NCBI GenBank assembly: GCA_944391335.1
Contig: CALXTF010000004.1
Span: 16,412 to 80,411, forward strand
Source: an uncultured Alphaproteobacteria bacterium
GTDB lineage: Bacteria > Pseudomonadota > Alphaproteobacteria > RF32 > CAG-239
DNA: 64,000 bases
Reading direction: 5' to 3'
Below the pieces are notes generated by a model. It ran no database searches. It was not told the origin of the DNA and saw only the letters and a list, made by a program, of their open reading frames with translations. Numbering within the stretch: position 1 is the stretch's first letter; every line of letters starts with the position of its first letter. Positions 1-64,000 of this stretch are shown piece by piece. The position numbers were made by a program, and so were the translations under genes.

Positions 1-72
1 TTGAAGATAGTTTATTTATAAGTAAAAAATAAAAAAAATATATATGAGTGAAGTATTTATTCTCAAGAGTTG

Positions 73-103
73 AAAAGCTCCGTATTTTTAATACGGAGCT
101 TTT
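73..103. terminator. Stem-loop terminator downstream of the 113..535 (-) gene
   Basis: Inverted repeat AAAAGCTCCGTAT / ATACGGAGCTTTT around a short AT loop. The A-run and T-run are part of the arms, so it could terminate in either direction. Confidence 0.6.
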
Positions 104-112
104 CATGATTTG

Positions 113-535
113 TCATTGTTTGAAATTCCAAATAATGGCCAAAGCACTTAGGCGATTCCAATAGGTTCGACTCGTCTCGGTTTTCTGATAGAGATCCAAG
201 TTAGGATCTTGCCAGATAGTTTCCAATTTCTTGAGGTATTTATCTACCAAGAAATTGAAGCCGTTTTCTTTGACGATCCTGTGCAAGTAGAAATCTTGAC
301 TGGAAAGGGGAAGTTCCCAAAAGAAATTGTCGAATTCCGGTGCATCATAGGCAATAGGATGTCTCAACCAATAAATTTTTTGTTTTTGCTGACGTCTGTA
401 ATTTGCGATGTAAATACATCCGGAGATGAAACATACTGCAAAAATAAGACCTCCGATTGTCAGAGGAAGCAAGAAATAACATAACAATGCAATGCAGGCC
501 AAACTGAGACCTAAAACAATTAAACGTTTTTTCAT
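113..535 (-). CDS. Hypothetical small membrane protein
   Basis: 140-aa ORF with two hydrophobic N-terminal segments (LIVLGLSLACIALLCYFLL, GGLIFAVCFISGCIYIA). No family motif recognised. Confidence 0.5.
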   Translation of the reverse strand: MKKRLIVLGLSLACIALLCYFLLPLTIGGLIFAVCFISGCIYIANYRRQQKQKIYWLRHPIAYDAPEFDNFFWELPLSSQDFYLHRIVKENGFNFLVDKYLKKLETIWQDPNLDLYQKTETSRTYWNRLSALAIIWNFKQ

Positions 536-700
536 GATAATAAAATTAAAAATAAAAAACTAAAAATAAACGACATATTGACAAAATATAACAGAAAATA
601 TCAAATGTCAAGTATAAAAATATTATATTTTATGAAAAGTTATAAAAACTATATAGGATAAATATTTCAATAAGAGAAAGATTAAGTTTAATTTTAAAAC

Positions 701-733
701 ATAAAAATACCGGTTATAACTGACCGGTATTTT
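701..733 (-). terminator. Rho-independent terminator of rpmG
   Basis: ATACCGGT-N8-ACCGGTAT hairpin about 25 nt past the rpmG stop. On the minus strand it is followed by TTTTAT. Confidence 0.6.
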
Positions 734-754
734 CAGTTAGATAAAATAAAAGAA

Positions 755-922
755 TTACTTTAATTTCTTTTCAACAAATTCTTCATGTTTTTTTGTTTTT
801 TTATCATATTTTTTCATGGATAATTTTTCCGGATGAGTTCTGGGATTTTTTTCTGCAATGAAAAAAGTTCCTGTTCCGGCTGTACTTTCCATTTTAACTT
901 TAACTTTTACTGCTTTTGCCAT
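755..922 (-). CDS. rpmG: 50S ribosomal protein L33
   Basis: 55-aa ORF below the track size cut-off, translated by hand: MAKAVKVKVKMESTAGTGTFFIAEKNPRTHPEKLSMKKYDKKTKKHEEFVEKKLK. It carries the L33 hallmark S(T/S)AGTG.F....KN.R..PEKL...KYD. Confidence 0.85.
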   Translation of the reverse strand: MAKAVKVKVKMESTAGTGTFFIAEKNPRTHPEKLSMKKYDKKTKKHEEFVEKKLK

Positions 923-1036
923 CTCTTTATACTCTTAAAATTTTAAGTTAAACACAATTTTCTGTAATATAACGTTTTTTGTTTTCTTGTCAACAGCTTT
1001 TTATACGATAGTTTTTTGTAGTATAAAGAATGTATT

Positions 1037-2296
1037 TTAAGCTGTTTGTTTGATAAGTCCAAATTTCTTTTTACCCTGAGTAATTTTAATTTGTCCATCA
1101 ATAATATCTTTATCATTAAAAATATAATTTTCATCATTAATGACTTTATCATTTATTTTAATACCGTTTTGTTTGATTAATCGTCGTACTTCACCTTTAC
1201 TTGAGCAAAATCCGATTTCAACAAATGCGTCTAAGACGGATAAACCGTTAAGTATTTCTTTTTCCAATACGGGCAGTTCATTTCCGGTACCGCCTTGTTC
1301 GAAAGTTTGAACGGCTGTTTGTTGAGCGGCTATAGCTTGTTTTTCACCTCGGCAAATTTTAGTTGCCTCATAAGCGAGAATTTTTTTAGCTTCATTAATC
1401 TCTTGATCTTTTAATTTTTCCAGTCGGTGAATTTCATCTATTGGCAAATCTGTATATATGCGTAAACATTTTCCGACTTCACTATCATTAAGATTGCGAA
1501 AATATTGATAATAGGCATAAGAAGAAAGTTTATCCTCATTAATCCATATAGCGTTTCCTTCTGATTTTCCCATTTTTTTACCGGCAGAATCAGTGATAAT
1601 CGGACTTGTGAAACCAAATAGTTCTACATCATATTTTCGTCGCCCGAGTTCTGTTCCGGAAGTAATATTGCCCCATTGATCAGATCCGGCTATTTGAGCG
1701 CGGCATCCATGTTTTTTATAGAGTTCGCAAAAGTCGTAACCTTGAAGCAGCATATAATTAAATTCAAGAAAACTCATCGGCTGTTCACGTTCTAGTCTGC
1801 TTTTTACACTATCCATTGTCAACATCCGGTTTACCGAATAATATGTACCGATATCACGAAGAAAAGAAAGATAATTGATATTTTCAAACCATTCCCAATT
1901 ATCAACCATTAGAGCATCTGTTTTCCCATCGCCGAATTTTAGGAAATTGGCAAAAGATTTTTTTAATCCTTTAATATTATATTCTAAAGTTTCCGCGCTT
2001 AAAAAAGGGCGTAATTTATCTTTTCCGGACGGATCTCCAATACGAGCTGTTGCTCCTCCGACAAGGGCGATAGGTTTATGTCCGCATTTTTGAAACCATC
2101 GTAACATCATTAAAGGAACGATATGACCGACATGCAAACTATCTCCGGTTGGATCGGAACCCAAATATCCTATTGCAGGAATTCCTTTTTTTTCACATTC
2201 AAAGAGATAATTATCAAAGCCTTCTTCATTTGTGCATTGATTGTAAAAACCACGTTCCAGCATAATATTGAGAAATTCAGATTTAAATTGCGTCAT
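1037..2296 (-). CDS. tyrS: Tyrosine--tRNA ligase
   Basis: 419 aa. HIGH-type motif (DSLHVGH), KMSKS-type motif (KMGKS), GDPSGK, and a C-terminal S4-like domain. Confidence 0.95.
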   Translation of the reverse strand: MTQFKSEFLNIMLERGFYNQCTNEEGFDNYLFECEKKGIPAIGYLGSDPTGDSLHVGHIVPLMMLRWFQKCGHKPIALVGGATARIGDPSGKDKLRPFLSAETLEYNIKGLKKSFANFLKFGDGKTDALMVDNWEWFENINYLSFLRDIGTYYSVNRMLTMDSVKSRLEREQPMSFLEFNYMLLQGYDFCELYKKHGCRAQIAGSDQWGNITSGTELGRRKYDVELFGFTSPIITDSAGKKMGKSEGNAIWINEDKLSSYAYYQYFRNLNDSEVGKCLRIYTDLPIDEIHRLEKLKDQEINEAKKILAYEATKICRGEKQAIAAQQTAVQTFEQGGTGNELPVLEKEILNGLSVLDAFVEIGFCSSKGEVRRLIKQNGIKINDKVINDENYIFNDKDIIDGQIKITQGKKKFGLIKQTA

Positions 2297-2366
2297 TGTT
2301 TTTGCCCTTTATAAAATTTTAACGTCTAACAACATATAATCATAATGAATTGAATGCAATAATTTC

Positions 2367-3491
2367 TTGAATAAATTAATGAACAATAATATCAAAAGTA
2401 TAACAACATTAGGAATTTCCGGTTCGACATCGCTTGATGGACTTGGTTTGTCGCTTATGGAAACAGATGGTATAGATGTATATCGACAAGGAACATCATA
2501 TATTGTACCATATGAAGATAATTTATTAGAGCAAATATATTCGATTTTAGGGAAAAGAGCCGATTCGCAGTCGGATATGGAAAAGATTCAAAAAGTTCAA
2601 AAGAATTATACCGAGTTTGCGGTAAAAATGGCAAAAGAATTTATTAATGACGAAGGTTTAAGACCAGATATTATAGGATTTGCTGGTCATACGACCTGCC
2701 ACCGCCCTCAAGAACATTATACCCATCAAATTGGTGATGGGCAAATGATGGCAAATTTGATGGAAATTAAAACAATAGCTCATTTTCGTAATGCTGATAT
2801 TTTAGCCGGTGGTCAGGGAGCTCCTTTCGCTCCGGTCTATTATCAAGCATTAACGTCTAAGATGGAACATCCGCTTGTTGTTATTGATATAGGGGGAACA
2901 GCAGAGATAGTTTGGTTCGGCTCGAACGGAGAAATGAAAGCTTTTGTCAGTGGTCCGGGAAATGCGATTATTAATGATTGGGTTATAAAGCATAGTGGGC
3001 AACAAATGGACTATAATGGAAGATTGGCAATTAGTGGTAAAACTGATGAAAAAATATTAGCGACATTGATGCATCATAAATATATAGCACTTAATCCGCC
3101 TAAAGCTTGTGATCGGACGATTTTTTTAGAAAAAGCGGAACATTTGGAAGGATTGTCATTAGAAGATGGGGCGGCAACGGCAACCTCATTTGTCGCTGAG
3201 TCGATTGCTTATTCCATGGCTTTGTTTTTACCGGAACCGCCGCAAAGAGTAATCGTTTGTGGAGGAGGTGCAAAAAATCCAACATTAATGCGTTTTATAC
3301 GTCAACGGCTTAGTGATATAACAATAGAAACAGCTGTTGATGTTGGGTGGCAACCGGAAGCAGTGGATGCTCAAGAAGCGGCTTTTTGGGCTGTTCGACG
3401 TTTGTATTATTTGCCGATAAGTTTTCCCTCGACAACCGGGGCGGTTGAACCGGTTATAGGCGGAGAAATTTTTGAACCATCTTCTGGGTAA
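2367..3491 (+). CDS. anmK: Anhydro-N-acetylmuramic acid kinase
   Basis: N-terminal GISGSTSLDG and C-terminal GGGAKNPTLM are typical AnmK signatures. The track start is TTG at 2367; ATG at 2379 is an alternative. Confidence 0.85.
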   Translation: MNKLMNNNIKSITTLGISGSTSLDGLGLSLMETDGIDVYRQGTSYIVPYEDNLLEQIYSILGKRADSQSDMEKIQKVQKNYTEFAVKMAKEFINDEGLRPDIIGFAGHTTCHRPQEHYTHQIGDGQMMANLMEIKTIAHFRNADILAGGQGAPFAPVYYQALTSKMEHPLVVIDIGGTAEIVWFGSNGEMKAFVSGPGNAIINDWVIKHSGQQMDYNGRLAISGKTDEKILATLMHHKYIALNPPKACDRTIFLEKAEHLEGLSLEDGAATATSFVAESIAYSMALFLPEPPQRVIVCGGGAKNPTLMRFIRQRLSDITIETAVDVGWQPEAVDAQEAAFWAVRRLYYLPISFPSTTGAVEPVIGGEIFEPSSG

Positions 3492-3583
3492 CATTTCAAA
3501 TAAAGAAAAATTAATGAATTTATAAACTAATTTTTGACTATAAAATCGTTTTTTAAAGGTTGAGATAAAATTTTCCCGAATTT

Positions 3584-4252
3584 TTAGCGAGACAATTTCT
3601 CTTGAACCATTCGATTGACAATATCCGTTGCCGATAGATTCTTTTCTTTTTCGGCAATAGGTGTCAATCTTTGTTTGTTTTCTTCTTCTATTTGTTTTAT
3701 TTTGTTTTCATCTTGTTTTTGAAAAGCAAGATCAAGAGGTGTCTTTATATCTTGATTCTGATAGGGCGTAGAAGCGTAAACATCGTTTACACTATGATAA
3801 TCCGTTGATTTTCTAACCTCTCGGTCAAGTTTTCTTTTAATGCGGATTTTTTCCCGTAAATAGGCAATTTTGTTTAGAGTGTCTTCACGGGTTTCTCCTG
3901 TTCGTTTATTAGTTATTTTGCGAAAGCCGGTCGCAGCATCTGTATCCATAAAAACAGAAGTTTCTTTACGTTTTTTGTTAATGTATTTAGAAAGCAGACT
4001 TCCATTGTCTTGAGAATTATATTGTTTTTTTAAATTTCCTTCTTTGGCTAAAGGCGATGGTTCTTGAGTGTTTATTTGTTCGCGGGTTGTTGTTTCTTCG
4101 CGCAATCTTTCTTTACTGTCGAAAGTTTTCTCTGTTGTAATTTTGTGTTCTTTAATATTTTGACCATTTTCATAATTAATTTTAATATTTGTTGTAGATT
4201 GAGAAATAGTTTTGTTTGTTCCAATTCCCCTTGCGTTTTTCTCTTTTTCCAC
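3584..4252 (-). CDS. Hypothetical charged low-complexity protein, possibly the distal part of a gene cut by a nonsense codon
   Basis: 222-aa ORF beginning at GTG. The same frame stays open for 40 more codons upstream, to a TAA that follows an ATG with a good RBS (see findings). Confidence 0.45.
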   Translation of the reverse strand: MEKEKNARGIGTNKTISQSTTNIKINYENGQNIKEHKITTEKTFDSKERLREETTTREQINTQEPSPLAKEGNLKKQYNSQDNGSLLSKYINKKRKETSVFMDTDAATGFRKITNKRTGETREDTLNKIAYLREKIRIKRKLDREVRKSTDYHSVNDVYASTPYQNQDIKTPLDLAFQKQDENKIKQIEEENKQRLTPIAEKEKNLSATDIVNRMVQEKLSR

Positions 4253-4501
4253 GGTTTTTACGGTTGTAGATGTAATTAATTGATTATCATCAAGACTATC
4301 GACGGTTCGTGAGACATTGATATCGGTGGTTGAATTTCCATTGACCAGATGAGCCTGATCCTCAGAATATTTTTAATATTCCGAGTTATCTGTATCATTA
4401 ACATCATTGTTCATTTTGTGTCTCCATAAAAGATAAAGCTAAGATTAGTATACTTTAAAATGCGGTTTTAATCAATATTTCAATGGGGGTATTTAAAATA
4501 A

Positions 4502-4789
4502 TTATTCATGAAAATGAATGGTTGTCTGATAATCATAGATTGTTTGTCTGGTATTATAATCGGTTTCGATGATGACGACAGATTGTTTTGTTTTTAATAA
4601 TTCTTGAGCTTTTGGGTGAAGATTATCAAGAACCAAGACATCTCCTGTACTCCGATAAAGAAGAGCGGAATTGCCGCCATTATAAATTATTTCAGTTTTT
4701 TTCCCAGGAGGTGTTGTTTGAGCTGGCAAAATAAAAGCAGCTTTACCATCTGTGGTGACAAGCAGTTGATAATTTTTAGCGCATTCCAT
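4502..4789 (-). CDS. Hypothetical protein
   Basis: 95-aa ORF with no recognisable motif, co-oriented with its neighbours. Confidence 0.4.
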   Translation of the reverse strand: MECAKNYQLLVTTDGKAAFILPAQTTPPGKKTEIIYNGGNSALLYRSTGDVLVLDNLHPKAQELLKTKQSVVIIETDYNTRQTIYDYQTTIHFHE

Positions 4790-4798
4790 GATTGAAAA

Positions 4799-5053
4799 TT
4801 ATCTTTTGTGAGCATTATCCGCGGCGTTTTTTAATGCTAAAACCTCGCCGATGTTTGTAACTTTGCAGGCAAGATTAGAAACATCCTTAACCTTTTCGGC
4901 AAGAGCGGTGCTTCCAAGGACAGATGTGAGATTATTCATTTCTGTCATCACAAAGCCGGTTGCGTTCATTCCGCAAAAGATAAGGAAAGCGGAACCCATA
5001 AAGCCGTATTTTGCAGATAGTGTGTCAGCGACAGAATTTTTGTTTTGTGCCAT
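4799..5053 (-). CDS. Hypothetical small protein
   Basis: Start moved to the internal ATG (MAQNKNSV...) because AAAGGAG lies 8 nt upstream. The longer track ORF (to 5170) has no RBS. Confidence 0.45.
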   Translation of the reverse strand: MAQNKNSVADTLSAKYGFMGSAFLIFCGMNATGFVMTEMNNLTSVLGSTALAEKVKDVSNLACKVTNIGEVLALKNAADNAHKR

Positions 5054-5357
5054 TATCAACAGCTCCTTTCTTAAACATCTAAAATATTTAACATTTAGAC
5101 AAAAGGTAGCATTTTTTTTAGTCTGTGTCAATAAAAATATTTCACTATATGATATAAATTCTTGACTCAATATTTTTGTTGTATTAAATTAGCATAACAA
5201 AAGATAAAAAGACAGGATTGTCAAAGATGTGCAGCCATTATATATATTTCTTCTCGACTATTATCCCCTAAGGGGATTATATTTACACACATAAAATTCA
5301 AAAATCAAATAAATAAAATTCGTTTGTAAAATTATCAAATTTTAGGATATTGAAATA

Positions 5358-8300
5358 ATGACAAAACATTATGCAGAGCAGCAGGCAAAGCCGGATTTTG
5401 CCGCAATGGAAAAAAATGTTCTCAAATTTTGGGAAGAAGATAAAACCTTTGAAAAATCAGTTCATAACCGAGATAAAGCCGCCGAATTTGTCTTTTATGA
5501 CGGTCCCCCGTTTGCCAACGGAACACCGCATTACGGACATATTATGATTTCTTATGTTAAAGATGTGGTTGCACGTTTTCAAACAATGAACGGTAAAAAA
5601 GTCGATCGCCGTTTGGGATGGGACTGTCATGGTTTGCCGGCAGAAATGTCTGCCGAAAAGCAGTTAAATGTTTCGGGCCGTAAACAAATTGAAGAATATG
5701 GAGTTGAAAAATTTAATAATTTCTGTCGTCAGGATGTGCTTAAATATTCGGGTATTTGGGTAGATATGTTCAAGCGTATCGGTCGTTGGGTTGATTTTTC
5801 TCACGATTATAAAACGATGGATTTGCCGTTTATGGAAAGTGTTATTCATAATTTTAAGGATTTATACGACAAGGGCTTGGTTTATGAAGATTTTAGAGTT
5901 TTGCCCTATTCTTGGGCGGCGGAAACCCCGCTTTCAAACTTTGAAGTCAATCAAGGTTATCAAGATAAAACAGATAACGCTATTACGGTTATGTTTAAGC
6001 TCGAAAACGGGATGAAAATTTTAGTGTGGACAACGACGCCATGGACCTTGCCTTCCAACTTAATGTTAGCAGTTGGAAAAGACATCAGTTATGCGGTTAT
6101 GGAAGAAGACGGGGAAAAATATATCCTGGCAGAGGCTTTGCTTGGCCGATATAAAAAACAATTAGAACACGCCGAAAAAGTGGGTACGATAAAAGGTTTC
6201 GATTTGGTTGGTTTAAGCTATGAACCGATGTTTCCTTACTTTAAACATTTGAAAGAAAAAGGAGCGTTTAAAGTTTTATCTGGTGAATTTGTTTCAACCG
6301 AAGATGGCACCGGTATTGTTCATATTGCCCCTGGCTTTGGTCAGGATGACTTTGAAGCTTGCCGCGCTTATGATGAAAATTTTCCGATAGTTTGCCCTGT
6401 TGACGAAGCGGGAAAATTTACTTCAGAAGTTTCTGATTACGAAGGGAAACAAGTATTTGAAACCAATGAACCAATAATGCAGTGGTTAAAACAAAACGGC
6501 TTGTTGGTTAAAAAAGAACAGTATACACACTCATACCCCTTTTGTTGGCGTACGGATACTCCGTTGATTTATAAAGCTATGTCTTCATGGTTTGTTAAAG
6601 TTACCGATTTTAGAGATGAAATGGTTAAACTTAATCAACAAATCAACTGGGTGCCGGAACATATTAAAGATGGTCGATTCGGTAAATGGTTGGAAGGAGC
6701 CAGAGATTGGTCAATTTCACGCAACCGCTTTTGGGGTACGCCGATTCCGGTATGGAAATCCGATGATCCGAGATATCCCAATATTGATGTTTTTGGTTCT
6801 ATTGCCGAAATTAAAGAAAAAACAGGTGTTGAAATTAAGGATTTACATAAACCTTATATTGATAATGTAGTTTATCCCAATCCCAAAGATCCAACAGGTA
6901 AAAGTATGATGCGCCGTGTATCAGATGTTTTTGATTGTTGGTTTGAATCGGGATCAATGCCTTATGCGCAAATACATTATCCGTTTGACAATAAAGAGTG
7001 GTTTGAAAATCATTTTCCGGCAGATTTTATTGTTGAAGCCATGGATCAAACTCGTGGTTGGTTTTATACTTTAACGGTATTGTCAACGGCTTTGCATCAT
7101 AAACCGGCGTTCAAAAATTGTGTTTGTACCGGTTTACTGATGGCCGAAGGAGGTCAAAAACTGTCTAAACGCCTGAAAAACTATCCAGATCCGAATGAGG
7201 TTTTGGATAAAATTGGTTCCGATACCCTGCGTTGGTTTTTGATATCCTCTCCGGTTTTAAAGGGAGGATGTGTCGCTATTGATAAAGAAGGGAAAGAAAT
7301 AATCAAAGCCGCGCGTGTGGCTCAAATTCCATTATGGAATGCGTTTTATTTCTTTACCTTATATGCTAATGCCGAAGGTTATAAAGCTAAAGAAGTCAGT
7401 TCGTCAAATGAATTTTTAGACAATTATATTTTAGCGAAATTAAAAAAATTATCGCAAGAGGTAAAAAAAGGCCTTGAGATATATGATATAGCTCATTCCT
7501 GCAACGAAACAGCATCATTTATGGAAGTTTTAAACAATTGGTATATTCGCCGTACACGTGATCGTTTTTGGGAAGGAGATGAACAAGCTTTTGATGTTTT
7601 ATACACTGTTTTGGTGAACTTGTGTAAAATTATGGCTCCATTAATGCCGTTTACCACCGAATATGTTTATCAGTCCTTAGTTGACGCCAAAGCTTCTGTG
7701 CATTTGACAGACTATCCTGTGCTTAATGAAATTAAATCCGATGACGATTTGGTTAGTGAAATGGATTTTGTTCAAGATTTATGTTCGGCCGGTAAATTTA
7801 TTCGTGAAGAAAAAAATTTGCGTAATCGTTTACCTTTGGCAAGTTTGACAGTTGCCGGTTCGAATCTCGGATTCTTAAATCAGCAATATCAAGACATCAT
7901 CAAAGATGAACTTAATGTTAAAGCTGTTAATGTTGATGAAAACGTAACCAACTATGCAATACGCTCTTTATATCTTTATACGCCGCTTTTAGGTAAAAAA
8001 TTAGGTAAAGATATGGGTAAAGTTATGGCTGCGTATAATCAATATAAAAAATCTGGTGAAGTTTGTTGGCAAGAGCAGGGAGAAGGAATTATGATAGCCG
8101 ATATTGAACTTTCTCCGGACTTATACGAAGAACGTTTGGAGATTATAGGTGGTAAGGCCGGAAAATCTTTTGCCGATAATAAAGCGGTGGTTGTCCTTGA
8201 TACAGAAGTTACACCTGCTTTAGCTAAAGAAGGTATGGCGCGTGATTTTGTTCGTTTAATTCAAAATCTGCGTAAAGAAAAAGATTTTAATATTTCCGAT

Positions 8301-8495
8301 CGCATTAAACTTTGTTGGCAAACTGAAAATGAAACTTTGCGTGAAGCTCTAAGAGAAAACGAGGCTTATATTAAATCACAGGTTTTGGTTCCGCAAGAAG
8401 AAAAGGTTGTTGAAACCTGTTCTAATGGGACACAAGGCGAAATTGAAGGAATTGTCCTTAGTTTTAATGTCGAAGTCTTGAAAAAGGGAGCTTAA
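5358..8495 (+). CDS. ileS: Isoleucine--tRNA ligase, type 2 (eukaryote-like) form
   Basis: 1045 aa. PPFANGTPHYGH (HIGH region), KLSKRLKN (KMSKS region), a CP1 editing-domain region and a long type-2 C-terminus. Confidence 0.95.
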   Translation: MTKHYAEQQAKPDFAAMEKNVLKFWEEDKTFEKSVHNRDKAAEFVFYDGPPFANGTPHYGHIMISYVKDVVARFQTMNGKKVDRRLGWDCHGLPAEMSAEKQLNVSGRKQIEEYGVEKFNNFCRQDVLKYSGIWVDMFKRIGRWVDFSHDYKTMDLPFMESVIHNFKDLYDKGLVYEDFRVLPYSWAAETPLSNFEVNQGYQDKTDNAITVMFKLENGMKILVWTTTPWTLPSNLMLAVGKDISYAVMEEDGEKYILAEALLGRYKKQLEHAEKVGTIKGFDLVGLSYEPMFPYFKHLKEKGAFKVLSGEFVSTEDGTGIVHIAPGFGQDDFEACRAYDENFPIVCPVDEAGKFTSEVSDYEGKQVFETNEPIMQWLKQNGLLVKKEQYTHSYPFCWRTDTPLIYKAMSSWFVKVTDFRDEMVKLNQQINWVPEHIKDGRFGKWLEGARDWSISRNRFWGTPIPVWKSDDPRYPNIDVFGSIAEIKEKTGVEIKDLHKPYIDNVVYPNPKDPTGKSMMRRVSDVFDCWFESGSMPYAQIHYPFDNKEWFENHFPADFIVEAMDQTRGWFYTLTVLSTALHHKPAFKNCVCTGLLMAEGGQKLSKRLKNYPDPNEVLDKIGSDTLRWFLISSPVLKGGCVAIDKEGKEIIKAARVAQIPLWNAFYFFTLYANAEGYKAKEVSSSNEFLDNYILAKLKKLSQEVKKGLEIYDIAHSCNETASFMEVLNNWYIRRTRDRFWEGDEQAFDVLYTVLVNLCKIMAPLMPFTTEYVYQSLVDAKASVHLTDYPVLNEIKSDDDLVSEMDFVQDLCSAGKFIREEKNLRNRLPLASLTVAGSNLGFLNQQYQDIIKDELNVKAVNVDENVTNYAIRSLYLYTPLLGKKLGKDMGKVMAAYNQYKKSGEVCWQEQGEGIMIADIELSPDLYEERLEIIGGKAGKSFADNKAVVVLDTEVTPALAKEGMARDFVRLIQNLRKEKDFNISDRIKLCWQTENETLREALRENEAYIKSQVLVPQEEKVVETCSNGTQGEIEGIVLSFNVEVLKKGA

Positions 8496-8496
8496 A

Positions 8497-8967
8497 ATGC
8501 GTTTGGCACTCTTTCAACCGGATATGCCGCAAAACACAGGTACCATGCTTCGGCTTGGTGCCTGCGTCGATGTTGAGGTCGATATTATTGAACCTTGCGG
8601 TTTTGTGTTTGATGAGCGGGCTTTGCGCCGCTATGGAATGGATTATTTGGAATTAGTAAAATATCGTCATCATAATTCTTGGGATGATTTTTGCAACTAT
8701 GCATATTCGCATCCGGAAGAATATGGCAGAATTATCTTGCTGACGACAAAATCCTTGATACCATACTATAATTTTGAATTTCGCCCGAATGACGTATTGT
8801 TGGTTGGACGTGAGAGTGCCGGTGTTCCCGAAGAGGTTCATAATACAGTGGATGCAAGATTGACCATACCGATGACAGATGCCGCTCGTTCAATCAATGT
8901 GGCTGTATCGGCAACAATGGTTTTGGGTGAAGCATTGCGCCAAACAAATCTATTTCCACATAAATAA
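8497..8967 (+). CDS. trmL: tRNA (cytidine/uridine-2'-O)-methyltransferase, SpoU/TrmL family
   Basis: 156 aa. The N-terminus LFQPDMPQNTGTMLRLGA...IIEP and the C-terminal SINVAVSA knot region match the TrmL (YibK) pattern. Confidence 0.85.
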   Translation: MRLALFQPDMPQNTGTMLRLGACVDVEVDIIEPCGFVFDERALRRYGMDYLELVKYRHHNSWDDFCNYAYSHPEEYGRIILLTTKSLIPYYNFEFRPNDVLLVGRESAGVPEEVHNTVDARLTIPMTDAARSINVAVSATMVLGEALRQTNLFPHK

Positions 8968-9066
8968 AACAAAAAAAGAAAAAATAGACTGGATTTATGT
9001 GTAAAAATATGATATACTCCTTTTTGTTTAAGATAATAAAAGGCTTCTAAGTATAATTTTAATAAT

Positions 9067-9609
9067 ATGGGAAAACAGCTAATGAATAAAAAAACAACAT
9101 TTAAAAACGCCTTTAATTCCGGAGAATTTGTCGTCTATCCTGCACACGGCGTTGGTCAAGTCTCCGATATTTCTAAACAAAAAATCGGCGGAGCAGAATT
9201 AGAACTGATTGTTGTTAATTTCGATAAAGATAAAATGACTCTACGTATACCTCTTAATAAAGCAGAAAGTGTCGGATTGCGTAAAATTTCCGAAACATCA
9301 ACGATGAATGAAGCTTTAAATGTATTAAAAGGTAAAGCCAAAACAAGAAAAATTATGTGGTCGCGCCGAGCTCAGGAATACGAAAATAAAATTAATTCCG
9401 GAAATCCCGTGGCTATCGCAGAAGTCGTTCGCGATCTTCACCGACGTGAAAATCTGTCGGAACAATCTTATAGTGAACGACAAATCTATGAACAAGCACT
9501 CGATCGGTTAGCCAATGAATATGCTATTTGCAATAATATGAGTTCCGGTGACGCGACAAAACAACTCTTAAATATTTTATCGGCAGAAACAATAGAAGCT
9601 GCAGAATAA
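9067..9609 (+). CDS. carD: CarD/CdnL family transcriptional regulator
   Basis: F..GEFVVYPAHGVGQV N-terminal Tudor-like signature and a size of about 170-180 aa. ATG at 9082 is an alternative start. Confidence 0.85.
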   Translation: MGKQLMNKKTTFKNAFNSGEFVVYPAHGVGQVSDISKQKIGGAELELIVVNFDKDKMTLRIPLNKAESVGLRKISETSTMNEALNVLKGKAKTRKIMWSRRAQEYENKINSGNPVAIAEVVRDLHRRENLSEQSYSERQIYEQALDRLANEYAICNNMSSGDATKQLLNILSAETIEAAE

Positions 9610-9624
9610 ATTCTTTGATGTAAA

Positions 9625-9666
9625 AATAATATTCCCATGCTAAAACTCATGGGAATATTATTTTAA
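9625..9666 (+). terminator. Rho-independent terminator after carD
   Basis: AATAATATTCCCATG / CATGGGAATATTATT perfect 15-bp stem with an 8-nt loop, followed by TTTT. Confidence 0.75.
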
Positions 9667-9779
9667 AATGTTATCATAAAGATGTGTATAACTTTGTGAA
9701 CAAAAAAAATCCTATTTGCAATTTATAAAGAGTCTGACTAACCTTTAATTAAGATATATTAATAAAGGGTTAAACAGAA

Positions 9780-10196
9780 ATGTCTGATATAAATGAAATC
9801 AATATAGTTAAAACAGATGGCGTTGTTATTACAGGTGGTTCGGAATTAGTCGATTCGTCTGTATTAAATACCGGAGAATTTCTGTGGGGGTATTATTTCT
9901 GTATTGAGAATAATTCTGACGAGAAAATTACTTTAATCGGAAAAGACTGGAATATTACAGATGAAGAAGGACGTCATTTTTGTGATAATTCGGAAGGCTT
10001 TTCCGGAGAAATTCCGGAATTGGAACCGGGAGAATATTTTGAGTTCAGTGCGACAGCCCCTCTTAAAACGGCTCATGCTGTATTTTATGGTAGTTGTAAA
10101 ATTCTTAAAGGTGCGGCAAAAATTGCTAAAAATATACGTTTACCTATACTTACCTTTGATGTAAAACAACAAAAATCATTAGCGACCCTTAATTAG
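9780..10196 (+). CDS. apaG: ApaG-like (DUF525) protein
   Basis: YYFCIENNSDEKITLIGKDWNITDEEG...GEIPELEPGEYFEFSA follows the ApaG pattern (Y.I.IeN.s...vqLl.R.W.ItD..G....V.G.GVvG.qP.l.PGe.F.Y.S). Confidence 0.7.
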   Translation: MSDINEINIVKTDGVVITGGSELVDSSVLNTGEFLWGYYFCIENNSDEKITLIGKDWNITDEEGRHFCDNSEGFSGEIPELEPGEYFEFSATAPLKTAHAVFYGSCKILKGAAKIAKNIRLPILTFDVKQQKSLATLN

Positions 10197-10267
10197 ATTA
10201 TAAAAAACTCTAAGTAAATTAATTTCTTTAGGTATTAAAATTCATTTTATCCGCTTGCTTTAATGGT

Positions 10268-10298
10268 AAAAAAAAAGCCTCATTTAAGAGGCTTTTTT
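10268..10298. terminator. Bidirectional terminator between convergent apaG and the lipoprotein gene
   Basis: A-run, GCCTC, ATTTAA, GAGGC, then a T-run. Confidence 0.6.
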
Positions 10299-10322
10299 AA
10301 AATAAATCCATGAAAAATATTT

Positions 10323-10940
10323 TTAATTTCCATAATCTTGAATATAATCAGAATCAGCAACATACATATTGAGATATTTATTAATATTCATTTGCATACG
10401 AGCATCAAACTCTTCAAAAAGTTTTTCCACCATGGAATTCCAATATTTTTCTTTATCTTCAATTGTTGTATCAACAGGAATTGTTAATTCACGCCATGCT
10501 TCCAAAGAAGTTTCGGCACTAGAAAAATTATAAGGATCCTTAACCGTTAGCACGACCGATAATTTTGCTCGATATTTTAAACTATCTTTTTCAAAAATTT
10601 TATCGGATTTAATAACTTCTTCTGTCACACTTGCATCTTTAATAACAAAAGTGGCTTGTTTGTCTGAAGCAAAATCGACGGCTTTTAATCTGTCATTAGC
10701 CCATAATTTAGCTGTTTTTTCGATAGATACGGGAAACAAGTGTTCAACATTTGGTCGAGTAAAAGATGGTGTAAATTCAGAAACCACCTCTACCTTATTA
10801 ACTTTCAAATTAATAAGATTATTATTATCAAAGCGTGGTTCGTTATATTTCTGAGGAACCGCTTCGTCAGAAGAAGCACAAGCAGAAAGTAAAGAAACTA
10901 AAGCAAGTGCATAAAATATAGAAAGAATATTTTTTATCAT
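10323..10940 (-). CDS. Hypothetical lipoprotein
   Basis: Signal peptide ending in the lipobox LLSAC. No family recognised. Confidence 0.55.
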   Translation of the reverse strand: MIKNILSIFYALALVSLLSACASSDEAVPQKYNEPRFDNNNLINLKVNKVEVVSEFTPSFTRPNVEHLFPVSIEKTAKLWANDRLKAVDFASDKQATFVIKDASVTEEVIKSDKIFEKDSLKYRAKLSVVLTVKDPYNFSSAETSLEAWRELTIPVDTTIEDKEKYWNSMVEKLFEEFDARMQMNINKYLNMYVADSDYIQDYGN

Positions 10941-11043
10941 AGATTTAATCCATAGCTTGTTAATATGTTTTATACTTATTAATTCTATAATACTTTTTTA
11001 TATGTTAAATACATAAAAATCAAGTATAAATAGGATTTTTATA

Positions 11044-11601
11044 ATGGAAAAAGCACAAAATGGATTAAAACAACCGAAAAAAGAAAAAAAAATGACGGTT
11101 GAACGTTTAAAAAATATCGCTCTTTATTATTTACAACGTTTTGATTCTTCTAGCGAAAATTTACGACAGGTTCTTTTACGCCGCATAAAAAAATATGCGC
11201 GGAATAATCCCGATTTCAATCAGCAAGAAGCCTTTGAGTGGGTTGAAAACATAATTGCCTCTTTTTTTCGTGTTGGATATTTGGATGACACACGTTTTGC
11301 TGAAGCAAAAATTATAGAGTATCTTAATATGGGAAAGTCCACACGTTATATTAAACTTAAAATGAAAGAAAAAGGCGTTGATGAAAAGACGGTTAATATG
11401 ATTTTATCGATATCAAAAATTGATGAAGAAACAGCAGCCATAAATTTTATCCGTAAGAAAAAGATAGGTCCTTTTCGATTAAACGAACAACAAAGAAAAT
11501 TATATAGGCAAAAAGATTTAGCAACAATAATTCGCGCAGGGTTTGATTATGAACTGGCAAAACATATTGTTGATATGAAAATGTTTGACGAAAATGTATA
11601 A
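11044..11601 (+). CDS. recX: RecX-like regulatory protein
   Basis: 185 aa of repeated three-helix units. ALYYLQRFDSSSENLRQVLLRR resembles the RecX N-terminal repeat. Confidence 0.55.
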   Translation: MEKAQNGLKQPKKEKKMTVERLKNIALYYLQRFDSSSENLRQVLLRRIKKYARNNPDFNQQEAFEWVENIIASFFRVGYLDDTRFAEAKIIEYLNMGKSTRYIKLKMKEKGVDEKTVNMILSISKIDEETAAINFIRKKKIGPFRLNEQQRKLYRQKDLATIIRAGFDYELAKHIVDMKMFDENV

Positions 11602-11674
11602 AACATTTGTAAAATTATATTTCTTAAGCTAATATAACAATAGATTGTTGATAAAAACAACACAAGGACGAATA

Positions 11675-12880
11675 ATGACTTCTGATAAAGAAAAAATAGC
11701 TGCGTTAAAAGCAATTAGAGATAAAACTCGTGCTGAACTTCAATCCAGAAGTGAAGATGGTTCTTTTGCTGTTTATGATGAAAAAGATGATGAAAATTAC
11801 GATAAAGTAAGTGAAGATAATTATGACGAGGATTATGATTATTATGATGATGAAGAAGATGATGATAAAAAAAATCCTCTAGATGATGATAGCGGAGGAG
11901 AAAATTTACCGAACCCGTGGCATGCCGTTTCACATACATCTGAGGATGATCTTCCTTTGCTAAATATAGAATTTAATGGAAAGAATTTGGAAGATGGTGA
12001 ATTTGATCATGAAGACTTGTCTAATGCAAATTTTTCAGCAGCAAATTTATCCGGTGTTAATTTTTCACACTCTAATCTTCAAGGAGCGGATTTTTCCGGA
12101 GCAAATTTAACAAATACGAACTTATCCGGAGCAAATTTAACAGGAGCCATATTTTCCGGAGCTCAGCTTATTAATACAAATTTTACCGGAGCAATTATGA
12201 ATGACGTCGTTTTAACGGATGTTTATTTCCAAGACGCCATTTTGATTGATGTTGCAATGAATGAAATTAGTTTACAGGAATTGCAAGAGTTGGTTGAATA
12301 TTTGGCACAATACTATCCGCATAAACTTAATCTAAGTCGTATAAATTTAACTTTGCTTGATTTAAAAAAAATAGATTTAAGTCGGGTTAATCTGCGAGGT
12401 GTTGATTTTACAGGTATAGATTTTACCGGTATTAATATTATGGAGTTGGATTTAAGCGAGTGCATTATTACTCCGGAACAAATAGCACAAGCCTTGGGAC
12501 GAGTACCGACAGCATTGGAACTAAAAAAAATACTGGCTCCTAAAAAGAAAAAACAACAAGGATTTCAAGGAATTGATATGACAGGTTTGTTCCTTGATGA
12601 TGGAAAGGAATTCGGCGTTCTTGATGTTTCCGGTTTTGATAAAGGTGTGGATATTGATAAAATATTAAAGTTTGGAAAGAAAGTTTTTCAACATAAAGAA
12701 AAAGCCCCCGTAAAAGATGAACAAGCATTGGAATATATAAGAGAACAAAATCGTGTTAATAAAGAAGAACTGCGAAACGTTATAGAAGAACGTAAACGTC
12801 GGGTGTTAGAAAATAAAAGACGTCAAAAAGAAAATCAAGATATGTTTAATAACCGTGATCGTGGTGGATATCACAGATAG
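11675..12880 (+). CDS. Pentapeptide-repeat protein with an acidic N-terminal region
   Basis: Runs of A(D/N)LSG/ANFSG pentapeptides (ANFSAANLSGVNFSHSNLQGADFSGANLTNTNLSGANLTGAIFSGAQL). Start set at the ATG behind AAGGA; the track start is TTG at 11645. Confidence 0.8.
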   Translation: MTSDKEKIAALKAIRDKTRAELQSRSEDGSFAVYDEKDDENYDKVSEDNYDEDYDYYDDEEDDDKKNPLDDDSGGENLPNPWHAVSHTSEDDLPLLNIEFNGKNLEDGEFDHEDLSNANFSAANLSGVNFSHSNLQGADFSGANLTNTNLSGANLTGAIFSGAQLINTNFTGAIMNDVVLTDVYFQDAILIDVAMNEISLQELQELVEYLAQYYPHKLNLSRINLTLLDLKKIDLSRVNLRGVDFTGIDFTGINIMELDLSECIITPEQIAQALGRVPTALELKKILAPKKKKQQGFQGIDMTGLFLDDGKEFGVLDVSGFDKGVDIDKILKFGKKVFQHKEKAPVKDEQALEYIREQNRVNKEELRNVIEERKRRVLENKRRQKENQDMFNNRDRGGYHR

Positions 12881-12888
12881 GTGGCAGT

Positions 12889-14214
12889 ATGGAAGAAACA
12901 TTGTTTTCACAAAAAATGAAACGCCCGCTTGCAGATAGATTACGTCCGCAAAATTTAAATGAAGTTGTTGGTCAAGATCAAGTTGTTGGTACGGATGCCC
13001 CTTTGGGAAGAATGCTTAAATCAGGTAAAATCACATCATTCATATTATGGGGACCTCCGGGATGCGGTAAAACCACAATAGCTCGATTGATAGCCGAGCA
13101 TACCAATCTTTATTTTGAACAAATTTCTGCAGTATTTTCAGGCGTTGCAGATTTAAAAAGAGTTTTTCAGTACGCAGAAGAAAGAAGAGCCAATCAAGGT
13201 AAAGGAACCTTATTGTTTGTTGATGAAATACATCGTTTTAATAAGTCACAACAAGATGGCTTTTTGCCATATGTGGAAAATGGTACAATAATCTTAGTCG
13301 GTGCGACTACGGAAAATCCATCATTTGAGCTTAACGCGGCTCTTTTATCTCGTTGTCAGGTATTTGTTCTCAATCGTCTCAGTTATGATGATTTTGATAT
13401 ATTGCTTACACGAGCAGAAAAAGAAATGGGCAAAAAACTCCCCGTAGATGAGGAAGCAAGAGATTTAATGAAGTCTATTGCAGATGGAGATGGACGTTAT
13501 ATATTAAATCTAGCCGAAAGTGTTTTTAATTATGCTCAAGCCGATGAAATTTTTGATAAAGAAGGCTTACTCAAAATAATTCGTTCCCGCGCTCCTGTTT
13601 ATGATAAAGGAAGAGACGGACATTATAATCTTATTTCCGCCGTTCATAAGTCTTTAAGGGGATCAGATGTCGATGCGGCGCTGTATTGGGTGGCGCGTAT
13701 GTTGTCAGCAGGAGAAGATCCTAAATATATCTTTCGGCGATTGACACGTTTCGCTGTTGAAGATGTTTCAATGGCGGATCCTAACGCGGTAACACAAGCC
13801 ATTTCATGTTGGGAGACATATGAAAGATTAGGTTCTCCCGAAGGAGATTTAGCTTTAATGCAATTGACGGTTTATTTGGCAACAGCTCCTAAATCGGCAG
13901 CAGTTTATAAAGCAATGGATAAAGCTTTGTCTTTAGCTCATAAAACAGGATCGTTAATGCCGCCTAAACATATTTTAAACGCACCGACAAAATTAATGAA
14001 ACAACTCGGTTATCATGATGGATATATTTATGATCAGGATTTGGAAGATGGTTTTTCGGGACAAAATTATTTTCCGGATGGTATTAAACATCAAAAACTC
14101 TATCATCCTGTGGAACGAGGTTTTGAAAGAGAAATCAAAAAACGAGTGGAATATTTTGAAAAACGTCGATATGAAAAACAAAAAACAATAGCGCAAGGAG
14201 GAAAAAATGATTGA
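12889..14214 (+). CDS. rarA: Replication-associated recombination protein A (AAA+ ATPase)
   Basis: LADRLRPQNLNEVVGQ, Walker A GPPGCGKTT, Walker B LFVDEIHRFNK, and a MgsA C-terminal domain. Confidence 0.9.
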   Translation: MEETLFSQKMKRPLADRLRPQNLNEVVGQDQVVGTDAPLGRMLKSGKITSFILWGPPGCGKTTIARLIAEHTNLYFEQISAVFSGVADLKRVFQYAEERRANQGKGTLLFVDEIHRFNKSQQDGFLPYVENGTIILVGATTENPSFELNAALLSRCQVFVLNRLSYDDFDILLTRAEKEMGKKLPVDEEARDLMKSIADGDGRYILNLAESVFNYAQADEIFDKEGLLKIIRSRAPVYDKGRDGHYNLISAVHKSLRGSDVDAALYWVARMLSAGEDPKYIFRRLTRFAVEDVSMADPNAVTQAISCWETYERLGSPEGDLALMQLTVYLATAPKSAAVYKAMDKALSLAHKTGSLMPPKHILNAPTKLMKQLGYHDGYIYDQDLEDGFSGQNYFPDGIKHQKLYHPVERGFEREIKKRVEYFEKRRYEKQKTIAQGGKND

Positions 14215-15121
14215 ATTAGCCGATGATGAACAAGAAATTTTTACCAAAAGAATGGTAAAAGAGGCCATGGAAGGTAAAACCCCTTCATCTCGACCAACCT
14301 TTTATGCCTTGGTTGGAGCTCCCGGATCAGGCAAATCATCAATGGCAAAAAATATTAAAAATGCGGTTGTTATTTGCTCAGATCATGTTATAGGCGAATA
14401 TGCAAAAGAACTTGATATAGATATCAGTAATGATTTTTATGATAAAGATGTTAGCCTTTTTGCCGTTAAAGTATCCAATGAAATATATAAAGCGGCCGTA
14501 AAAAATAAAATGGATATAGTCTATGACACATCCGTTTTGTATAATACCAAAAAAATGGTGGAGCATGTTAAGAAGTTTGGTTATCAAACACAAATTAAAT
14601 TAATGCTAACGGATGAGTATCAAGCGGCGATGAATGTTATTGAACGCAAAATGAATGTTGATAATCAATATTTTATGCATAAAAGATATAGGGATTTTTG
14701 CCATTATCCTTCAGGGAATTTATTTGCGGTTAGTCCATATGTTTCAATGAATGTTTCAGCTGCGGTAGAAGATTTTTTAGGTGAAATGCAATTAAAAAAA
14801 GAACCCATTGAAGTCTATGAATTTGGTAAAACCGAACCATCATTTAAAACAGGAGATGATTTTGATAAATTTATAGATAATATGAGATTAATACCAATGG
14901 AAGACCATATCAAACGTTGTGATAAATTAATAAAACGAGCAATGAACGAAGGTCGAGATGATGATGCCATCAACTTAATTGCTCTAAAAAAAGAAATGAC
15001 AATAAGACAACAAGAGGAACAAAAAGATCCTTGTGAAAAATTAACAGATGTTCTAGAAAAACAAAATCATAAAAATATTTCTATTAAGGACATAAAACAA
15101 GGAATGACAGGAAGATCATAA
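14207..15121 (+). CDS. P-loop kinase-like protein (zeta-toxin / AAA_33-like fold)
   Basis: Walker A VGAPGSGKSS near the N-terminus and a strong AAGGAGG RBS. The gene overlaps the rarA stop by 8 nt. Confidence 0.45.
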   Translation: MIELADDEQEIFTKRMVKEAMEGKTPSSRPTFYALVGAPGSGKSSMAKNIKNAVVICSDHVIGEYAKELDIDISNDFYDKDVSLFAVKVSNEIYKAAVKNKMDIVYDTSVLYNTKKMVEHVKKFGYQTQIKLMLTDEYQAAMNVIERKMNVDNQYFMHKRYRDFCHYPSGNLFAVSPYVSMNVSAAVEDFLGEMQLKKEPIEVYEFGKTEPSFKTGDDFDKFIDNMRLIPMEDHIKRCDKLIKRAMNEGRDDDAINLIALKKEMTIRQQEEQKDPCEKLTDVLEKQNHKNISIKDIKQGMTGRS

Positions 15122-15122
15122 A

Positions 15123-16055
15123 ATGGCGGTAGAACAAATTAAAGTTAAAGACATTGATGATGGAATGCGTCTTAATCGTTGGTTTTTAAAATACTATCCT
15201 AATTTGACACTCGGCCGTTTACAAAAATTACTTAGAACCAAACAAATTAAAGTAGACGGGAAAAGAGCGGAAGCGGGATTAAAACTTACAGCCGGTCAAA
15301 TTATAAGGATCCCCCCCTTAAAAGAAGGAGAAACAGAACCCCAAAAAGATAAAGAACTTTCAAAAAAAGAAATAGATTTTATTCGTCAATTGGTTCTTTT
15401 TAAAGATGATAACATTATTGCTATAAACAAACCTTCAGGGTTAGCGGTTCAAGGTGGAACAAATACACATTTTCATGTCGATGGACTTCTTGATGGTTTA
15501 AAATATGAAAAAGAAGAACGTCCTAAATTAGTTCACAGATTAGATAAAGACACAAGCGGTCTCTTGCTTTTAGCCAGAAATCGACATTATGCGGAAGTAT
15601 TAACTAAAGCTTTTAGCAGCCACCGATTACCTAAAACATATTTAGCTTTTACAAAAGGTGTTCCACATCAAGAATATGGGGAAGTCAACGCGCCGTTGAA
15701 AAAAAACGGTGAAAAAATGATTATTAGTGTTGAAGGACAAAATTCCCGTACATTATACCGCGTTCTTGATAAAATAGGGGAACATTTTGCTTTACTTGAA
15801 GTATCACCCCTAAGCGGCAGAACACATCAGATACGTGTGCATTTGGAATCAATAGGTTGTCCTATTGTCGGTGATGAACGATATTATGGTTTGATTCGGC
15901 AAAAAAATGAATTATTTAGTGATAAATTACATTTACATGCCTATAAAATAGATTTATCAGCTATATATAATAAGCAAATGCAGATTACAGCACCATTGCC
16001 GGAATACTTTAAAACGGATTTAAGAACAGCAGGATTAGAATTTAATATTTTATAA
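15123..16055 (+). CDS. rluC: 23S rRNA pseudouridine synthase, RluA/RluC family
   Basis: N-terminal S4-like domain, catalytic HRLDKDTSGLLLLA and GRTHQIRVHL. Confidence 0.85.
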   Translation: MAVEQIKVKDIDDGMRLNRWFLKYYPNLTLGRLQKLLRTKQIKVDGKRAEAGLKLTAGQIIRIPPLKEGETEPQKDKELSKKEIDFIRQLVLFKDDNIIAINKPSGLAVQGGTNTHFHVDGLLDGLKYEKEERPKLVHRLDKDTSGLLLLARNRHYAEVLTKAFSSHRLPKTYLAFTKGVPHQEYGEVNAPLKKNGEKMIISVEGQNSRTLYRVLDKIGEHFALLEVSPLSGRTHQIRVHLESIGCPIVGDERYYGLIRQKNELFSDKLHLHAYKIDLSAIYNKQMQITAPLPEYFKTDLRTAGLEFNIL

Positions 16056-16066
16056 AAGGAAATAAA

Positions 16067-18211
16067 ATGAGGATTATTAAATTATTAATAGGAATTTTTA
16101 TGCTTTTAATTGTGTCAATAGCAATTGGCAGTTATGTTTTTTTAAAAAATTTTGATTTGAATAAATATAAGACATTAATAGAACAAATTGTATATGAACA
16201 AACAGGACGTAAATTAATTGTTAAAGGAGAGGCCTCTCTTGGAATATCACTTATCCCGACTTTAATTATTAATGATATTAGTTTTTCTAATCCTACTTGG
16301 GCAATAAATCCGCAAATGGCGGAAATAGGATCGTTGGAGCTTAAATTTTCTTTATTGCCTTTGTTGAAAAAACAAATAATTATTGATAGAGCTATTGTTA
16401 ATAACGCTCAAATTTATTTAGAAACAACTTCTAGCGGAAAAAATAATTGGATATTTGAACAGATTAAAAAAACAGAACCGACAGTTAAAAAAACAGGTTT
16501 AATAAATGGTCTATTGATAAAAACAGCTCATGCGGAGGAAGTTAAGACTTCAACACCGGAAATTTTAGATATTTTAACAGATATAGCCGCTCATGAAGTA
16601 TCTATAAATAATAGTAGAGTTTATTATATAAGCGAGCAAGAAGAAAAAATCAGTCTTCAAATAAACAATTTAACATTATCAACAGAAGGAATTAATGCCC
16701 CCATAAATATTGATTGGGATATTATTTTAAATGATATAAATATTGTTGGTCAAGGAACAACAGGTTCACTAAGCGGAATATTTTCCATATCATCACCTTG
16801 GCCTATGAATGTTGATGTTGAAGCGTTAAACATAAAGACATCAATAACAGCAAATGTTTATGATATACTGAATAAACCCAGAGCGGAATTTTCTATTAAC
16901 CTCTATAATCCTGCAGGAAACTTTAATGCTCCCGAAACGACATTAATAGGCAGTGGTAATGTTGATTTAGAAAAAATAAGCTTGAATATTTCATCTCTTG
17001 ATATTGTTAATAATGTTGTTTCTGGTAGTCTAGCAGCGGATATAAGTGGAAAAGTTCCATATATAGCGGCAGATTTATACAGTAAATATATCAATTTAGA
17101 AATATTTAATCCCGCAAAACCGACGGCATTTATTTTACCGGAGATTGTATCATCAGCACAAGCAAGTGAGTTAATTCCTGATGAAAAAATACCTTATGAT
17201 CTTTTGCAAAAAATAAATGGAAATTTTCACTTTAATATAGATAAATTAGTTATTAATGATGATTTTTCGTTTAATGATGTTCAATTAACAGCGTTTTTAG
17301 ATCAAGGTGTTTTAAAAATAACCCCTTTACAAATGAGATTTGGAAAGGGTTTGGTTAATGTAAATGCTGTTGTTAAAGCATCTAATCAATCACTTACACT
17401 AAAGATTGATACTCAAGACTTGTTGCTACAACAATTACATCAAGAATTTCAAATTAAAGGAAAGAATGATTTTGGTGTAATTCAAGGGGGAAAAACGCAA
17501 GTTTACGCAGATATACAAGGACAAGGTTCGACTTATCGCTCATTAATAAATTCATTATCCGGTCAAATATTGGCGGCAGTTGAAGATACGGAAATACAAA
17601 GCGGTACTTTAAGCTTTTTAAGCGGCAGCATTATTAAGCAAGTACTGGATTTATTAAAAATAGATACAACCAAAAGCAAAAAAGTAGATTTAAAATGTGC
17701 TGTTGTTCGTGGAGATATTAATAACGGACATATTAATTTTCCTAAAGGAATAGCTCTTGATAGTGATAGATTAAGTATTGTAAGCGGTGGCACAATTAAT
17801 ATGCATAATGATGAAATTAAGTTGAGTCTTAATGCTTATGGCAGTGGCGCCACGGATATTAATATCATGCAAACCTTGAGTAGTTTAATTGAAATTAAAG
17901 GCACATTGCAAAATCCTAAAGTTGTTTTGGATAAAAGCGGAGCTTTGAAAACAATAGCAGGATTAGCTGCGGGTCCGGCCTATGCGGGAGCGGATATGTT
18001 TTTTGATAGAGATCCGGCACCTTGCAATACGGCACTTAAAGGTACAATATGGCAGGATCATTTTCCGGCGGCTTCAATGGTCAGAGGAGCAGCTTATGAT
18101 ACATATAAAGGAGCATCGGATGTTGTGACTAATAGCGTTGACGCCGCAGGTGATGCGGCAAAAGCAATTAGCAATACGGCGCGTCAATTGATTAAGAACT
18201 TATTAAAGTAA
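16067..18211 (+). CDS. AsmA-family outer-membrane biogenesis protein
   Basis: 714 aa with a single N-terminal TM helix followed by a long beta-rich periplasmic region, the AsmA-like architecture. Confidence 0.55.
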   Translation: MRIIKLLIGIFMLLIVSIAIGSYVFLKNFDLNKYKTLIEQIVYEQTGRKLIVKGEASLGISLIPTLIINDISFSNPTWAINPQMAEIGSLELKFSLLPLLKKQIIIDRAIVNNAQIYLETTSSGKNNWIFEQIKKTEPTVKKTGLINGLLIKTAHAEEVKTSTPEILDILTDIAAHEVSINNSRVYYISEQEEKISLQINNLTLSTEGINAPINIDWDIILNDINIVGQGTTGSLSGIFSISSPWPMNVDVEALNIKTSITANVYDILNKPRAEFSINLYNPAGNFNAPETTLIGSGNVDLEKISLNISSLDIVNNVVSGSLAADISGKVPYIAADLYSKYINLEIFNPAKPTAFILPEIVSSAQASELIPDEKIPYDLLQKINGNFHFNIDKLVINDDFSFNDVQLTAFLDQGVLKITPLQMRFGKGLVNVNAVVKASNQSLTLKIDTQDLLLQQLHQEFQIKGKNDFGVIQGGKTQVYADIQGQGSTYRSLINSLSGQILAAVEDTEIQSGTLSFLSGSIIKQVLDLLKIDTTKSKKVDLKCAVVRGDINNGHINFPKGIALDSDRLSIVSGGTINMHNDEIKLSLNAYGSGATDINIMQTLSSLIEIKGTLQNPKVVLDKSGALKTIAGLAAGPAYAGADMFFDRDPAPCNTALKGTIWQDHFPAASMVRGAAYDTYKGASDVVTNSVDAAGDAAKAISNTARQLIKNLLK

Positions 18212-18249
18212 TTACTTCTGTAATAAATTAAGGATTAGGGAAAGAAGAA

Positions 18250-18750
18250 ATGACTGTAAAAAAACTTACACAAGCGATTGATGAAATACAAAATCACAAA
18301 GAAGACATCATAGATAAATTGTTACAATTTGCTCCAACCGATTCATTGTTATTTTGGGGTAATAATGAAAGTTTGGTTAAGAAACAAGAGCAATTATGGA
18401 CACCGATTTTAAGTTGGGCGAATAAAGAAATAAATGTAAAATATGTAACGACCAATGATTTAAAAGTACCGGAACAAGAGCAATATTCGCTTAATAATTT
18501 AAAGAAGTTTATGGAAAATTTATCCGATAAAGAATTAGCGGGATTTTATTTAGCTTCAATTAACATGAGATCAGAATTATTGGCTGCGGCACTGGTTAAA
18601 GGTTATATTAATGCTGAGCAAGCTTTTAATGCGGCGAATATAGAAGAATTATGGCAAGCGGAACATTGGGGAAAAGAAGATGTTTCAGAAGAAAGACGCC
18701 AAGATCTCAAACAAGAATTAGAGGAAATTGAAAGGTTTTTGCGTCAATAA
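18250..18750 (+). CDS. ATP12-family F1-ATPase assembly chaperone (short form)
   Basis: SELLAAALVKGYINAEQAFNAANIEELWQAEHWGKEDVSEERR matches the conserved C-terminal ATP12 block found in alphaproteobacteria. Confidence 0.55.
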   Translation: MTVKKLTQAIDEIQNHKEDIIDKLLQFAPTDSLLFWGNNESLVKKQEQLWTPILSWANKEINVKYVTTNDLKVPEQEQYSLNNLKKFMENLSDKELAGFYLASINMRSELLAAALVKGYINAEQAFNAANIEELWQAEHWGKEDVSEERRQDLKQELEEIERFLRQ

Positions 18751-19040
18751 TGGAAAGGACAGTTTATCTTAGATTATACGGACGCGTACAGGGTATAGGT
18801 TTTCGTCGATGGGTGCAAAAGACAGCAGAAAAATTAGGAAAAATTTCTGGGTGGGTTCGTAATGTTGAAGATGGAAGTGTAGAAATTTATATGTGTGGAC
18901 AAGAAGAAGCGATTGATCAAATGATACTGGCCTGTCATCAAGGTCCCGTTCTTTCCAGAATTGATAAAATATCCTTTCAACCCCCGATTATTAAAGGTTT
19001 TTTACCGGACATAACAAATGGCCGATTTGAAATTATTTAA
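18750..19040 (+). CDS. acyP: Acylphosphatase
   Basis: GRVQGIGFRRWV....A..LGKISGWVRNVEDGSVE signature; 96 aa. Confidence 0.85.
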   Translation: MERTVYLRLYGRVQGIGFRRWVQKTAEKLGKISGWVRNVEDGSVEIYMCGQEEAIDQMILACHQGPVLSRIDKISFQPPIIKGFLPDITNGRFEII

Positions 19041-19110
19041 AACTAATTTCCAATAGAATAAAGCCATCTAAAGATATATCTTCATATTTATAATAAAGGA
19101 GATATGTTCT

Positions 19111-19701
19111 ATGAAGGTTGATAAGGTCAATATTTTTAATATCTATAAAACAGCAACGGAAAATGCAGAAAAACTCATTTTATGGCAAGATAAATTAAAA
19201 GTCTGGCAGATAGTTATAGATTATTGTTTGAATGAGAAAAATTATAATCGCGAAAATAAACGAATAAGAGATAAAATACTATATTGGACATGGAATAATA
19301 TAGGAGATATATGGATAACAAGGGATACGGATAAAGCTATAGAATGTTATAGCAATGCTTTGCCATACGCGTTTGAAAAAGATGAAAAAGTAGGTATATA
19401 TCGTCGAATTGCCTATTTGCATAAGCAATCCGGAGACATTTCTGGTTGGTTGGATATAACAAAAGAAATTGTCGGAAAAGAAGATATGTTGGAAATAAAA
19501 TCCTATATTGAACAGGCCAGACATATAACAGAAGCTACAGAAAAGAAAAAGTATTTACAAAAAGCTTGGGCAAAAGCGGAAAGTGCTTCGAATAGGGAAA
19601 GTTTGGTTTTTTCTGCTGTCAGCGTCAATAAAGAAGCGTCTTCTTTAGAGAAGACGCGGGATAAAAAACAAAAAGTAGAATTATTTGATAAACGTATTTA
19701 A
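19111..19701 (+). CDS. Hypothetical protein (helical, TPR-like impression)
   Basis: 196-aa ORF with no diagnostic motif. Confidence 0.4.
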   Translation: MKVDKVNIFNIYKTATENAEKLILWQDKLKVWQIVIDYCLNEKNYNRENKRIRDKILYWTWNNIGDIWITRDTDKAIECYSNALPYAFEKDEKVGIYRRIAYLHKQSGDISGWLDITKEIVGKEDMLEIKSYIEQARHITEATEKKKYLQKAWAKAESASNRESLVFSAVSVNKEASSLEKTRDKKQKVELFDKRI

Positions 19702-21092
19702 CTTTTTTTGACCATTAATTCCAATTCATCTTTTTGATTTGTAATAATTGATTTTATGTCATTTTTTAATGAAGCCGGTTTTCGCGCGACAGTATATTGT
19801 GGTAATTTTTGTTTGATTATATTTATAGATAATCCAAAAGCCTTAGCCGGAATACGAATTTTTTTACCTTGACCGGCGGACACTTTTGAAGAAATCTCAC
19901 CTGTTTCGGCATCCGTAAATTCATTTAAAGTCAAACGAATATTTTCTAGAGATCCCGGAACAAGGAATTCAATAAATTCACCGGCGTTGATATAGTTGCG
20001 TAATTCGAAAATGATATCATCATTTTGCCATTCAATAATAGAACCGGCAAATAACCATTCCCCCAAAGTACGCGTGTAATCGTAACTTTGAGCCAAATTA
20101 GAGAGATGACCGTCATAAAAACCGAGACAATACCCTCGATTTTGCAGTGTAAATATTTCCTTCATATAAAGCTCCGGAGACCAAGATTGAGGATTTTTGT
20201 AATAATCATCAATAGCCTGTCGGTAACTTCTTGCGGTAACGGCGGCATAATATTCAGTTTTGTTTCTTCCTTCGATTTTTAAGGAATCGAGACCGATGTC
20301 AAGAATATTGTTAAGTTTTGGCATAAGGCACAAATCTTTAGAATTCATGATGTAAGATCCATGTTCATCTTCAATAATTTCATATAATTCACCTGGTCTA
20401 AAATCTTCTTGTACCATAAATTCAAATAGATCTTTATTTTCAGGTGTAATCAAAATATCTTTAATTGTTCCATCTTTAAGCCGCAGATGGAGCTGATAGT
20501 GCCAACGGCAGCAATGTGCGCATTTCCCTTGATTAGCACTTCTTCCGGCAAGGAAATTTGAAATTAAACATCGTCCGGAATAAGACATGCACATAGCACC
20601 ATGAATAAAAGTTTCGAGCATAATATCCGGACATTTTTTTCGGATTTCGAGCATTTCTTGACAAGAGACCTCTCTTCCGAGGACACAAAGATCGGCACCA
20701 ATAGATTTCCAAAACTTAACAGTTTGATAAGAACAAATATTTGCTTGAGTTGATATAAAACGTTTGAGTTCCGGAGCGTGTTCTTTAAGGTAAAGGAAAA
20801 CACCGGGATCAGCGACAAGAACGCCGTCAGGTTTTAATTCTCTTAATGTGTTAATAAAATGAGGCAATTTATCGGCATCTTTATTGTGAGTGTATAAATT
20901 AAGAGTTAAATATATTTTTTTACCATGATTATGCACAAAATGGATACCCTCATTAATATCATCGAGAGAAAATTGAGACTGAGTTCGCAAACTCATATCC
21001 GGAGTACCGGCATAAACAGCATCGGCACCATATAGAAGGGCTGTTTTTAATTTAACCGGTGAACCGGCGGGAAGTAAAAGTTCAGAAACCAT
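19698..21092 (-). CDS. Peptidase U32 family protein
   Basis: ELLLPAGS...ALLYGADAVYAG N-terminus and E.FIHGAMCMSYSGRCLIS, the U32 signature. Confidence 0.8.
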   Translation of the reverse strand: MVSELLLPAGSPVKLKTALLYGADAVYAGTPDMSLRTQSQFSLDDINEGIHFVHNHGKKIYLTLNLYTHNKDADKLPHFINTLRELKPDGVLVADPGVFLYLKEHAPELKRFISTQANICSYQTVKFWKSIGADLCVLGREVSCQEMLEIRKKCPDIMLETFIHGAMCMSYSGRCLISNFLAGRSANQGKCAHCCRWHYQLHLRLKDGTIKDILITPENKDLFEFMVQEDFRPGELYEIIEDEHGSYIMNSKDLCLMPKLNNILDIGLDSLKIEGRNKTEYYAAVTARSYRQAIDDYYKNPQSWSPELYMKEIFTLQNRGYCLGFYDGHLSNLAQSYDYTRTLGEWLFAGSIIEWQNDDIIFELRNYINAGEFIEFLVPGSLENIRLTLNEFTDAETGEISSKVSAGQGKKIRIPAKAFGLSINIIKQKLPQYTVARKPASLKNDIKSIITNQKDELELMVKKS

Positions 21093-21868
21093 TATTTATG
21101 TACCTCAATTTTAGTAGTGTAAACATTCATTTCTCCGAGAGGAGTATGATTAATTTTAATTTGAGCAATAAAAGGCGCACCGCTATTTTTATCTTTTAAT
21201 ATCCAGAAATAAATTGGTTGGTCAGAAGAAAGCTGCCATAATAAATCATCATCTTTAGCATTGAGTTTATCAATATACATAGAACATTTTACAGCCTTTC
21301 CCGAATAAGGTAAATATTTATTGGCATTAATTTGTTCAGTACCTTCGTCACGAAAGATAACATCAAAGCGTTTTTTCCCGTCAAAAATAGGAATTCTTGA
21401 ATCACAAAAACCAAGATTTTGATATTGATAAGCAATAAAAGCTAAAACAGTTTGCAAATTAGTTGTATCTTCAATATTAGCAGGCAGTTGGATTATTTTT
21501 TTCTTTTGTTGATTGTTTTTTGTTGAAAGAGCGTAAATAGGTACGCCGTCATTATAAATCATTTCTTTTCGTCTTTGATTAAAGCGGGAACGAGATGAAT
21601 AATGATAATTTTGTGTAATCATTTTATCGTTACGGATGTATCCGCTTGTAAAATAATCTGCTTCGAAAGGATACAAAAAACCGAAAGTCCCAAAAGTTCT
21701 TACAGTTGAACGAACAGAATACTCATTAGGTTTTAAGGAATATTCAAACTCAGCGGTGCTTGCGTTGAATAAACCGATAAAAGCGGTAAAATAATGTTTA
21801 ACGGTAAGTGCTTCGGCATTTTTGAATAAAGATACCCAAAAAAACAATATTAGAAAAAATTTTATCAA
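21092..21868 (-). CDS. Hypothetical secreted protein (possibly DUF3108-like)
   Basis: N-terminal signal peptide. The stop/start is shared with the downstream U32 gene. The family call is tentative. Confidence 0.4.
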   Translation of the reverse strand: MIKFFLILFFWVSLFKNAEALTVKHYFTAFIGLFNASTAEFEYSLKPNEYSVRSTVRTFGTFGFLYPFEADYFTSGYIRNDKMITQNYHYSSRSRFNQRRKEMIYNDGVPIYALSTKNNQQKKKIIQLPANIEDTTNLQTVLAFIAYQYQNLGFCDSRIPIFDGKKRFDVIFRDEGTEQINANKYLPYSGKAVKCSMYIDKLNAKDDDLLWQLSSDQPIYFWILKDKNSGAPFIAQIKINHTPLGEMNVYTTKIEVHK

Positions 21869-21940
21869 TTTTATGGCTTTCTTAAAATTTATTTGTTATA
21901 TCTAATGAAAGTAATAAATCTTTATAAGGAAATTCAATAA

Positions 21941-22858
21941 ATGTCAAAGAAAGTTTTGATTCTTTCGGGAGGATTTTCTGCAGAAAGAGAAATTAGCCTG
22001 ATTAGCGGTCGTGGAGTAAGTTTAGCTTTACGCCAAAGCGGTTATCAAGTTATAGAATATGATTTAACGGATATTCCATCTTTCATTAAAGAATTAGAAA
22101 AACAAAAACCAGATGTTGTTTTTAACGCATTACATGGTAATTGGGGGGAAGATGGTGAAATACAAGGACTACTTGATCTTTTGCAGATACCCTATACTCA
22201 TTCGGGATTGAAAGCTTCAGCCATAGGCATGGATAAGGAAATAACGAAACTTATTTGTCAGACATCCGGAATAAAAGTTCCCAAAGGAGAAAAACAGACA
22301 TATATTGAGTTTAAAACCCAAGGGACAAAGATAACAATGCCATATGTTATCAAACCGGTAAGCGATGGTTCAAGTGTCGGTGTATATATTATTAAAAGCC
22401 CGTCTGATTTATTAAAAGTTGATTATAAAGATTCTGATCAAGAAATTTTAATAGAGGAATATATAGAAGGAAAAGAATTAACCGTAAGCGTTCTTGATGG
22501 AAAAGCATTAGCTGTTACCGAAATGCGCCCTAAAAAGAATTTTTATGATTATGAAGCTAAATACACGGATAATATGACCGAACATATTCTACCGGCGGAT
22601 ATACCCGTTAAAGCATATAATACAGCTCTTAATTATGCGGAAAAATTGCATAAAATTTTAGGCTGTCATAGCGTTTCACGAACAGATATGCGTTATAACG
22701 AAAAAGATGGTGTTGTTGTCTTGGAAATAAATACCAATCCAGGGATGACGCCCCTTTCTCTAGTACCGGAACAATTTAAGTATATTGGCGGCAGTTATGA
22801 AGAATTATGTCGAATTTTAGTGGAGAAGGCCCATTGTCGGAAAATGTCCCAATTATAA
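21941..22858 (+). CDS. ddl: D-alanine--D-alanine ligase
   Basis: 305 aa with ATP-grasp layout. ALHG..GEDG.IQGLL and EINTNPGMT motifs. Confidence 0.9.
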   Translation: MSKKVLILSGGFSAEREISLISGRGVSLALRQSGYQVIEYDLTDIPSFIKELEKQKPDVVFNALHGNWGEDGEIQGLLDLLQIPYTHSGLKASAIGMDKEITKLICQTSGIKVPKGEKQTYIEFKTQGTKITMPYVIKPVSDGSSVGVYIIKSPSDLLKVDYKDSDQEILIEEYIEGKELTVSVLDGKALAVTEMRPKKNFYDYEAKYTDNMTEHILPADIPVKAYNTALNYAEKLHKILGCHSVSRTDMRYNEKDGVVVLEINTNPGMTPLSLVPEQFKYIGGSYEELCRILVEKAHCRKMSQL

Positions 22859-23784
22859 TAGGCGGTCCAACAGCTTCAGGAAAATCGCAATTAGCCATAG
22901 ATTTAGCAACAGCCTTAAATGGTGTTGTTATTAATGCGGATGCCAGTCAGGTTTATAAATCAATACCGATAATTTCAGCTGCACCATCATTAGAAGATAA
23001 AGAAAAAGTAGTTCATCGTCTTTATGAGTATTTAGATGATGAAGATACTAACAATGTTGTTTCATGGCTTTCGTCGGTTGAAGTAGAGATTCGCAGAGCA
23101 TGGTTATTAGGGAAAACCCCGATTATTGTCGGCGGAAGCGGATTATATATTGATAATTTAATTAATGGGACAACACCTATACCGGAAGTTAATCCGGAGA
23201 TTCGTGAAGAAGCATTTGAAATTTTAGCAAAAGAAAATGTAGATGGCTTGTATAAAAGATTATTATCAATTGATCCGGCAGGTTCTTTATTAGTCAATTC
23301 ATCAGACAGTACAAGAGTTCGCAGAGCATATGAAATTTTTAAGACCACAGGCGTATCCATAGCGCAATGGTTTAATGAACCACTTGTTAAGAAAATACCG
23401 GAAACAGATTTTTTTGTAATAAAACTATTGCCGGATAAGACGATTTTAGACAATCGCTGTGATTTGCGTTTTGATATTATGATATCCCATGGAGCAATAC
23501 AAGAGGTTAAGAATTTATTATTACATAAAGTTTCACCGATGCTTCCGGTAATGAAAGCCAAAGGCATACCGGAGCTTTGCGCATATTTAACCCATACGAT
23601 AAGCCTTGAAGAAGCAATTCAAACAGCAAAAATCCACACTCATCAATATGCAAAAAGACAATTGACATGGTTTCGTCATAAACTTAAAGCCAATATTGTT
23701 TTGCCAAAATGTTATGATGGAAATAATGAAATATTAAATGATGTGAAAAAACAATATAAAATGTTGCAGAATTTAAACAAATGA
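22807..23784 (+). CDS. miaA: tRNA dimethylallyltransferase
   Basis: GGPTASGKSQLAIDLA P-loop, plus the GGSGLY and R..T.QYAKRQ.TWF motifs. The track ATG overlaps ddl by 52 nt. TTG at 22834 behind GGAGA is an alternative start. Confidence 0.9.
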   Translation: MSNFSGEGPLSENVPIIIGGPTASGKSQLAIDLATALNGVVINADASQVYKSIPIISAAPSLEDKEKVVHRLYEYLDDEDTNNVVSWLSSVEVEIRRAWLLGKTPIIVGGSGLYIDNLINGTTPIPEVNPEIREEAFEILAKENVDGLYKRLLSIDPAGSLLVNSSDSTRVRRAYEIFKTTGVSIAQWFNEPLVKKIPETDFFVIKLLPDKTILDNRCDLRFDIMISHGAIQEVKNLLLHKVSPMLPVMKAKGIPELCAYLTHTISLEEAIQTAKIHTHQYAKRQLTWFRHKLKANIVLPKCYDGNNEILNDVKKQYKMLQNLNK

Positions 23785-23805
23785 TATAAAAAAACTAAAT
23801 TATAA

Positions 23806-24870
<1,065 letters not shown>

Positions 24871-24927
24871 TTCATATTAAGCCTTTGGGGGCTGTATTTT
24901 AAAGATTAAAGTAAAGCCCTCAAAAAG

Positions 24928-25461
24928 TTAATTTAGATTAAGAGGTTTTTTGTTTCCAAAAGAATCATCAACCCATAATATTTTACCATCTTTCATTTTT
25001 TCTAATGTTGTATTAACATTAGAATTTTCGGGAGCTTTACCGGTTTTAGCAATAACTTTTAAATCATGGGCATAGCTTTTGCGTATTTCTTGATAGTTTT
25101 GTGTTTTTTCAAAATTTTCATCAATAGGGGTATCGTTTTGCGTTGGAAAAAGATGATTGATTTCATTTGTTTCTAATAAATTATCCGTTAGAGCCTCATC
25201 AGAATTTTGTTCTGTATTTTCTTCCGTTAATAATTCATCTTGATTATTTTGTGCGTCCAGAGCAGCTTGAGCTGCGGCTTTTTGCCGCAGATAATCGGCT
25301 TTTACTTTTTCCCAACCGGGAAACGGAGGAAGTTTTTCCGTACGTTTAATAGCACCGACCGGCATAAAAAAAGCAGGATTAATTGTTTTGCGTATATATT
25401 CGGCATAAACATTATTAATTTCAAATATTGCTATACATAAACAGAATATAAATTTTTTCAT
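24928..25461 (-). CDS. Hypothetical secreted protein
   Basis: 177 aa with a signal peptide and an acidic, Q/E-rich middle. Confidence 0.45.
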   Translation of the reverse strand: MKKFIFCLCIAIFEINNVYAEYIRKTINPAFFMPVGAIKRTEKLPPFPGWEKVKADYLRQKAAAQAALDAQNNQDELLTEENTEQNSDEALTDNLLETNEINHLFPTQNDTPIDENFEKTQNYQEIRKSYAHDLKVIAKTGKAPENSNVNTTLEKMKDGKILWVDDSFGNKKPLNLN

Positions 25462-25504
25462 ATTTATAACCTAATCTTAACTAATCCGATATAAAATAAT
25501 ATAC

Positions 25505-26191
25505 ATGAAAAAATTATATTTAACATTAATATTTTGCATTTGTGCAGGATTAAATACAGCAGCAGCTATAGAAAAATCTGTAGCAGAAAATCCATGCAAG
25601 CAAATGAGGTATTCAACTCGGTTGAATCTGACGACCTCTTATGGTCAACTTAAATACAATCAGAATTACAATAATATAGAATTAACAAAATTAGGATATC
25701 GTTATGGTTTAGTTCAATCGGGTATGTATATATCCGGTTTATCTCTTATAGGCGTTGATTGGTCTGTATCGCTTAATACAGTAGCCCGTGGGGCTAAAGA
25801 TAATAGTGTTTGTGTTTTACCAACCAGTATAGATGTCTTTATAGGTTATCGAGAACCGACAGTTTATTTGGATAAAAATCTTTTGCCGCAAAGTTGTCGA
25901 TATCAACAAGTTTTGCGTCATGAACATCAACATCTTCAAGTTAGTGTGGCAGCACTTGAATATTTTTTACCGCAAATACGTCGACAAATATATGAGCAAA
26001 TAGCCTTAGTTGAGCCACGCCATATAGATAGTCTTTCCGAAATAGATGCCGCAACCGCGGAGATGAATGAAGAATATGTTATATTGATTCGTCCGATGGT
26101 TGATAGTTTTAAAGCTACTTTATTACATGAACAAAAGAAATTAGATAATAAAGAAAACTATCAATACGAAAGTAAGATTTGTCCTAAATAA
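25505..26191 (+). CDS. Hypothetical secreted protein with an HExxH motif (putative Zn-peptidase-like)
   Basis: Signal peptide and LRHEHQHLQV (H-E-x-x-H). Confidence 0.45.
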   Translation: MKKLYLTLIFCICAGLNTAAAIEKSVAENPCKQMRYSTRLNLTTSYGQLKYNQNYNNIELTKLGYRYGLVQSGMYISGLSLIGVDWSVSLNTVARGAKDNSVCVLPTSIDVFIGYREPTVYLDKNLLPQSCRYQQVLRHEHQHLQVSVAALEYFLPQIRRQIYEQIALVEPRHIDSLSEIDAATAEMNEEYVILIRPMVDSFKATLLHEQKKLDNKENYQYESKICPK

Positions 26192-26195
26192 TATT

Positions 26196-27932
26196 TTAGG
26201 GTTGAAAAGCAGCTTCAATTAATTTAGCTTGTCCGTCATCGTTATTATAATTAGCTTTAATATTTAGTTGAGGCGCAATAGCAGCAATAATGTTTCCTGC
26301 AGAAGGAACCACATTCCAACCAGCTGTTACAAAACCAAAAGTTTCTTTAGAAGGTTGAGGTTCATCCATCATAAGGAAAAGAGCATATTTAGGGTTTGAT
26401 TTTGGAAATGCAGCCAAGAAGGTTGTCATAACTTTTTTATTGATGTATTGTCCATTAACCAATTTATTAGCGGTTCCTGTTTTACCAACCACCTCATATC
26501 CTGACACATTAGCTTGCTTAGCAGAACCTTTAGTAACAACAGAACGTAAGAGTTTGCGCATTGTTAAGGATGTTTTTTCGGATAAGACGCGTCGTCCTTT
26601 ATTTTGATGATTTTTAAGTAAAGTAGGATTATGATATATTCCGCCATTGACTACGGCACTAAAAGCGGAAATCAAATGTAAAGGAGTTAAAGATAAACCA
26701 TAGCCGTATGCGACAGTAGCCGTTGTTGCGTCCCCCCATCTTTTAGGAATACTAGGTGTTGCCTTTTCAGTTACTTCAAAAGACGAAATAGGATCAAATA
26801 ATCCCATATTTTTTAAGAATTTTTTTTGATTTTCTTGTCCGACCTTTAAGGCAATTTGAGCAGAACCGATATTTGAAGAATAAATCATAATTTCTTCGAG
26901 ATCAAGCCATCTGTTTTCACCGCGATAGTCCTTGATAATATTATATTTTAGCTTAAGAGGTTTGGTTGCATCGAAACGATCAGAAAGTTTTATTTTTCCA
27001 CTTTCCAAGCCAAGAGCGGCATTAAAAATTTTTAAGACGGATCCCGGTTCATAAAGACCTTTTGTCGCAAAATTAAATTGAGCGCGTTCATTTGGTAAAA
27101 TACCTAAATTAGGATCAAAATCAGGAAGTGACATTATAGAAATAATTTCACCATTTGTGACATTCATTAAGATAGCTGTTCCCCCAAGAGCATGGTATTT
27201 GTCGATAGCTTTTTTAAATTCACGTCGAATAGTGTCTTGGATTCCTAAATCTATGGTCAGTTGCAAAGGAACATCAGAAGAGATTAATCTATCATCTAAT
27301 TGTTTTTCCAAACCGGAAATACCAATGTTATCAATATTTGTTTTACCAATAATATGTGCGAATAAATTTTTTTGCGGGTAGATTCTTTTTTCGACATTTT
27401 CAAAACCCAGTCCTTGAATTCCAAGAGCGTATATCTGGTAGCGTTGAGCTAAAGAAAGATTGCGTTTAATATAAACGAAATTAGATTTTTTATTAAGTAA
27501 GGCTAAAATATCTTCGTATAGCATATCGGGGATATATTCGCAAAGTTTAGCGGCAGTTTTTTCTTTATCTTTAACTTTTTTGGGATGTGCATATAAATTA
27601 GCGGTCGGTAGAGAAGTTGCAATTATAGCTCCATTTCTGTCAACAATATCGGCGCGTAAAATCGGGTTTTCGATTTTTAATTGAGGCAGTTCATTTTCAT
27701 TTTGTTTATTTTTCGGATTAAAGCCGCTGATACAAATTGTCAAGGTTCGAATTGCAATGATTAAATATACTAGAATAAAAGCGCAGACAACAAGGAGTAA
27801 GCGATTTTTGCATTCCTGTAAAGGATCTTTTTCCATATCATAACCGGCAAAAGAATAATGACGATTGATTTTGATCTCTTCGCCCGGATGGTAAAATTTT
27901 CCGGTTTTTTTAGTATTCCAAAGTCCAACCAT
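26196..27932 (-). CDS. ftsI: Peptidoglycan D,D-transpeptidase FtsI (PBP3)
   Basis: N-terminal TM helix, SxxK (GSVLK), SSN (YSSNIG) and KTGT (GKTGTA). The gene sits in dcw context. Confidence 0.9.
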   Translation of the reverse strand: MVGLWNTKKTGKFYHPGEEIKINRHYSFAGYDMEKDPLQECKNRLLLVVCAFILVYLIIAIRTLTICISGFNPKNKQNENELPQLKIENPILRADIVDRNGAIIATSLPTANLYAHPKKVKDKEKTAAKLCEYIPDMLYEDILALLNKKSNFVYIKRNLSLAQRYQIYALGIQGLGFENVEKRIYPQKNLFAHIIGKTNIDNIGISGLEKQLDDRLISSDVPLQLTIDLGIQDTIRREFKKAIDKYHALGGTAILMNVTNGEIISIMSLPDFDPNLGILPNERAQFNFATKGLYEPGSVLKIFNAALGLESGKIKLSDRFDATKPLKLKYNIIKDYRGENRWLDLEEIMIYSSNIGSAQIALKVGQENQKKFLKNMGLFDPISSFEVTEKATPSIPKRWGDATTATVAYGYGLSLTPLHLISAFSAVVNGGIYHNPTLLKNHQNKGRRVLSEKTSLTMRKLLRSVVTKGSAKQANVSGYEVVGKTGTANKLVNGQYINKKVMTTFLAAFPKSNPKYALFLMMDEPQPSKETFGFVTAGWNVVPSAGNIIAAIAPQLNIKANYNNDDGQAKLIEAAFQP

Positions 27933-27945
27933 AAATAATCTCCAA

Positions 27946-28329
27946 TTAATGTTGAGCTTTGGCGAGATGTTTCATTTCTTTATTACGGGAAGCTAGAGTA
28001 TTTAAATTATGTCGAGCGATCATTTTGCGATTATTTTCATAATTAAAAGGAATAGAGGCATAATTAATGATTTGTTGCGCTTTAAGAGGTTTAAGATTAC
28101 TATGTTCCGCTGCTAATTTACGCAGGCGATCCGGATTATTTAAGTGGCTCCATTCGGCGTTAAGAATGTGTATTGTCTGTATATCTTCATTAATTTGAGA
28201 ATTGATAAAAGCTAATTCTTTTTCGAGATTTTGAACTCTGTTTTTCATGATAAAAGTTGCAAAAATAACAGCGGTTAAAACAATTAAAGCAGACCATAAA
28301 CAGATAGCGGCATATCTTGTTGTATACAT
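27946..28329 (-). CDS. ftsL: Cell division protein FtsL-like
   Basis: 127 aa with a single TM helix then a coiled coil, positioned between rsmH and ftsI. Confidence 0.55.
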   Translation of the reverse strand: MYTTRYAAICLWSALIVLTAVIFATFIMKNRVQNLEKELAFINSQINEDIQTIHILNAEWSHLNNPDRLRKLAAEHSNLKPLKAQQIINYASIPFNYENNRKMIARHNLNTLASRNKEMKHLAKAQH

Positions 28330-29258
28330 TATTTTGTCTCCTTATCATTTTTAATGGCATATCTCAATTTAGCCGAATGAGCGCGAGGATTAGCTTCAAT
28401 TTCAGCCAAAGATGGGCGTATAGCTTTGGAACAAAAACTAAAAACATTTGGTTTATTATCGTTAATATCAGGTAAATAACGAGAAACATGAGATTTTTTG
28501 CCACTTTTTTGATTAAAAAAGTTTTTTACGATTCGGTCTTCAAGAGAATGAAAAGTAATTACGACCATACGTCCGCCGTAATTAAGGCATGACAGAGCAC
28601 CGTTAAGACCTCGATCTAATTCTCCAAGTTCGTCATTAACGGCAATTCTTATTGCTTGAAAAGTTCGTGCAGCAGGGTCCGGTTGTCCATTTTTTTTAAA
28701 AATCACTTGATAAACAATTTCAGCAAGTTGTTTTGTGGTTTCAATAGGTTTGATTTTTCTTTGTTGAACGATTTTTGCTGCAATTTGTCGAGATTTTTTT
28801 TCTTCACCATATTTATAAATAATATCTGCCAGTTGTTTTTCATTAAGATTATTAATTAAATAAGCAGCCGAAAGACCATTACAAGACATACGCATATCAA
28901 GCGGTGCATCTTTATTATATGAAAATCCTCGTTCTTTTTGATCTACTTGCATAGAAGATACGCCGATGTCAAAAACAACGCCATCAATAGGTTTATCAAT
29001 AAGTTGTTCAATGTTGCCGAAGCACCCGTTAATAAAATTAAAACGGCTTCCGTAAATTTGTTTAAATTCTTCAGCCCGAGATTGAGTATTAGGGTCGCGG
29101 TCAATAGCAATAACTTGACATTTTGCAGCATCAAGCAGAGCTTTGGTGTATCCACCATTACCGAAAGTGGCATCAACGTAGATTTTGTCGTTTTGAGGAG
29201 ATATAGCGGCAAGCATTTCATCGAGCATTACTGGAATATGAGGAGTTTGATTAATCAT
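28329..29258 (-). CDS. rsmH: 16S rRNA (cytosine1402-N4)-methyltransferase
   Basis: HIPVML.E, DATFG.GGY and HSLEDRIVK motifs. Start placed at the ATG preceded by AAGGAG; the track start at 29273 is also possible. Confidence 0.9.
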   Translation of the reverse strand: MINQTPHIPVMLDEMLAAISPQNDKIYVDATFGNGGYTKALLDAAKCQVIAIDRDPNTQSRAEEFKQIYGSRFNFINGCFGNIEQLIDKPIDGVVFDIGVSSMQVDQKERGFSYNKDAPLDMRMSCNGLSAAYLINNLNEKQLADIIYKYGEEKKSRQIAAKIVQQRKIKPIETTKQLAEIVYQVIFKKNGQPDPAARTFQAIRIAVNDELGELDRGLNGALSCLNYGGRMVVITFHSLEDRIVKNFFNQKSGKKSHVSRYLPDINDNKPNVFSFCSKAIRPSLAEIEANPRAHSAKLRYAIKNDKETK

Positions 29259-29721
29259 AGCGTTCTCCTTCATATTTAAGTGATGGACGATTTTTTAAGA
29301 CTTCGTTCCGAAGACGGGCTTCTTCTTTTGCCCAATTTTGAGGATTCCATATTTGAAATTTACGACCTTTGCCAACAAAAACGGCTGTATTTGAAATAGA
29401 TGCGTGTTTAAGTAATTTTTCTGACAGCATAATCCGACCTGTACTGTCAAAAGGAAATCGTTTAGCATCGCCGAAAATAAGATTAGTGAGAGTGTCTTGT
29501 GTTTGAGAGAAAAAATCAAGAGAGTTTTCAATATCATTTGCCAATTTATCAAGCAATTCTTCTGTGCAACCCTCAATACAAGGAGAGAAAAGACTACGAT
29601 AACAGACAATTTCCGTAGATAAATCTTTAACGATTGTGCGATAATCAGACGGCAGGGAAACACGCCCTTTGGTGTCCACCTTGTTGGTTATAGTATCCAT
29701 GAAGAGAAAATTTTTTCTCAT
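29251..29721 (-). CDS. mraZ: Transcriptional regulator MraZ
   Basis: VDTKGRVSLP and a second GRIMLS repeat (duplicated SpoVT/AbrB-like). Start moved to MRKNFLF... behind AAGGA. The track start at 29769 lies inside the TGGGA repeats. Confidence 0.85.
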   Translation of the reverse strand: MRKNFLFMDTITNKVDTKGRVSLPSDYRTIVKDLSTEIVCYRSLFSPCIEGCTEELLDKLANDIENSLDFFSQTQDTLTNLIFGDAKRFPFDSTGRIMLSEKLLKHASISNTAVFVGKGRKFQIWNPQNWAKEEARLRNEVLKNRPSLKYEGERYD

Positions 29722-29768
29722 GCCGTTATCCTTTAAATTATCCATCTCTCTCAATATATGGTATATCA

Positions 29769-29793
29769 TGGGATTTTTTGGGAATCAATGGGA
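29769..29793. promoter_or_regulatory. Candidate MraZ operator: three TGGGA boxes with 10-bp periodicity
   Basis: TGGGA-TTTTT-TGGGA-ATCAA-TGGGA, about 50 bp upstream of the revised mraZ start. Confidence 0.5.
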
Positions 29794-30034
29794 ATTTTTA
29801 AGAAAATACAAAGTGTTCATGGTTTGTTCTTTATTTTTCTAAAAATAATAAACAGCTAAAGCTTTTTCTTCTTTGCTTTTTTATAAAAAATGACGAAAAA
29901 ATTTTTTTTGTTATTTTTTATAAAAAAAATGTGAATAATCCCCTAAATAAATAAACACGAATCTATGGTTAATAAAATATAATGAAAAAATTAAAAATAA
30001 CTTGCTTTTCTGATGGCTTCAGATTAGTTTAAAC

Positions 30035-30437
30035 AAAAGGCAGTTGGATAGCCGCGTCATGGAAGGAAAAATCCACAGATGAGGAAAGTCCGGGCTTCAT
30101 GGAAACAAAACACCGGATAACATCCGGCTGGAGCAATCCAAGGGAAAGTGCCGCAGAAAAATACCGCCGAGTATAATTCGGTAAGGTTGAAAAGGCGAGG
30201 TAAGAGCTCACCGCGAAATCGGCAACGATTTTGGCAAAGGTAAACCCTGTTTGAAGCAAGACCAAGTTAGGAGATCCGGAATAACCGGTTATATAGAGCG
30301 TTTCCACTCTACTCCAGAGGTAGGTCGCATGGAATTATTCGGTAACGAATAATCAAGATGAATGGCTGTCAATTTTAACCTTTACTTTAAACGGTAAAGA
30401 TAGTGAAATACAGAACCCGGCTTATAGACTGCCTTTT
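30035..30437 (+). ncRNA. rnpB: RNase P RNA, bacterial type A
   Basis: GAGGAAAGTCCGGGCT (CR-I) near the 5' end and ACAGAACCCGGCTTA (CR-V) near the 3' end. P1 pairing is AAAAGGCAGT (30035-44) with ACTGCCTTTT (30428-37). Confidence 0.9.
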
Positions 30438-30459
30438 GTTTTATTTGAAATGGGGAAAA

Positions 30460-31314
30460 ATGTTGCAACATACAATTGATCATGAAATTGTCATTGAAGG
30501 AATAGGTCTTCATTCAGGAGTTAATTCAAAATTGACGCTAAAACCACTAGCTGCAAATAAGGGCGTGGTATTTGAACAAAAACAAGGATCAATCACCGAA
30601 GAGATTAAAGCTCAGTGGTCAAATGTCGTTGATACGCGCAATTGTACTTGTATAGGGAAACAAAATGGTGTTAAAATAAGTACAATTGAACACTTAATGG
30701 CCGCCCTTTATATCAGAGGTATTGATAATGTGCTGATACAAACGGATAGTCGGGAATTGCCGATTATGGATGGCAGCGCAGCTTATTTCTATAAAAAGTT
30801 GATATCTGCCGGAATAAAAGAGCAAGAAGAACCCAGACAATATCTCAAAATAAAACGAGACATTTCATTTGAAGATGAAAAAAATAATAAAATTGAGTTG
30901 AAACCTTATGATAAAGGGCTAAAAATTCATTTTGAAATAGATTTTCCTTCAAAAATTGTCGGTCATCAAATATTTGATAGCGACATCACAGAAGATGTTT
31001 TTCTTTCAGAAATAGCACCCTGTCGAACCTTTTGTGAAAAATATCAAGTTGATTATTTGCAATCTATTGGACTAATTAAAGGAGGAAGTTTGGAAAATGC
31101 CGTTGTCCTTGACGGAGATAAAGTTCTTAATCCGGAAGGATTGCGTCATCCTCATGAATGTGTTAATCATAAGGTTCTTGATGCCATAGGAGATCTTTAT
31201 ACTTCGGGATATCAAATTATAGGAGAATTAAAAGCATCAAGAACGGGACATTACCATAACAATGAATTATTAAAAATTTTATTTGCGGATCAATCAAATT
31301 ATGAATTGGTGTAA
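30460..31314 (+). CDS. lpxC: UDP-3-O-acyl-N-acetylglucosamine deacetylase
   Basis: GIGLHSG, TIEHLMAAL and HKVLDAIGDL motifs. Start moved to MLQHTI because the track extension overlaps rnpB. Confidence 0.9.
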   Translation: MLQHTIDHEIVIEGIGLHSGVNSKLTLKPLAANKGVVFEQKQGSITEEIKAQWSNVVDTRNCTCIGKQNGVKISTIEHLMAALYIRGIDNVLIQTDSRELPIMDGSAAYFYKKLISAGIKEQEEPRQYLKIKRDISFEDEKNNKIELKPYDKGLKIHFEIDFPSKIVGHQIFDSDITEDVFLSEIAPCRTFCEKYQVDYLQSIGLIKGGSLENAVVLDGDKVLNPEGLRHPHECVNHKVLDAIGDLYTSGYQIIGELKASRTGHYHNNELLKILFADQSNYELV

Positions 31315-31317
31315 AAC

Positions 31318-32061
31318 ATGAAAAAATATAAAATCTTGTCAATACTTATAGCTCCGTTTTTTATATGGAGCTGCGCTTCCGATGAAATCGATTATAACAA
31401 TATGACGGCAGAAGAGCTTTATAATCAAGCACATGATTATTTAAGTGAAACACGCTATAAAAAATCTGCGGAAACTTTTGAAAAAGTAGAACTTGAATAT
31501 CCATATTCACGTTGGGCGACAGATGCAAAAATTATGGCGGCATACGCTTATTATAAAAATGAAAATTATGATGATGCCGTCCTTGCACTTGACCGTTTTA
31601 TTCGTTTTCATCCCGGAAACTCTAATATAGCATACGCCTATTATTTAAAAGCTATGTGCTATTATAACCAAATATCCGATACCAACAGAGAACAAAGTGA
31701 AACACAAAAAGCCTTAGATGCATTCAATCAATTGGTGACACGTTTTCCAAATAGTAAATACGCGGCGGATGCTCGTCAGAAAATGGTTTTGGCACGGGAT
31801 AATCTGGCAGGTAAAGAAATGGAAGTCGGACGTTATTATCTTGAACAAAAAAACTATCTTTCTGCCTTAAATCGGTTTTCTGTGGTGGTAACAGATTATA
31901 GTCAAACCGGCTATATAGAAGAAGCTTTGTATAGACAAGTTGAAATTTATACCATTCTCGGTTTAACAAAAGAGGCGGTTTCAGCATATCATGTCTTATC
32001 ATATAATTATCCTAAGGGGGAATGGACGGCAAAAGCACAAAAATTGATTACAGGTAAATAA
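31318..32061 (+). CDS. bamD: Outer membrane protein assembly factor BamD
   Basis: Lipobox (FIWSCAS) and TPR-like repeats, in the conserved lpxC-bamD-recN position. Confidence 0.8.
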   Translation: MKKYKILSILIAPFFIWSCASDEIDYNNMTAEELYNQAHDYLSETRYKKSAETFEKVELEYPYSRWATDAKIMAAYAYYKNENYDDAVLALDRFIRFHPGNSNIAYAYYLKAMCYYNQISDTNREQSETQKALDAFNQLVTRFPNSKYAADARQKMVLARDNLAGKEMEVGRYYLEQKNYLSALNRFSVVVTDYSQTGYIEEALYRQVEIYTILGLTKEAVSAYHVLSYNYPKGEWTAKAQKLITGK

Positions 32062-32065
32062 TCGA

Positions 32066-33730
32066 ATGTTAAATTTTTTATCTATTAGAAATGTCGTGCT
32101 TATAGAACGGTTGGATTTGGATTTTTCCGAAGGTTTAAGCGTTTTAACAGGAGAAACTGGCGCCGGTAAATCTATTTTGCTTGATTCTTTGGGACTGGTT
32201 TTAGGCAACAGGGCGGAAACATCGCTTATACGTCACGGAGCCGATAAATTAAGTGTGACAGCAGTTTTTGATATCTCATCAGTCCAAGACTTTATATCCC
32301 AATTGGCAAAAGAATATGATCTTGAAATTGAAAATGAAGTGATAATCAAAAGGACATTAGATATTAACGGCCGCAGCAAAATATTTATAAATGATCAATC
32401 AGTTTCGTTAAAAGTTTTAAAAGAATTTGCTTCATATTTAGTGGAAATTCATGGACAGTTTGATAATCAAGGACTTCTTAATCCGAGTTTTCATCGCGAT
32501 ATTTTAGATAACTATGGTAAATATTCAGAAATTTTAACGGATGTTAAAAATAAATTTTTATATTATCAACAAGCAACCAAAGAATATTTAGCTTATGAAC
32601 AAGAAATACAGCAAGCTAAAATAGATGAGGATAATCTGCGTTGTTGGATAGATGAATTAGAAAAACTAAAACCGGTTGAAGGGGAAGAAGAAGAAATAAC
32701 ACATCGACGAACGGAAATGATGAATTCCGAAAAAATATTGGAAAATTTGAATATAGCTTATAATAGTCTTACAGTAGGAAATGATATAATAACATCTATT
32801 CGTCATGCGCAAGGAGCAATCAATCGAGCAAATAGGCTGGCGGAAGGGAAGTATAATCTTCTGGAAGAAACATTAGAACAAACATTGATTAATGCACAGG
32901 AAAGTTTAAATCAATTGGAAGAAATGAGTTCTTCAATCAATCTTAACCAAAACGAAATTGATCATATAGAACAAAGATTATATGCTTTAAGATCTGCGGC
33001 AAGGAAACATCAAACAAGTGTTGATGATTTACCTAATGTTTTGGAGAAATTAAAACATCAATTGTCAACGATAGAGTTAGGTGAAGAAAATTTAGAAAAA
33101 TACAGATTAAAAAAAGAACAAAGCCGATTGGATTATATGGCGGCAGCAAATAAACTTAGTGAAAAGCGCAAACAAACAGCTAAACAACTTGATGAAAAAG
33201 TACGAAGCGAGTTATCTCCGCTTAAAATGGAAAAAGCTCGTTTTATAACAAATATTGAACAAATGCCGGAAACAGGATGGAATGAAAAAGGAATTGACAC
33301 AGTTAGTTTTACGGTGTCAACAAATCCTAATTCCCCACAGGGAGCCTTGAACAAAATAGCATCTGGAGGAGAGTTGGCAAGATTTATGTTAGCTTTAAAA
33401 GTTAATTTAGCAGAAACAGGTCATTGTCAAACAATGATTTTTGATGAAGTAGATTCAGGTATTGGCGGAGCAACAGCGCAAGCGGTTGGCGAAAGATTGG
33501 CACAATTGGGAAAAACCGTACAGGTTTTGGTTGTAACTCATTCGCCGCAAGTCGCGGCTTGCGGCCATCACCATTTTAAGGTGGAGAAGAAAACAGAAAA
33601 TAATGAAACAACAACTTATGTATATGAATTAAATGAAATTTCTCGTTTTGAAGAAATAGCGCGAATGTTGGCGGGAGAACAAATTACAGATGAAGCTCGC
33701 GCAGCGGCGAAAGTTTTATTAACAGCTTAA
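32066..33730 (+). CDS. recN: DNA repair protein RecN
   Basis: N-terminal Walker A GETGAGKS, a long coiled coil, and C-terminal SGGE + FDEVDSGIGG. Confidence 0.9.
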   Translation: MLNFLSIRNVVLIERLDLDFSEGLSVLTGETGAGKSILLDSLGLVLGNRAETSLIRHGADKLSVTAVFDISSVQDFISQLAKEYDLEIENEVIIKRTLDINGRSKIFINDQSVSLKVLKEFASYLVEIHGQFDNQGLLNPSFHRDILDNYGKYSEILTDVKNKFLYYQQATKEYLAYEQEIQQAKIDEDNLRCWIDELEKLKPVEGEEEEITHRRTEMMNSEKILENLNIAYNSLTVGNDIITSIRHAQGAINRANRLAEGKYNLLEETLEQTLINAQESLNQLEEMSSSINLNQNEIDHIEQRLYALRSAARKHQTSVDDLPNVLEKLKHQLSTIELGEENLEKYRLKKEQSRLDYMAAANKLSEKRKQTAKQLDEKVRSELSPLKMEKARFITNIEQMPETGWNEKGIDTVSFTVSTNPNSPQGALNKIASGGELARFMLALKVNLAETGHCQTMIFDEVDSGIGGATAQAVGERLAQLGKTVQVLVVTHSPQVAACGHHHFKVEKKTENNETTTYVYELNEISRFEEIARMLAGEQITDEARAAAKVLLTA

Positions 33731-33831
33731 TTGAGCAATATTATTTTAGAATCAAAAATACTTGTGAAAAAATTAAATTGCGCTATCTTCAAATAAAGAT
33801 TCATATTAACAAACGGAAATAAGAGGAACAC

Positions 33832-35274
33832 ATGAAAGCAAGAACCAGATTTGCCCCATCACCTACAGGTTATATGCATATTGGTAATTTACGCACGGCA
33901 CTTTATGAATATTTAATTGCTAAATCTTCAGGCGGCTCTTTTCTTCTTCGAATAGAAGATACAGATCAAAAACGATATGTTCAAGGAGCAACGGATATTA
34001 TCTATTCAACTTTAAAAACCGTAGGTATGAATTGGGATGAAGGTCCTGATATCGGAGGAGCATATGGTCCATATGTTCAATCGGAAAGAAAATCCATATA
34101 TGCCGAATATGCCCATAAATTAGTTGAACTTGGAGGCGCGCATTATTGCTTTTGCGCTCAAAAAGAAGAAGCGGAAAATAATGATGATGATAATAATGTT
34201 ATACCGATTAAATTTCAAGATCCGTGTAAACAGATGCCGCTAAATGAAGCAAGAGCTAAAATTGCAGCAGGTCAACCCTATGTTATTCGTCAAACAATTA
34301 ATAAAAAAGGTAAATCGCATTTTCATGATGAAGTATATGGAGATATTGAAATTGATTATGATGATTTAGATGAAGGCGTTTTACTTAAAACAGATGGTTT
34401 TCCGACCTATAATTTTGCAAATGTTATAGATGATCATCTTATGGCAATTACTCACGTTGTCCGCGGTAATGAATATATATCTTCTACACCTAAATATAAT
34501 TTAATTTATGAAGCATTTGGTTGGACGCCGCCTGTATATGTTCATGTTCCCCCGGTGATGAAAGATGCTCAACATAAACTTTCTAAACGTAATGGAGACG
34601 CCTCTTTTCAAGATTTAACGGCAAAAGGATATTTGCCGGAGGCAATATTGAATTATATTGCGCTGCTTGGTTGGAATCCCGGAGATGATCAAGAAATCTT
34701 TTCTCTTAGTGAATTAGAAAAAATTTTTAGTATCTCTCGATTGAATAAATCACCGGCAATTTTTGATATTATCAAACTCACATGGATGAATGGTTGTTAT
34801 ATTCGCTCGCTAACAGCAGATGAATTTCATAAAATTGCCTTACCATGGTATAATAAATGTATCACTCGTAAACTTAATTTAGAAAATTTGAGTAAAGTTT
34901 TGCAGCCTCGGGTAGAAACATTCGCGGATATTATACCGCAAACGGATTTTTTGGAAAAGATGCCAGAATATGATATATCGTTATATGAGAATAAAAAAAT
35001 GAAAACAGATACCGATGTTGCAAAACAAACATTAAAATTGACAATTCAATTGTTATCAGATGTTAAGGATTGGAATAATGAAAATCTGTTTGCCGCTCTC
35101 AAAGAACTGGCGGCTATACATGAACTTAAAAATGGTCAAATACTTTATCCGCTGCGTATAGCTTTAAGCGGTAAAGAAACAACGGCAGGCGGAGCTACAG
35201 AAATTGCTTCTATTTTAGGAAAAGAAGAAACGATTTTTCGGATAAAAGAAGCGTTAAAAAAATTAGAGGCATAA
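33832..35274 (+). CDS. gltX: Glutamate--tRNA ligase
   Basis: RFAPSPTGYMHIGN (HIGH) and KLSKRNG (KMSKS). Confidence 0.95.
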   Translation: MKARTRFAPSPTGYMHIGNLRTALYEYLIAKSSGGSFLLRIEDTDQKRYVQGATDIIYSTLKTVGMNWDEGPDIGGAYGPYVQSERKSIYAEYAHKLVELGGAHYCFCAQKEEAENNDDDNNVIPIKFQDPCKQMPLNEARAKIAAGQPYVIRQTINKKGKSHFHDEVYGDIEIDYDDLDEGVLLKTDGFPTYNFANVIDDHLMAITHVVRGNEYISSTPKYNLIYEAFGWTPPVYVHVPPVMKDAQHKLSKRNGDASFQDLTAKGYLPEAILNYIALLGWNPGDDQEIFSLSELEKIFSISRLNKSPAIFDIIKLTWMNGCYIRSLTADEFHKIALPWYNKCITRKLNLENLSKVLQPRVETFADIIPQTDFLEKMPEYDISLYENKKMKTDTDVAKQTLKLTIQLLSDVKDWNNENLFAALKELAAIHELKNGQILYPLRIALSGKETTAGGATEIASILGKEETIFRIKEALKKLEA

Positions 35275-35667
35275 ATGATAAAAGAAGTAAGTGCCGCTTT
35301 AATTGTCCGTAATGGGAAAATTTTCATAGCCCAAAGACCTGAAGGCAAACCTTTGGCTAATTTATGGGAATTTCCGGGCGGAAAAAAAGAACCAGAAGAA
35401 ACACTTTCGCAGTGTTTGCAAAGAGAGCTTAAAGAAGAATTAAATATCGATGCGGAAATTGAAGAATTTTTAATGGATACAACATATTCCTATCCAACAG
35501 GTACATTTAAGATAAATTTTTTTCGTGTTCATATAGCTAATGATGATGAACCACAATTAAATGTACATAAAGCTTCAGCTTGGGTTACCCCTGAGGAAAT
35601 GAAAAATTATAATTTTCCTCCGGCAGATGAAAAAATTATTTATTATTTGCAAAAAATAAAGCTTTAA
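35275..35667 (+). CDS. mutT: NUDIX hydrolase, MutT-like
   Basis: Nudix box GGKKEPEETLSQCLQRELKEELNI preceded by WEFPGG. Confidence 0.8.
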   Translation: MIKEVSAALIVRNGKIFIAQRPEGKPLANLWEFPGGKKEPEETLSQCLQRELKEELNIDAEIEEFLMDTTYSYPTGTFKINFFRVHIANDDEPQLNVHKASAWVTPEEMKNYNFPPADEKIIYYLQKIKL

Positions 35668-35788
35668 CCTAAATTTCAAAAGAGTAAAATAACCCATTAT
35701 TTGAAAAACAAATATCTATATGCCTTGACGATATAAATAATTGTGAATACATTATATAAAAATATTTTCTCAATAAATGGTATGAAAA

Positions 35789-36895
35789 TTGAAATATAAA
35801 GTTGAAAAAAACATTTTACATCTTGAACTGTCGGGCAATTATCTTGAATATGCCGATGATAAAACCATCACATCGCTTTACCTCGCCATACAAGATAAAG
35901 CCGTAAAAGTAATAGAAATATCAGCGGCAGGATTGCAAAAATGGGATTCAACGTTGGTTGTTATTCTCTTTTCTTTAGAAAAATTAGCTCGTGATAGACA
36001 TATACAAATCAAAGATAATCAACTTCCGCTCAATTTGAAACAATTGTTGGAATTAGCTTTTTCAGTTAATCGCAATCCCGTTTTAAAAGTTCCTAAGCAA
36101 CAAGGGCTATTGGAAAAAATAGGCGACTGGGGAATAAATATTGTCCAAGGAAGCTCTAAAGGTTTTTATTTTTTATATGAATCTTTTTGTTCTTTTGGTC
36201 GTTTATTAAAAGGATCAGCGGTAATGCGTCCGGTCGATTTTTTGTTTTCGTTAGAAGATTGTGGCTATAAAGCAATACCAATAGTATCTCTTATCAGTTT
36301 TATGGTTGGTTTAATTTTAGCCTTTGTTGGAGCAGTTCAGCTTAAAGTTTTTGGAGCGGAAATTTATGTTGCCAGTTTAGTTACGATAGGAATGACGCGT
36401 ATAATGGGAGCAATTATGACCGGAGTTATTATTGCCGGTCGAACAGGAGCATCATATGCGGCAACAATAGGAACAATGCAAGTTAATGAAGAAATAGACG
36501 CTCTCAAAACAATGGGAATATCTGTTAGTGATTTTCTTGTTTTACCAAGAATGTCTGCCTTAATTTTAACAATGCCCTTATTAACCATGTGGTCGGATTT
36601 TATGGGAATGATAGGTGGAGCATTTGTAGGGATAACAATGCTTGATATACCTTTTCAACGTTATTTTGAACTTTCAATAGAAGCCATAAATTTGAGTAAT
36701 TTTTTGGTTGGAATATTTCATGGTTTTGTCTTCGGTTTTGTTATTGCTATTTGTGGTTGTTACTATGGGGTTAATTGTGGTCGTAATGCCGATAGTGTTG
36801 GTTTAGCGACAACAAAAGCAGTTGTTGCAGCAATTGTCTGGATGATTGTAATGACAGGTATTATTACAATTCTCTGTGAGGTACTGGGTATATGA
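35789..36895 (+). CDS. MlaE-family ABC permease with an N-terminal STAS-like domain
   Basis: About 110 aa of soluble N-terminus followed by the MlaE/Ttg2B-type permease core (EIDALKTMG motif). TTG start. Confidence 0.75.
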   Translation: MKYKVEKNILHLELSGNYLEYADDKTITSLYLAIQDKAVKVIEISAAGLQKWDSTLVVILFSLEKLARDRHIQIKDNQLPLNLKQLLELAFSVNRNPVLKVPKQQGLLEKIGDWGINIVQGSSKGFYFLYESFCSFGRLLKGSAVMRPVDFLFSLEDCGYKAIPIVSLISFMVGLILAFVGAVQLKVFGAEIYVASLVTIGMTRIMGAIMTGVIIAGRTGASYAATIGTMQVNEEIDALKTMGISVSDFLVLPRMSALILTMPLLTMWSDFMGMIGGAFVGITMLDIPFQRYFELSIEAINLSNFLVGIFHGFVFGFVIAICGCYYGVNCGRNADSVGLATTKAVVAAIVWMIVMTGIITILCEVLGI

Positions 36896-37653
36896 TAAAA
36901 GAAAAGCAAATAGAGGTTAAAAATTTAACGATCGGCTATGGTGATTTTGTTTTATTAGAAAACCTTAATTTTGTAATAAATAAAAGTGATGTTTTTATTA
37001 TTATGGGAGGTTCAGGTTGTGGAAAAAGTTCAATGTTAAGAGTTTTAACAGGGCTTCTTGAACCACAAAAAGGAAATGTGATTATAGATGGAAAAAATTT
37101 TACCAAATCCACAACAATAGAACGTGGTGCCATTATGCGTAAATTAGGTATATTGTATCAAAGCGGAGCACTTTTTAGTTCAATGACATTAGCGGAAAAT
37201 ATCGCTTTACCATTACAACAATATACAAAGTATTCTTTAAGAGAAATAAATGAATTAGTATCTTTAAAATTAGCGTTGGTAGGTTTGGCAGGTTTTGAAG
37301 AATTCTATCCATCAGAAATTAGCGGCGGTATGAAAAAGAGAGCCGGTTTGGCACGAGCTTTAGCCCTTGATCCGGAAATTGTTTATTTTGATGAACCATC
37401 AGCAGGTCTTGATCCAATTAGTTCACATCTTCTTGATAAATTGATTTTAGATATTAATCACAGTCTTGGAACAACAATAGTTATTGTTACCCATGAATTA
37501 GCTTCAATTTTTGCGGTTGGCAATAATTCTATTTTTTTAGACGGTGAAACAAAATCTATCCAAGGGTACGGAAATCCCAAAGAATTGCTTAAAAACCCGC
37601 CTAATGAAAAAGTATATAAATTTTTAACCCGAGGGGAAAAAGAACATGAGTAA
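36892..37653 (+). CDS. ABC transporter ATP-binding protein (MlaF-like)
   Basis: Walker A GGSGCGKSS, signature SGGMKKR, Walker B VYFDEPSAGLD. Confidence 0.85.
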   Translation: MIKEKQIEVKNLTIGYGDFVLLENLNFVINKSDVFIIMGGSGCGKSSMLRVLTGLLEPQKGNVIIDGKNFTKSTTIERGAIMRKLGILYQSGALFSSMTLAENIALPLQQYTKYSLREINELVSLKLALVGLAGFEEFYPSEISGGMKKRAGLARALALDPEIVYFDEPSAGLDPISSHLLDKLILDINHSLGTTIVIVTHELASIFAVGNNSIFLDGETKSIQGYGNPKELLKNPPNEKVYKFLTRGEKEHE

Positions 37654-38458
37654 ACAGCCAAATAGAAAACTGATAGGATTATTTATTATTAGTGGCGTTG
37701 TTTTGTTTCTGGCAACGATAGGAATGTTTGTTTCAGAAAAGATAACAGCAAATAAGAAAAATATGGTTGTTATGTATTTTTCCGAGTCAATTAAAGGCTT
37801 GGATGTAGGTTCACCAGTTGTTTTCAAAGGTGTTAATATTGGTCGCGTGGCTAAAATAGACTTAATTACCGATACCGAAGATTCAACTTTTAGTATACCG
37901 GTTTTTGTAACTTTTAATCGTCAAAATTTTAATCCTGCCGTACCGCGCGGAACGCGTCGTGAACTATTGCAGCAATTAATAGATAAAGGATTGCGCGCAC
38001 GTTTAAATACACAAAATTATCTTACCGGTCAGCTCATGATAGAATTGGAAATGATAGATAACGCTCCATCTCCGGTTTATCGTCGCCAAGATGATAACAA
38101 TTTAGCGGAAATACCAACCGTATTATCACCATTAGCAAAACTATCAATGGATTTTCAAGAAATACCTCTTAAACAATCCATCACGAAGTTAAATATGTTT
38201 CTTGATACTCTTAATGATCATGTTGTTCCACAACTTAGCACTGTTCTTACGGAGTATGCAAAAATACCGGAACAAACTAAAGGAATACCTAAAACCTTGA
38301 ATAATTTAAATCAAGTAACAAAAGAAATTCCAGAAACGATAAGAAACTTTAATCGCGCAATGATTAATATATCAGATGCAGCAAAATCACTTAATAATTT
38401 TGCCGATTATATTGAGCGGCATCCGGAATCATTATTAAAAGGAAAAGGGAGATATTAG
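37646..38458 (+). CDS. MCE-domain substrate-binding protein (MlaD/PqiB-like)
   Basis: N-terminal TM helix plus the MCE core GLDVGSPVVFKGVNIGRVAKI. Confidence 0.75.
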   Translation: MSKQPNRKLIGLFIISGVVLFLATIGMFVSEKITANKKNMVVMYFSESIKGLDVGSPVVFKGVNIGRVAKIDLITDTEDSTFSIPVFVTFNRQNFNPAVPRGTRRELLQQLIDKGLRARLNTQNYLTGQLMIELEMIDNAPSPVYRRQDDNNLAEIPTVLSPLAKLSMDFQEIPLKQSITKLNMFLDTLNDHVVPQLSTVLTEYAKIPEQTKGIPKTLNNLNQVTKEIPETIRNFNRAMINISDAAKSLNNFADYIERHPESLLKGKGRY

Positions 38459-38459
38459 A

Positions 38460-39026
38460 ATGAAAAAAATAAGTTGTTTGGTCGTATTTGTATTTCTTTC
38501 GGGTTGTTTAGGAGGAATCAGCAGTCCATCGCATTTTTATCGTTTAAAAGCGATAACAGAAAATATACAACCTATTTCTTCACAAAAGATGGAAATTGGT
38601 GTTGAAGAAGCCTTAATTCCACAATATCTTAATCGCCCTCAAATTGTAACCATGGAAAAAGGTTCAAATGAGTTAAAAATTTCCGAATTTGAGCGTTGGG
38701 CCGAACCTTTATCCGATTCTTTTTCCCGTATATTAGCTGATGATATTTCTAATTATTTGCCGCAATCGACAGTAAAATACAAAATGTTGGCAAGTGAGGA
38801 TTTTACATATAACATAAGTGTTGAAGTTAATAAAATAGATGCAGTTTTAGGTGAAAAATTAGAACTTGACGTATGGTGGACGATATATAAACAAGGTCGG
38901 ATGATATATAGAAAAAGAAGTGATAAAACAAGTCCACTTACAAATAGCTATGAAGATTTAGCTAAGCAATTAAGTCTCTTAATTAATGATTTAGCCAAGG
39001 AAATTGCGGTAAATTTGGCTAAATAA
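38460..39026 (+). CDS. ABC-transport auxiliary lipoprotein (PqiC/DUF330-like)
   Basis: Lipobox LSGC, about 190 aa, immediately after the MCE gene. Confidence 0.6.
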   Translation: MKKISCLVVFVFLSGCLGGISSPSHFYRLKAITENIQPISSQKMEIGVEEALIPQYLNRPQIVTMEKGSNELKISEFERWAEPLSDSFSRILADDISNYLPQSTVKYKMLASEDFTYNISVEVNKIDAVLGEKLELDVWWTIYKQGRMIYRKRSDKTSPLTNSYEDLAKQLSLLINDLAKEIAVNLAK

Positions 39027-39028
39027 AA

Positions 39029-39052
39029 GAATCCCCCGAAAAAGGGGGATTC
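39029..39052. terminator. Bidirectional terminator between convergent operons
   Basis: GAATCCCCC-GAAAAA-GGGGGATTC perfect 9-bp stem. Confidence 0.7.
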
Positions 39053-39069
39053 TGGATTAAATAGCAATT

Positions 39070-39573
39070 TTATTCAACGACGGGTGGTAATTCTGGAGTA
39101 TCCGGCAAGGGAGGCATAGGTTCTTTATCTTGTGGTTCCATAGGCATTGGGTGATGCGGCGGTCGTTTCATTTTTCTATGATGACGAGGCCCTTTTTCTT
39201 CCATCATTTTTTTAAATTCTTGTTTTTGTTCTGGGGTTAATTGACTTTCAAAAGCTTCCATGTTTGCTTTACGAATTTCATTCATTTGTTTACGAATTTC
39301 CTTCATTTGGGCAAAGAGAGGTTTTAGTTTTTCACGATCAGCTTTTCTTCTTTCTTCAATAGCTTTTTGTTGTTCTTCTGTTAATTTCAAACGTTGAGCC
39401 AATTTTTGTTCCATCATTTTAGGTGAAGGACATTCAGCCAATATTTTAGGATCAATAGGTTCATTAATTTGTGCTTCTAAAGATTTAGGTTGTGGTTTAT
39501 CTTCAAGAGCATAGACATTAGCCGTTCCCGCCAAAAGAGTGGCAATTGTAAGAGCTAAAAATTTATGTTTCAT
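39070..39573 (-). CDS. Periplasmic LTXXQ-motif (Spy/CpxP-family) protein with a Pro/His-rich tail
   Basis: Signal peptide, LKLTEEQQKAI and QLTPEQKQEF LTXXQ repeats, and C-terminal PPHHPMPMEPQDKEPMPPLP. Confidence 0.65.
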   Translation of the reverse strand: MKHKFLALTIATLLAGTANVYALEDKPQPKSLEAQINEPIDPKILAECPSPKMMEQKLAQRLKLTEEQQKAIEERRKADREKLKPLFAQMKEIRKQMNEIRKANMEAFESQLTPEQKQEFKKMMEEKGPRHHRKMKRPPHHPMPMEPQDKEPMPPLPDTPELPPVVE

Positions 39574-40073
39574 TTTGTTTCTCCTTGTTTTAAATAACTA
39601 AGTTTTTGACTTAAAATTTGTTTAGCATTAAATAGTCTAGATTTCACAGTTCCGAGAGGTATATTAATTTTTTTTGCAATTTGTTCCTGACTTAGTCCTT
39701 CAAATTCAAACAAAATAATTACCTTCCGCATTTTCGTCGGTAACTCATTGACAGCTTTAAGAATGAGTTTTTGCCGAGTCTTGCTATCAAGAGTTTCTTC
39801 CTGAGAAATATTAAAGGGAATGGTATTTAAAATTTCTTCATCAGTAATTTCCAGAGTATTTTGATGGTATAATTTTGATTTGAAATAATCTCGGCAAACA
39901 TTTGCAGTAAGGGCGGCAATCCATTGTTTGAATTTTCCCTGTTCTTTATATTTTTCGAGATTTTTCCACGTTTTGATATAAACTTCTTGTTCAATATCTT
40001 CATTGTAAGAGCCGGTTGTTTTACGAATAATTGAACGAATAAATCCTTTATTTTCTGTAATAATTTTTTTCAT
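39570..40073 (-). CDS. ECF-type RNA polymerase sigma factor
   Basis: Region 2 (DIEQEVYIKTW) and region 4 HTH (LSQEQIAKKINIPLGTVKSRL). Confidence 0.85.
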   Translation of the reverse strand: MKKIITENKGFIRSIIRKTTGSYNEDIEQEVYIKTWKNLEKYKEQGKFKQWIAALTANVCRDYFKSKLYHQNTLEITDEEILNTIPFNISQEETLDSKTRQKLILKAVNELPTKMRKVIILFEFEGLSQEQIAKKINIPLGTVKSRLFNAKQILSQKLSYLKQGETK

Positions 40074-40346
40074 CTAACTAACCATTAAAAGACCATAATC
40101 ATCAACAGGAAGTCCTAAATCTTTAATTGTAGATTGTTCTTCAACGATAGAAATTTGTTGTTCTAGCATCGAAATTAAAGCCAAAGTGCTATATTCATTA
40201 TAATTTGTTTTTTGTTCAATTCTCATAAAATTAATACCAATAACCAAAACTAACATTAATAATGTTGTCTTTATTCGATTGTTTCTTTTTTTTCGAGCAA
40301 AATAAAGTGGTTTTGCTTCTTGAAGTAATTTTGAAATATCATCCAT
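40074..40346 (-). CDS. Small single-pass membrane protein, first gene of the ECF operon (possible anti-sigma)
   Basis: 90 aa with one TM helix (TTLLMLVLVIGINF). Its stop abuts the sigma start. Confidence 0.4.
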   Translation of the reverse strand: MDDISKLLQEAKPLYFARKKRNNRIKTTLLMLVLVIGINFMRIEQKTNYNEYSTLALISMLEQQISIVEEQSTIKDLGLPVDDYGLLMVS

Positions 40347-40512
40347 ATTAACCTCCGTACAATTATTGAAACGAAAAGTTTTTAATTATGGTTCATTTTT
40401 TTTTGTTAATTTAAAGGTAATATAAGTTTTTTTATTTACAATAGAAATATCTTTATTGTCATTATAAAAAATTTAAATTATAATCTAAAATAAAAACAAG
40501 AGGAGTTTTGTC

Positions 40513-41130
40513 ATGACCTTGGAATTACGCCCTAATGAATATGTTAAAATAGAAGTTCATTTTAGTTATAAAGTTTTTGTAGCTCCGACATTGCTAATGT
40601 CTATAGGTATTTTAATGTTTCTGGCTGTTTGGAGCGGGGTAGGAGAGGGGGAACATATTCAATTAATAGGTCATGTATATTCTGTTGCTGGAATATTAAT
40701 GATTTTAGGCGGTCTCCTCTTTATTCCTTATATTTATCGTAGAGTTGATAATAGATTAAAAATTTATGCGGTTACCAATCAACGAGTTTATGTTCGTAGA
40801 GGTATTATTAATATAAAAGAAAAAGATATTCCATTAGCAAAAATTAATGACGTTCAAATTGTTCAGAGTTTAGTGCAACGTATTTTTGGCGCTGGAGATG
40901 CCATAGTTCAAGTAGGTAATGATGAAAGTAGTATGGTGATACAAGATATAGCCCATCCCAGAGAATTTCGTGATGTAATAATATCTGCTATATATGAAGC
41001 GGCGGCGGAACAAGAGGCCAGATCAAGACAGCAACGTCTTTATGAACAACAACAACAAAGACAATATGAACAACAAAATCAATATGGTAATTATCCGCCA
41101 TCATCTTCAGGCAACTATGGCGGGTATTAA
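40513..41130 (+). CDS. Membrane protein with a bacterial PH (bPH_2, YdbS/YdbT-like) domain and a Q-rich tail
   Basis: Two TM helices, then YAVTNQRVYVRRGIINIKEKDIPLAKINDVQIVQSLVQRIFG. Confidence 0.65.
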   Translation: MTLELRPNEYVKIEVHFSYKVFVAPTLLMSIGILMFLAVWSGVGEGEHIQLIGHVYSVAGILMILGGLLFIPYIYRRVDNRLKIYAVTNQRVYVRRGIINIKEKDIPLAKINDVQIVQSLVQRIFGAGDAIVQVGNDESSMVIQDIAHPREFRDVIISAIYEAAAEQEARSRQQRLYEQQQQRQYEQQNQYGNYPPSSSGNYGGY

Positions 41131-41212
41131 ATATGGATCATAAGCCCCTATCAAAGAATTTTAAAAACAAAAAGTAGGGCGAAAAGAACATTAAAAACTT
41201 TCTAATATAAAA

Positions 41213-42028
41213 TTATAATTCTTTGTTTTTAATATCTTTTAACCATTGATTAATAAAAGCATTTTCTTTAGATAAAGATTCAAGAGAAGGTTCGCTTGGA
41301 CTATGCTTCTCAAAAACATCTTCCTCTTGAGTTATTGTTTTTAAGGCTTCTTGAGATATTTTTAATAGTTGTTCATCACTTAATTGATGAACAGAAGAAC
41401 TGTTGTATTTAAGAATGATGCCTTTATTAAGATCCTTTTCACAAATAGATTCTTTTAGCCATTTCGGATATTGATAAAAAAAACGAAAACTTTTATCATC
41501 CATTAAAAAAGTGAGATCAAAAGGTTTCTTACCGGAATTATTAAAAATAGCAACGACATCGCTTCTTTTAAGGATTTGAGGAAATTTCTTTAAAATTTGA
41601 GGATAACACCTGACAATATCCGCATAAGGTATATTATGTCCGCCATTTAACACGCGTTGTTGTACGCGAAGATAAGATAACAGATGATTGGAAAGACCGA
41701 TAAATATTGTTGCGATTTTAAAACCTTTTTTACGAGCTGCATCCATAAAATGTAAATGAGTATTGCCTGCGGAAATCGTTTCATATGAAAAACTTTGTTG
41801 ATTTTCAATACAATCTTGAGCTATCTTACAAGTCATTACACCTGCGTTATAAAGATTAGTAAGTTGATCCTTTTTAGGATTAAAAGTTTCTTTAATCATA
41901 TTATCTAAATTAACAAATGGCGCATTTTTCATGAGAGGATCCTTTTTTATGACCAAGTCATAAAAAGTTGATTTACCTGCTCCATTAGGACCAGCAATCA
42001 TAATCATCCATGGCGTTCTCTTTTTCAT
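41213..42028 (-). CDS. Zeta-toxin-like P-loop ATPase/kinase (COG4185-type)
   Basis: IAGPNGAGKST Walker A, FVNLD, SFSYETISAG and RVQQRVLNGGHNIPYADIVRCY follow the zeta/COG4185 pattern. There is an extra C-terminal region of about 80 aa. Confidence 0.65.
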   Translation of the reverse strand: MKKRTPWMIMIAGPNGAGKSTFYDLVIKKDPLMKNAPFVNLDNMIKETFNPKKDQLTNLYNAGVMTCKIAQDCIENQQSFSYETISAGNTHLHFMDAARKKGFKIATIFIGLSNHLLSYLRVQQRVLNGGHNIPYADIVRCYPQILKKFPQILKRSDVVAIFNNSGKKPFDLTFLMDDKSFRFFYQYPKWLKESICEKDLNKGIILKYNSSSVHQLSDEQLLKISQEALKTITQEEDVFEKHSPSEPSLESLSKENAFINQWLKDIKNKEL

Positions 42029-42210
42029 TTAAGTAGTCCTAAAATAACTTCTTTATGATTTTCATCAAGAGTGATAACGTATTTTTTTCCATTTTCCATT
42101 TCTTTGATTAACAGCCCGTTATCTTCATAATATCGTGGATAAGGAATTTGTTTTTGATAAGTATCACAATTGTTAATACGCGTAAATTTTCTTTTAAAGT
42201 ATTCCATCAT
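42025..42210 (-). CDS. Small protein upstream of the zeta-like gene (candidate antitoxin)
   Basis: A 61-73 aa ORF whose stop overlaps the downstream start by 4 nt (ATGA). The start is ambiguous (42210 or 42246). Confidence 0.4.
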   Translation of the reverse strand: MMEYFKRKFTRINNCDTYQKQIPYPRYYEDNGLLIKEMENGKKYVITLDENHKEVILGLLK

Positions 42211-42409
42211 ATTGATTAACCTAAAATTTTTTATTATAAATGGCAAAGAAATATAAATTAAACATTTTCATTATAATATTTTATATAAAGTTCAACATGG
42301 TTTTATATAATCATTATATATGAATAAAATCAAATAAATTCTTTGAAAATTTAAATTAGAATACTTATATCTTATTTAAATAAATAATTTAGATAGAAAG
42401 GAGATAAAT

Positions 42410-42940
42410 ATGGCAGATTCAGAAACATATGGAAAACTAAAAACGGCAGCTTTCTGGCATTTGTTTGCCGGAATTATAATGATTATCTTGGGACTTTACA
42501 TTCTTTTTAATCCGATAGCCAGTTTGCTTGGATTAGCTCTTTATGTTGGAATAGCTTTTGTTGTCATAGGGGCGGGTTATCTTCTAGCCTCGTTTTCATT
42601 TCAATCCGGTTGGTATTTATTTGTTGGTCTGTTGGATTTTTTTGTTGGTATTATATTAATATCTAATATAGGTGTAACAGCATCAACATTACCAATTATC
42701 TTTGCCTTGTGGTGTCTAGCTGTTGGCGTTATTCAACTGTCAACCTCATTAAATTTACGGAGAATAGGTTTCCCTTGGGGATGGACTTTAAGCACAGGTA
42801 TTTTAGGCATTGTTTTTGCTTTTTTGATACTCATTTTTCCAATATTAGGTGCTGTGACAATTACGACTATAATGGGACTTTATGTGTCGCTTTATGGAAT
42901 AATTGCTGTTGCCGAATATGTATATTCCCAAAAAAGATAA
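42410..42940 (+). CDS. HdeD-family (DUF308) membrane protein
   Basis: Six hydrophobic helices with repeated G-rich DUF308-type units. Confidence 0.6.
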   Translation: MADSETYGKLKTAAFWHLFAGIIMIILGLYILFNPIASLLGLALYVGIAFVVIGAGYLLASFSFQSGWYLFVGLLDFFVGIILISNIGVTASTLPIIFALWCLAVGVIQLSTSLNLRRIGFPWGWTLSTGILGIVFAFLILIFPILGAVTITTIMGLYVSLYGIIAVAEYVYSQKR

Positions 42941-42964
42941 AAATTGGCTCAATATCTTATAAAA

Positions 42965-42997
42965 ACAAGTGCCGTTTGTTGCGGCACTTGTTTTTTA
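42965..42997 (+). terminator. Rho-independent terminator
   Basis: AAGTGCCG / CGGCACTT stem followed by a T-run. Confidence 0.7.
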
Positions 42998-43019
42998 TAA
43001 TAAAAAACCATGACTTAGA

Positions 43020-43739
43020 TTAGTTTTCCGAAATTTCTTTTAAAATCAGTCCTTCCAATGCAATGACAGCAATAAAGAAAATAAGCCAACTGCTAAAGCC
43101 AAACAAAGAAAGAAAGATAAATACAGTATAAGTAACAATAAAAGAAAACATACTTAAGCGCATTCTTAGATTAAACTCGAATTTTTTCTTTAAAAGCAAA
43201 GATACGGCATATGAACAACCGGCATAGAAAAGAGTCGCAAGAAGATAAAAGATAAATAACCCAATAAATCCAAAAACAAAAAGGAAAGCTATACTCCAAT
43301 TAAGAATAGATGAAAAAAATTCGGTATAGTCATCTTTGGGTAAATAAATGGAATCTTCAAATTTATAGATTTCAATTTGATTGTTAGCAATAGTATAAAG
43401 GGCATTTTTAGTAATAAAAATACCATTTTTGATTTTAGACATATCTAAAGTATCAAGAGCGGTATCCATAATGATATCAATTTGTTGCGGATTGTTGTTT
43501 TCATCGCCGACAAGGATTGTATATGTTTTAATTGTATCAACAGGGTCAGTAATAATACCGTTTTCAATTTTTATGGGTAAAAATTCATCGGCGATTTTTT
43601 GAGCTGTAGGAACAAATGTTTCATCGCCGACTAATTTTAAGTTAATTGTTAAAAATATAGTTATGATAAGAGAAAACAAGAGCAGCCATTTAATTCCAAC
43701 GCCGCGTCCGTTTTTAATGTAATTGAGTAATTTTTCCAT
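43020..43739 (-). CDS. Hypothetical multi-pass membrane protein
   Basis: 239 aa: an N-terminal TM helix, a soluble middle and three or four C-terminal TM helices. Confidence 0.45.
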   Translation of the reverse strand: MEKLLNYIKNGRGVGIKWLLLFSLIITIFLTINLKLVGDETFVPTAQKIADEFLPIKIENGIITDPVDTIKTYTILVGDENNNPQQIDIIMDTALDTLDMSKIKNGIFITKNALYTIANNQIEIYKFEDSIYLPKDDYTEFFSSILNWSIAFLFVFGFIGLFIFYLLATLFYAGCSYAVSLLLKKKFEFNLRMRLSMFSFIVTYTVFIFLSLFGFSSWLIFFIAVIALEGLILKEISEN

Positions 43740-43827
43740 ATTTACCTCGTTATTTGTTTATTGATTTTCTTCTTTTATATAATCATTTAGAATAGAAAGC
43801 AATAAGGGTTATAAAAAACATTAAGGA

Positions 43828-45162
43828 TTAATCAGTATCTTGATTATTTGGTGCAGGTTTTATTTTTGCTTTAACACGTGTAATTCTCATATTGTCAACC
43901 CCGATAATTTCGTATTCGCAATAAACATCTTCGACTTTATCGCCGACTTTAGGAAGACGTCCCAACAATCCAAAGACATATCCGCCCATAGTACTTTCTT
44001 CATGTTCACATTCAGGAAGATTCATGGTTTCAAAAGCGTCTTCGACCAAGACAATACCGTCAAACTCTAATACTTGATCATCAATTTTTTTAATAGGTTC
44101 GACAGTAATATCATCATGTTCATCCATAATATCGCCGACGAGTTCTTCAAGAATATCTTCCATGGAAAGGAGACCGGCCGTACCGCCGTATTCATCGACG
44201 ACAATGGCGAGATGAATATGTCGAGCCATCATTTGGTGCAATATTTCAGAAATTGATTTATTTTCAGGAACGAAAAGGATTTTCCGAGCGATTTTATTTA
44301 AAACATCTTTATCATTTGCATCGCCGTCATATTCAAGAAGGTCACGAATGTGAAGCATACCGGTGATATGATCTTTATCTTTGTCACATAGAGGGAAGCG
44401 AGTATGATTATTATTTTTTACAAAATCCATAGCTTGGGCAAAAGTGTAATCCTGATATAAGCATTTCATATCTTGCCGAGGGATCATAATTTCATGGGCG
44501 TAGATTTCAGAAAAGTCGATAGCGTTTTGAATAATTTCACCTTCGGTATCGTCAATAACGCCGCCTTTTTGGGAAGCATCAATAATAAGTTTAATTTCTT
44601 CTTCGGAATGAGCATCGTCATTTTCATTAGTTTGAGGCACGCGCATTAAATATAAAATGCCAGCCGTAACTTTATCAAATACCCAAATAAAAGGGGCAAA
44701 AATATGTTTAAATATATATAAAGGTTTAGCAATAATTAAAACGAAATTTTCGGTATTTTGGATAGCTAAGGATTTAGGGACAAGTTCACCTAAGACAACA
44801 TGTAGTAAGGTAATAAAGCCAAAAGCCACACCGAAACTGATAGAATGCAATAAAATTTTATTATCGGCGAAGTAGTGTCCGAAGACATCTTCTAGCAGAT
44901 GGGATACTGCAGGTTCTCCAATCCATCCCAGTCCTAGAGAAGCGAGAGTAATTCCGAGTTGGATAGCACTTAAATAAGTATTAAGATTTTCAGTAATTTT
45001 TAGAGCGATATTAGCTTTTTTATTACCGAAATGAGCTAATTCTTCAAGTTTAGTGCGTCGAATTTTAACGATAGCAAACTCGGAAACAACAAAAAAAGCG
45101 TTGGCAAACACCAATAAAAGTACTAGTGCCAAATTAAATACATAAACATATAGGGGACTCAT
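43828..45162 (-). CDS. CNNM/TlyC-family transporter (DUF21 + CBS pair + CorC_HlyC)
   Basis: N-terminal DUF21 membrane domain (FFVVSEFA), a CBS pair and a C-terminal CorC/HlyC domain. Confidence 0.8.
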   Translation of the reverse strand: MSPLYVYVFNLALVLLLVFANAFFVVSEFAIVKIRRTKLEELAHFGNKKANIALKITENLNTYLSAIQLGITLASLGLGWIGEPAVSHLLEDVFGHYFADNKILLHSISFGVAFGFITLLHVVLGELVPKSLAIQNTENFVLIIAKPLYIFKHIFAPFIWVFDKVTAGILYLMRVPQTNENDDAHSEEEIKLIIDASQKGGVIDDTEGEIIQNAIDFSEIYAHEIMIPRQDMKCLYQDYTFAQAMDFVKNNNHTRFPLCDKDKDHITGMLHIRDLLEYDGDANDKDVLNKIARKILFVPENKSISEILHQMMARHIHLAIVVDEYGGTAGLLSMEDILEELVGDIMDEHDDITVEPIKKIDDQVLEFDGIVLVEDAFETMNLPECEHEESTMGGYVFGLLGRLPKVGDKVEDVYCEYEIIGVDNMRITRVKAKIKPAPNNQDTD

Positions 45163-45263
45163 GATGGGTTAATTTTTAAACCTCAAATTGTTTTAACACT
45201 TAGCTATGGTACAAAGAAGAAAAGTATTTGTCAATAGCTTTACTAAAAAAAGATAAGATGTAT

Positions 45264-45806
45264 TTATGGTAAGATTTCTATTTCAGTACCATTTTCAACC
45301 AAGGACCAGATTTCTTCAATTTCAGTGTTAGTTACGGCAATACATCCGGCAGTCCAATCAACAAGAGTATGGGCTGTTCCTAAAAAAGATTTTTTATTAG
45401 GTAGTCCATGTATCATGATATCTCCTCCTGGAGAAACATTTTTAAGTTCGGCTTCTTTTTTATCTTGTTCACTTGGATAAGAAATTCGAAGAGAAAGATG
45501 GAATTTACTTTTTGGATTTCGTCCTGAGATATAATAAATTCCTTCAGGAGTTTTACCATCTCCCTCCTGTTTCTTATCACCATTAGGATTAAATCCGAGA
45601 GCAATTTTATATTTTCGAATAATTTTACCGTTTTTTAAAAGCAGGAGTTTTCTTTCTCCTTTTTTGACCACTATTTTATCTGCTTGATTATAAGGTTCAG
45701 CCATAAGAGGAGTTTTGTTAGTATAAGTATTATGAAGCATAAAAATAGACGCGATTAATATAATAATAAAGAAAGTGATAGTGATAACCTTGAAATAAAT
45801 AGACAT
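45264..45806 (-). CDS. L,D-transpeptidase (YkuD domain)
   Basis: IMIHGLP...TAGCIAVTN catalytic His/Cys block. Start moved to the ATG behind GGAGG. Confidence 0.8.
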   Translation of the reverse strand: MSIYFKVITITFFIIILIASIFMLHNTYTNKTPLMAEPYNQADKIVVKKGERKLLLLKNGKIIRKYKIALGFNPNGDKKQEGDGKTPEGIYYISGRNPKSKFHLSLRISYPSEQDKKEAELKNVSPGGDIMIHGLPNKKSFLGTAHTLVDWTAGCIAVTNTEIEEIWSLVENGTEIEILP

Positions 45807-45879
45807 TATAACCTCCATGGACAGGAGGCAATAAAACAGATTTCAGTATAAGTGTCAAGGTTATTTTATTATGGCATGG

Positions 45880-48204
45880 TTAGGTTGATTGTTGGCAAAT
45901 AAATAATTTTTGAGGAGTTGATATATTAATACCGGCTTCATGGAAACGGATAATAATTTTTTGCCGCAAAGATGAAGATATAGAACCTTTTTTGAAAACA
46001 TCATTTGTATAACAATAAAGGATTAATTCGGGTCCGTTTGTACCAAGGTTTGTAATTTGAACTGTAGGTTTAGGTTCATTAAGTACGTCGGCGTGATTTT
46101 GTGCCAGCTCAAGGAGAATTTTTTCAGCAAGATTAATGTCATTATCATAGTCAATATTGACATTAATACAAATACGTCCGTTTAAACCGGAATAAGTATA
46201 ATTAATTAAGCTTTGAGAAAGGATAGCGGAGTTAGGAACAATAACTGTTGATTTATCCCAAGTTTCTATTTCTGTTGATCGCATATTTATTTTACGCACG
46301 AGGCCATCCCAACCGTCGATTACGACCCAATCACCGATTTTTATAGGTCTTTCCCATAAAATAGTCAAACCAGCGGCAAGATTACTGACCATATTTTGCA
46401 ACCCTAAACCGACTCCAAAAGAAAGAGCCCCTGCGATAATAGTGATACTGCTAAGACTTCCTCCCATGACGGCAATAGCAGCGATAGCAGAGATAATAAA
46501 TCCCAGGAAATTAATAGATGAAATGAGTGAATTTTTAAGTCCTTTATCCATTTCGATTTTACTTAAATTTCCGTTGATAAAGCTATTTTTTAATAAGTTA
46601 AATAAGAATAATAAAAAGAAAAAGAAAATAAGCCCTAATCCGATTGAGCTGATAGAAATATGAATGCCACCGATATTAAATCCGATAAGGAAATTTTTTA
46701 ATCTTGTTAATAGCAAGTCAACAGATACGCCCCAAATAGCCAATAAAAGGAGAGATGAAAGCAGCCATGTAATAGGAGTTAATAATAAACCGAACCAGAA
46801 TTCACATTTTTGCAAAAATTTTTTGTTTAAGCGAAAAGTTTGACGCCATAAACGGATTTGTAAGATCCAATGGATAAAACTACGTAATAAACGATCTAAG
46901 ATATATAAGAGAGAAAGAGCCGTAGAAGAAATAATAAAACGATTTATAATATATTCAGAGAGTCTAATATATCCGAATAAAGAAATACCAAAAGCGATCA
47001 CCATAAAAGCAGTTACGGCAAGACTTATTTTTGCTGATAGACTTAAATTTTCATTGATATTATCCTCATTATCATCGATTAGCAAAGGTTTATCGTTAGG
47101 TATTCTACGAACAATCCAAGATATAAAGAAGGCTTTTACAGCGTTTGCAAAAATAGTTAAAGAATAGATAATAGAATTATTGTCATTAATTTGTTTTGCA
47201 AGTGTTTGGAAAAAAGAGACGCAACAAATAGCGAAAGCGGCGGCAATTAAGGATTGAGAGATGCTTTTAGCTTTTTCGTCGCTAAAGTTGATTATTTTGG
47301 TTTTATTATTGTTTGAAATGAAGATAGAGATAACGATTGCTTTTATAAGATAGTAATATAAGATATATGTGACAGATGTTTGTATTAATATTCCGATTTG
47401 ATGATTATCAACCGGTACATTGTTATTAAACCAAAATAAGAAGCACAGAGACAAAGAGCTTGGAATTAGGAAATTAGCAAAGAATGATAATAAAGAGGAA
47501 AAGATTGCAGTAGGCGGGTTAAATTTAGTTAACAAATAAAATTTAAGTATATATGTACATGCGAGAAGAGAAGAAAGAATTAAGCAAAGATAAAATAAAT
47601 TTTTTAAAACAATTTTTTGAGAATTTTCGGGTAAATTTTGATACCATAATAGAGGTGTTTTAATAAGATTAAAAACAAATTTTGAAAAAGAGGCGAGAGA
47701 TATCCAAAATTCTTTTGGATGGAAAAGGGAGCTTTGTTTTGTTAGAATATTATCCAAGAGTTGTCGGTTACGGATTTTAAGGATTAAAGTATTAATTTCA
47801 TCGATTCTAGTAAAGAGGAAATCGATTTGAGCGATTTGCGCTTTATAATAATCCGCGTCAGAATTTAATTCTTTACGTTTTTTTGCGATATTTTGAGGTT
47901 CACTTTTTCCTTTTTCAGGTTCATCACCGAGAGTTTTAAGTTTTTTCTGATTAGATTTTAGTTCTTCAGTATAGTATTGTCGTGCGATATTTAAGGTTTC
48001 ATTTTTTTGCTCGAGTTCATTTAGAACATTAGAAATAACATCTTTACTTATATTTCCGATTTTAAGTTTTGAAATAGTTTTATCGAAAGCTAAGCCGATT
48101 AGATTAAGGTTAGGCGGAATAAAATCGACAGTATTCTGTTGAGCAGACACATAGTTAATCTGGATTAAAGCAGAGAAGATTAAAGACATTAGAAAGATTT
48201 TCAT
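45880..48204 (-). CDS. Mechanosensitive channel, MscK/KefA-like (MscS family)
   Basis: Signal peptide, a periplasmic coiled coil and many TM helices. C-terminal MscS core PIKIGDWVVIDG..G.V.KINMRSTEIETWD. Confidence 0.8.
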   Translation of the reverse strand: MKIFLMSLIFSALIQINYVSAQQNTVDFIPPNLNLIGLAFDKTISKLKIGNISKDVISNVLNELEQKNETLNIARQYYTEELKSNQKKLKTLGDEPEKGKSEPQNIAKKRKELNSDADYYKAQIAQIDFLFTRIDEINTLILKIRNRQLLDNILTKQSSLFHPKEFWISLASFSKFVFNLIKTPLLWYQNLPENSQKIVLKNLFYLCLILSSLLACTYILKFYLLTKFNPPTAIFSSLLSFFANFLIPSSLSLCFLFWFNNNVPVDNHQIGILIQTSVTYILYYYLIKAIVISIFISNNNKTKIINFSDEKAKSISQSLIAAAFAICCVSFFQTLAKQINDNNSIIYSLTIFANAVKAFFISWIVRRIPNDKPLLIDDNEDNINENLSLSAKISLAVTAFMVIAFGISLFGYIRLSEYIINRFIISSTALSLLYILDRLLRSFIHWILQIRLWRQTFRLNKKFLQKCEFWFGLLLTPITWLLSSLLLLAIWGVSVDLLLTRLKNFLIGFNIGGIHISISSIGLGLIFFFFLLFLFNLLKNSFINGNLSKIEMDKGLKNSLISSINFLGFIISAIAAIAVMGGSLSSITIIAGALSFGVGLGLQNMVSNLAAGLTILWERPIKIGDWVVIDGWDGLVRKINMRSTEIETWDKSTVIVPNSAILSQSLINYTYSGLNGRICINVNIDYDNDINLAEKILLELAQNHADVLNEPKPTVQITNLGTNGPELILYCYTNDVFKKGSISSSLRQKIIIRFHEAGINISTPQKLFICQQST

Positions 48205-48516
48205 ATTTATATCCTTTTTTATAAAAGAATATGGTAATGTAAAGAGAATATACCAATAATTCCAAAGTTATAAATAATCTATTTTTGTAAAGACAAAGAG
48301 TATATATAAGATTAAGAAAGTCAACTTATCTGAGTAAAGAAACGAATGGTTATTTGAGGTTACAATGAAAAGAAAAACAAATATTAGGAGATGGAATTTA
48401 TTAAGGAATGGAAAAAATAAAAAAAAATAAAAAAAAGACTTGCCAAACGGAAAAAAGTATCATAAATATATTTTCAGTTTAAAAATTGAACATAAATTAT
48501 GGTCAAGAATAAAGAA

Positions 48517-48591
48517 TGGGGTGTCGCCAAGAGGTAAGGCAACGGTTTTTGGTATCGTCATTCGTTGGTTCGAATCCAGCCACCCCAGCCA
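48517..48591 (+). tRNA. tRNA-Gln (anticodon UUG), copy 1
   Basis: The 75-nt cloverleaf was folded by hand: acceptor TGGGGTG/CACCCCA, anticodon stem ACGGT/ATCGT, loop TTTTGGT, T-arm GTTGG-TTCGAAT-CCAGC, encoded CCA. It is close to E. coli tRNA-Gln. Confidence 0.9.
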
Positions 48592-48653
48592 GTACATTGT
48601 AAGTATTTGATTTTACAGAATATTTACAAAAATTTATCAAAATTTAGACGTCT

Positions 48654-48699
48654 TGCTAATTGCAGACGTCAATTTTTTTAACCCAAAATTGCTAATGTT
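48654..48699 (+). repeat. Two TGCTAAT boxes upstream of int, shared with the far end of the island
   Basis: TGCTAAT at 48654 and TGCTAATGTT at 48690. The identical 10-mer TGCTAATGTT recurs at 63850. Confidence 0.6.
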
Positions 48700-48737
48700 T
48701 AATGTCAAATTTTAGCCTATTTTATGAGGTGAATTTG

Positions 48738-50510
48738 ATGCTTTTTAAACGTAACTCCATTTATTATGCCGTTATAAATATTCCTAAATCACTGGTTCCT
48801 ATCTACCACCGCAAGCAAATCTGGCAATCATTACATACCAAAGACCGACGAATTGCCTCACTTCGGGTTGAACTTGAAACAATGGCGATACGACAACGAA
48901 TATTAAATGACTTGGAAAACCTTAAACATATCCAAAAAACTACTACCCCAAAAACACCACCTAAACCAGAGCCACCTATTATTTGCCGAGAAGTTGAATA
49001 TACCGAAGAAGAAGCCGAATTACACGCTTATGACTGGTTGACGCAAAAGTCCCATACTGAAAGCAGAAGGTTATTAAATGGCGCAAATCGAATGGAAGAA
49101 CGCAAATATTTTCAAAATCTCCTTTCTGCTTATGAATACAAATATCTCCAACGCAACTACCAAGACATATATGCAGAAACCAATAATTACTTCCAAGAAA
49201 AACAACTTGCGACACCTACCAAAACTTGCGCCGAGATGATATTTAATGCTTTTATGAGGGCAAAAATTCAGCTTTTACGGTATCTGATTGAGTTTTTGAA
49301 TGGCTATTGTGGTGAAATTGATGCCAGCCTTATTGACCGTATGTATTTTAAGCAACTGGATATATCAGCCGAACTCAAACAAAAGAAACAACACAAACCC
49401 GATATGTCTTTGATGCAAGTTGTTAAACATTATAATCAGACTGTATCACGCAACAAAACATCTGACGCAACTAAGGAACGTGTGGCATCAAAAATGGAAT
49501 TGATTGCTGAAATAATCGGGAAAACCAAACCTATGCGACAAATTTCCGCTGATGACTTAAACGACGTGATACAAAATATTCCATATATACCGAAACGTTT
49601 TGGTGAAGGTGTAACCAAAGGAAAAACCATCATCCAAGCAATCAATATGGCAAAACATAACAAAGCCCCTACTCTTTCCGAAAAAACACAAACTGATTAC
49701 ATTCACACATTAAGCTCAATATTTAAATGGGCAAAACAAAAGAAATTTATTGAAGAAAACCCAATGGAAGAAGTGGAAATCCCCTCAATTACCATCAATA
49801 AAAACCAAGACAAATACCTCCCATTTTCGATTAACCAGCTCAATATTATATTTCACTCGACGGTCTATCGTGGATGTTTAAATAATCGTATTGGTCGTTT
49901 CAAAGCTGGTGACAAGATTTATCGTGATGGCTTTTACTGGGTGCCTTTAATCGCCTTATTTTCTGGTATGAGACTTAATGAAATTTGCCAACTCACCACC
50001 GTAGATATTATTACTAAAGATGACGTTGTTTGTTTCAGTATTAACGATAAAAACGGAAAAAAAGTCAAAACCGCCAATGCCATTAGAATTATACCAATAC
50101 ACCCGATGTTAATAAAATGTGGCTTTCTGCAATATGTGGAACAACAAAAAAATAACGTTACCAACAAAACCCTGCGCATATTCCCCGAACTTGTGCCGAA
50201 TTGCCGTGGTGAATTATCAGCCAGCGTATCAAAGTTTTTTAATCGATTATTGGATAAACTTAATGAAACGATTGATAATGATGACGATAAATTTTTGCCT
50301 AAACACGTAGCGCACTCATTCAGACACACTTTTCGCAGTGAACTCCGTAACCATCAAGTTCCGCAGGAAAGAGTTGTTATTTTAGGTGGTTGGGATCAAG
50401 GTTCAAGTTTGGCATCACATTATGGGAGTATATCTGCCAAAGAACTCTATAAAACCGTTTCCGAAAATTTAACCTTTGATGGTTTAGATTTAAGTCATCT
50501 TTATGTATGA
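48738..50510 (+). CDS. int: Tyrosine recombinase / phage-type integrase
   Basis: Catalytic signature SGMRLNE (Arg), HSFRHTFRS (H-x-x-R), LGGW, SHYGS (Tyr). Start set at the ATG behind GAGGTG; the track start at 48702 is possible. Confidence 0.85.
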   Translation: MLFKRNSIYYAVINIPKSLVPIYHRKQIWQSLHTKDRRIASLRVELETMAIRQRILNDLENLKHIQKTTTPKTPPKPEPPIICREVEYTEEEAELHAYDWLTQKSHTESRRLLNGANRMEERKYFQNLLSAYEYKYLQRNYQDIYAETNNYFQEKQLATPTKTCAEMIFNAFMRAKIQLLRYLIEFLNGYCGEIDASLIDRMYFKQLDISAELKQKKQHKPDMSLMQVVKHYNQTVSRNKTSDATKERVASKMELIAEIIGKTKPMRQISADDLNDVIQNIPYIPKRFGEGVTKGKTIIQAINMAKHNKAPTLSEKTQTDYIHTLSSIFKWAKQKKFIEENPMEEVEIPSITINKNQDKYLPFSINQLNIIFHSTVYRGCLNNRIGRFKAGDKIYRDGFYWVPLIALFSGMRLNEICQLTTVDIITKDDVVCFSINDKNGKKVKTANAIRIIPIHPMLIKCGFLQYVEQQKNNVTNKTLRIFPELVPNCRGELSASVSKFFNRLLDKLNETIDNDDDKFLPKHVAHSFRHTFRSELRNHQVPQERVVILGGWDQGSSLASHYGSISAKELYKTVSENLTFDGLDLSHLYV

Positions 50511-50523
50511 TGGAGTAGTTAAG

Positions 50524-51456
50524 ATGCTTGATATAAAAACACCATATTTTAATAGACGTATTCGCCTTTCTAAAAAATCAATAAATGATGCAAAAGAAAA
50601 TATTATATTCCACCTACTCCCTTATATCGTTGCTAGAGAAAGACCTGAAAAACGTGAAGACCTTTCTTATTTTGAAAAAGAAGTAAAACAATGTAAAGCA
50701 ATGATTTCTTTTACTTTGATGGATGGTATTTTATTTAATAATGTTCCGAATACAGAAAAACGTCTTCAATTTAAAATCAAAGCTCTCAAAGGTGGGCAAT
50801 TGAAACAAGATTATTTTGACTTATACAAAATCGAATACAATCACTACATTAATAATAACGGCGACGATACTATTATAAATGGTTTAAGTTATAAAGATAT
50901 ACAAGACCGTATTCGTGAAGATGCTCTTTCTTTAATGATAATGTACTTTTTTGTTTTCAACTTATTACGCCTAGCTCAATATGGCAAAGATGATGACTAT
51001 AGAATAGACAACGCTCGCCGTTTAACGAATAGTATATCTTTTACTATTAATGAAGATGGTAGTCCTATCAAAGTATTTAGCTATGATAAAATTGAAAAAG
51101 CTCGCTCCAGATATATAAAAGCTGCAGCCATTGTCTTTGGTTATATACATACACTATTTAAATATGACAAATTACAATTTACCCACCTTGATTTTAACAA
51201 TGAGGACAATCTCAAGCAAATTAAATCTGCTCTATCTAAATTAGATGATACAGAAATTTATGAAAAATACGACGATATAATGGGCTACATCTTATATGCA
51301 CAAAAGATTCTAACTACAAAGGTATGTAAACACGCTGACAAAAATGAAGATTGGTTCGTTATAAATAAAAGCGATATACGTCGCTATGGGTTTACCGAGT
51401 CGAAGCCGATTCTACCCGATTTTTCCGAATCTGAACGAAAAATCATCAAAAAATAG
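50524..51456 (+). CDS. Hypothetical island protein
   Basis: About 310 aa with no recognisable motif. Start set at the ATG behind GGAG; the track start at 50503 overlaps int. Confidence 0.4.
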   Translation: MLDIKTPYFNRRIRLSKKSINDAKENIIFHLLPYIVARERPEKREDLSYFEKEVKQCKAMISFTLMDGILFNNVPNTEKRLQFKIKALKGGQLKQDYFDLYKIEYNHYINNNGDDTIINGLSYKDIQDRIREDALSLMIMYFFVFNLLRLAQYGKDDDYRIDNARRLTNSISFTINEDGSPIKVFSYDKIEKARSRYIKAAAIVFGYIHTLFKYDKLQFTHLDFNNEDNLKQIKSALSKLDDTEIYEKYDDIMGYILYAQKILTTKVCKHADKNEDWFVINKSDIRRYGFTESKPILPDFSESERKIIKK

Positions 51457-51822
51457 CATTAAATTTCCGATTTTTCACCTCAAAAATTTTTAAAATTTCG
51501 ACCTTTTTTGCCTTTTCAAACTCTTAATAGAATTACTATAATGAGTTATGGATTTTTTTATCAAAATTAACACTATTTTTTTAAATTAAATTTTTGCAAA
51601 CATCTATATTTTACTGCATTATATAAATAACATAAAATAACTTTTCTATAATATGTTAAAATTCAAGAAAAACCGCTGTTTTGTTGTTATTTTCAGCATT
51701 TTATGCTATAGTTAAACTGTTCTTAACGAACAAGTCTCGCACGTATTCTTATTAATAATATAGAGACGTCTGAACAGCTTATTCGTTGAGGTTTGTTTCA
51801 ACTCATAAAATGGAGAATTACC

Positions 51823-52575
51823 ATGGCAAAAGTAAATAAAAAGGTGTCGAAGTCCACCTATAAAAAAACTTCAAAAAGAACAGTTAATGGCGCTCGTCGT
51901 CATAATACTAAGGCAACTTCTGCTACTCGTAAAAGAGAAACAGAAAGCCAACGTCTTGAAAAGACTATGGATAAGATTGCTGCATCTTCCCAGTTTAAGA
52001 AAGCTCAAAAACTTCTTGAACAGATTGGAACGTGCATCTCTCAAACCAGAGAAGCAAGATATAATTTTATGGCTACGATTTATTGCCATATTGGTGATAC
52101 TTTTGGAAATGATGACTTTGAGAAAGGTGCTAAAAAGTATCTTTTGCGTCTTTTCCCTGTATCTGAAGACGAAGACCAGAAGAAACTACACCAGAGTTTC
52201 CGCAACAAATACAATCGTGCTTTAAGATTTTTACGAGATAAAAAAGTTTCTTATGCTGATGTTGACAAAGTCGTGAAGATAATTGGAAAAATCGGTCTCC
52301 AAGCCCTCTTTAATGGTAAAGAAAATGATACTGGTAAGAAGTCTTCTTCCAAAGCAACATTAAAGGACAATGTCCAGAATTTGATGAAGAAGAATGATGC
52401 CGTTAAAATCATTCAGCAGGTTTTGAGTATTCAAGCCGATGAAAAAATCAAAGGTGATTTTGTTCTTTGTTATGCTGATGGGAGACTTTCTTATTCAACA
52501 AAGTCTAAATGGGCAAATAAGTTGGCAAATGGCGATAATTCGTTAGAAGAATTGCCAACTGCCAATGACAAATAA
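51823..52575 (+). CDS. Hypothetical island protein with a Lys/Arg-rich N-terminus
   Basis: Start at MAKVNKK behind GGAGA. The first 45 residues or so are strongly basic, suggesting possible nucleic-acid binding. Confidence 0.45.
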   Translation: MAKVNKKVSKSTYKKTSKRTVNGARRHNTKATSATRKRETESQRLEKTMDKIAASSQFKKAQKLLEQIGTCISQTREARYNFMATIYCHIGDTFGNDDFEKGAKKYLLRLFPVSEDEDQKKLHQSFRNKYNRALRFLRDKKVSYADVDKVVKIIGKIGLQALFNGKENDTGKKSSSKATLKDNVQNLMKKNDAVKIIQQVLSIQADEKIKGDFVLCYADGRLSYSTKSKWANKLANGDNSLEELPTANDK

Positions 52576-52582
52576 GTCATAC

Positions 52583-52622
52583 ATGGCTGCGGTGCTGAAA
52601 TACGCATCGTAGCCATATTTTT
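52583..52622 (+). terminator. Stem-loop followed by a T-run between the basic-protein gene and the Rep-helicase gene
   Basis: ATGGCTGCG / CGTAGCCAT (9 bp including one G-U pair) with a 16-nt loop, then ATTTTT. Confidence 0.45.
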
Positions 52623-52641
52623 CTACGAAAGGTATAAAGAA

Positions 52642-54783
52642 ATGACATTACGCACGATTAAATCCACCAAATTTATGTCTGGCGCAGAAATTGCCGAAGA
52701 AAGTGATGCTCGCCTTGATAGCTTAAATAATGAAATTCGCATAACAAAAGATAACACGCACAAACAAAAGCTGATTAATTTAAGAAACCGATTGCAGCAT
52801 CATTCATCAGAAACGTTTGCCAATATCATTTACGCATCGCAACAACAAGAAATAAAATACGTTGAAATTAAGCATCTGATTGACAATTACAAGCTCTTAG
52901 CCGAAAGCAAAAAACTTAATCCAGATGATGTTTATTTCATAACCATTAACTGCTGCGAAGGTCATATCAATAAAAAGCCCTATTTTGTTGCGCCTAAAGA
53001 TTTAGCTAACTTCAACGTCAAGACTTCTAAAAATACTATTATTAAACAACTACGTGGATTAGGAACAGCTTTCGGTTATGTGGCATTTGAGGTAAAATAT
53101 GATATACGCATGGGAGCATTTTTGCCCCATTTTCATATTTTAATTTGTGGCATTAGTAAAAAGAACATAGAAGACTATTTCACTTGTTTATACCCTCTCG
53201 AATATCAATTTAAATTAAATCGAGATACTTTTATTGTGTCAAAGAAGAATGATCCACTCATTTATGAAAGACCGCAAAAACTAAAGGTAGTTGATATTGA
53301 GACCGTTAAAGATTCTGAAAAAGTAGCTAGTTATATGTGCAAATTCAAGACATATATGACAAACTATCAACAACAAGATTTAACAGCTTTACCATATTCT
53401 GAAAAGCGCCAAGATTACCACACAAGACCAGAAGATAAAATTCATAATTACCATTTATTGTTTTTGGATAAGTTGTCATTTGGTGAACAGGTGTTTTGTT
53501 TCAATAAGGGTTTACTGACGAACTTCATCAACAACAAAGCCGATAAAATGGCTCAAAACTGCATAAGAATAGCTAAAAGAGGCAAAAAAACGGGGAAATT
53601 GGGTAAAAAAGCCCCAAACCACAACACATACGCCAAGCCTATATCAACTAATAAGATTGTGTTACAATTTTTAAAGTATGATTCTTATAAACCAAAACAA
53701 GAAAAAATCATTGATTATATTAAAGACCATAAATCTTGTATTGTTATTCAACCTACTAATTTTGGTAAGAGTTTATGTTATTATGCATCAGCTTTACAAT
53801 TAAAAGGGTTATGTGTAGTTATAGAGCCTTTAGTATCTTTAATTTATGACCAAGTATCTAAACTTAATAAGATACATAAAAAGTTAGCTCTTGCATTTAC
53901 TGGTGAAACTAAACATAGAGATAAAAAATTAAAGAGATTAAAAAGAGGTATATATAAGTTTTTATATATAGCTCCTGAAATGTTAAAAAATATAGAGTTA
54001 AAAAAGGTATTGTCTAAATTAGATATTTGTATGATAGCCATTGATGAAGCGCATTGTATTGATGTATGGGGTGAAGATTTTAGACCTGATTATCAAGAGC
54101 CATTAAATAAACTTATAAAGAAATACCCAGATGCAAAAGTTATGGCATTGACGGCTACTGCAGGCGACATCACACAAAACGTTATTAAAAAAGTGTGCAA
54201 TATGCCTAAAAAAGCCAAAGTATTTAAAGGCAACTTAAACAGACCGAATATTAAGTATAGCGTAGTTAAAAAAGAATATGATGGATTACAACAGTTATTA
54301 GATACACTCAAACCATACCTTGATAAAGATAATAAACCGACAACTTCGATTATTATATATTGTGCTCATATTGATTATACTTTAGGACTTCAAGATATAT
54401 TAAAAGAGCGTGGTATTAATAGCTATGTATTTAATGGAAAGAGTGATAATAAAAAAGAAATACTCAAAAAATTTAAAAAGGAAAAATGTATTGTTCTAGC
54501 AACCAGTGCTTTCGGTATGGGGATTGATAAACCAGATGTACACTTAGTTATTCACTTTGAGGGTACGTATAATCTTGAAATGTATTATCAAGAATCTGGT
54601 CGGGTTGGTCGTGATGGTGAAAATTCTAAAGCTGTATTGTTTTATTCTGATATAGATATTGAAAGAATGACATATTTTGCCAAGAATGATACAATGAAAG
54701 AAAAGTTAAAGCTGGCTATTAAATATATGCAGATGACAAACAATAAAAAACGTCGTGAATTTTTATTAAATAGTATTGTCTAG
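52642..54783 (+). CDS. Fusion protein: N-terminal HUH-type rolling-circle Rep-like domain plus C-terminal RecQ-family SF2 helicase
   Basis: The N-terminus has YFITIN (motif I-like), LPHFHILICG (HUH) and KVASYMCKFK (Y-x-x-K). The C-terminus has PTNFGKSLCY, VVIEPLVSLIYDQV, DEAHCIDVWGEDFRPDY, ALTATA, SAFGMGIDKPDVHLVIH and YYQESGRVGRDG, all RecQ motifs. Confidence 0.8.
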   Translation: MTLRTIKSTKFMSGAEIAEESDARLDSLNNEIRITKDNTHKQKLINLRNRLQHHSSETFANIIYASQQQEIKYVEIKHLIDNYKLLAESKKLNPDDVYFITINCCEGHINKKPYFVAPKDLANFNVKTSKNTIIKQLRGLGTAFGYVAFEVKYDIRMGAFLPHFHILICGISKKNIEDYFTCLYPLEYQFKLNRDTFIVSKKNDPLIYERPQKLKVVDIETVKDSEKVASYMCKFKTYMTNYQQQDLTALPYSEKRQDYHTRPEDKIHNYHLLFLDKLSFGEQVFCFNKGLLTNFINNKADKMAQNCIRIAKRGKKTGKLGKKAPNHNTYAKPISTNKIVLQFLKYDSYKPKQEKIIDYIKDHKSCIVIQPTNFGKSLCYYASALQLKGLCVVIEPLVSLIYDQVSKLNKIHKKLALAFTGETKHRDKKLKRLKRGIYKFLYIAPEMLKNIELKKVLSKLDICMIAIDEAHCIDVWGEDFRPDYQEPLNKLIKKYPDAKVMALTATAGDITQNVIKKVCNMPKKAKVFKGNLNRPNIKYSVVKKEYDGLQQLLDTLKPYLDKDNKPTTSIIIYCAHIDYTLGLQDILKERGINSYVFNGKSDNKKEILKKFKKEKCIVLATSAFGMGIDKPDVHLVIHFEGTYNLEMYYQESGRVGRDGENSKAVLFYSDIDIERMTYFAKNDTMKEKLKLAIKYMQMTNNKKRREFLLNSIV

Positions 54784-54830
54784 ATTAGATAATTTGAAAG
54801 TGTGTAAAATATCTAAATTAGATAATTTGA
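54784..54830 (+). repeat. Two perfect 14-nt direct repeats ATTAGATAATTTGA (33-bp spacing)
   Basis: Copies at 54784..54797 and 54817..54830, between the Rep-helicase stop and its terminator. Confidence 0.8.
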
Positions 54831-54833
54831 TGT

Positions 54834-54865
54834 TCGGTATGGGCGTAGTGTTCATACCGATTTTT
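54834..54865 (+). terminator. Rho-independent terminator of the Rep-helicase gene
   Basis: TCGGTATG / CATACCGA stem with an 11-nt loop, followed by TTTTT. Confidence 0.6.
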
Positions 54866-55406
54866 ATATATAATTATAAACCGTTCTTCTTGAAACATTA
54901 TATTGTTTAGCGATGGTGGTTATTGGAGTGCGTTTATTTACAAGCTCTTTTATCTCTGCAACTTGTTCGTTGGTTAGTTTATGTTGTCCACCTTTATATT
55001 TACCTTTAAGTTTAGCCAAAGCAATTCCTTCTCGTTGTCGTTCTAAAATTAAATTTCGTTCAAGCTCTGCCACAGCACCAAGCATTGTCATCATCATTTT
55101 TTGATATGGGTCTTGTTTATCAGGGGCAAATATCAAGTTTTCCTTGTGAAATATAATTTTTGCCCCTTTATTGGTTATTTCCTCAACCAAATTCAGCAAG
55201 TCTTTGGTGTTGCGAGCGAGCCTATCCATAGAATGCACATTAACCACGTCACCAGCACGGATATTGAGTAACATCGCTTGAAGTTCGGGACGGTTGGTGT
55301 TTTTACCACTGATTTTTTCGACATACTCCCTATCGCAAGCAACATTTAATAGTTGGCGTTCGGTATTCTGGTCGGTAGTGGAAACTCTCTTGTAATTAAA
55401 AATCAT
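54864..55406 (-). CDS. Serine recombinase (resolvase/invertase family)
   Basis: YKRVSTTDQNTERQ catalytic-serine block, the small (180 aa) form, and a C-terminal HTH IAKQYNVSRRTVYNYI. Confidence 0.85.
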   Translation of the reverse strand: MIFNYKRVSTTDQNTERQLLNVACDREYVEKISGKNTNRPELQAMLLNIRAGDVVNVHSMDRLARNTKDLLNLVEEITNKGAKIIFHKENLIFAPDKQDPYQKMMMTMLGAVAELERNLILERQREGIALAKLKGKYKGGQHKLTNEQVAEIKELVNKRTPITTIAKQYNVSRRTVYNYI

Positions 55407-55423
55407 ATTTTTTATCTCCTATG

Positions 55424-55455
55424 TGTGAAATTTAAATTTATGACTCGGTTTCACA
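55424..55455. promoter_or_regulatory. Inverted repeat TGTGAAA-N18-TTTCACA just upstream of the serine recombinase RBS
   Basis: Seen directly. On the gene strand one arm reads CTGTGAAACCGAG, reminiscent of invertase/resolvase half-sites. Confidence 0.35.
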
Positions 55456-55464
55456 GATGTGCAA

Positions 55465-56037
55465 TTAATCGGGCTTTCGATTTAGTTTGCACACTTTTGA
55501 GGCTGTGTTATCGAGGTATACCTTGTTTATACAGTAGATATTCCTTGTCATTAGTTGATATTTTTTCTCTCCTTTCTTATGGGATATACTATTCATATTG
55601 ATACTAGGCATGCCATCGCTATCGAAAAACCTTAGCTTGTTATTGGATAGACCTTTATAAACTGAGTAATGATCCCACTCCTTACACTTAACTCTTACTA
55701 TTAAAGAATTATCAAATTTGAGTTGCTCCATTTGATTAACTATCTCATCAAAACTCAGCTTGTTATTATAAAATGGGCGCATAAATTTTATTTGAGGCTG
55801 TTTCGTTGTTTTTAGATAATCGTTTATAAAAGTCAGTATTTGCTCCAATCTCTTATAATCAGCTCCATTCTCGGCAACATCAAAAAATGAGCTATAACAC
55901 TCTAACTGGTCGATAACATAGTCATATAAGGCTTGAGCTTTCTTTTGTGGTAAATCATATCCAAGCATAACTAACGAGTTAATTCCCGAATATACACTAC
56001 AAAAACGGTCTAATGCTCCTTGCTTAAAAGGTTTCAT
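55465..56037 (-). CDS. Hypothetical protein with possible papain-like Cys/His peptidase fold
   Basis: QGALDRFCSVYSGIN (Q...C) and WDHYSVY (H) are spaced like C39-type peptidases; this is a tentative call. The start ATG lies 1 nt after the upstream stop (TAATATG). Confidence 0.35.
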   Translation of the reverse strand: MKPFKQGALDRFCSVYSGINSLVMLGYDLPQKKAQALYDYVIDQLECYSSFFDVAENGADYKRLEQILTFINDYLKTTKQPQIKFMRPFYNNKLSFDEIVNQMEQLKFDNSLIVRVKCKEWDHYSVYKGLSNNKLRFFDSDGMPSINMNSISHKKGEKKYQLMTRNIYCINKVYLDNTASKVCKLNRKPD

Positions 56038-56038
56038 A

Positions 56039-56362
56039 TTAATACTCACTCGCAAACATAACTGTTAAAACCCTATTAGTTACTTCTTCTAACTCTGGAT
56101 TGGGCGAGTAGTATTCGTAATTCAAATCATACATATCAATCTTCCAGAAAATTTGTTGCTCGTGATAATCAAAACAGCCAAAATCATGTTCGCCATAAGG
56201 GTCATTGTCTTCGGTAAAGATATTAAATGTTTTTACTTTATTTATAATCTCTTGTTGCTGTTCGGTTGGTAGGCTAGCAATCCCACTTGTTAAAATAACT
56301 TTGCCACTGATTAGAGTAGTCCTAAATTTATCATTTAATTCAGCAATGCGTTTTGTATTCAT
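56039..56362 (-). CDS. DUF3768-family protein
   Basis: NDPYGEHDFG...IFWKIDMYD...NRVLTVMFASEY matches my recollection of the conserved DUF3768 blocks common on plasmids and ICEs. Confidence 0.6.
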   Translation of the reverse strand: MNTKRIAELNDKFRTTLISGKVILTSGIASLPTEQQQEIINKVKTFNIFTEDNDPYGEHDFGCFDYHEQQIFWKIDMYDLNYEYYSPNPELEEVTNRVLTVMFASEY

Positions 56363-56724
56363 ATTTTTACTCCTTTAAAATAAAAAAAGAGCCGAGGTAT
56401 TTAACCAAGGCTCTGAATAGTTGCGGATTGAGGTAAGTGATATGCCCTACAAAACTTATTTTCTACGTATGTAATGTAAAGCATATCACACCTCACTTTC
56501 AAAACATAAAAACCTTTTCTGCTCTGATGAAAAAGCAGACTAAATAAGGCTTATATGTCAGTGATTTCATATTCGAAATTAACGAATCGGCTCAACTTTG
56601 AATATAATTAATTGTATTATATTCTACCGCAAATTGCAAGTTTAAAATTAAACAAAACAAAGGAAAATCAAGCGTTTAATAATTTTGTTTATATAAAAAT
56701 AAACTAATTTTAGGAGCTCAAAAA

Positions 56725-56906
56725 ATGAAAAAAGATGATGCAAAGCTATTCGTGAAATTCTAGAAAGACTGAAGAAGGATTTAATCCACCGCCGAGGCTT
56801 TGTTTGCCAATGGTGTGGACATAAAGCCTTAACCCCAACTGGCGGAACTTGCCCCAACAGCCCCAATGACAAACATCAATACATCAAAGCTAATGTTGAT
56901 GAGTAA
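56725..56906 (+). pseudogene. Decayed Cys-rich (zinc-ribbon-like) mini-gene, copy 1
   Basis: AGGAG RBS and ATG at 56725 run into TAG after 12 codons. A different frame (from 56745) reads AIREILERLKKDLIHRRGFVCQWCGHKALTPTGGTCPNSPNDKHQYIKANVDE but has no start codon. Confidence 0.45.
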
Positions 56907-56955
56907 AAATATGCTCTAAATCAATAAACAGAATGTTTGAAAAACAGCGAAATAA

Positions 56956-57104
56956 TTGCACGTTCAAAAAAATAACACACCAAGCACACCAGCATATATC
57001 TGCCAATTTTGCGGAAAGAAAACCACAACTCCCACGGTGGTATCTGTCGCTTTTCCCCATACCAAAACAAAACCCATAAGTTTATCAAGGCTGAAATAAT
57101 ATAG
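56956..57104 (+). pseudogene. Decayed Cys-rich mini-gene, copy 2 (frameshifted paralogue)
   Basis: ...YICQFCGKKTTTP in one frame continues as HGGICRFSPYQNKTHKFIKAEII in another. It is collinear with copy 1 (CQ[WF]CG.K..TP.GG.C..SP...KH.[YF]IKA). Confidence 0.45.
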
Positions 57105-57186
57105 GTTTATACAAAATATTTTACTAAATTAACTAACTCTTATCTTTTTTGATTCTAAGATGCATAAGGTTGAAAGGAATCAATGA

Positions 57187-57906
57187 ATGATTAATACGTT
57201 AGAAGAATTTATTGCCTGTTATAAAGAAATTAAACAGCAAGGATGGATTAGAACACATAGAAGTGGTCCTACTGGAATCGGTAAAACATTGGAAGATTTA
57301 CTAGGAATTCCAGAAAATAATCTACATGAACCTGACTTTGGTGATTATGAACTTAAATCGTGTCGAATAGGTTCTAATAGTATGCTAACATTATTTACCC
57401 AGACACCTCAACCGCCAAGAGCTAATTCTTATCTGCGTGAAAAGTATGGTTATTCCAGTGACGCTTATGATAATGATGAAAAAGTTTTACATGCTACATT
57501 AACTGCATCAAGGTACACTTCAATTGCAAACACTAGTAAATCATTAAAAATTACGTGTTCATCTGATAAAATTTTTATAAGCTCAAATACAGAAGATGAA
57601 GATGTATATTGGAATAAAAATGAACTAGAAAAAAGTTTTAATAAAAAATATAAAAACAAATTTGTATATGCAAAAGCTTTATGTCGTGGAACAAGAGATA
57701 GTGAAGAATTTCTTTTCACGGAAGCTTATGAAGTTTCTGGATTCTCATATGATTCATTTATACGGCTTTTAGAAGAAGGTAAAATATATGTAGATTTACG
57801 TATAGGGCAATATCCTGATGGAAGAACTCATGACCATGGGACAGGATTCCGTATTAGAGAAGAAGACCAAAACCTTCTTTTTACAATAAACAGAAAAATT
57901 GTATAA
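57187..57906 (+). CDS. Type II restriction endonuclease, MvaI/BcnI family (MutH-like PD-ExK)
   Basis: 239 aa. GPTGIGKTLEDLLGI, EPDFGDYELKS (PD...ExK), LTLFTQTP and GRTHDHGTGFRI are collinear with my recollection of the R.MvaI/R.BcnI blocks. The size matches those monomeric enzymes. Confidence 0.8.
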   Translation: MINTLEEFIACYKEIKQQGWIRTHRSGPTGIGKTLEDLLGIPENNLHEPDFGDYELKSCRIGSNSMLTLFTQTPQPPRANSYLREKYGYSSDAYDNDEKVLHATLTASRYTSIANTSKSLKITCSSDKIFISSNTEDEDVYWNKNELEKSFNKKYKNKFVYAKALCRGTRDSEEFLFTEAYEVSGFSYDSFIRLLEEGKIYVDLRIGQYPDGRTHDHGTGFRIREEDQNLLFTINRKIV

Positions 57907-60099
57907 TTAACTGATTTTCTTCAATACAACGATATGCTCATTTGTCATTGTTGCAACTTTCTCACCACTTATATTTGTTGGAGAGTTTAGAGAAGGCATA
58001 ACTTTATTTGATATATTTCTATCAATAGTATAAATATGTTTAAGCCCATAATTTTGAGCCAATTCCGAAATAATTTTATCAGTTTGCAGATAAATATTTT
58101 TAACCGTTCTATTACCAACCACCCAGAATTGATATCCTGCTTTTTTGGTTTTTTGGGCTATCGTACGTATGGATTCATCTAACTCTTTGTAAAAACTAAA
58201 AACATCACCAGACCTTTCTATATCTATATCTTTTATTCTTTCTAATGCCTTTCTTAAAGTCTCACTATGTAATGAATATTCAAAGCCATTTCTGTATTTT
58301 TTTCCACCCATTAAAGATTTATCTATGCTCATTATTTCTTGGTTAGTTAAATTATCAATATTAAGCCATTGTAAAGACAAACGACTATATTCACCATATG
58401 CTACCGTAGTCCTGCTGTCACCATAAGGCGGAGACGTTATAATTAAATCATATTCATTATCTTCCACATCAGTTAATGTTATGGCATTATTATTCAAAAT
58501 AGATACCAGTGGTTTTGTATCTATTGTATTTAAAATTTCTCCAAATTCATTCATTTTTTCAATATTGCGTGTCAATATATCTTCAAAAATTTTTATTACA
58601 TTTGGTGAAAAGGCGTCTAATTTATTTTTGGGAAGACGAAACATTTTAAATTCACCATTTCTGCGGTTAGAAACGTACCTAATTGTCTCACTCATCGCAA
58701 TATAACAAAAATCACGAATATAGATATTTTTAATTTCAGCAATACAATTTTTAATTAATTGCAGCAATAATATCACATTTGGTTTAAACCAATACCCTAA
58801 ATTTTTAAATGATGGCAATGAGAAGTCCTTATTTTTTAATCTACAATATTTTTCTAAATACAAATGAGCGTTTTCACCCCATCCATCTTTGGCCGATATA
58901 TCAAGTTTTTCTTGTTCAATTATATATGCATTTACAGAATCATAGAAGTCCTTATCGTTATTATAATTTTCTTTGATTCTATGCATTAGCAAAATTGTTT
59001 CTTGCTGTAATAAATTAATATCTATATTGGTTGTCTTAACTTTCGACAAATACAAAGCCAAAGGATTAATATCGCAACCTGTAACTTTATTAATACCTGC
59101 TAATAATCCTTCAACAAGTACTGTTCCTGAACCAACAAAAGGATCTAACAATGAATTGATATTTTTTACTTTTTTCACCAATCTAATTATATTTTTACTA
59201 ATAGGTGCGACCATAACTGCTGGATAAGAATGTAGTCCATGTGTATATTCGTGTACATCATTTCCTTTAAAATCCCAAAATCTCTCTGGTAACTCTTTTA
59301 ATCTCTTAACTAAATTTTCCTCTTCTTCGGTATGATTCTCAAATAAATCCATTTGTTGCTCATCTTCTATAGAATTTGATATTTTATCATTTATACCTTT
59401 ATGGGTCTTTACTTCTACTGTGCAAATAGTATCATTATGCCAACCACCATGTGGAACCATTAAAATTCGCTCTATTTCAAAACCGTATTTATATCCAATA
59501 CCTCCACTATTCCATCCGAAAGTGATTACTTTTCCTCCAATCTTAACAATACGTGAAATTTCTTTTTTATGATTTCCCCAAAAAGATGCTTTAGTTGTAT
59601 CCCATGTTACATTGTAACCAACATCATTATAGCACTCACTAACTTGTCTTGGGGAATATGGTGGGTCATATAAAACACCATCAATACTATCGTCTTCAAA
59701 AATTTTTAAGAAATCAAGTGCATCCAAATGATAATCTGTATCGTATTTTTCATTTAAATCATTCGTAATATTAGCAAATTTGTTCTTATTGGCAAATGGG
59801 TCGATCCATGTACCTTGTGTCATTTCATCTTGTATTAAGGATGCAATAGGTTTGATGTCAAAAGTATTTTTGTTCGGCATAGCCCATACTCTTTCAATAA
59901 TGACATCTTTATTGTTATTTGGAATAATCGAATTTATTTTCTTTCTAGCATCATTCGGTTTAGAAGCATTCAACGGAATACACCATACATTACCTATACG
60001 TTCAACTCCATCTATTCTATTTTGTGTGCATAATGCCTGCACTCGTCTTGCAGTCATATTCCACTTCGTTGCAGCTTCTTTAACACTTAAATATTTCAT
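57907..60099 (-). CDS. HTH + two DNA methyltransferase domains in one polypeptide
   Basis: N-terminal excisionase/MerR-like HTH (LSVKEAATKWNMTARRVQAL...WCIP). Domain 1 has WIDPFANKNK ... VLYDPPYSPRQ. Domain 2 has HSYPAVMVAPI, LLDPFVGSGTVLVEG ... IITSPPYGDSR. Start at the ATG behind GAGAGG (60099). Confidence 0.8.
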   Translation of the reverse strand: MKYLSVKEAATKWNMTARRVQALCTQNRIDGVERIGNVWCIPLNASKPNDARKKINSIIPNNNKDVIIERVWAMPNKNTFDIKPIASLIQDEMTQGTWIDPFANKNKFANITNDLNEKYDTDYHLDALDFLKIFEDDSIDGVLYDPPYSPRQVSECYNDVGYNVTWDTTKASFWGNHKKEISRIVKIGGKVITFGWNSGGIGYKYGFEIERILMVPHGGWHNDTICTVEVKTHKGINDKISNSIEDEQQMDLFENHTEEEENLVKRLKELPERFWDFKGNDVHEYTHGLHSYPAVMVAPISKNIIRLVKKVKNINSLLDPFVGSGTVLVEGLLAGINKVTGCDINPLALYLSKVKTTNIDINLLQQETILLMHRIKENYNNDKDFYDSVNAYIIEQEKLDISAKDGWGENAHLYLEKYCRLKNKDFSLPSFKNLGYWFKPNVILLLQLIKNCIAEIKNIYIRDFCYIAMSETIRYVSNRRNGEFKMFRLPKNKLDAFSPNVIKIFEDILTRNIEKMNEFGEILNTIDTKPLVSILNNNAITLTDVEDNEYDLIITSPPYGDSRTTVAYGEYSRLSLQWLNIDNLTNQEIMSIDKSLMGGKKYRNGFEYSLHSETLRKALERIKDIDIERSGDVFSFYKELDESIRTIAQKTKKAGYQFWVVGNRTVKNIYLQTDKIISELAQNYGLKHIYTIDRNISNKVMPSLNSPTNISGEKVATMTNEHIVVLKKIS

Positions 60100-60192
60100 A
60101 TTATTACCTCTCACATTTGTTTTATACGCAAAAACGAACAAATGCAAGGCAAAAATATTTTTAATAACAAAACATTTGGTATGTATTATTTA

Positions 60193-61971
60193 TTAACCAT
60201 TAAAAAATTGTTCATATAAGTCTCTTCCCATTTGGGCATAATGACTGGCTTTATAATTCAAAAAATTAAATTTAGAAACATCTTGAAGTTTTTCTTTATA
60301 ATAAGTGACATTTCCTGTTTTTTTATTTATAATTAAATTTCTCAAACAGTTAATAATCCCATTAATAAATGTAACATTTAACACGTTATTTGTATTTTTT
60401 CTTCTAAATTTCCATTGATCTTGCCCTATAGCTTCCTTAAAAGCTATAAATAAGAACCTTAATTGTTCCGCACAAAAATCTCTATATTCATTTAAGATAT
60501 CATATTCTTCACTTGTATATACTTCTTTATTTTCTTTACTTGCTATTTTTAATCTTTCCTTATTTGTGTTACCCCATAAAGAATATAAACTATCATCCCC
60601 TTCTAGCTTGACTAAAGGTTTTAATCCATAACTGATAATGGAAGCCGTTTTAATTTTTTCCTTTTCAAATGCCAGTGTTTCAAATTTATCGCAGAGAGGG
60701 CCAGATTCATTCAATTTCAATAAAATTTTTCTGGCAATTGCAACTGTCGAAAATGGCTTTTGAACTTCTTCTATTATCTGCAACAATTCAGAACTAACTT
60801 TCTTCTGATTAGAATTAATTTCTTTAAAAATCGTTGCTTCAAATTTTAAACAATCTTGTTTTGGTAAGTTGCGAGGAAATAAAATTGCTGTAACTAAAAG
60901 ATTTTGTTTTACTCTCAACTTTGCAATTTTTTCCTCATAAGTATCTGTTCCTTCATGATATGTATAAACTCTATGCTGACCATCTATAATGCCAATAATA
61001 TTTGCATGATCTTTAATCTCTACGGAAATTGGATCAGTTTTTATTGTTCTGCTTGAACCATCAGCTTGGAACTCACCATTATCATCTATTATTATTTTTT
61101 CCGATTTTTCGTTATATAATGTAATTTCATCTATAGGAATCGTAACTATAATATTGTTTATGAATACTCTATCATTATCATATAAAAATTTACGCATTGA
61201 TTTTATCTTAGATGGATTTAACATTCTCTGATAAAAAACTACATCGTCATCATCATTCCAACCATCTTTTCTCAAGACTTGCGCTCGTCTTAACAAGGAA
61301 GCTGCATCGATGTAAAAAGATATTATTTTAAAACCATTATTAAATGAAGAATGATGTTCTGGTAAAATGTTTCCTTTAAAACTATTTGTAGACAATGACG
61401 TTGATTGCAAAACTTTTACTCCTATACAGTCATCATCTATATTCAAAAATTTAAAAAATTCAGACTTTGCTGATCTTTTAATTACTGAAACTATTTTCTT
61501 AAAATATAACAAAGTCGGATATTCTATGTATGTAACATTAGAAACGACTTCTTTATGTTCATTAGCTATTTTTTGTTTAGAAATATAGACTATTCTCACT
61601 TGTGCTTGATCTAATGAATACATATTATCAAAACGATCCCGCATAAAATCCCTAAATCCTGAAAATTTCTCATGATTTTTTAAGAATTCTATAAATTTTT
61701 TAGGATTTTCGTTTATTTTACTATATATCACATTTTTTTTAAGCAAATGAGTAGATGTGTCCCCTACAGTATCTTCTATCAGTAAAATTACATTTTCATA
61801 AACATAAATTGCATCTAATTCACTTGTCCTACTTTCATACTCAAATTCTGTTCCGTTAATACGAGGAACTGAAGAAAAACCCATATTTATCAGAAAGTCT
61901 CGTATCTCTTTTCTGAATGCCCTCTGTTCTTTTTCTTGATCGGTTAATTTTCTCTTTCTTTTCTTTACCAT
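60193..61971 (-). CDS. DGQHR-domain protein (DndB-like, ParB/Srx superfamily) with an extra N-terminal domain
   Basis: Literal motif IIGIIDGQHRVYTYHEG in the middle of a 592-aa protein. The first 200 aa or so are unassigned. Start ATG lies 1 nt after the upstream MTase stop (TAATATG) with AAGGA as RBS; the track start at 61998 is less likely. Confidence 0.75.
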   Translation of the reverse strand: MVKKRKRKLTDQEKEQRAFRKEIRDFLINMGFSSVPRINGTEFEYESRTSELDAIYVYENVILLIEDTVGDTSTHLLKKNVIYSKINENPKKFIEFLKNHEKFSGFRDFMRDRFDNMYSLDQAQVRIVYISKQKIANEHKEVVSNVTYIEYPTLLYFKKIVSVIKRSAKSEFFKFLNIDDDCIGVKVLQSTSLSTNSFKGNILPEHHSSFNNGFKIISFYIDAASLLRRAQVLRKDGWNDDDDVVFYQRMLNPSKIKSMRKFLYDNDRVFINNIIVTIPIDEITLYNEKSEKIIIDDNGEFQADGSSRTIKTDPISVEIKDHANIIGIIDGQHRVYTYHEGTDTYEEKIAKLRVKQNLLVTAILFPRNLPKQDCLKFEATIFKEINSNQKKVSSELLQIIEEVQKPFSTVAIARKILLKLNESGPLCDKFETLAFEKEKIKTASIISYGLKPLVKLEGDDSLYSLWGNTNKERLKIASKENKEVYTSEEYDILNEYRDFCAEQLRFLFIAFKEAIGQDQWKFRRKNTNNVLNVTFINGIINCLRNLIINKKTGNVTYYKEKLQDVSKFNFLNYKASHYAQMGRDLYEQFFNG

Positions 61972-61972
61972 A

Positions 61973-63250
61973 TTAAAGTTCCTTGTATTCATTTTCATCT
62001 ATATCTAATTTAATAGGACTTAAAATCACCTCTTTTTCATTAATTCGATCATCTAAATTGATACCCCTAATAAATTTATGCGTTATCTTATTTGAATAGG
62101 AATACAATTTTTCTTTAGGGCTTATTAATTTATCAATTTTATCTACATAAGAAAAAAGAGCGTCAATGCCAAATTTAGACAACGGAGCTTTAGAAATTAG
62201 TGCATTAATTATTTTTTCTATCTTTTCTTTTTCTTTTAATGTAGATAATAATATTGTGTACTTGTAGCAATCAACACTGTTTTTCTTTAAACATTTTTCT
62301 GATGATTTTTCAACTTTTATCTTTTGTACAATCCTTACATCTTGATCATCTATCTTTTTTAACAATATTCTTGCATATTTAAGAGCTCTCAATTGCAAAA
62401 TTATTTTTTCAAAATCCATTTGATTGACCAAATACTTTTTCTCTTTTTCATATTCCGATTGCTTCTCTGTATTCGTATTTTTTATATAATTTTTAAACAT
62501 CGAAATATATTCAGAATTTAGCTCCGTTCCTATATATCTTCTATTCATATTTAAGGCTTTAGCTAAAACAGTTCCGCTTCCACTAAAAGGATCTAAAACA
62601 ACATCATTTTCTTCTGTTGATAACGTCAATATCCTCGCAACAAGATCTTCTGGGAGTGGGCAAAAATGGCGTATATAACCTTTTCCCCAAGAACCTTGAG
62701 TTGGTATTGGATAATGCCAAATACCATCGGGAGTTTTTCCTTTAGGGTTATAACGCTCTGGATATCTTATCCACCAAGATTTAAGTACTTCATAATCTCT
62801 GATTTTATCAATGAAAAACTTGTAATCGTCTGTTTTAGAAAACATCAAAATATACTCAAAAGAATTTCGCATCTGCCCTTTATGCGTCCATGGAACTGTT
62901 TTATCTTTTTCCCATATAATGATTTCTCGGAATATCCATCCAGCTTCTCTTATTTTATTTGCTATATCGAAAGGCAATGCAACAATTTCACCATCTTTTC
63001 TCAACGCATCAACTATAACCCATAAACTTCCTGTAGATTTTGTACATGCATAAACACTCTTAAAAACTGTACCAATATCGTTTAGATATTCTTTATAAGA
63101 CTGACCAAAACCTATTTGTTCTTTGTAGCCATAATCCTTCATATCAAAATATGGAGGAGATGTTACAGTAACATCCACTATTGGCTCTTTTATTAGTTTA
63201 TCAATCTTACGAGCGTCGTATTTATGTATATTACACAGCTTATCGTTCAT
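61973..63250 (-). CDS. Beta-class N4/N6 DNA methyltransferase with an unassigned C-terminal extension of about 170 aa
   Basis: Motif IV VTVTSPPYFD near the N-terminus, followed later by motif I VVLDPFSGSGTVLAKA (IV-then-I order, the beta class). Confidence 0.85.
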   Translation of the reverse strand: MNDKLCNIHKYDARKIDKLIKEPIVDVTVTSPPYFDMKDYGYKEQIGFGQSYKEYLNDIGTVFKSVYACTKSTGSLWVIVDALRKDGEIVALPFDIANKIREAGWIFREIIIWEKDKTVPWTHKGQMRNSFEYILMFSKTDDYKFFIDKIRDYEVLKSWWIRYPERYNPKGKTPDGIWHYPIPTQGSWGKGYIRHFCPLPEDLVARILTLSTEENDVVLDPFSGSGTVLAKALNMNRRYIGTELNSEYISMFKNYIKNTNTEKQSEYEKEKKYLVNQMDFEKIILQLRALKYARILLKKIDDQDVRIVQKIKVEKSSEKCLKKNSVDCYKYTILLSTLKEKEKIEKIINALISKAPLSKFGIDALFSYVDKIDKLISPKEKLYSYSNKITHKFIRGINLDDRINEKEVILSPIKLDIDENEYKEL

Positions 63251-63469
63251 ATTCTTTACTTAACATTACTCCAAACTGTTATAATAGTATATTTTATATC
63301 AATTCATAGCAACAAAAATATACTTACTACACCCAATTTATAGCATGCTAACCTATCATACAAAATTTACGACCAGTTTTGCATATAAATTACGACTTCC
63401 ACACTCAAAACCGATTAAATTGAAGATAAACCGCATACTATTATCTCTTAGAAGCAAAATGATAGTTGC

Positions 63470-63508
63470 AAAAATGAAACTATTATCGCCAAAAAATGAA
63501 ACTATTAT
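63470..63508 (+). repeat. Two perfect 17-nt direct repeats AAAAATGAAACTATTAT with a 22-bp period (iteron-like)
   Basis: Copies at 63470..63486 and 63492..63508. A further ACTATTAT lies about 35 nt upstream. Confidence 0.8.
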
Positions 63509-63570
63509 TTTTAGAACCACCGCAAACTAAAATATATCAACATTAATTCCCTTGCATTTTTTCGTCATAC

Positions 63571-63705
63571 AATGCGGTGGTGCTGTTTTGTGCATCATTT
63601 ATCGTGAAAAATCAATTTTCACACTCAAAACTCAGGAAAACGAAGGCAAACGATATATGAAACTTAATACAAAACGCACACCGACGACATTCAGACCACC
63701 GCATT
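63571..63705. repeat. 11-bp inverted repeat AATGCGGTGGT / ACCACCGCATT, plus a third ACCACCGCA copy at 63516
   Basis: Arms at 63571..63581 and 63695..63705. A direct copy of the 9-mer core is at 63516..63524. Confidence 0.75.
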
Positions 63706-63826
63706 AATTTTTGTAAATTTGAATTAACAAAATCCACGGAAATGAAGTTTTTGTAAAATAGAATTTACACTTTTAGCAAATAAAATTCCACAAAGCCTAA
63801 AAATGACCTATTGACAAGGAGTTAGC

Positions 63827-63873
63827 TGCTAATATATGGTGATGGAAAGTGCTAATGTTAACTGCTAATATTT
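63827..63873 (+). repeat. Three TGCTAAT boxes just upstream of tRNA-Gln copy 2
   Basis: TGCTAATATAT (63827), TGCTAATGTT (63850) and TGCTAATATTT (63863). The same core occurs twice at 48654/48690 next to int. Confidence 0.7.
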
Positions 63874-63934
63874 GACAGCAAACAGCATATAGCAAGAAGG
63901 TCGCTTAATATTGATAAACGATTGGAAAATTATT

Positions 63935-64000
63935 TGGGGTGTCGCCAAGTGGTAAGGCATCGGCTTTTGGTGCCGACATTCGTTGGTTCGAATCCAGCCA
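63935..64000 (+). tRNA. tRNA-Gln (anticodon UUG), copy 2, truncated by the window edge
   Basis: Same acceptor, T-arm and anticodon loop as copy 1. The anticodon stem is TCGGC/GCCGA and there is one D-loop change. The last 9 nt or so lie beyond position 64000. Confidence 0.9.

Follow-up and report, generated by a model that had tools for sequence, protein, structure and literature searches.

A DGQHR protein with a PD-(D/E)xK-like N-terminal domain, encoded beside an SPPY-type DNA methyltransferase: the probable restriction subunit of a two-gene defence module

The DGQHR domain is defined by three motifs, QR, DGQHR and FxxxN (PMC4619093), and ParB-like domains of the COG1479/DGQHR kind are known to occur fused to nucleases and linked to restriction-modification (R-M) systems (PMC3632139). 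NTPase-gated nucleases have been described in the form of SspE and GmrSD (PMC10164549, PMC12065111), the role of the motif equivalent to DGQHR has been described for DpdB, SspE and ParB (PMC10164549), and a DndB-like protein has been found to bind ATP and GTP (PMC12704722). DndB of the phosphorothioation-associated Dnd system and DpdB of the 7-deazaguanine Dpd system, both of the DGQHR or DGQQR type, combine a ParB-fold domain carrying the three motifs with an α-helical C-terminal domain, and are encoded beside a DNA-modification enzyme; SspE, GmrSD and BrxU are defence proteins in which a single polypeptide holds both a ParB-superfamily NTP switch (DUF262) and a DNA nuclease (DUF1524), SspE also having a DNA-modification module as its partner; and the Menshen NsnA proteins (ParB/DUF262 proteins with polymorphic N-terminal sensors) have an N-terminal restriction-endonuclease (REase) fold, a ParB-type domain and a helical C-terminal domain. 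The protein that we describe here shares this kind of layout with the three groups and belongs to none of them. Its family is currently annotated as "DGQHR domain-containing protein" or "hypothetical" only.

We think that this protein serves as the effector, the restriction subunit, in a defence module of two genes that is protected by methylation, and in which the methyltransferase gene comes first and the nuclease gene second, and we would put the probability of this reading at roughly 0.6. The features of the locus are collected in Table 1, with positions counted in the window, that is, the whole 64,000-nucleotide stretch of DNA that was analysed. In the list of open reading frames the one for the gene (60193..61998, minus strand) begins at an upstream ATG at 61998, encodes 601 aa and overlaps the methyltransferase gene. 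The ATG at 61971 (M10 of the 601-aa form) lies 8 nt beyond an AAGGA box in the junction sequence, agrees with the N-termini of homologues and is separated by a single base from the TAA of the methyltransferase gene (61975-61973). The start proposed in the initial annotation, which had revised the protein to 592 aa, is thus backed both by the AAGGA box and by the homologues, and we use the 592-aa numbering unless otherwise stated.

Table 1. Positions of the DGQHR gene, of its encoded domains and motifs, and of the partner methyltransferase gene in the window
Feature	Position	Strand	Remarks
DGQHR protein CDS, 592 aa	60193..61971	(-)	stop codon 60193-60195
Lys/Arg-rich N-terminal tail, residues 1-10 (MVKKRKRKLT)	61942..61971	(-)	lower pLDDT
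Sequence-orphan N-terminal domain, residues 11-192	61396..61941	(-)	PD-(D/E)xK / restriction-endonuclease-like fold
Putative active-site segment ELDAIYVYENVILLIEDTVGDTSTHLLKK, residues 51-79	61735..61821	(-)	E51, D53, N60, E66, T68, H75, K79
DGQHR (ParB/Srx-fold, DndB-like) domain, residues ~197-400	60772..61383	(-)	TIGR03187; partial PF14072, DpdB
DGQHR pentapeptide, residues 330-334	60970..60984	(-)	translation; presumed NTP-phosphate-binding loop
C-terminal α-helical domain, residues 401-592	60196..60771	(-)	homologous to DndB-type C-terminal domain
Partner DNA methyltransferase, 425 aa, N6_N4_Mtase, β-class	61973..63250	(-)	PF01555 E 1.7e-45; PADLOC MTase_II

The TIGR03187 model matches the central domain with 68.8 bits, above its curated cut-off of 58.85 (E 6.1e-19, residues 227-463 of the 601-aa form), and all 75 relatives have Q248-R249, D330-R334 and F382...N386 unchanged, so that the DGQHR domain is not a chance motif. 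With a mean pairwise identity of 0.55 it is also better conserved than any other part of the protein. The literal DGQHR, which had been placed around residue 340, is indeed found there (residues 339-343) in the numbering of the 601-aa form. By analogy, this loop is presumed to bind the NTP phosphate; its placement in the AlphaFold (AF2) model is not confident, residues 330-336 having low pLDDT. The C-terminal domain is all-helical in the same model (pLDDT ~85-97); no nuclease motif was recognised in it, and for 45 members of the family no DUF1524/HNH match was among the families listed at E<=1. A full-length Foldseek search of the PDB returned nothing at E<=1e-3; structures of DndB or DpdB did not come up, and the ParB N-domain (5k5a) appeared only at rank 30; the assignment of the DGQHR domain therefore rests on HMMs and not on structure.

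The protein departs from DndB and DpdB in having an extra N-terminal nuclease-fold domain of ~190 aa, and a partner that is a plain SAM methyltransferase and not dndCDE or dpdA. The remark of the initial annotation that the protein is longer than DndB-type proteins was justified, since it exceeds the DndB/DpdB-type models (338-381 positions) by ~210 aa. Membership of the DndB family can be rejected, the scores being 24.8 bits for PF14072 (below its GA of 29.1) and 33.9 bits for TIGR04172 (cut-off 450), with no linkage to dndCDE/dndDE; across 79 loci no neighbour other than an N6_N4 methyltransferase is conserved, and the neighbours of the gene in the window are methyltransferases and an MvaI/BcnI REase. 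The same can be said of DpdB, with 21.4 bits for NF041060 (cut-off 300), a partial PADLOC DpdB match of 21 bits and no TGT-like neighbour.

At the sequence level the N-terminal domain is an orphan. Residues 1-192 had no match in Pfam, NCBIfam, PHROG, PADLOC or PDB sequences; phmmer and hmmsearch against the PDB gave nothing significant (the PDB sequence matches Cytokinesis protein 2, adiponectin and Piwi are noise); a Pfam scan of 26 members at E<=10 found no consistent match, Card1_endonuc being hit by one of the 26 at E 0.041; and no sequence profile places the domain in a described PD-(D/E)xK family. Nor did a search for other architectures (phmmer, 1.84 billion representatives) find the domain anywhere except in its own family or in fragments of it.

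AlphaFold modelling followed by Foldseek, which the initial annotation had suggested for this region, gave a confident model (pLDDT 92.2, pTM 0.87), and the matches in two independent libraries, the PDB and BFVD, are mostly PD-(D/E)xK nucleases (probability up to 1.0, best E-value 7e-4). The structural elements of the model are H11-29, E41-45, E48-52, E54-58, E61-68, H72-88 and E124-131, and contain the αβββαβ core of the restriction-endonuclease-like fold. The alpha-beta-beta-beta pattern that had been read from the sequence is therefore recovered as α-β-β-β(-β)-α, with the string ELDAIYVYENVILLIEDT...HLLKK at 61735-61821. The PDB matches are Cdn1, R2 RLE, R.BspD6I, Can2/Card1, Bax1, AF1548, LmuA and HamA; restriction enzymes (R.BspD6I, Nt.BspD6I) and defence nucleases (Can2, Card1, Cdn1, LmuA, HamA) are thus among the structural neighbours, and the named BFVD matches are PD-(D/E)XK-superfamily nucleases. 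These matches are distant (TM 0.30-0.44), which counts against our reading, as does Thr68 at the position of the canonical lysine.

The conservation of the domain is concentrated on a few residues. D53, N60, E66, T68, H75, K79 and Y129 do not vary among 75 relatives whose identity goes down to 35 %, position 51 is E or D in all 75, and a phage homologue at 32 % identity keeps all of these residues; the mean identity of the whole domain is only 39 %. In the AF2 model D53 precedes strand 54-58, E66 and T68 lie in strand 61-68, and H75 and K79 in helix 72-88, the strand on the D53 side forming a tight hairpin with the strand that bears E66-x-T68, in the canonical β2/β3 geometry. Topology and conservation together thus suggest an active site here. 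The proposal of a degenerate PD-(D/E)xK core has in this way survived in part: the fold class and the invariant D53, E66 and T68 agree with it, but an invariant threonine stands where (D/E)xK has its lysine, and catalysis is a matter of prediction; of the "E-D-T" that had been proposed in place of E-x-K, E66 and T68 are conserved, but D67 is usually Y in the relatives. K79 and H75, both invariant and located on the helix that follows, are candidates for taking over from the canonical lysine. The PD-(D/E)xK endonucleases of influenza PA and arenavirus L have their catalytic lysine on the helix that follows β3, and their pattern, D...E-x-(non-Lys) followed by a conserved Lys ~13 residues further on, resembles D53...E66-x-T68...K79. 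Arenavirus endonucleases are in fact among the Foldseek matches of the domain, as a distant and purely structural likeness (TM ~0.23-0.29) between proteins of different biology.

The initial annotation had drawn a parallel with GmrSD and SspE, which holds as an analogy (a ParB-type NTPase plus a nuclease) but not as a family relationship. Indeed, there is no DUF262/DUF1524 match among the families listed at E<=1 for 45 members, nor in PADLOC, and the motif is DGQHR and not DGQQR; moreover, the nuclease domain of SspE, GmrSD and BrxU is HNH and C-terminal, whereas here it is PD-(D/E)xK-like and N-terminal, and GmrSD and BrxU are modification-dependent enzymes without a cognate methyltransferase. 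Membership of Menshen can be rejected as well, as there are no conserved NsnB (ABC ATPase/DUF3696) or NsnC neighbours in the 79 loci and no PADLOC match.

These comparisons nevertheless bring in the alternative that survives best, an effector in the style of SspE or Menshen, whose REase-fold N-terminal domain would be a non-catalytic sensor of DNA or of a methyl mark. The ParB-like domain would then be the effector, acting by hydrolysis or depletion of NTP or by ParB-type nicking, and either licensed by the self mark or aimed at unmarked DNA. One argument for it, which also counts against our own reading, is that catalytically dead REase-fold N-terminal domains, thought only to bind DNA, are documented in the ParB/DUF262 proteins of the Menshen NsnA type (PMC12065111). 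Host modification is known to stimulate SspE (PMC10164549). ParB/Srx proteins are able to nick DNA and to hydrolyse NTPs, and the threonine in place of the canonical lysine and the stronger conservation of the ParB-like domain go in the same direction. On the other hand, the REase-fold acidic residues that NsnA has lost are invariant here, there is no obvious reason for a domain that only binds DNA to hold two acidic residues, together with His, Lys and Tyr, invariant at canonical catalytic positions over 32-35 % identity, and the Menshen partners and PADLOC match are lacking. We therefore consider this alternative unlikely.

The most telling observation, missing from the initial annotation, concerns the methyltransferase. 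An SPPY-type N6_N4 methyltransferase is linked to the DGQHR gene in 78 of 78 informative loci, in 71 of 79 loci as the gene directly upstream, read from the same strand, and no third gene is conserved beside the pair across the 79. In the window its motif IV, SPPY, is read from the translation at 63149-63160 and its motif I is DPFSGSGT; SPPY is present in all 68 partner methyltransferases analysed, and these diverge in step with the DGQHR protein (r = 0.70). The methyltransferase is probably of the N4-cytosine type, the m4C call following the SPPY rule of thumb, and is predicted to be the protective modification subunit. A tightly linked methyltransferase with intact catalytic motifs is what one expects of an R-M system, and the linkage in 78 of 78 loci points to a methylation-protected system of this type and not to a stand-alone modification-dependent (Type IV) enzyme. 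In three loci the DGQHR reading frame is broken and the methyltransferase intact (some of these broken frames come from MAGs and are possibly assembly errors), and no locus was seen with an intact DGQHR gene and no methyltransferase; toxic R genes typically decay in this way, with M retained.

The same data weaken the idea that the protein is a DndB-like regulator without any nuclease role, which, much as a C-protein does, would repress or control transcription of the methyltransferase operon under the influence of an NTP. This idea has real arguments: DndB itself is reported to be a transcriptional regulator (which counts against our reading), more precisely an ATP-dependent repressor of the dnd operon, and DndB-type models cover the C-terminal two-thirds of the protein from one end to the other (in TIGR04172, positions 16-359 of 381 correspond to residues 228-581 of the 601-aa form). 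However, the protein falls well short of the equivalog cut-offs for DndB and DpdB, the idea does not account for 190 aa of nuclease fold with a set of invariant acidic residues, the gene is downstream of the methyltransferase and translationally coupled to it, the broken copies beside intact methyltransferases suggest toxicity and not regulation, and it is hard to see why a solitary methyltransferase should need a regulator of 592 aa in every one of 78 loci, so that we find this possibility very improbable. A gene for a controller (C-protein) was sought upstream of the methyltransferase, in ~700 nt that hold short unconvincing ORFs only and end in tRNA-Gln, and a scan of the operon for promoters and terminators gave promoter-like sites below the shuffled expectation and no terminators. 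We give just as little credence to a modification-only (anti-restriction or epigenetic) device in which a ParB-type NTPase would load or slide the methyltransferase on DNA: base insertion by DpdA does need the ATPase activity of DpdB, the ParB-CTPase fold is often fused to N6_N4 methyltransferases in phages (PMC12704722) and one copy of our pair is phage-borne, but the conserved nuclease-like domain would again be left unexplained, β-class N6_N4 methyltransferases normally act alone, and the island and defence context and the broken DGQHR genes fit a toxic gene better.

If the protein is a restriction subunit, as we think, the upstream methyltransferase would mark the host DNA, and the DGQHR protein would use its basic tail and the DndB-like module (the ParB/Srx-fold domain plus the helical domain) to bind DNA. 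The basic stretch that had been noticed at the N-terminus is real, and its character is conserved (mean K/R fraction 0.44 across 74 relatives); the tail is probably flexible and in contact with DNA. NTP would be bound and hydrolysed at the DGQHR loop, which would thereby switch the conformation or gate dimerisation, as happens in ParB, DpdB and SspE, and the N-terminal domain would cut unmethylated DNA, with a metal bound by D53 and E66 and with K79 and/or H75 standing in for the canonical lysine; we infer that m4C methylation would block the cleavage. Such a system would resemble Type II and Type III-like R-M systems in being a tightly linked, mobile pair of a methyltransferase and a PD-(D/E)xK-fold protein, with the methyltransferase first, translational coupling, and decay of R with retention of M, and would differ from them in the ParB-type NTPase module of its R protein, which is neither a small stand-alone nuclease (Type II) nor a helicase-nuclease Res (Type III). 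One may go further and suggest, very tentatively, a distinct R-M class in which a ParB/Srx NTP switch or clamp replaces the helicase or translocase motors of Types I and III, and in which recognition of DNA lacking m4C is coupled to cleavage by a hitherto unrecognised, sequence-orphan PD-(D/E)xK variant (D...E-x-T...H-x3-K), making an NTP-dependent and possibly sliding endonuclease.

The family is widespread but uncharacterised, and most probably supplies the nuclease of an R-M defence system of a kind not yet studied. If this is true, the family would have a function, that of the nuclease of this R-M type; the NTP-switch principle of ParB, SspE, GmrSD/BrxU and DpdB would extend to ordinary methylation-based restriction; the PD-(D/E)xK superfamily would gain a new sequence family with an unusual active-site variant; and defence-system finders would be supplied with a missing model, PADLOC v2 not detecting the system. 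Such systems are barriers to the genetic manipulation of gut anaerobes, and a possible source of NTP-controlled nucleases.

The context of the pair is that of a mobile defence gene set. In the window the module is inside a 15-kb integrase island bounded by tRNA-Gln, where it adjoins an MvaI/BcnI R-M system, with a CBASS just outside the island. The downstream 746-aa methyltransferase and MvaI/BcnI REase were considered as a third component and rejected, as they form a separate, complete R-M system that is not conserved beside the DGQHR gene elsewhere. A megablast of the window locus against plasmids gave no match; the pair is also found on plasmids, and at the integrase-repressor moron position of the temperate Akkermansia phage Chantilly. 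The family extends over bacteria, archaea and phages; it counts more than 850 clusters of full-length homologues and is present in ~290 of 185,579 species-representative genomes. The R proteins are unusually conserved across phyla (35-50 % identity). Finally, common gut Bacteroides carry the family, and one cluster alone has 585 member sequences.

We think that the DGQHR protein, the 592-residue product of the minus-strand gene at 60193-61971, is the nuclease (restriction subunit) of a two-gene, methylation-protected restriction system; this is the best-supported reading of the data, and we would put its probability at roughly 0.6. The start chosen in the initial annotation, which gave 592 residues, is borne out by the ATG at 61971, which follows the upstream gene's TAA by 1 base and an AAGGA box by 8 nt, and by the N-termini of homologues, which agree with it. 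The same annotation had described a DGQHR protein with an unassigned N-terminal part, and this too was confirmed: NCBIfam TIGR03187 ('DGQHR domain') matches at 68.8 bits, over its curated cut-off of 58.85, and residues 1-192 find no match in Pfam, NCBIfam, PADLOC, PHROGs or PDB sequences, a result that held when a 26-sequence profile was used at permissive thresholds. Judged from sequence, the DGQHR motif belongs to a real domain. Pfam DndB (24.8 bits, under its GA of 29.1), TIGR04172 (33.9 bits, cut-off 450) and the DpdB model (21.4 bits, cut-off 300) are distant relatives. The TIGR04172 alignment spans residues 228-581 of the 601-aa form, so that the residues past about 200 make up a complete DndB-like module, predicted to be a ParB/Srx-fold domain with a helical C-domain.

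Positions of the features discussed (L083 is the same contig past the window's end at 64000)
Feature	Position	Strand	Remarks
tRNA-Gln(ttg), copy 1	48517-48591		
Integrase (DUF6538 + Phage_integrase family)	48702-50510		island start
713-aa protein	52642-54783	+	~340-aa N-terminal region without family, then DEAD/Helicase_C (RecQ-like) helicase
Serine resolvase/invertase, downstream of overlapping DUF3768/196-aa gene pair	54864-55406, 55465-56055, 56039-56362	-	
MvaI/BcnI-family REase	57187-57906	+	
746-aa protein	57907-60147	-	HTH at the N-terminus; a DPPY and an SPPY methyltransferase half
DGQHR protein, long form of ORF	60193-61998	-	601 aa
DGQHR pentapeptide	60970-60984	-	residues 330-334
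Partner methyltransferase	61973-63250	-	425 aa
tRNA-Gln(ttg), copy 2	63935-64000+		complete at L083:2040-2114
CBASS operon	L083:356-1743		CD-NTase with CD_NTase_C domain, Cap15-type effector

The initial annotation had also proposed that the N-terminal region could be nuclease-like and that the protein would then parallel GmrSD/SspE-type effectors; the first proposal is upheld by AlphaFold and Foldseek, and the second survives as an analogy only. AlphaFold2 gave a pLDDT of 82 for the full protein and of 92.2 (pTM 0.87) for the isolated N-domain (the N-terminal ~190 residues), with a helix at 11-29, strands at 41-45, 48-52, 54-58 and 61-68, a helix at 72-88, further helices, and strands at 124-131 and 146-150. 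PD-(D/E)xK proteins make up most of the Foldseek matches of this domain in the PDB, among them Cdn1 (E 7e-4, probability 1.0), the small subunit of R.BspD6I (TM 0.39/0.40) and Nt.BspD6I, the restriction-like endonuclease domain of R2 retrotransposons, Can2, Card1, Bax1, AF1548, LmuA, HamA, XisH, arenavirus cap-snatching endonucleases and Mus81; the full-length model returned the identical list. In an independent library, BFVD, the named matches are again mostly of this superfamily (RecB-family, endonuclease I, restriction endonuclease, NERD, DUF2726), with the RPB5 subunit also among them. The TM-scores are modest (0.30-0.44), which makes the modelled N-domain a distant member of the PD-(D/E)xK superfamily.

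Among 75 full-length relatives, the most distant at 35 % identity, the mean pairwise identity of the N-domain is only 39 %; D53, N60, E66, T68, H75, K79 and Y129 are invariant in all of them, position 51 holds either E or D throughout, and the copy in an Akkermansia phage, at 32 % identity, keeps every invariant residue. In the model, D53 directly precedes strand 54-58, which a tight hairpin (E59-N60) joins to strand 61-68, the strand of E66 and T68. This predicted placement is canonical, with the 'PD' Asp at the start of β2 and '(D/E)xK' in β3, Thr68 standing at the canonical Lys position. H75 and K79 are separated by one turn on the helix after strand 61-68, and in the influenza PA and arenavirus L endonucleases the helix that follows β3 likewise provides the catalytic Lys, at a comparable spacing. 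The active site suggested by this topology and conservation is a putative one. A plausible alternative is that the N-domain, although of REase fold, is a dead DNA sensor with the ParB domain as effector, and such a sensor has been reported for some Menshen NsnA proteins (PMC12065111); the invariant constellation of acidic residues, His and Lys speaks against it.

If the DGQHR protein is indeed the restriction nuclease, the PD-(D/E)xK-type N-domain would cut DNA and the DndB-like module would be a DNA-binding NTP switch. The latter part of this mechanism is supported by published work on relatives (PMC10164549, PMC12704722, PMC12065111, PMC3632139). In these relatives the DGQQR/DGxxR loop binds NTP phosphates. 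DpdB is a dimeric ParB-fold ATPase in which the helical C-domains, homologous to the SspE nuclease domain but lacking its catalytic motif, form a DNA-sized tunnel (PMC10164549); a DndB-like protein binds ATP and GTP (PMC12704722); and in SspE and GmrSD DNA is sensed by a DUF262 domain, which switches on the nuclease joined to it (PMC12065111). In its evolution the present family appears to be a DndB/DpdB-type module, its C-domain non-catalytic, to which a nuclease was added at the opposite end. One could also see in it a protein that assists methylation as DpdB does, a reading that phage ParB-MTase fusions would fit (PMC12704722), but this leaves the N-domain unexplained.

The initial annotation missed the association with a methyltransferase. 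When ORFs from 80 loci were extracted and clustered, the sole conserved neighbour of the DGQHR gene was an N6_N4 DNA methyltransferase, directly upstream on the same strand in 71/79 loci, usually with gaps of −43 to +40 nt. It is upstream but divergent in L042 and L080, within the same operon with extra genes intervening in L005 and L072, and 4.5 kb off, beside a BglII-like nuclease, in L045; with these resolved and L040, cut by a contig end, set aside, the methyltransferase is linked in 78 of the 78 informative loci. All 68 partner methyltransferases examined have SPPY as motif IV in their N-terminal part; in length they form two classes (~420 and ~315 aa), and divergence among them is correlated with divergence among the DGQHR proteins (Pearson r = 0.70). 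In β-class amino-methyltransferases SPP(Y/F) is the N4-cytosine and (D/N)PP(Y/F) the N6-adenine signature, so that the motif makes m4C the likely product.

The DGQHR ORF is split or truncated in four loci. The methyltransferase is intact in three of these (L023:7950-9734, L047:8238-9656, L074:7917-9695), and both genes are split in L001 (6687-9742), the closest genome match (75 % identity). An intact DGQHR gene without the methyltransferase occurs in none of the 79 loci (78 informative). This asymmetry fits the pattern expected of a toxic restriction gene, with the proviso that some loci are MAG assemblies in which errors are possible. A DndB-like transcriptional regulator would leave the nuclease-fold domain, the universal pairing and the decay pattern all unexplained.

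Three variant loci may be composite or extended systems: L005 (4423-10455) has, in order, the methyltransferase, a GHKL-type ATPase (HATPase_c_3, 549 aa), a 300-aa protein, the DGQHR protein and a 248-aa protein, and in L045 (7938-15053) and L072 (2605-9710) the DGQHR gene accompanies an SPPY methyltransferase, a BglII-like nuclease, a 426-aa protein, an SNF2 helicase and a NOV_C-domain protein.

Over its full length the DGQHR protein is matched, at 46-91 % identity, by more than 850 protein clusters (90 % identity clustering). When one genome per species was scanned, 287 loci emerged; the 80 retained for analysis represent Bacteroidota, Alpha-, Beta-, Gamma- and Deltaproteobacteria, Acidobacteriota, Bacilli, Fusobacterium, Patescibacteria and one Thermoplasmatota archaeon. 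The N-domain alone gave 268 phmmer matches among 1.84 billion representatives, all of them ~560-610-aa proteins with the domain N-terminal or shorter fragments, and it is thus confined to this architecture. Plasmids of Rhizobium and Phyllobacterium carry the pair too, annotated as 'site-specific DNA-methyltransferase' and 'DGQHR domain-containing protein'. In the temperate Akkermansia phage Chantilly (ON453895.1, 32270-35376), a DGQHR homologue and an SPPY methyltransferase, convergent and annotated 'hypothetical protein', lie between integrase and repressor, a typical site of lysogenic-conversion or superinfection-defence genes.

The protein belongs to the DGQHR-domain superfamily; identity with DndB, DpdB, GmrSD/SspE/BrxU or NsnA was rejected after testing for the defining features of each, which it lacks. 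It most resembles SspE and GmrSD, in that a ParB-type NTPase is predicted to be joined to a nuclease, and in their genetic logic the two genes are like a Type II or Type III R-M pair. ParB-like domains fused to nucleases in the neighbourhood of methyltransferases are already known as a general theme. R-M-linked fusions of ParB-like COG1479/DGQHR domains to HNH, PD-(D/E)xK or HEPN nucleases were noted in 2013 (PMC3632139). In the literature searched, including papers that mention DGQHR, we found no description of this nuclease-fold plus DGQHR family; PADLOC v2 has no model for it and its public annotation is generic. The specific widespread architecture, the orphan PD-(D/E)xK variant and the strict pairing with an SPPY methyltransferase appear to be undescribed.

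In the window, the pair lies inside an integrative island of ~15.4 kb bracketed by two tRNA-Gln(ttg) copies, 91 % identical over 66 nt and with identical 3' halves. The integrase, the helicase fusion (713 aa), the resolvase and the DUF3768 protein are also encoded within it. The MvaI/BcnI REase gene is convergent with and abuts the 746-aa methyltransferase gene, and together they form a complete second R-M system, which is not conserved beside the DGQHR gene in other genomes and is therefore independent. Between the three minus-strand genes (both methyltransferases and DGQHR) no terminator-like hairpins were found and promoter-like matches are fewer than the shuffled expectation (59900-63934); they may be co-transcribed. 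The CBASS operon, which the same metagenomic contig carries just past the island's second tRNA-Gln, brings the number of defence systems within ~9 kb to three. The helicase fusion may serve as a module for replication or mobilisation of the island; two ORFs without family (50503-51456 and 51793-52575) adjoin it. In the overlapping pair near the resolvase, the DUF3768 protein has 107 aa and the 196-aa protein no family match. The sign of the GC skew flips across the tRNA-bracketed region, and a Zeta-toxin/AAA_33-like kinase gene (41213-42028, minus strand) lies outside the island, in the chromosomal part of the window.
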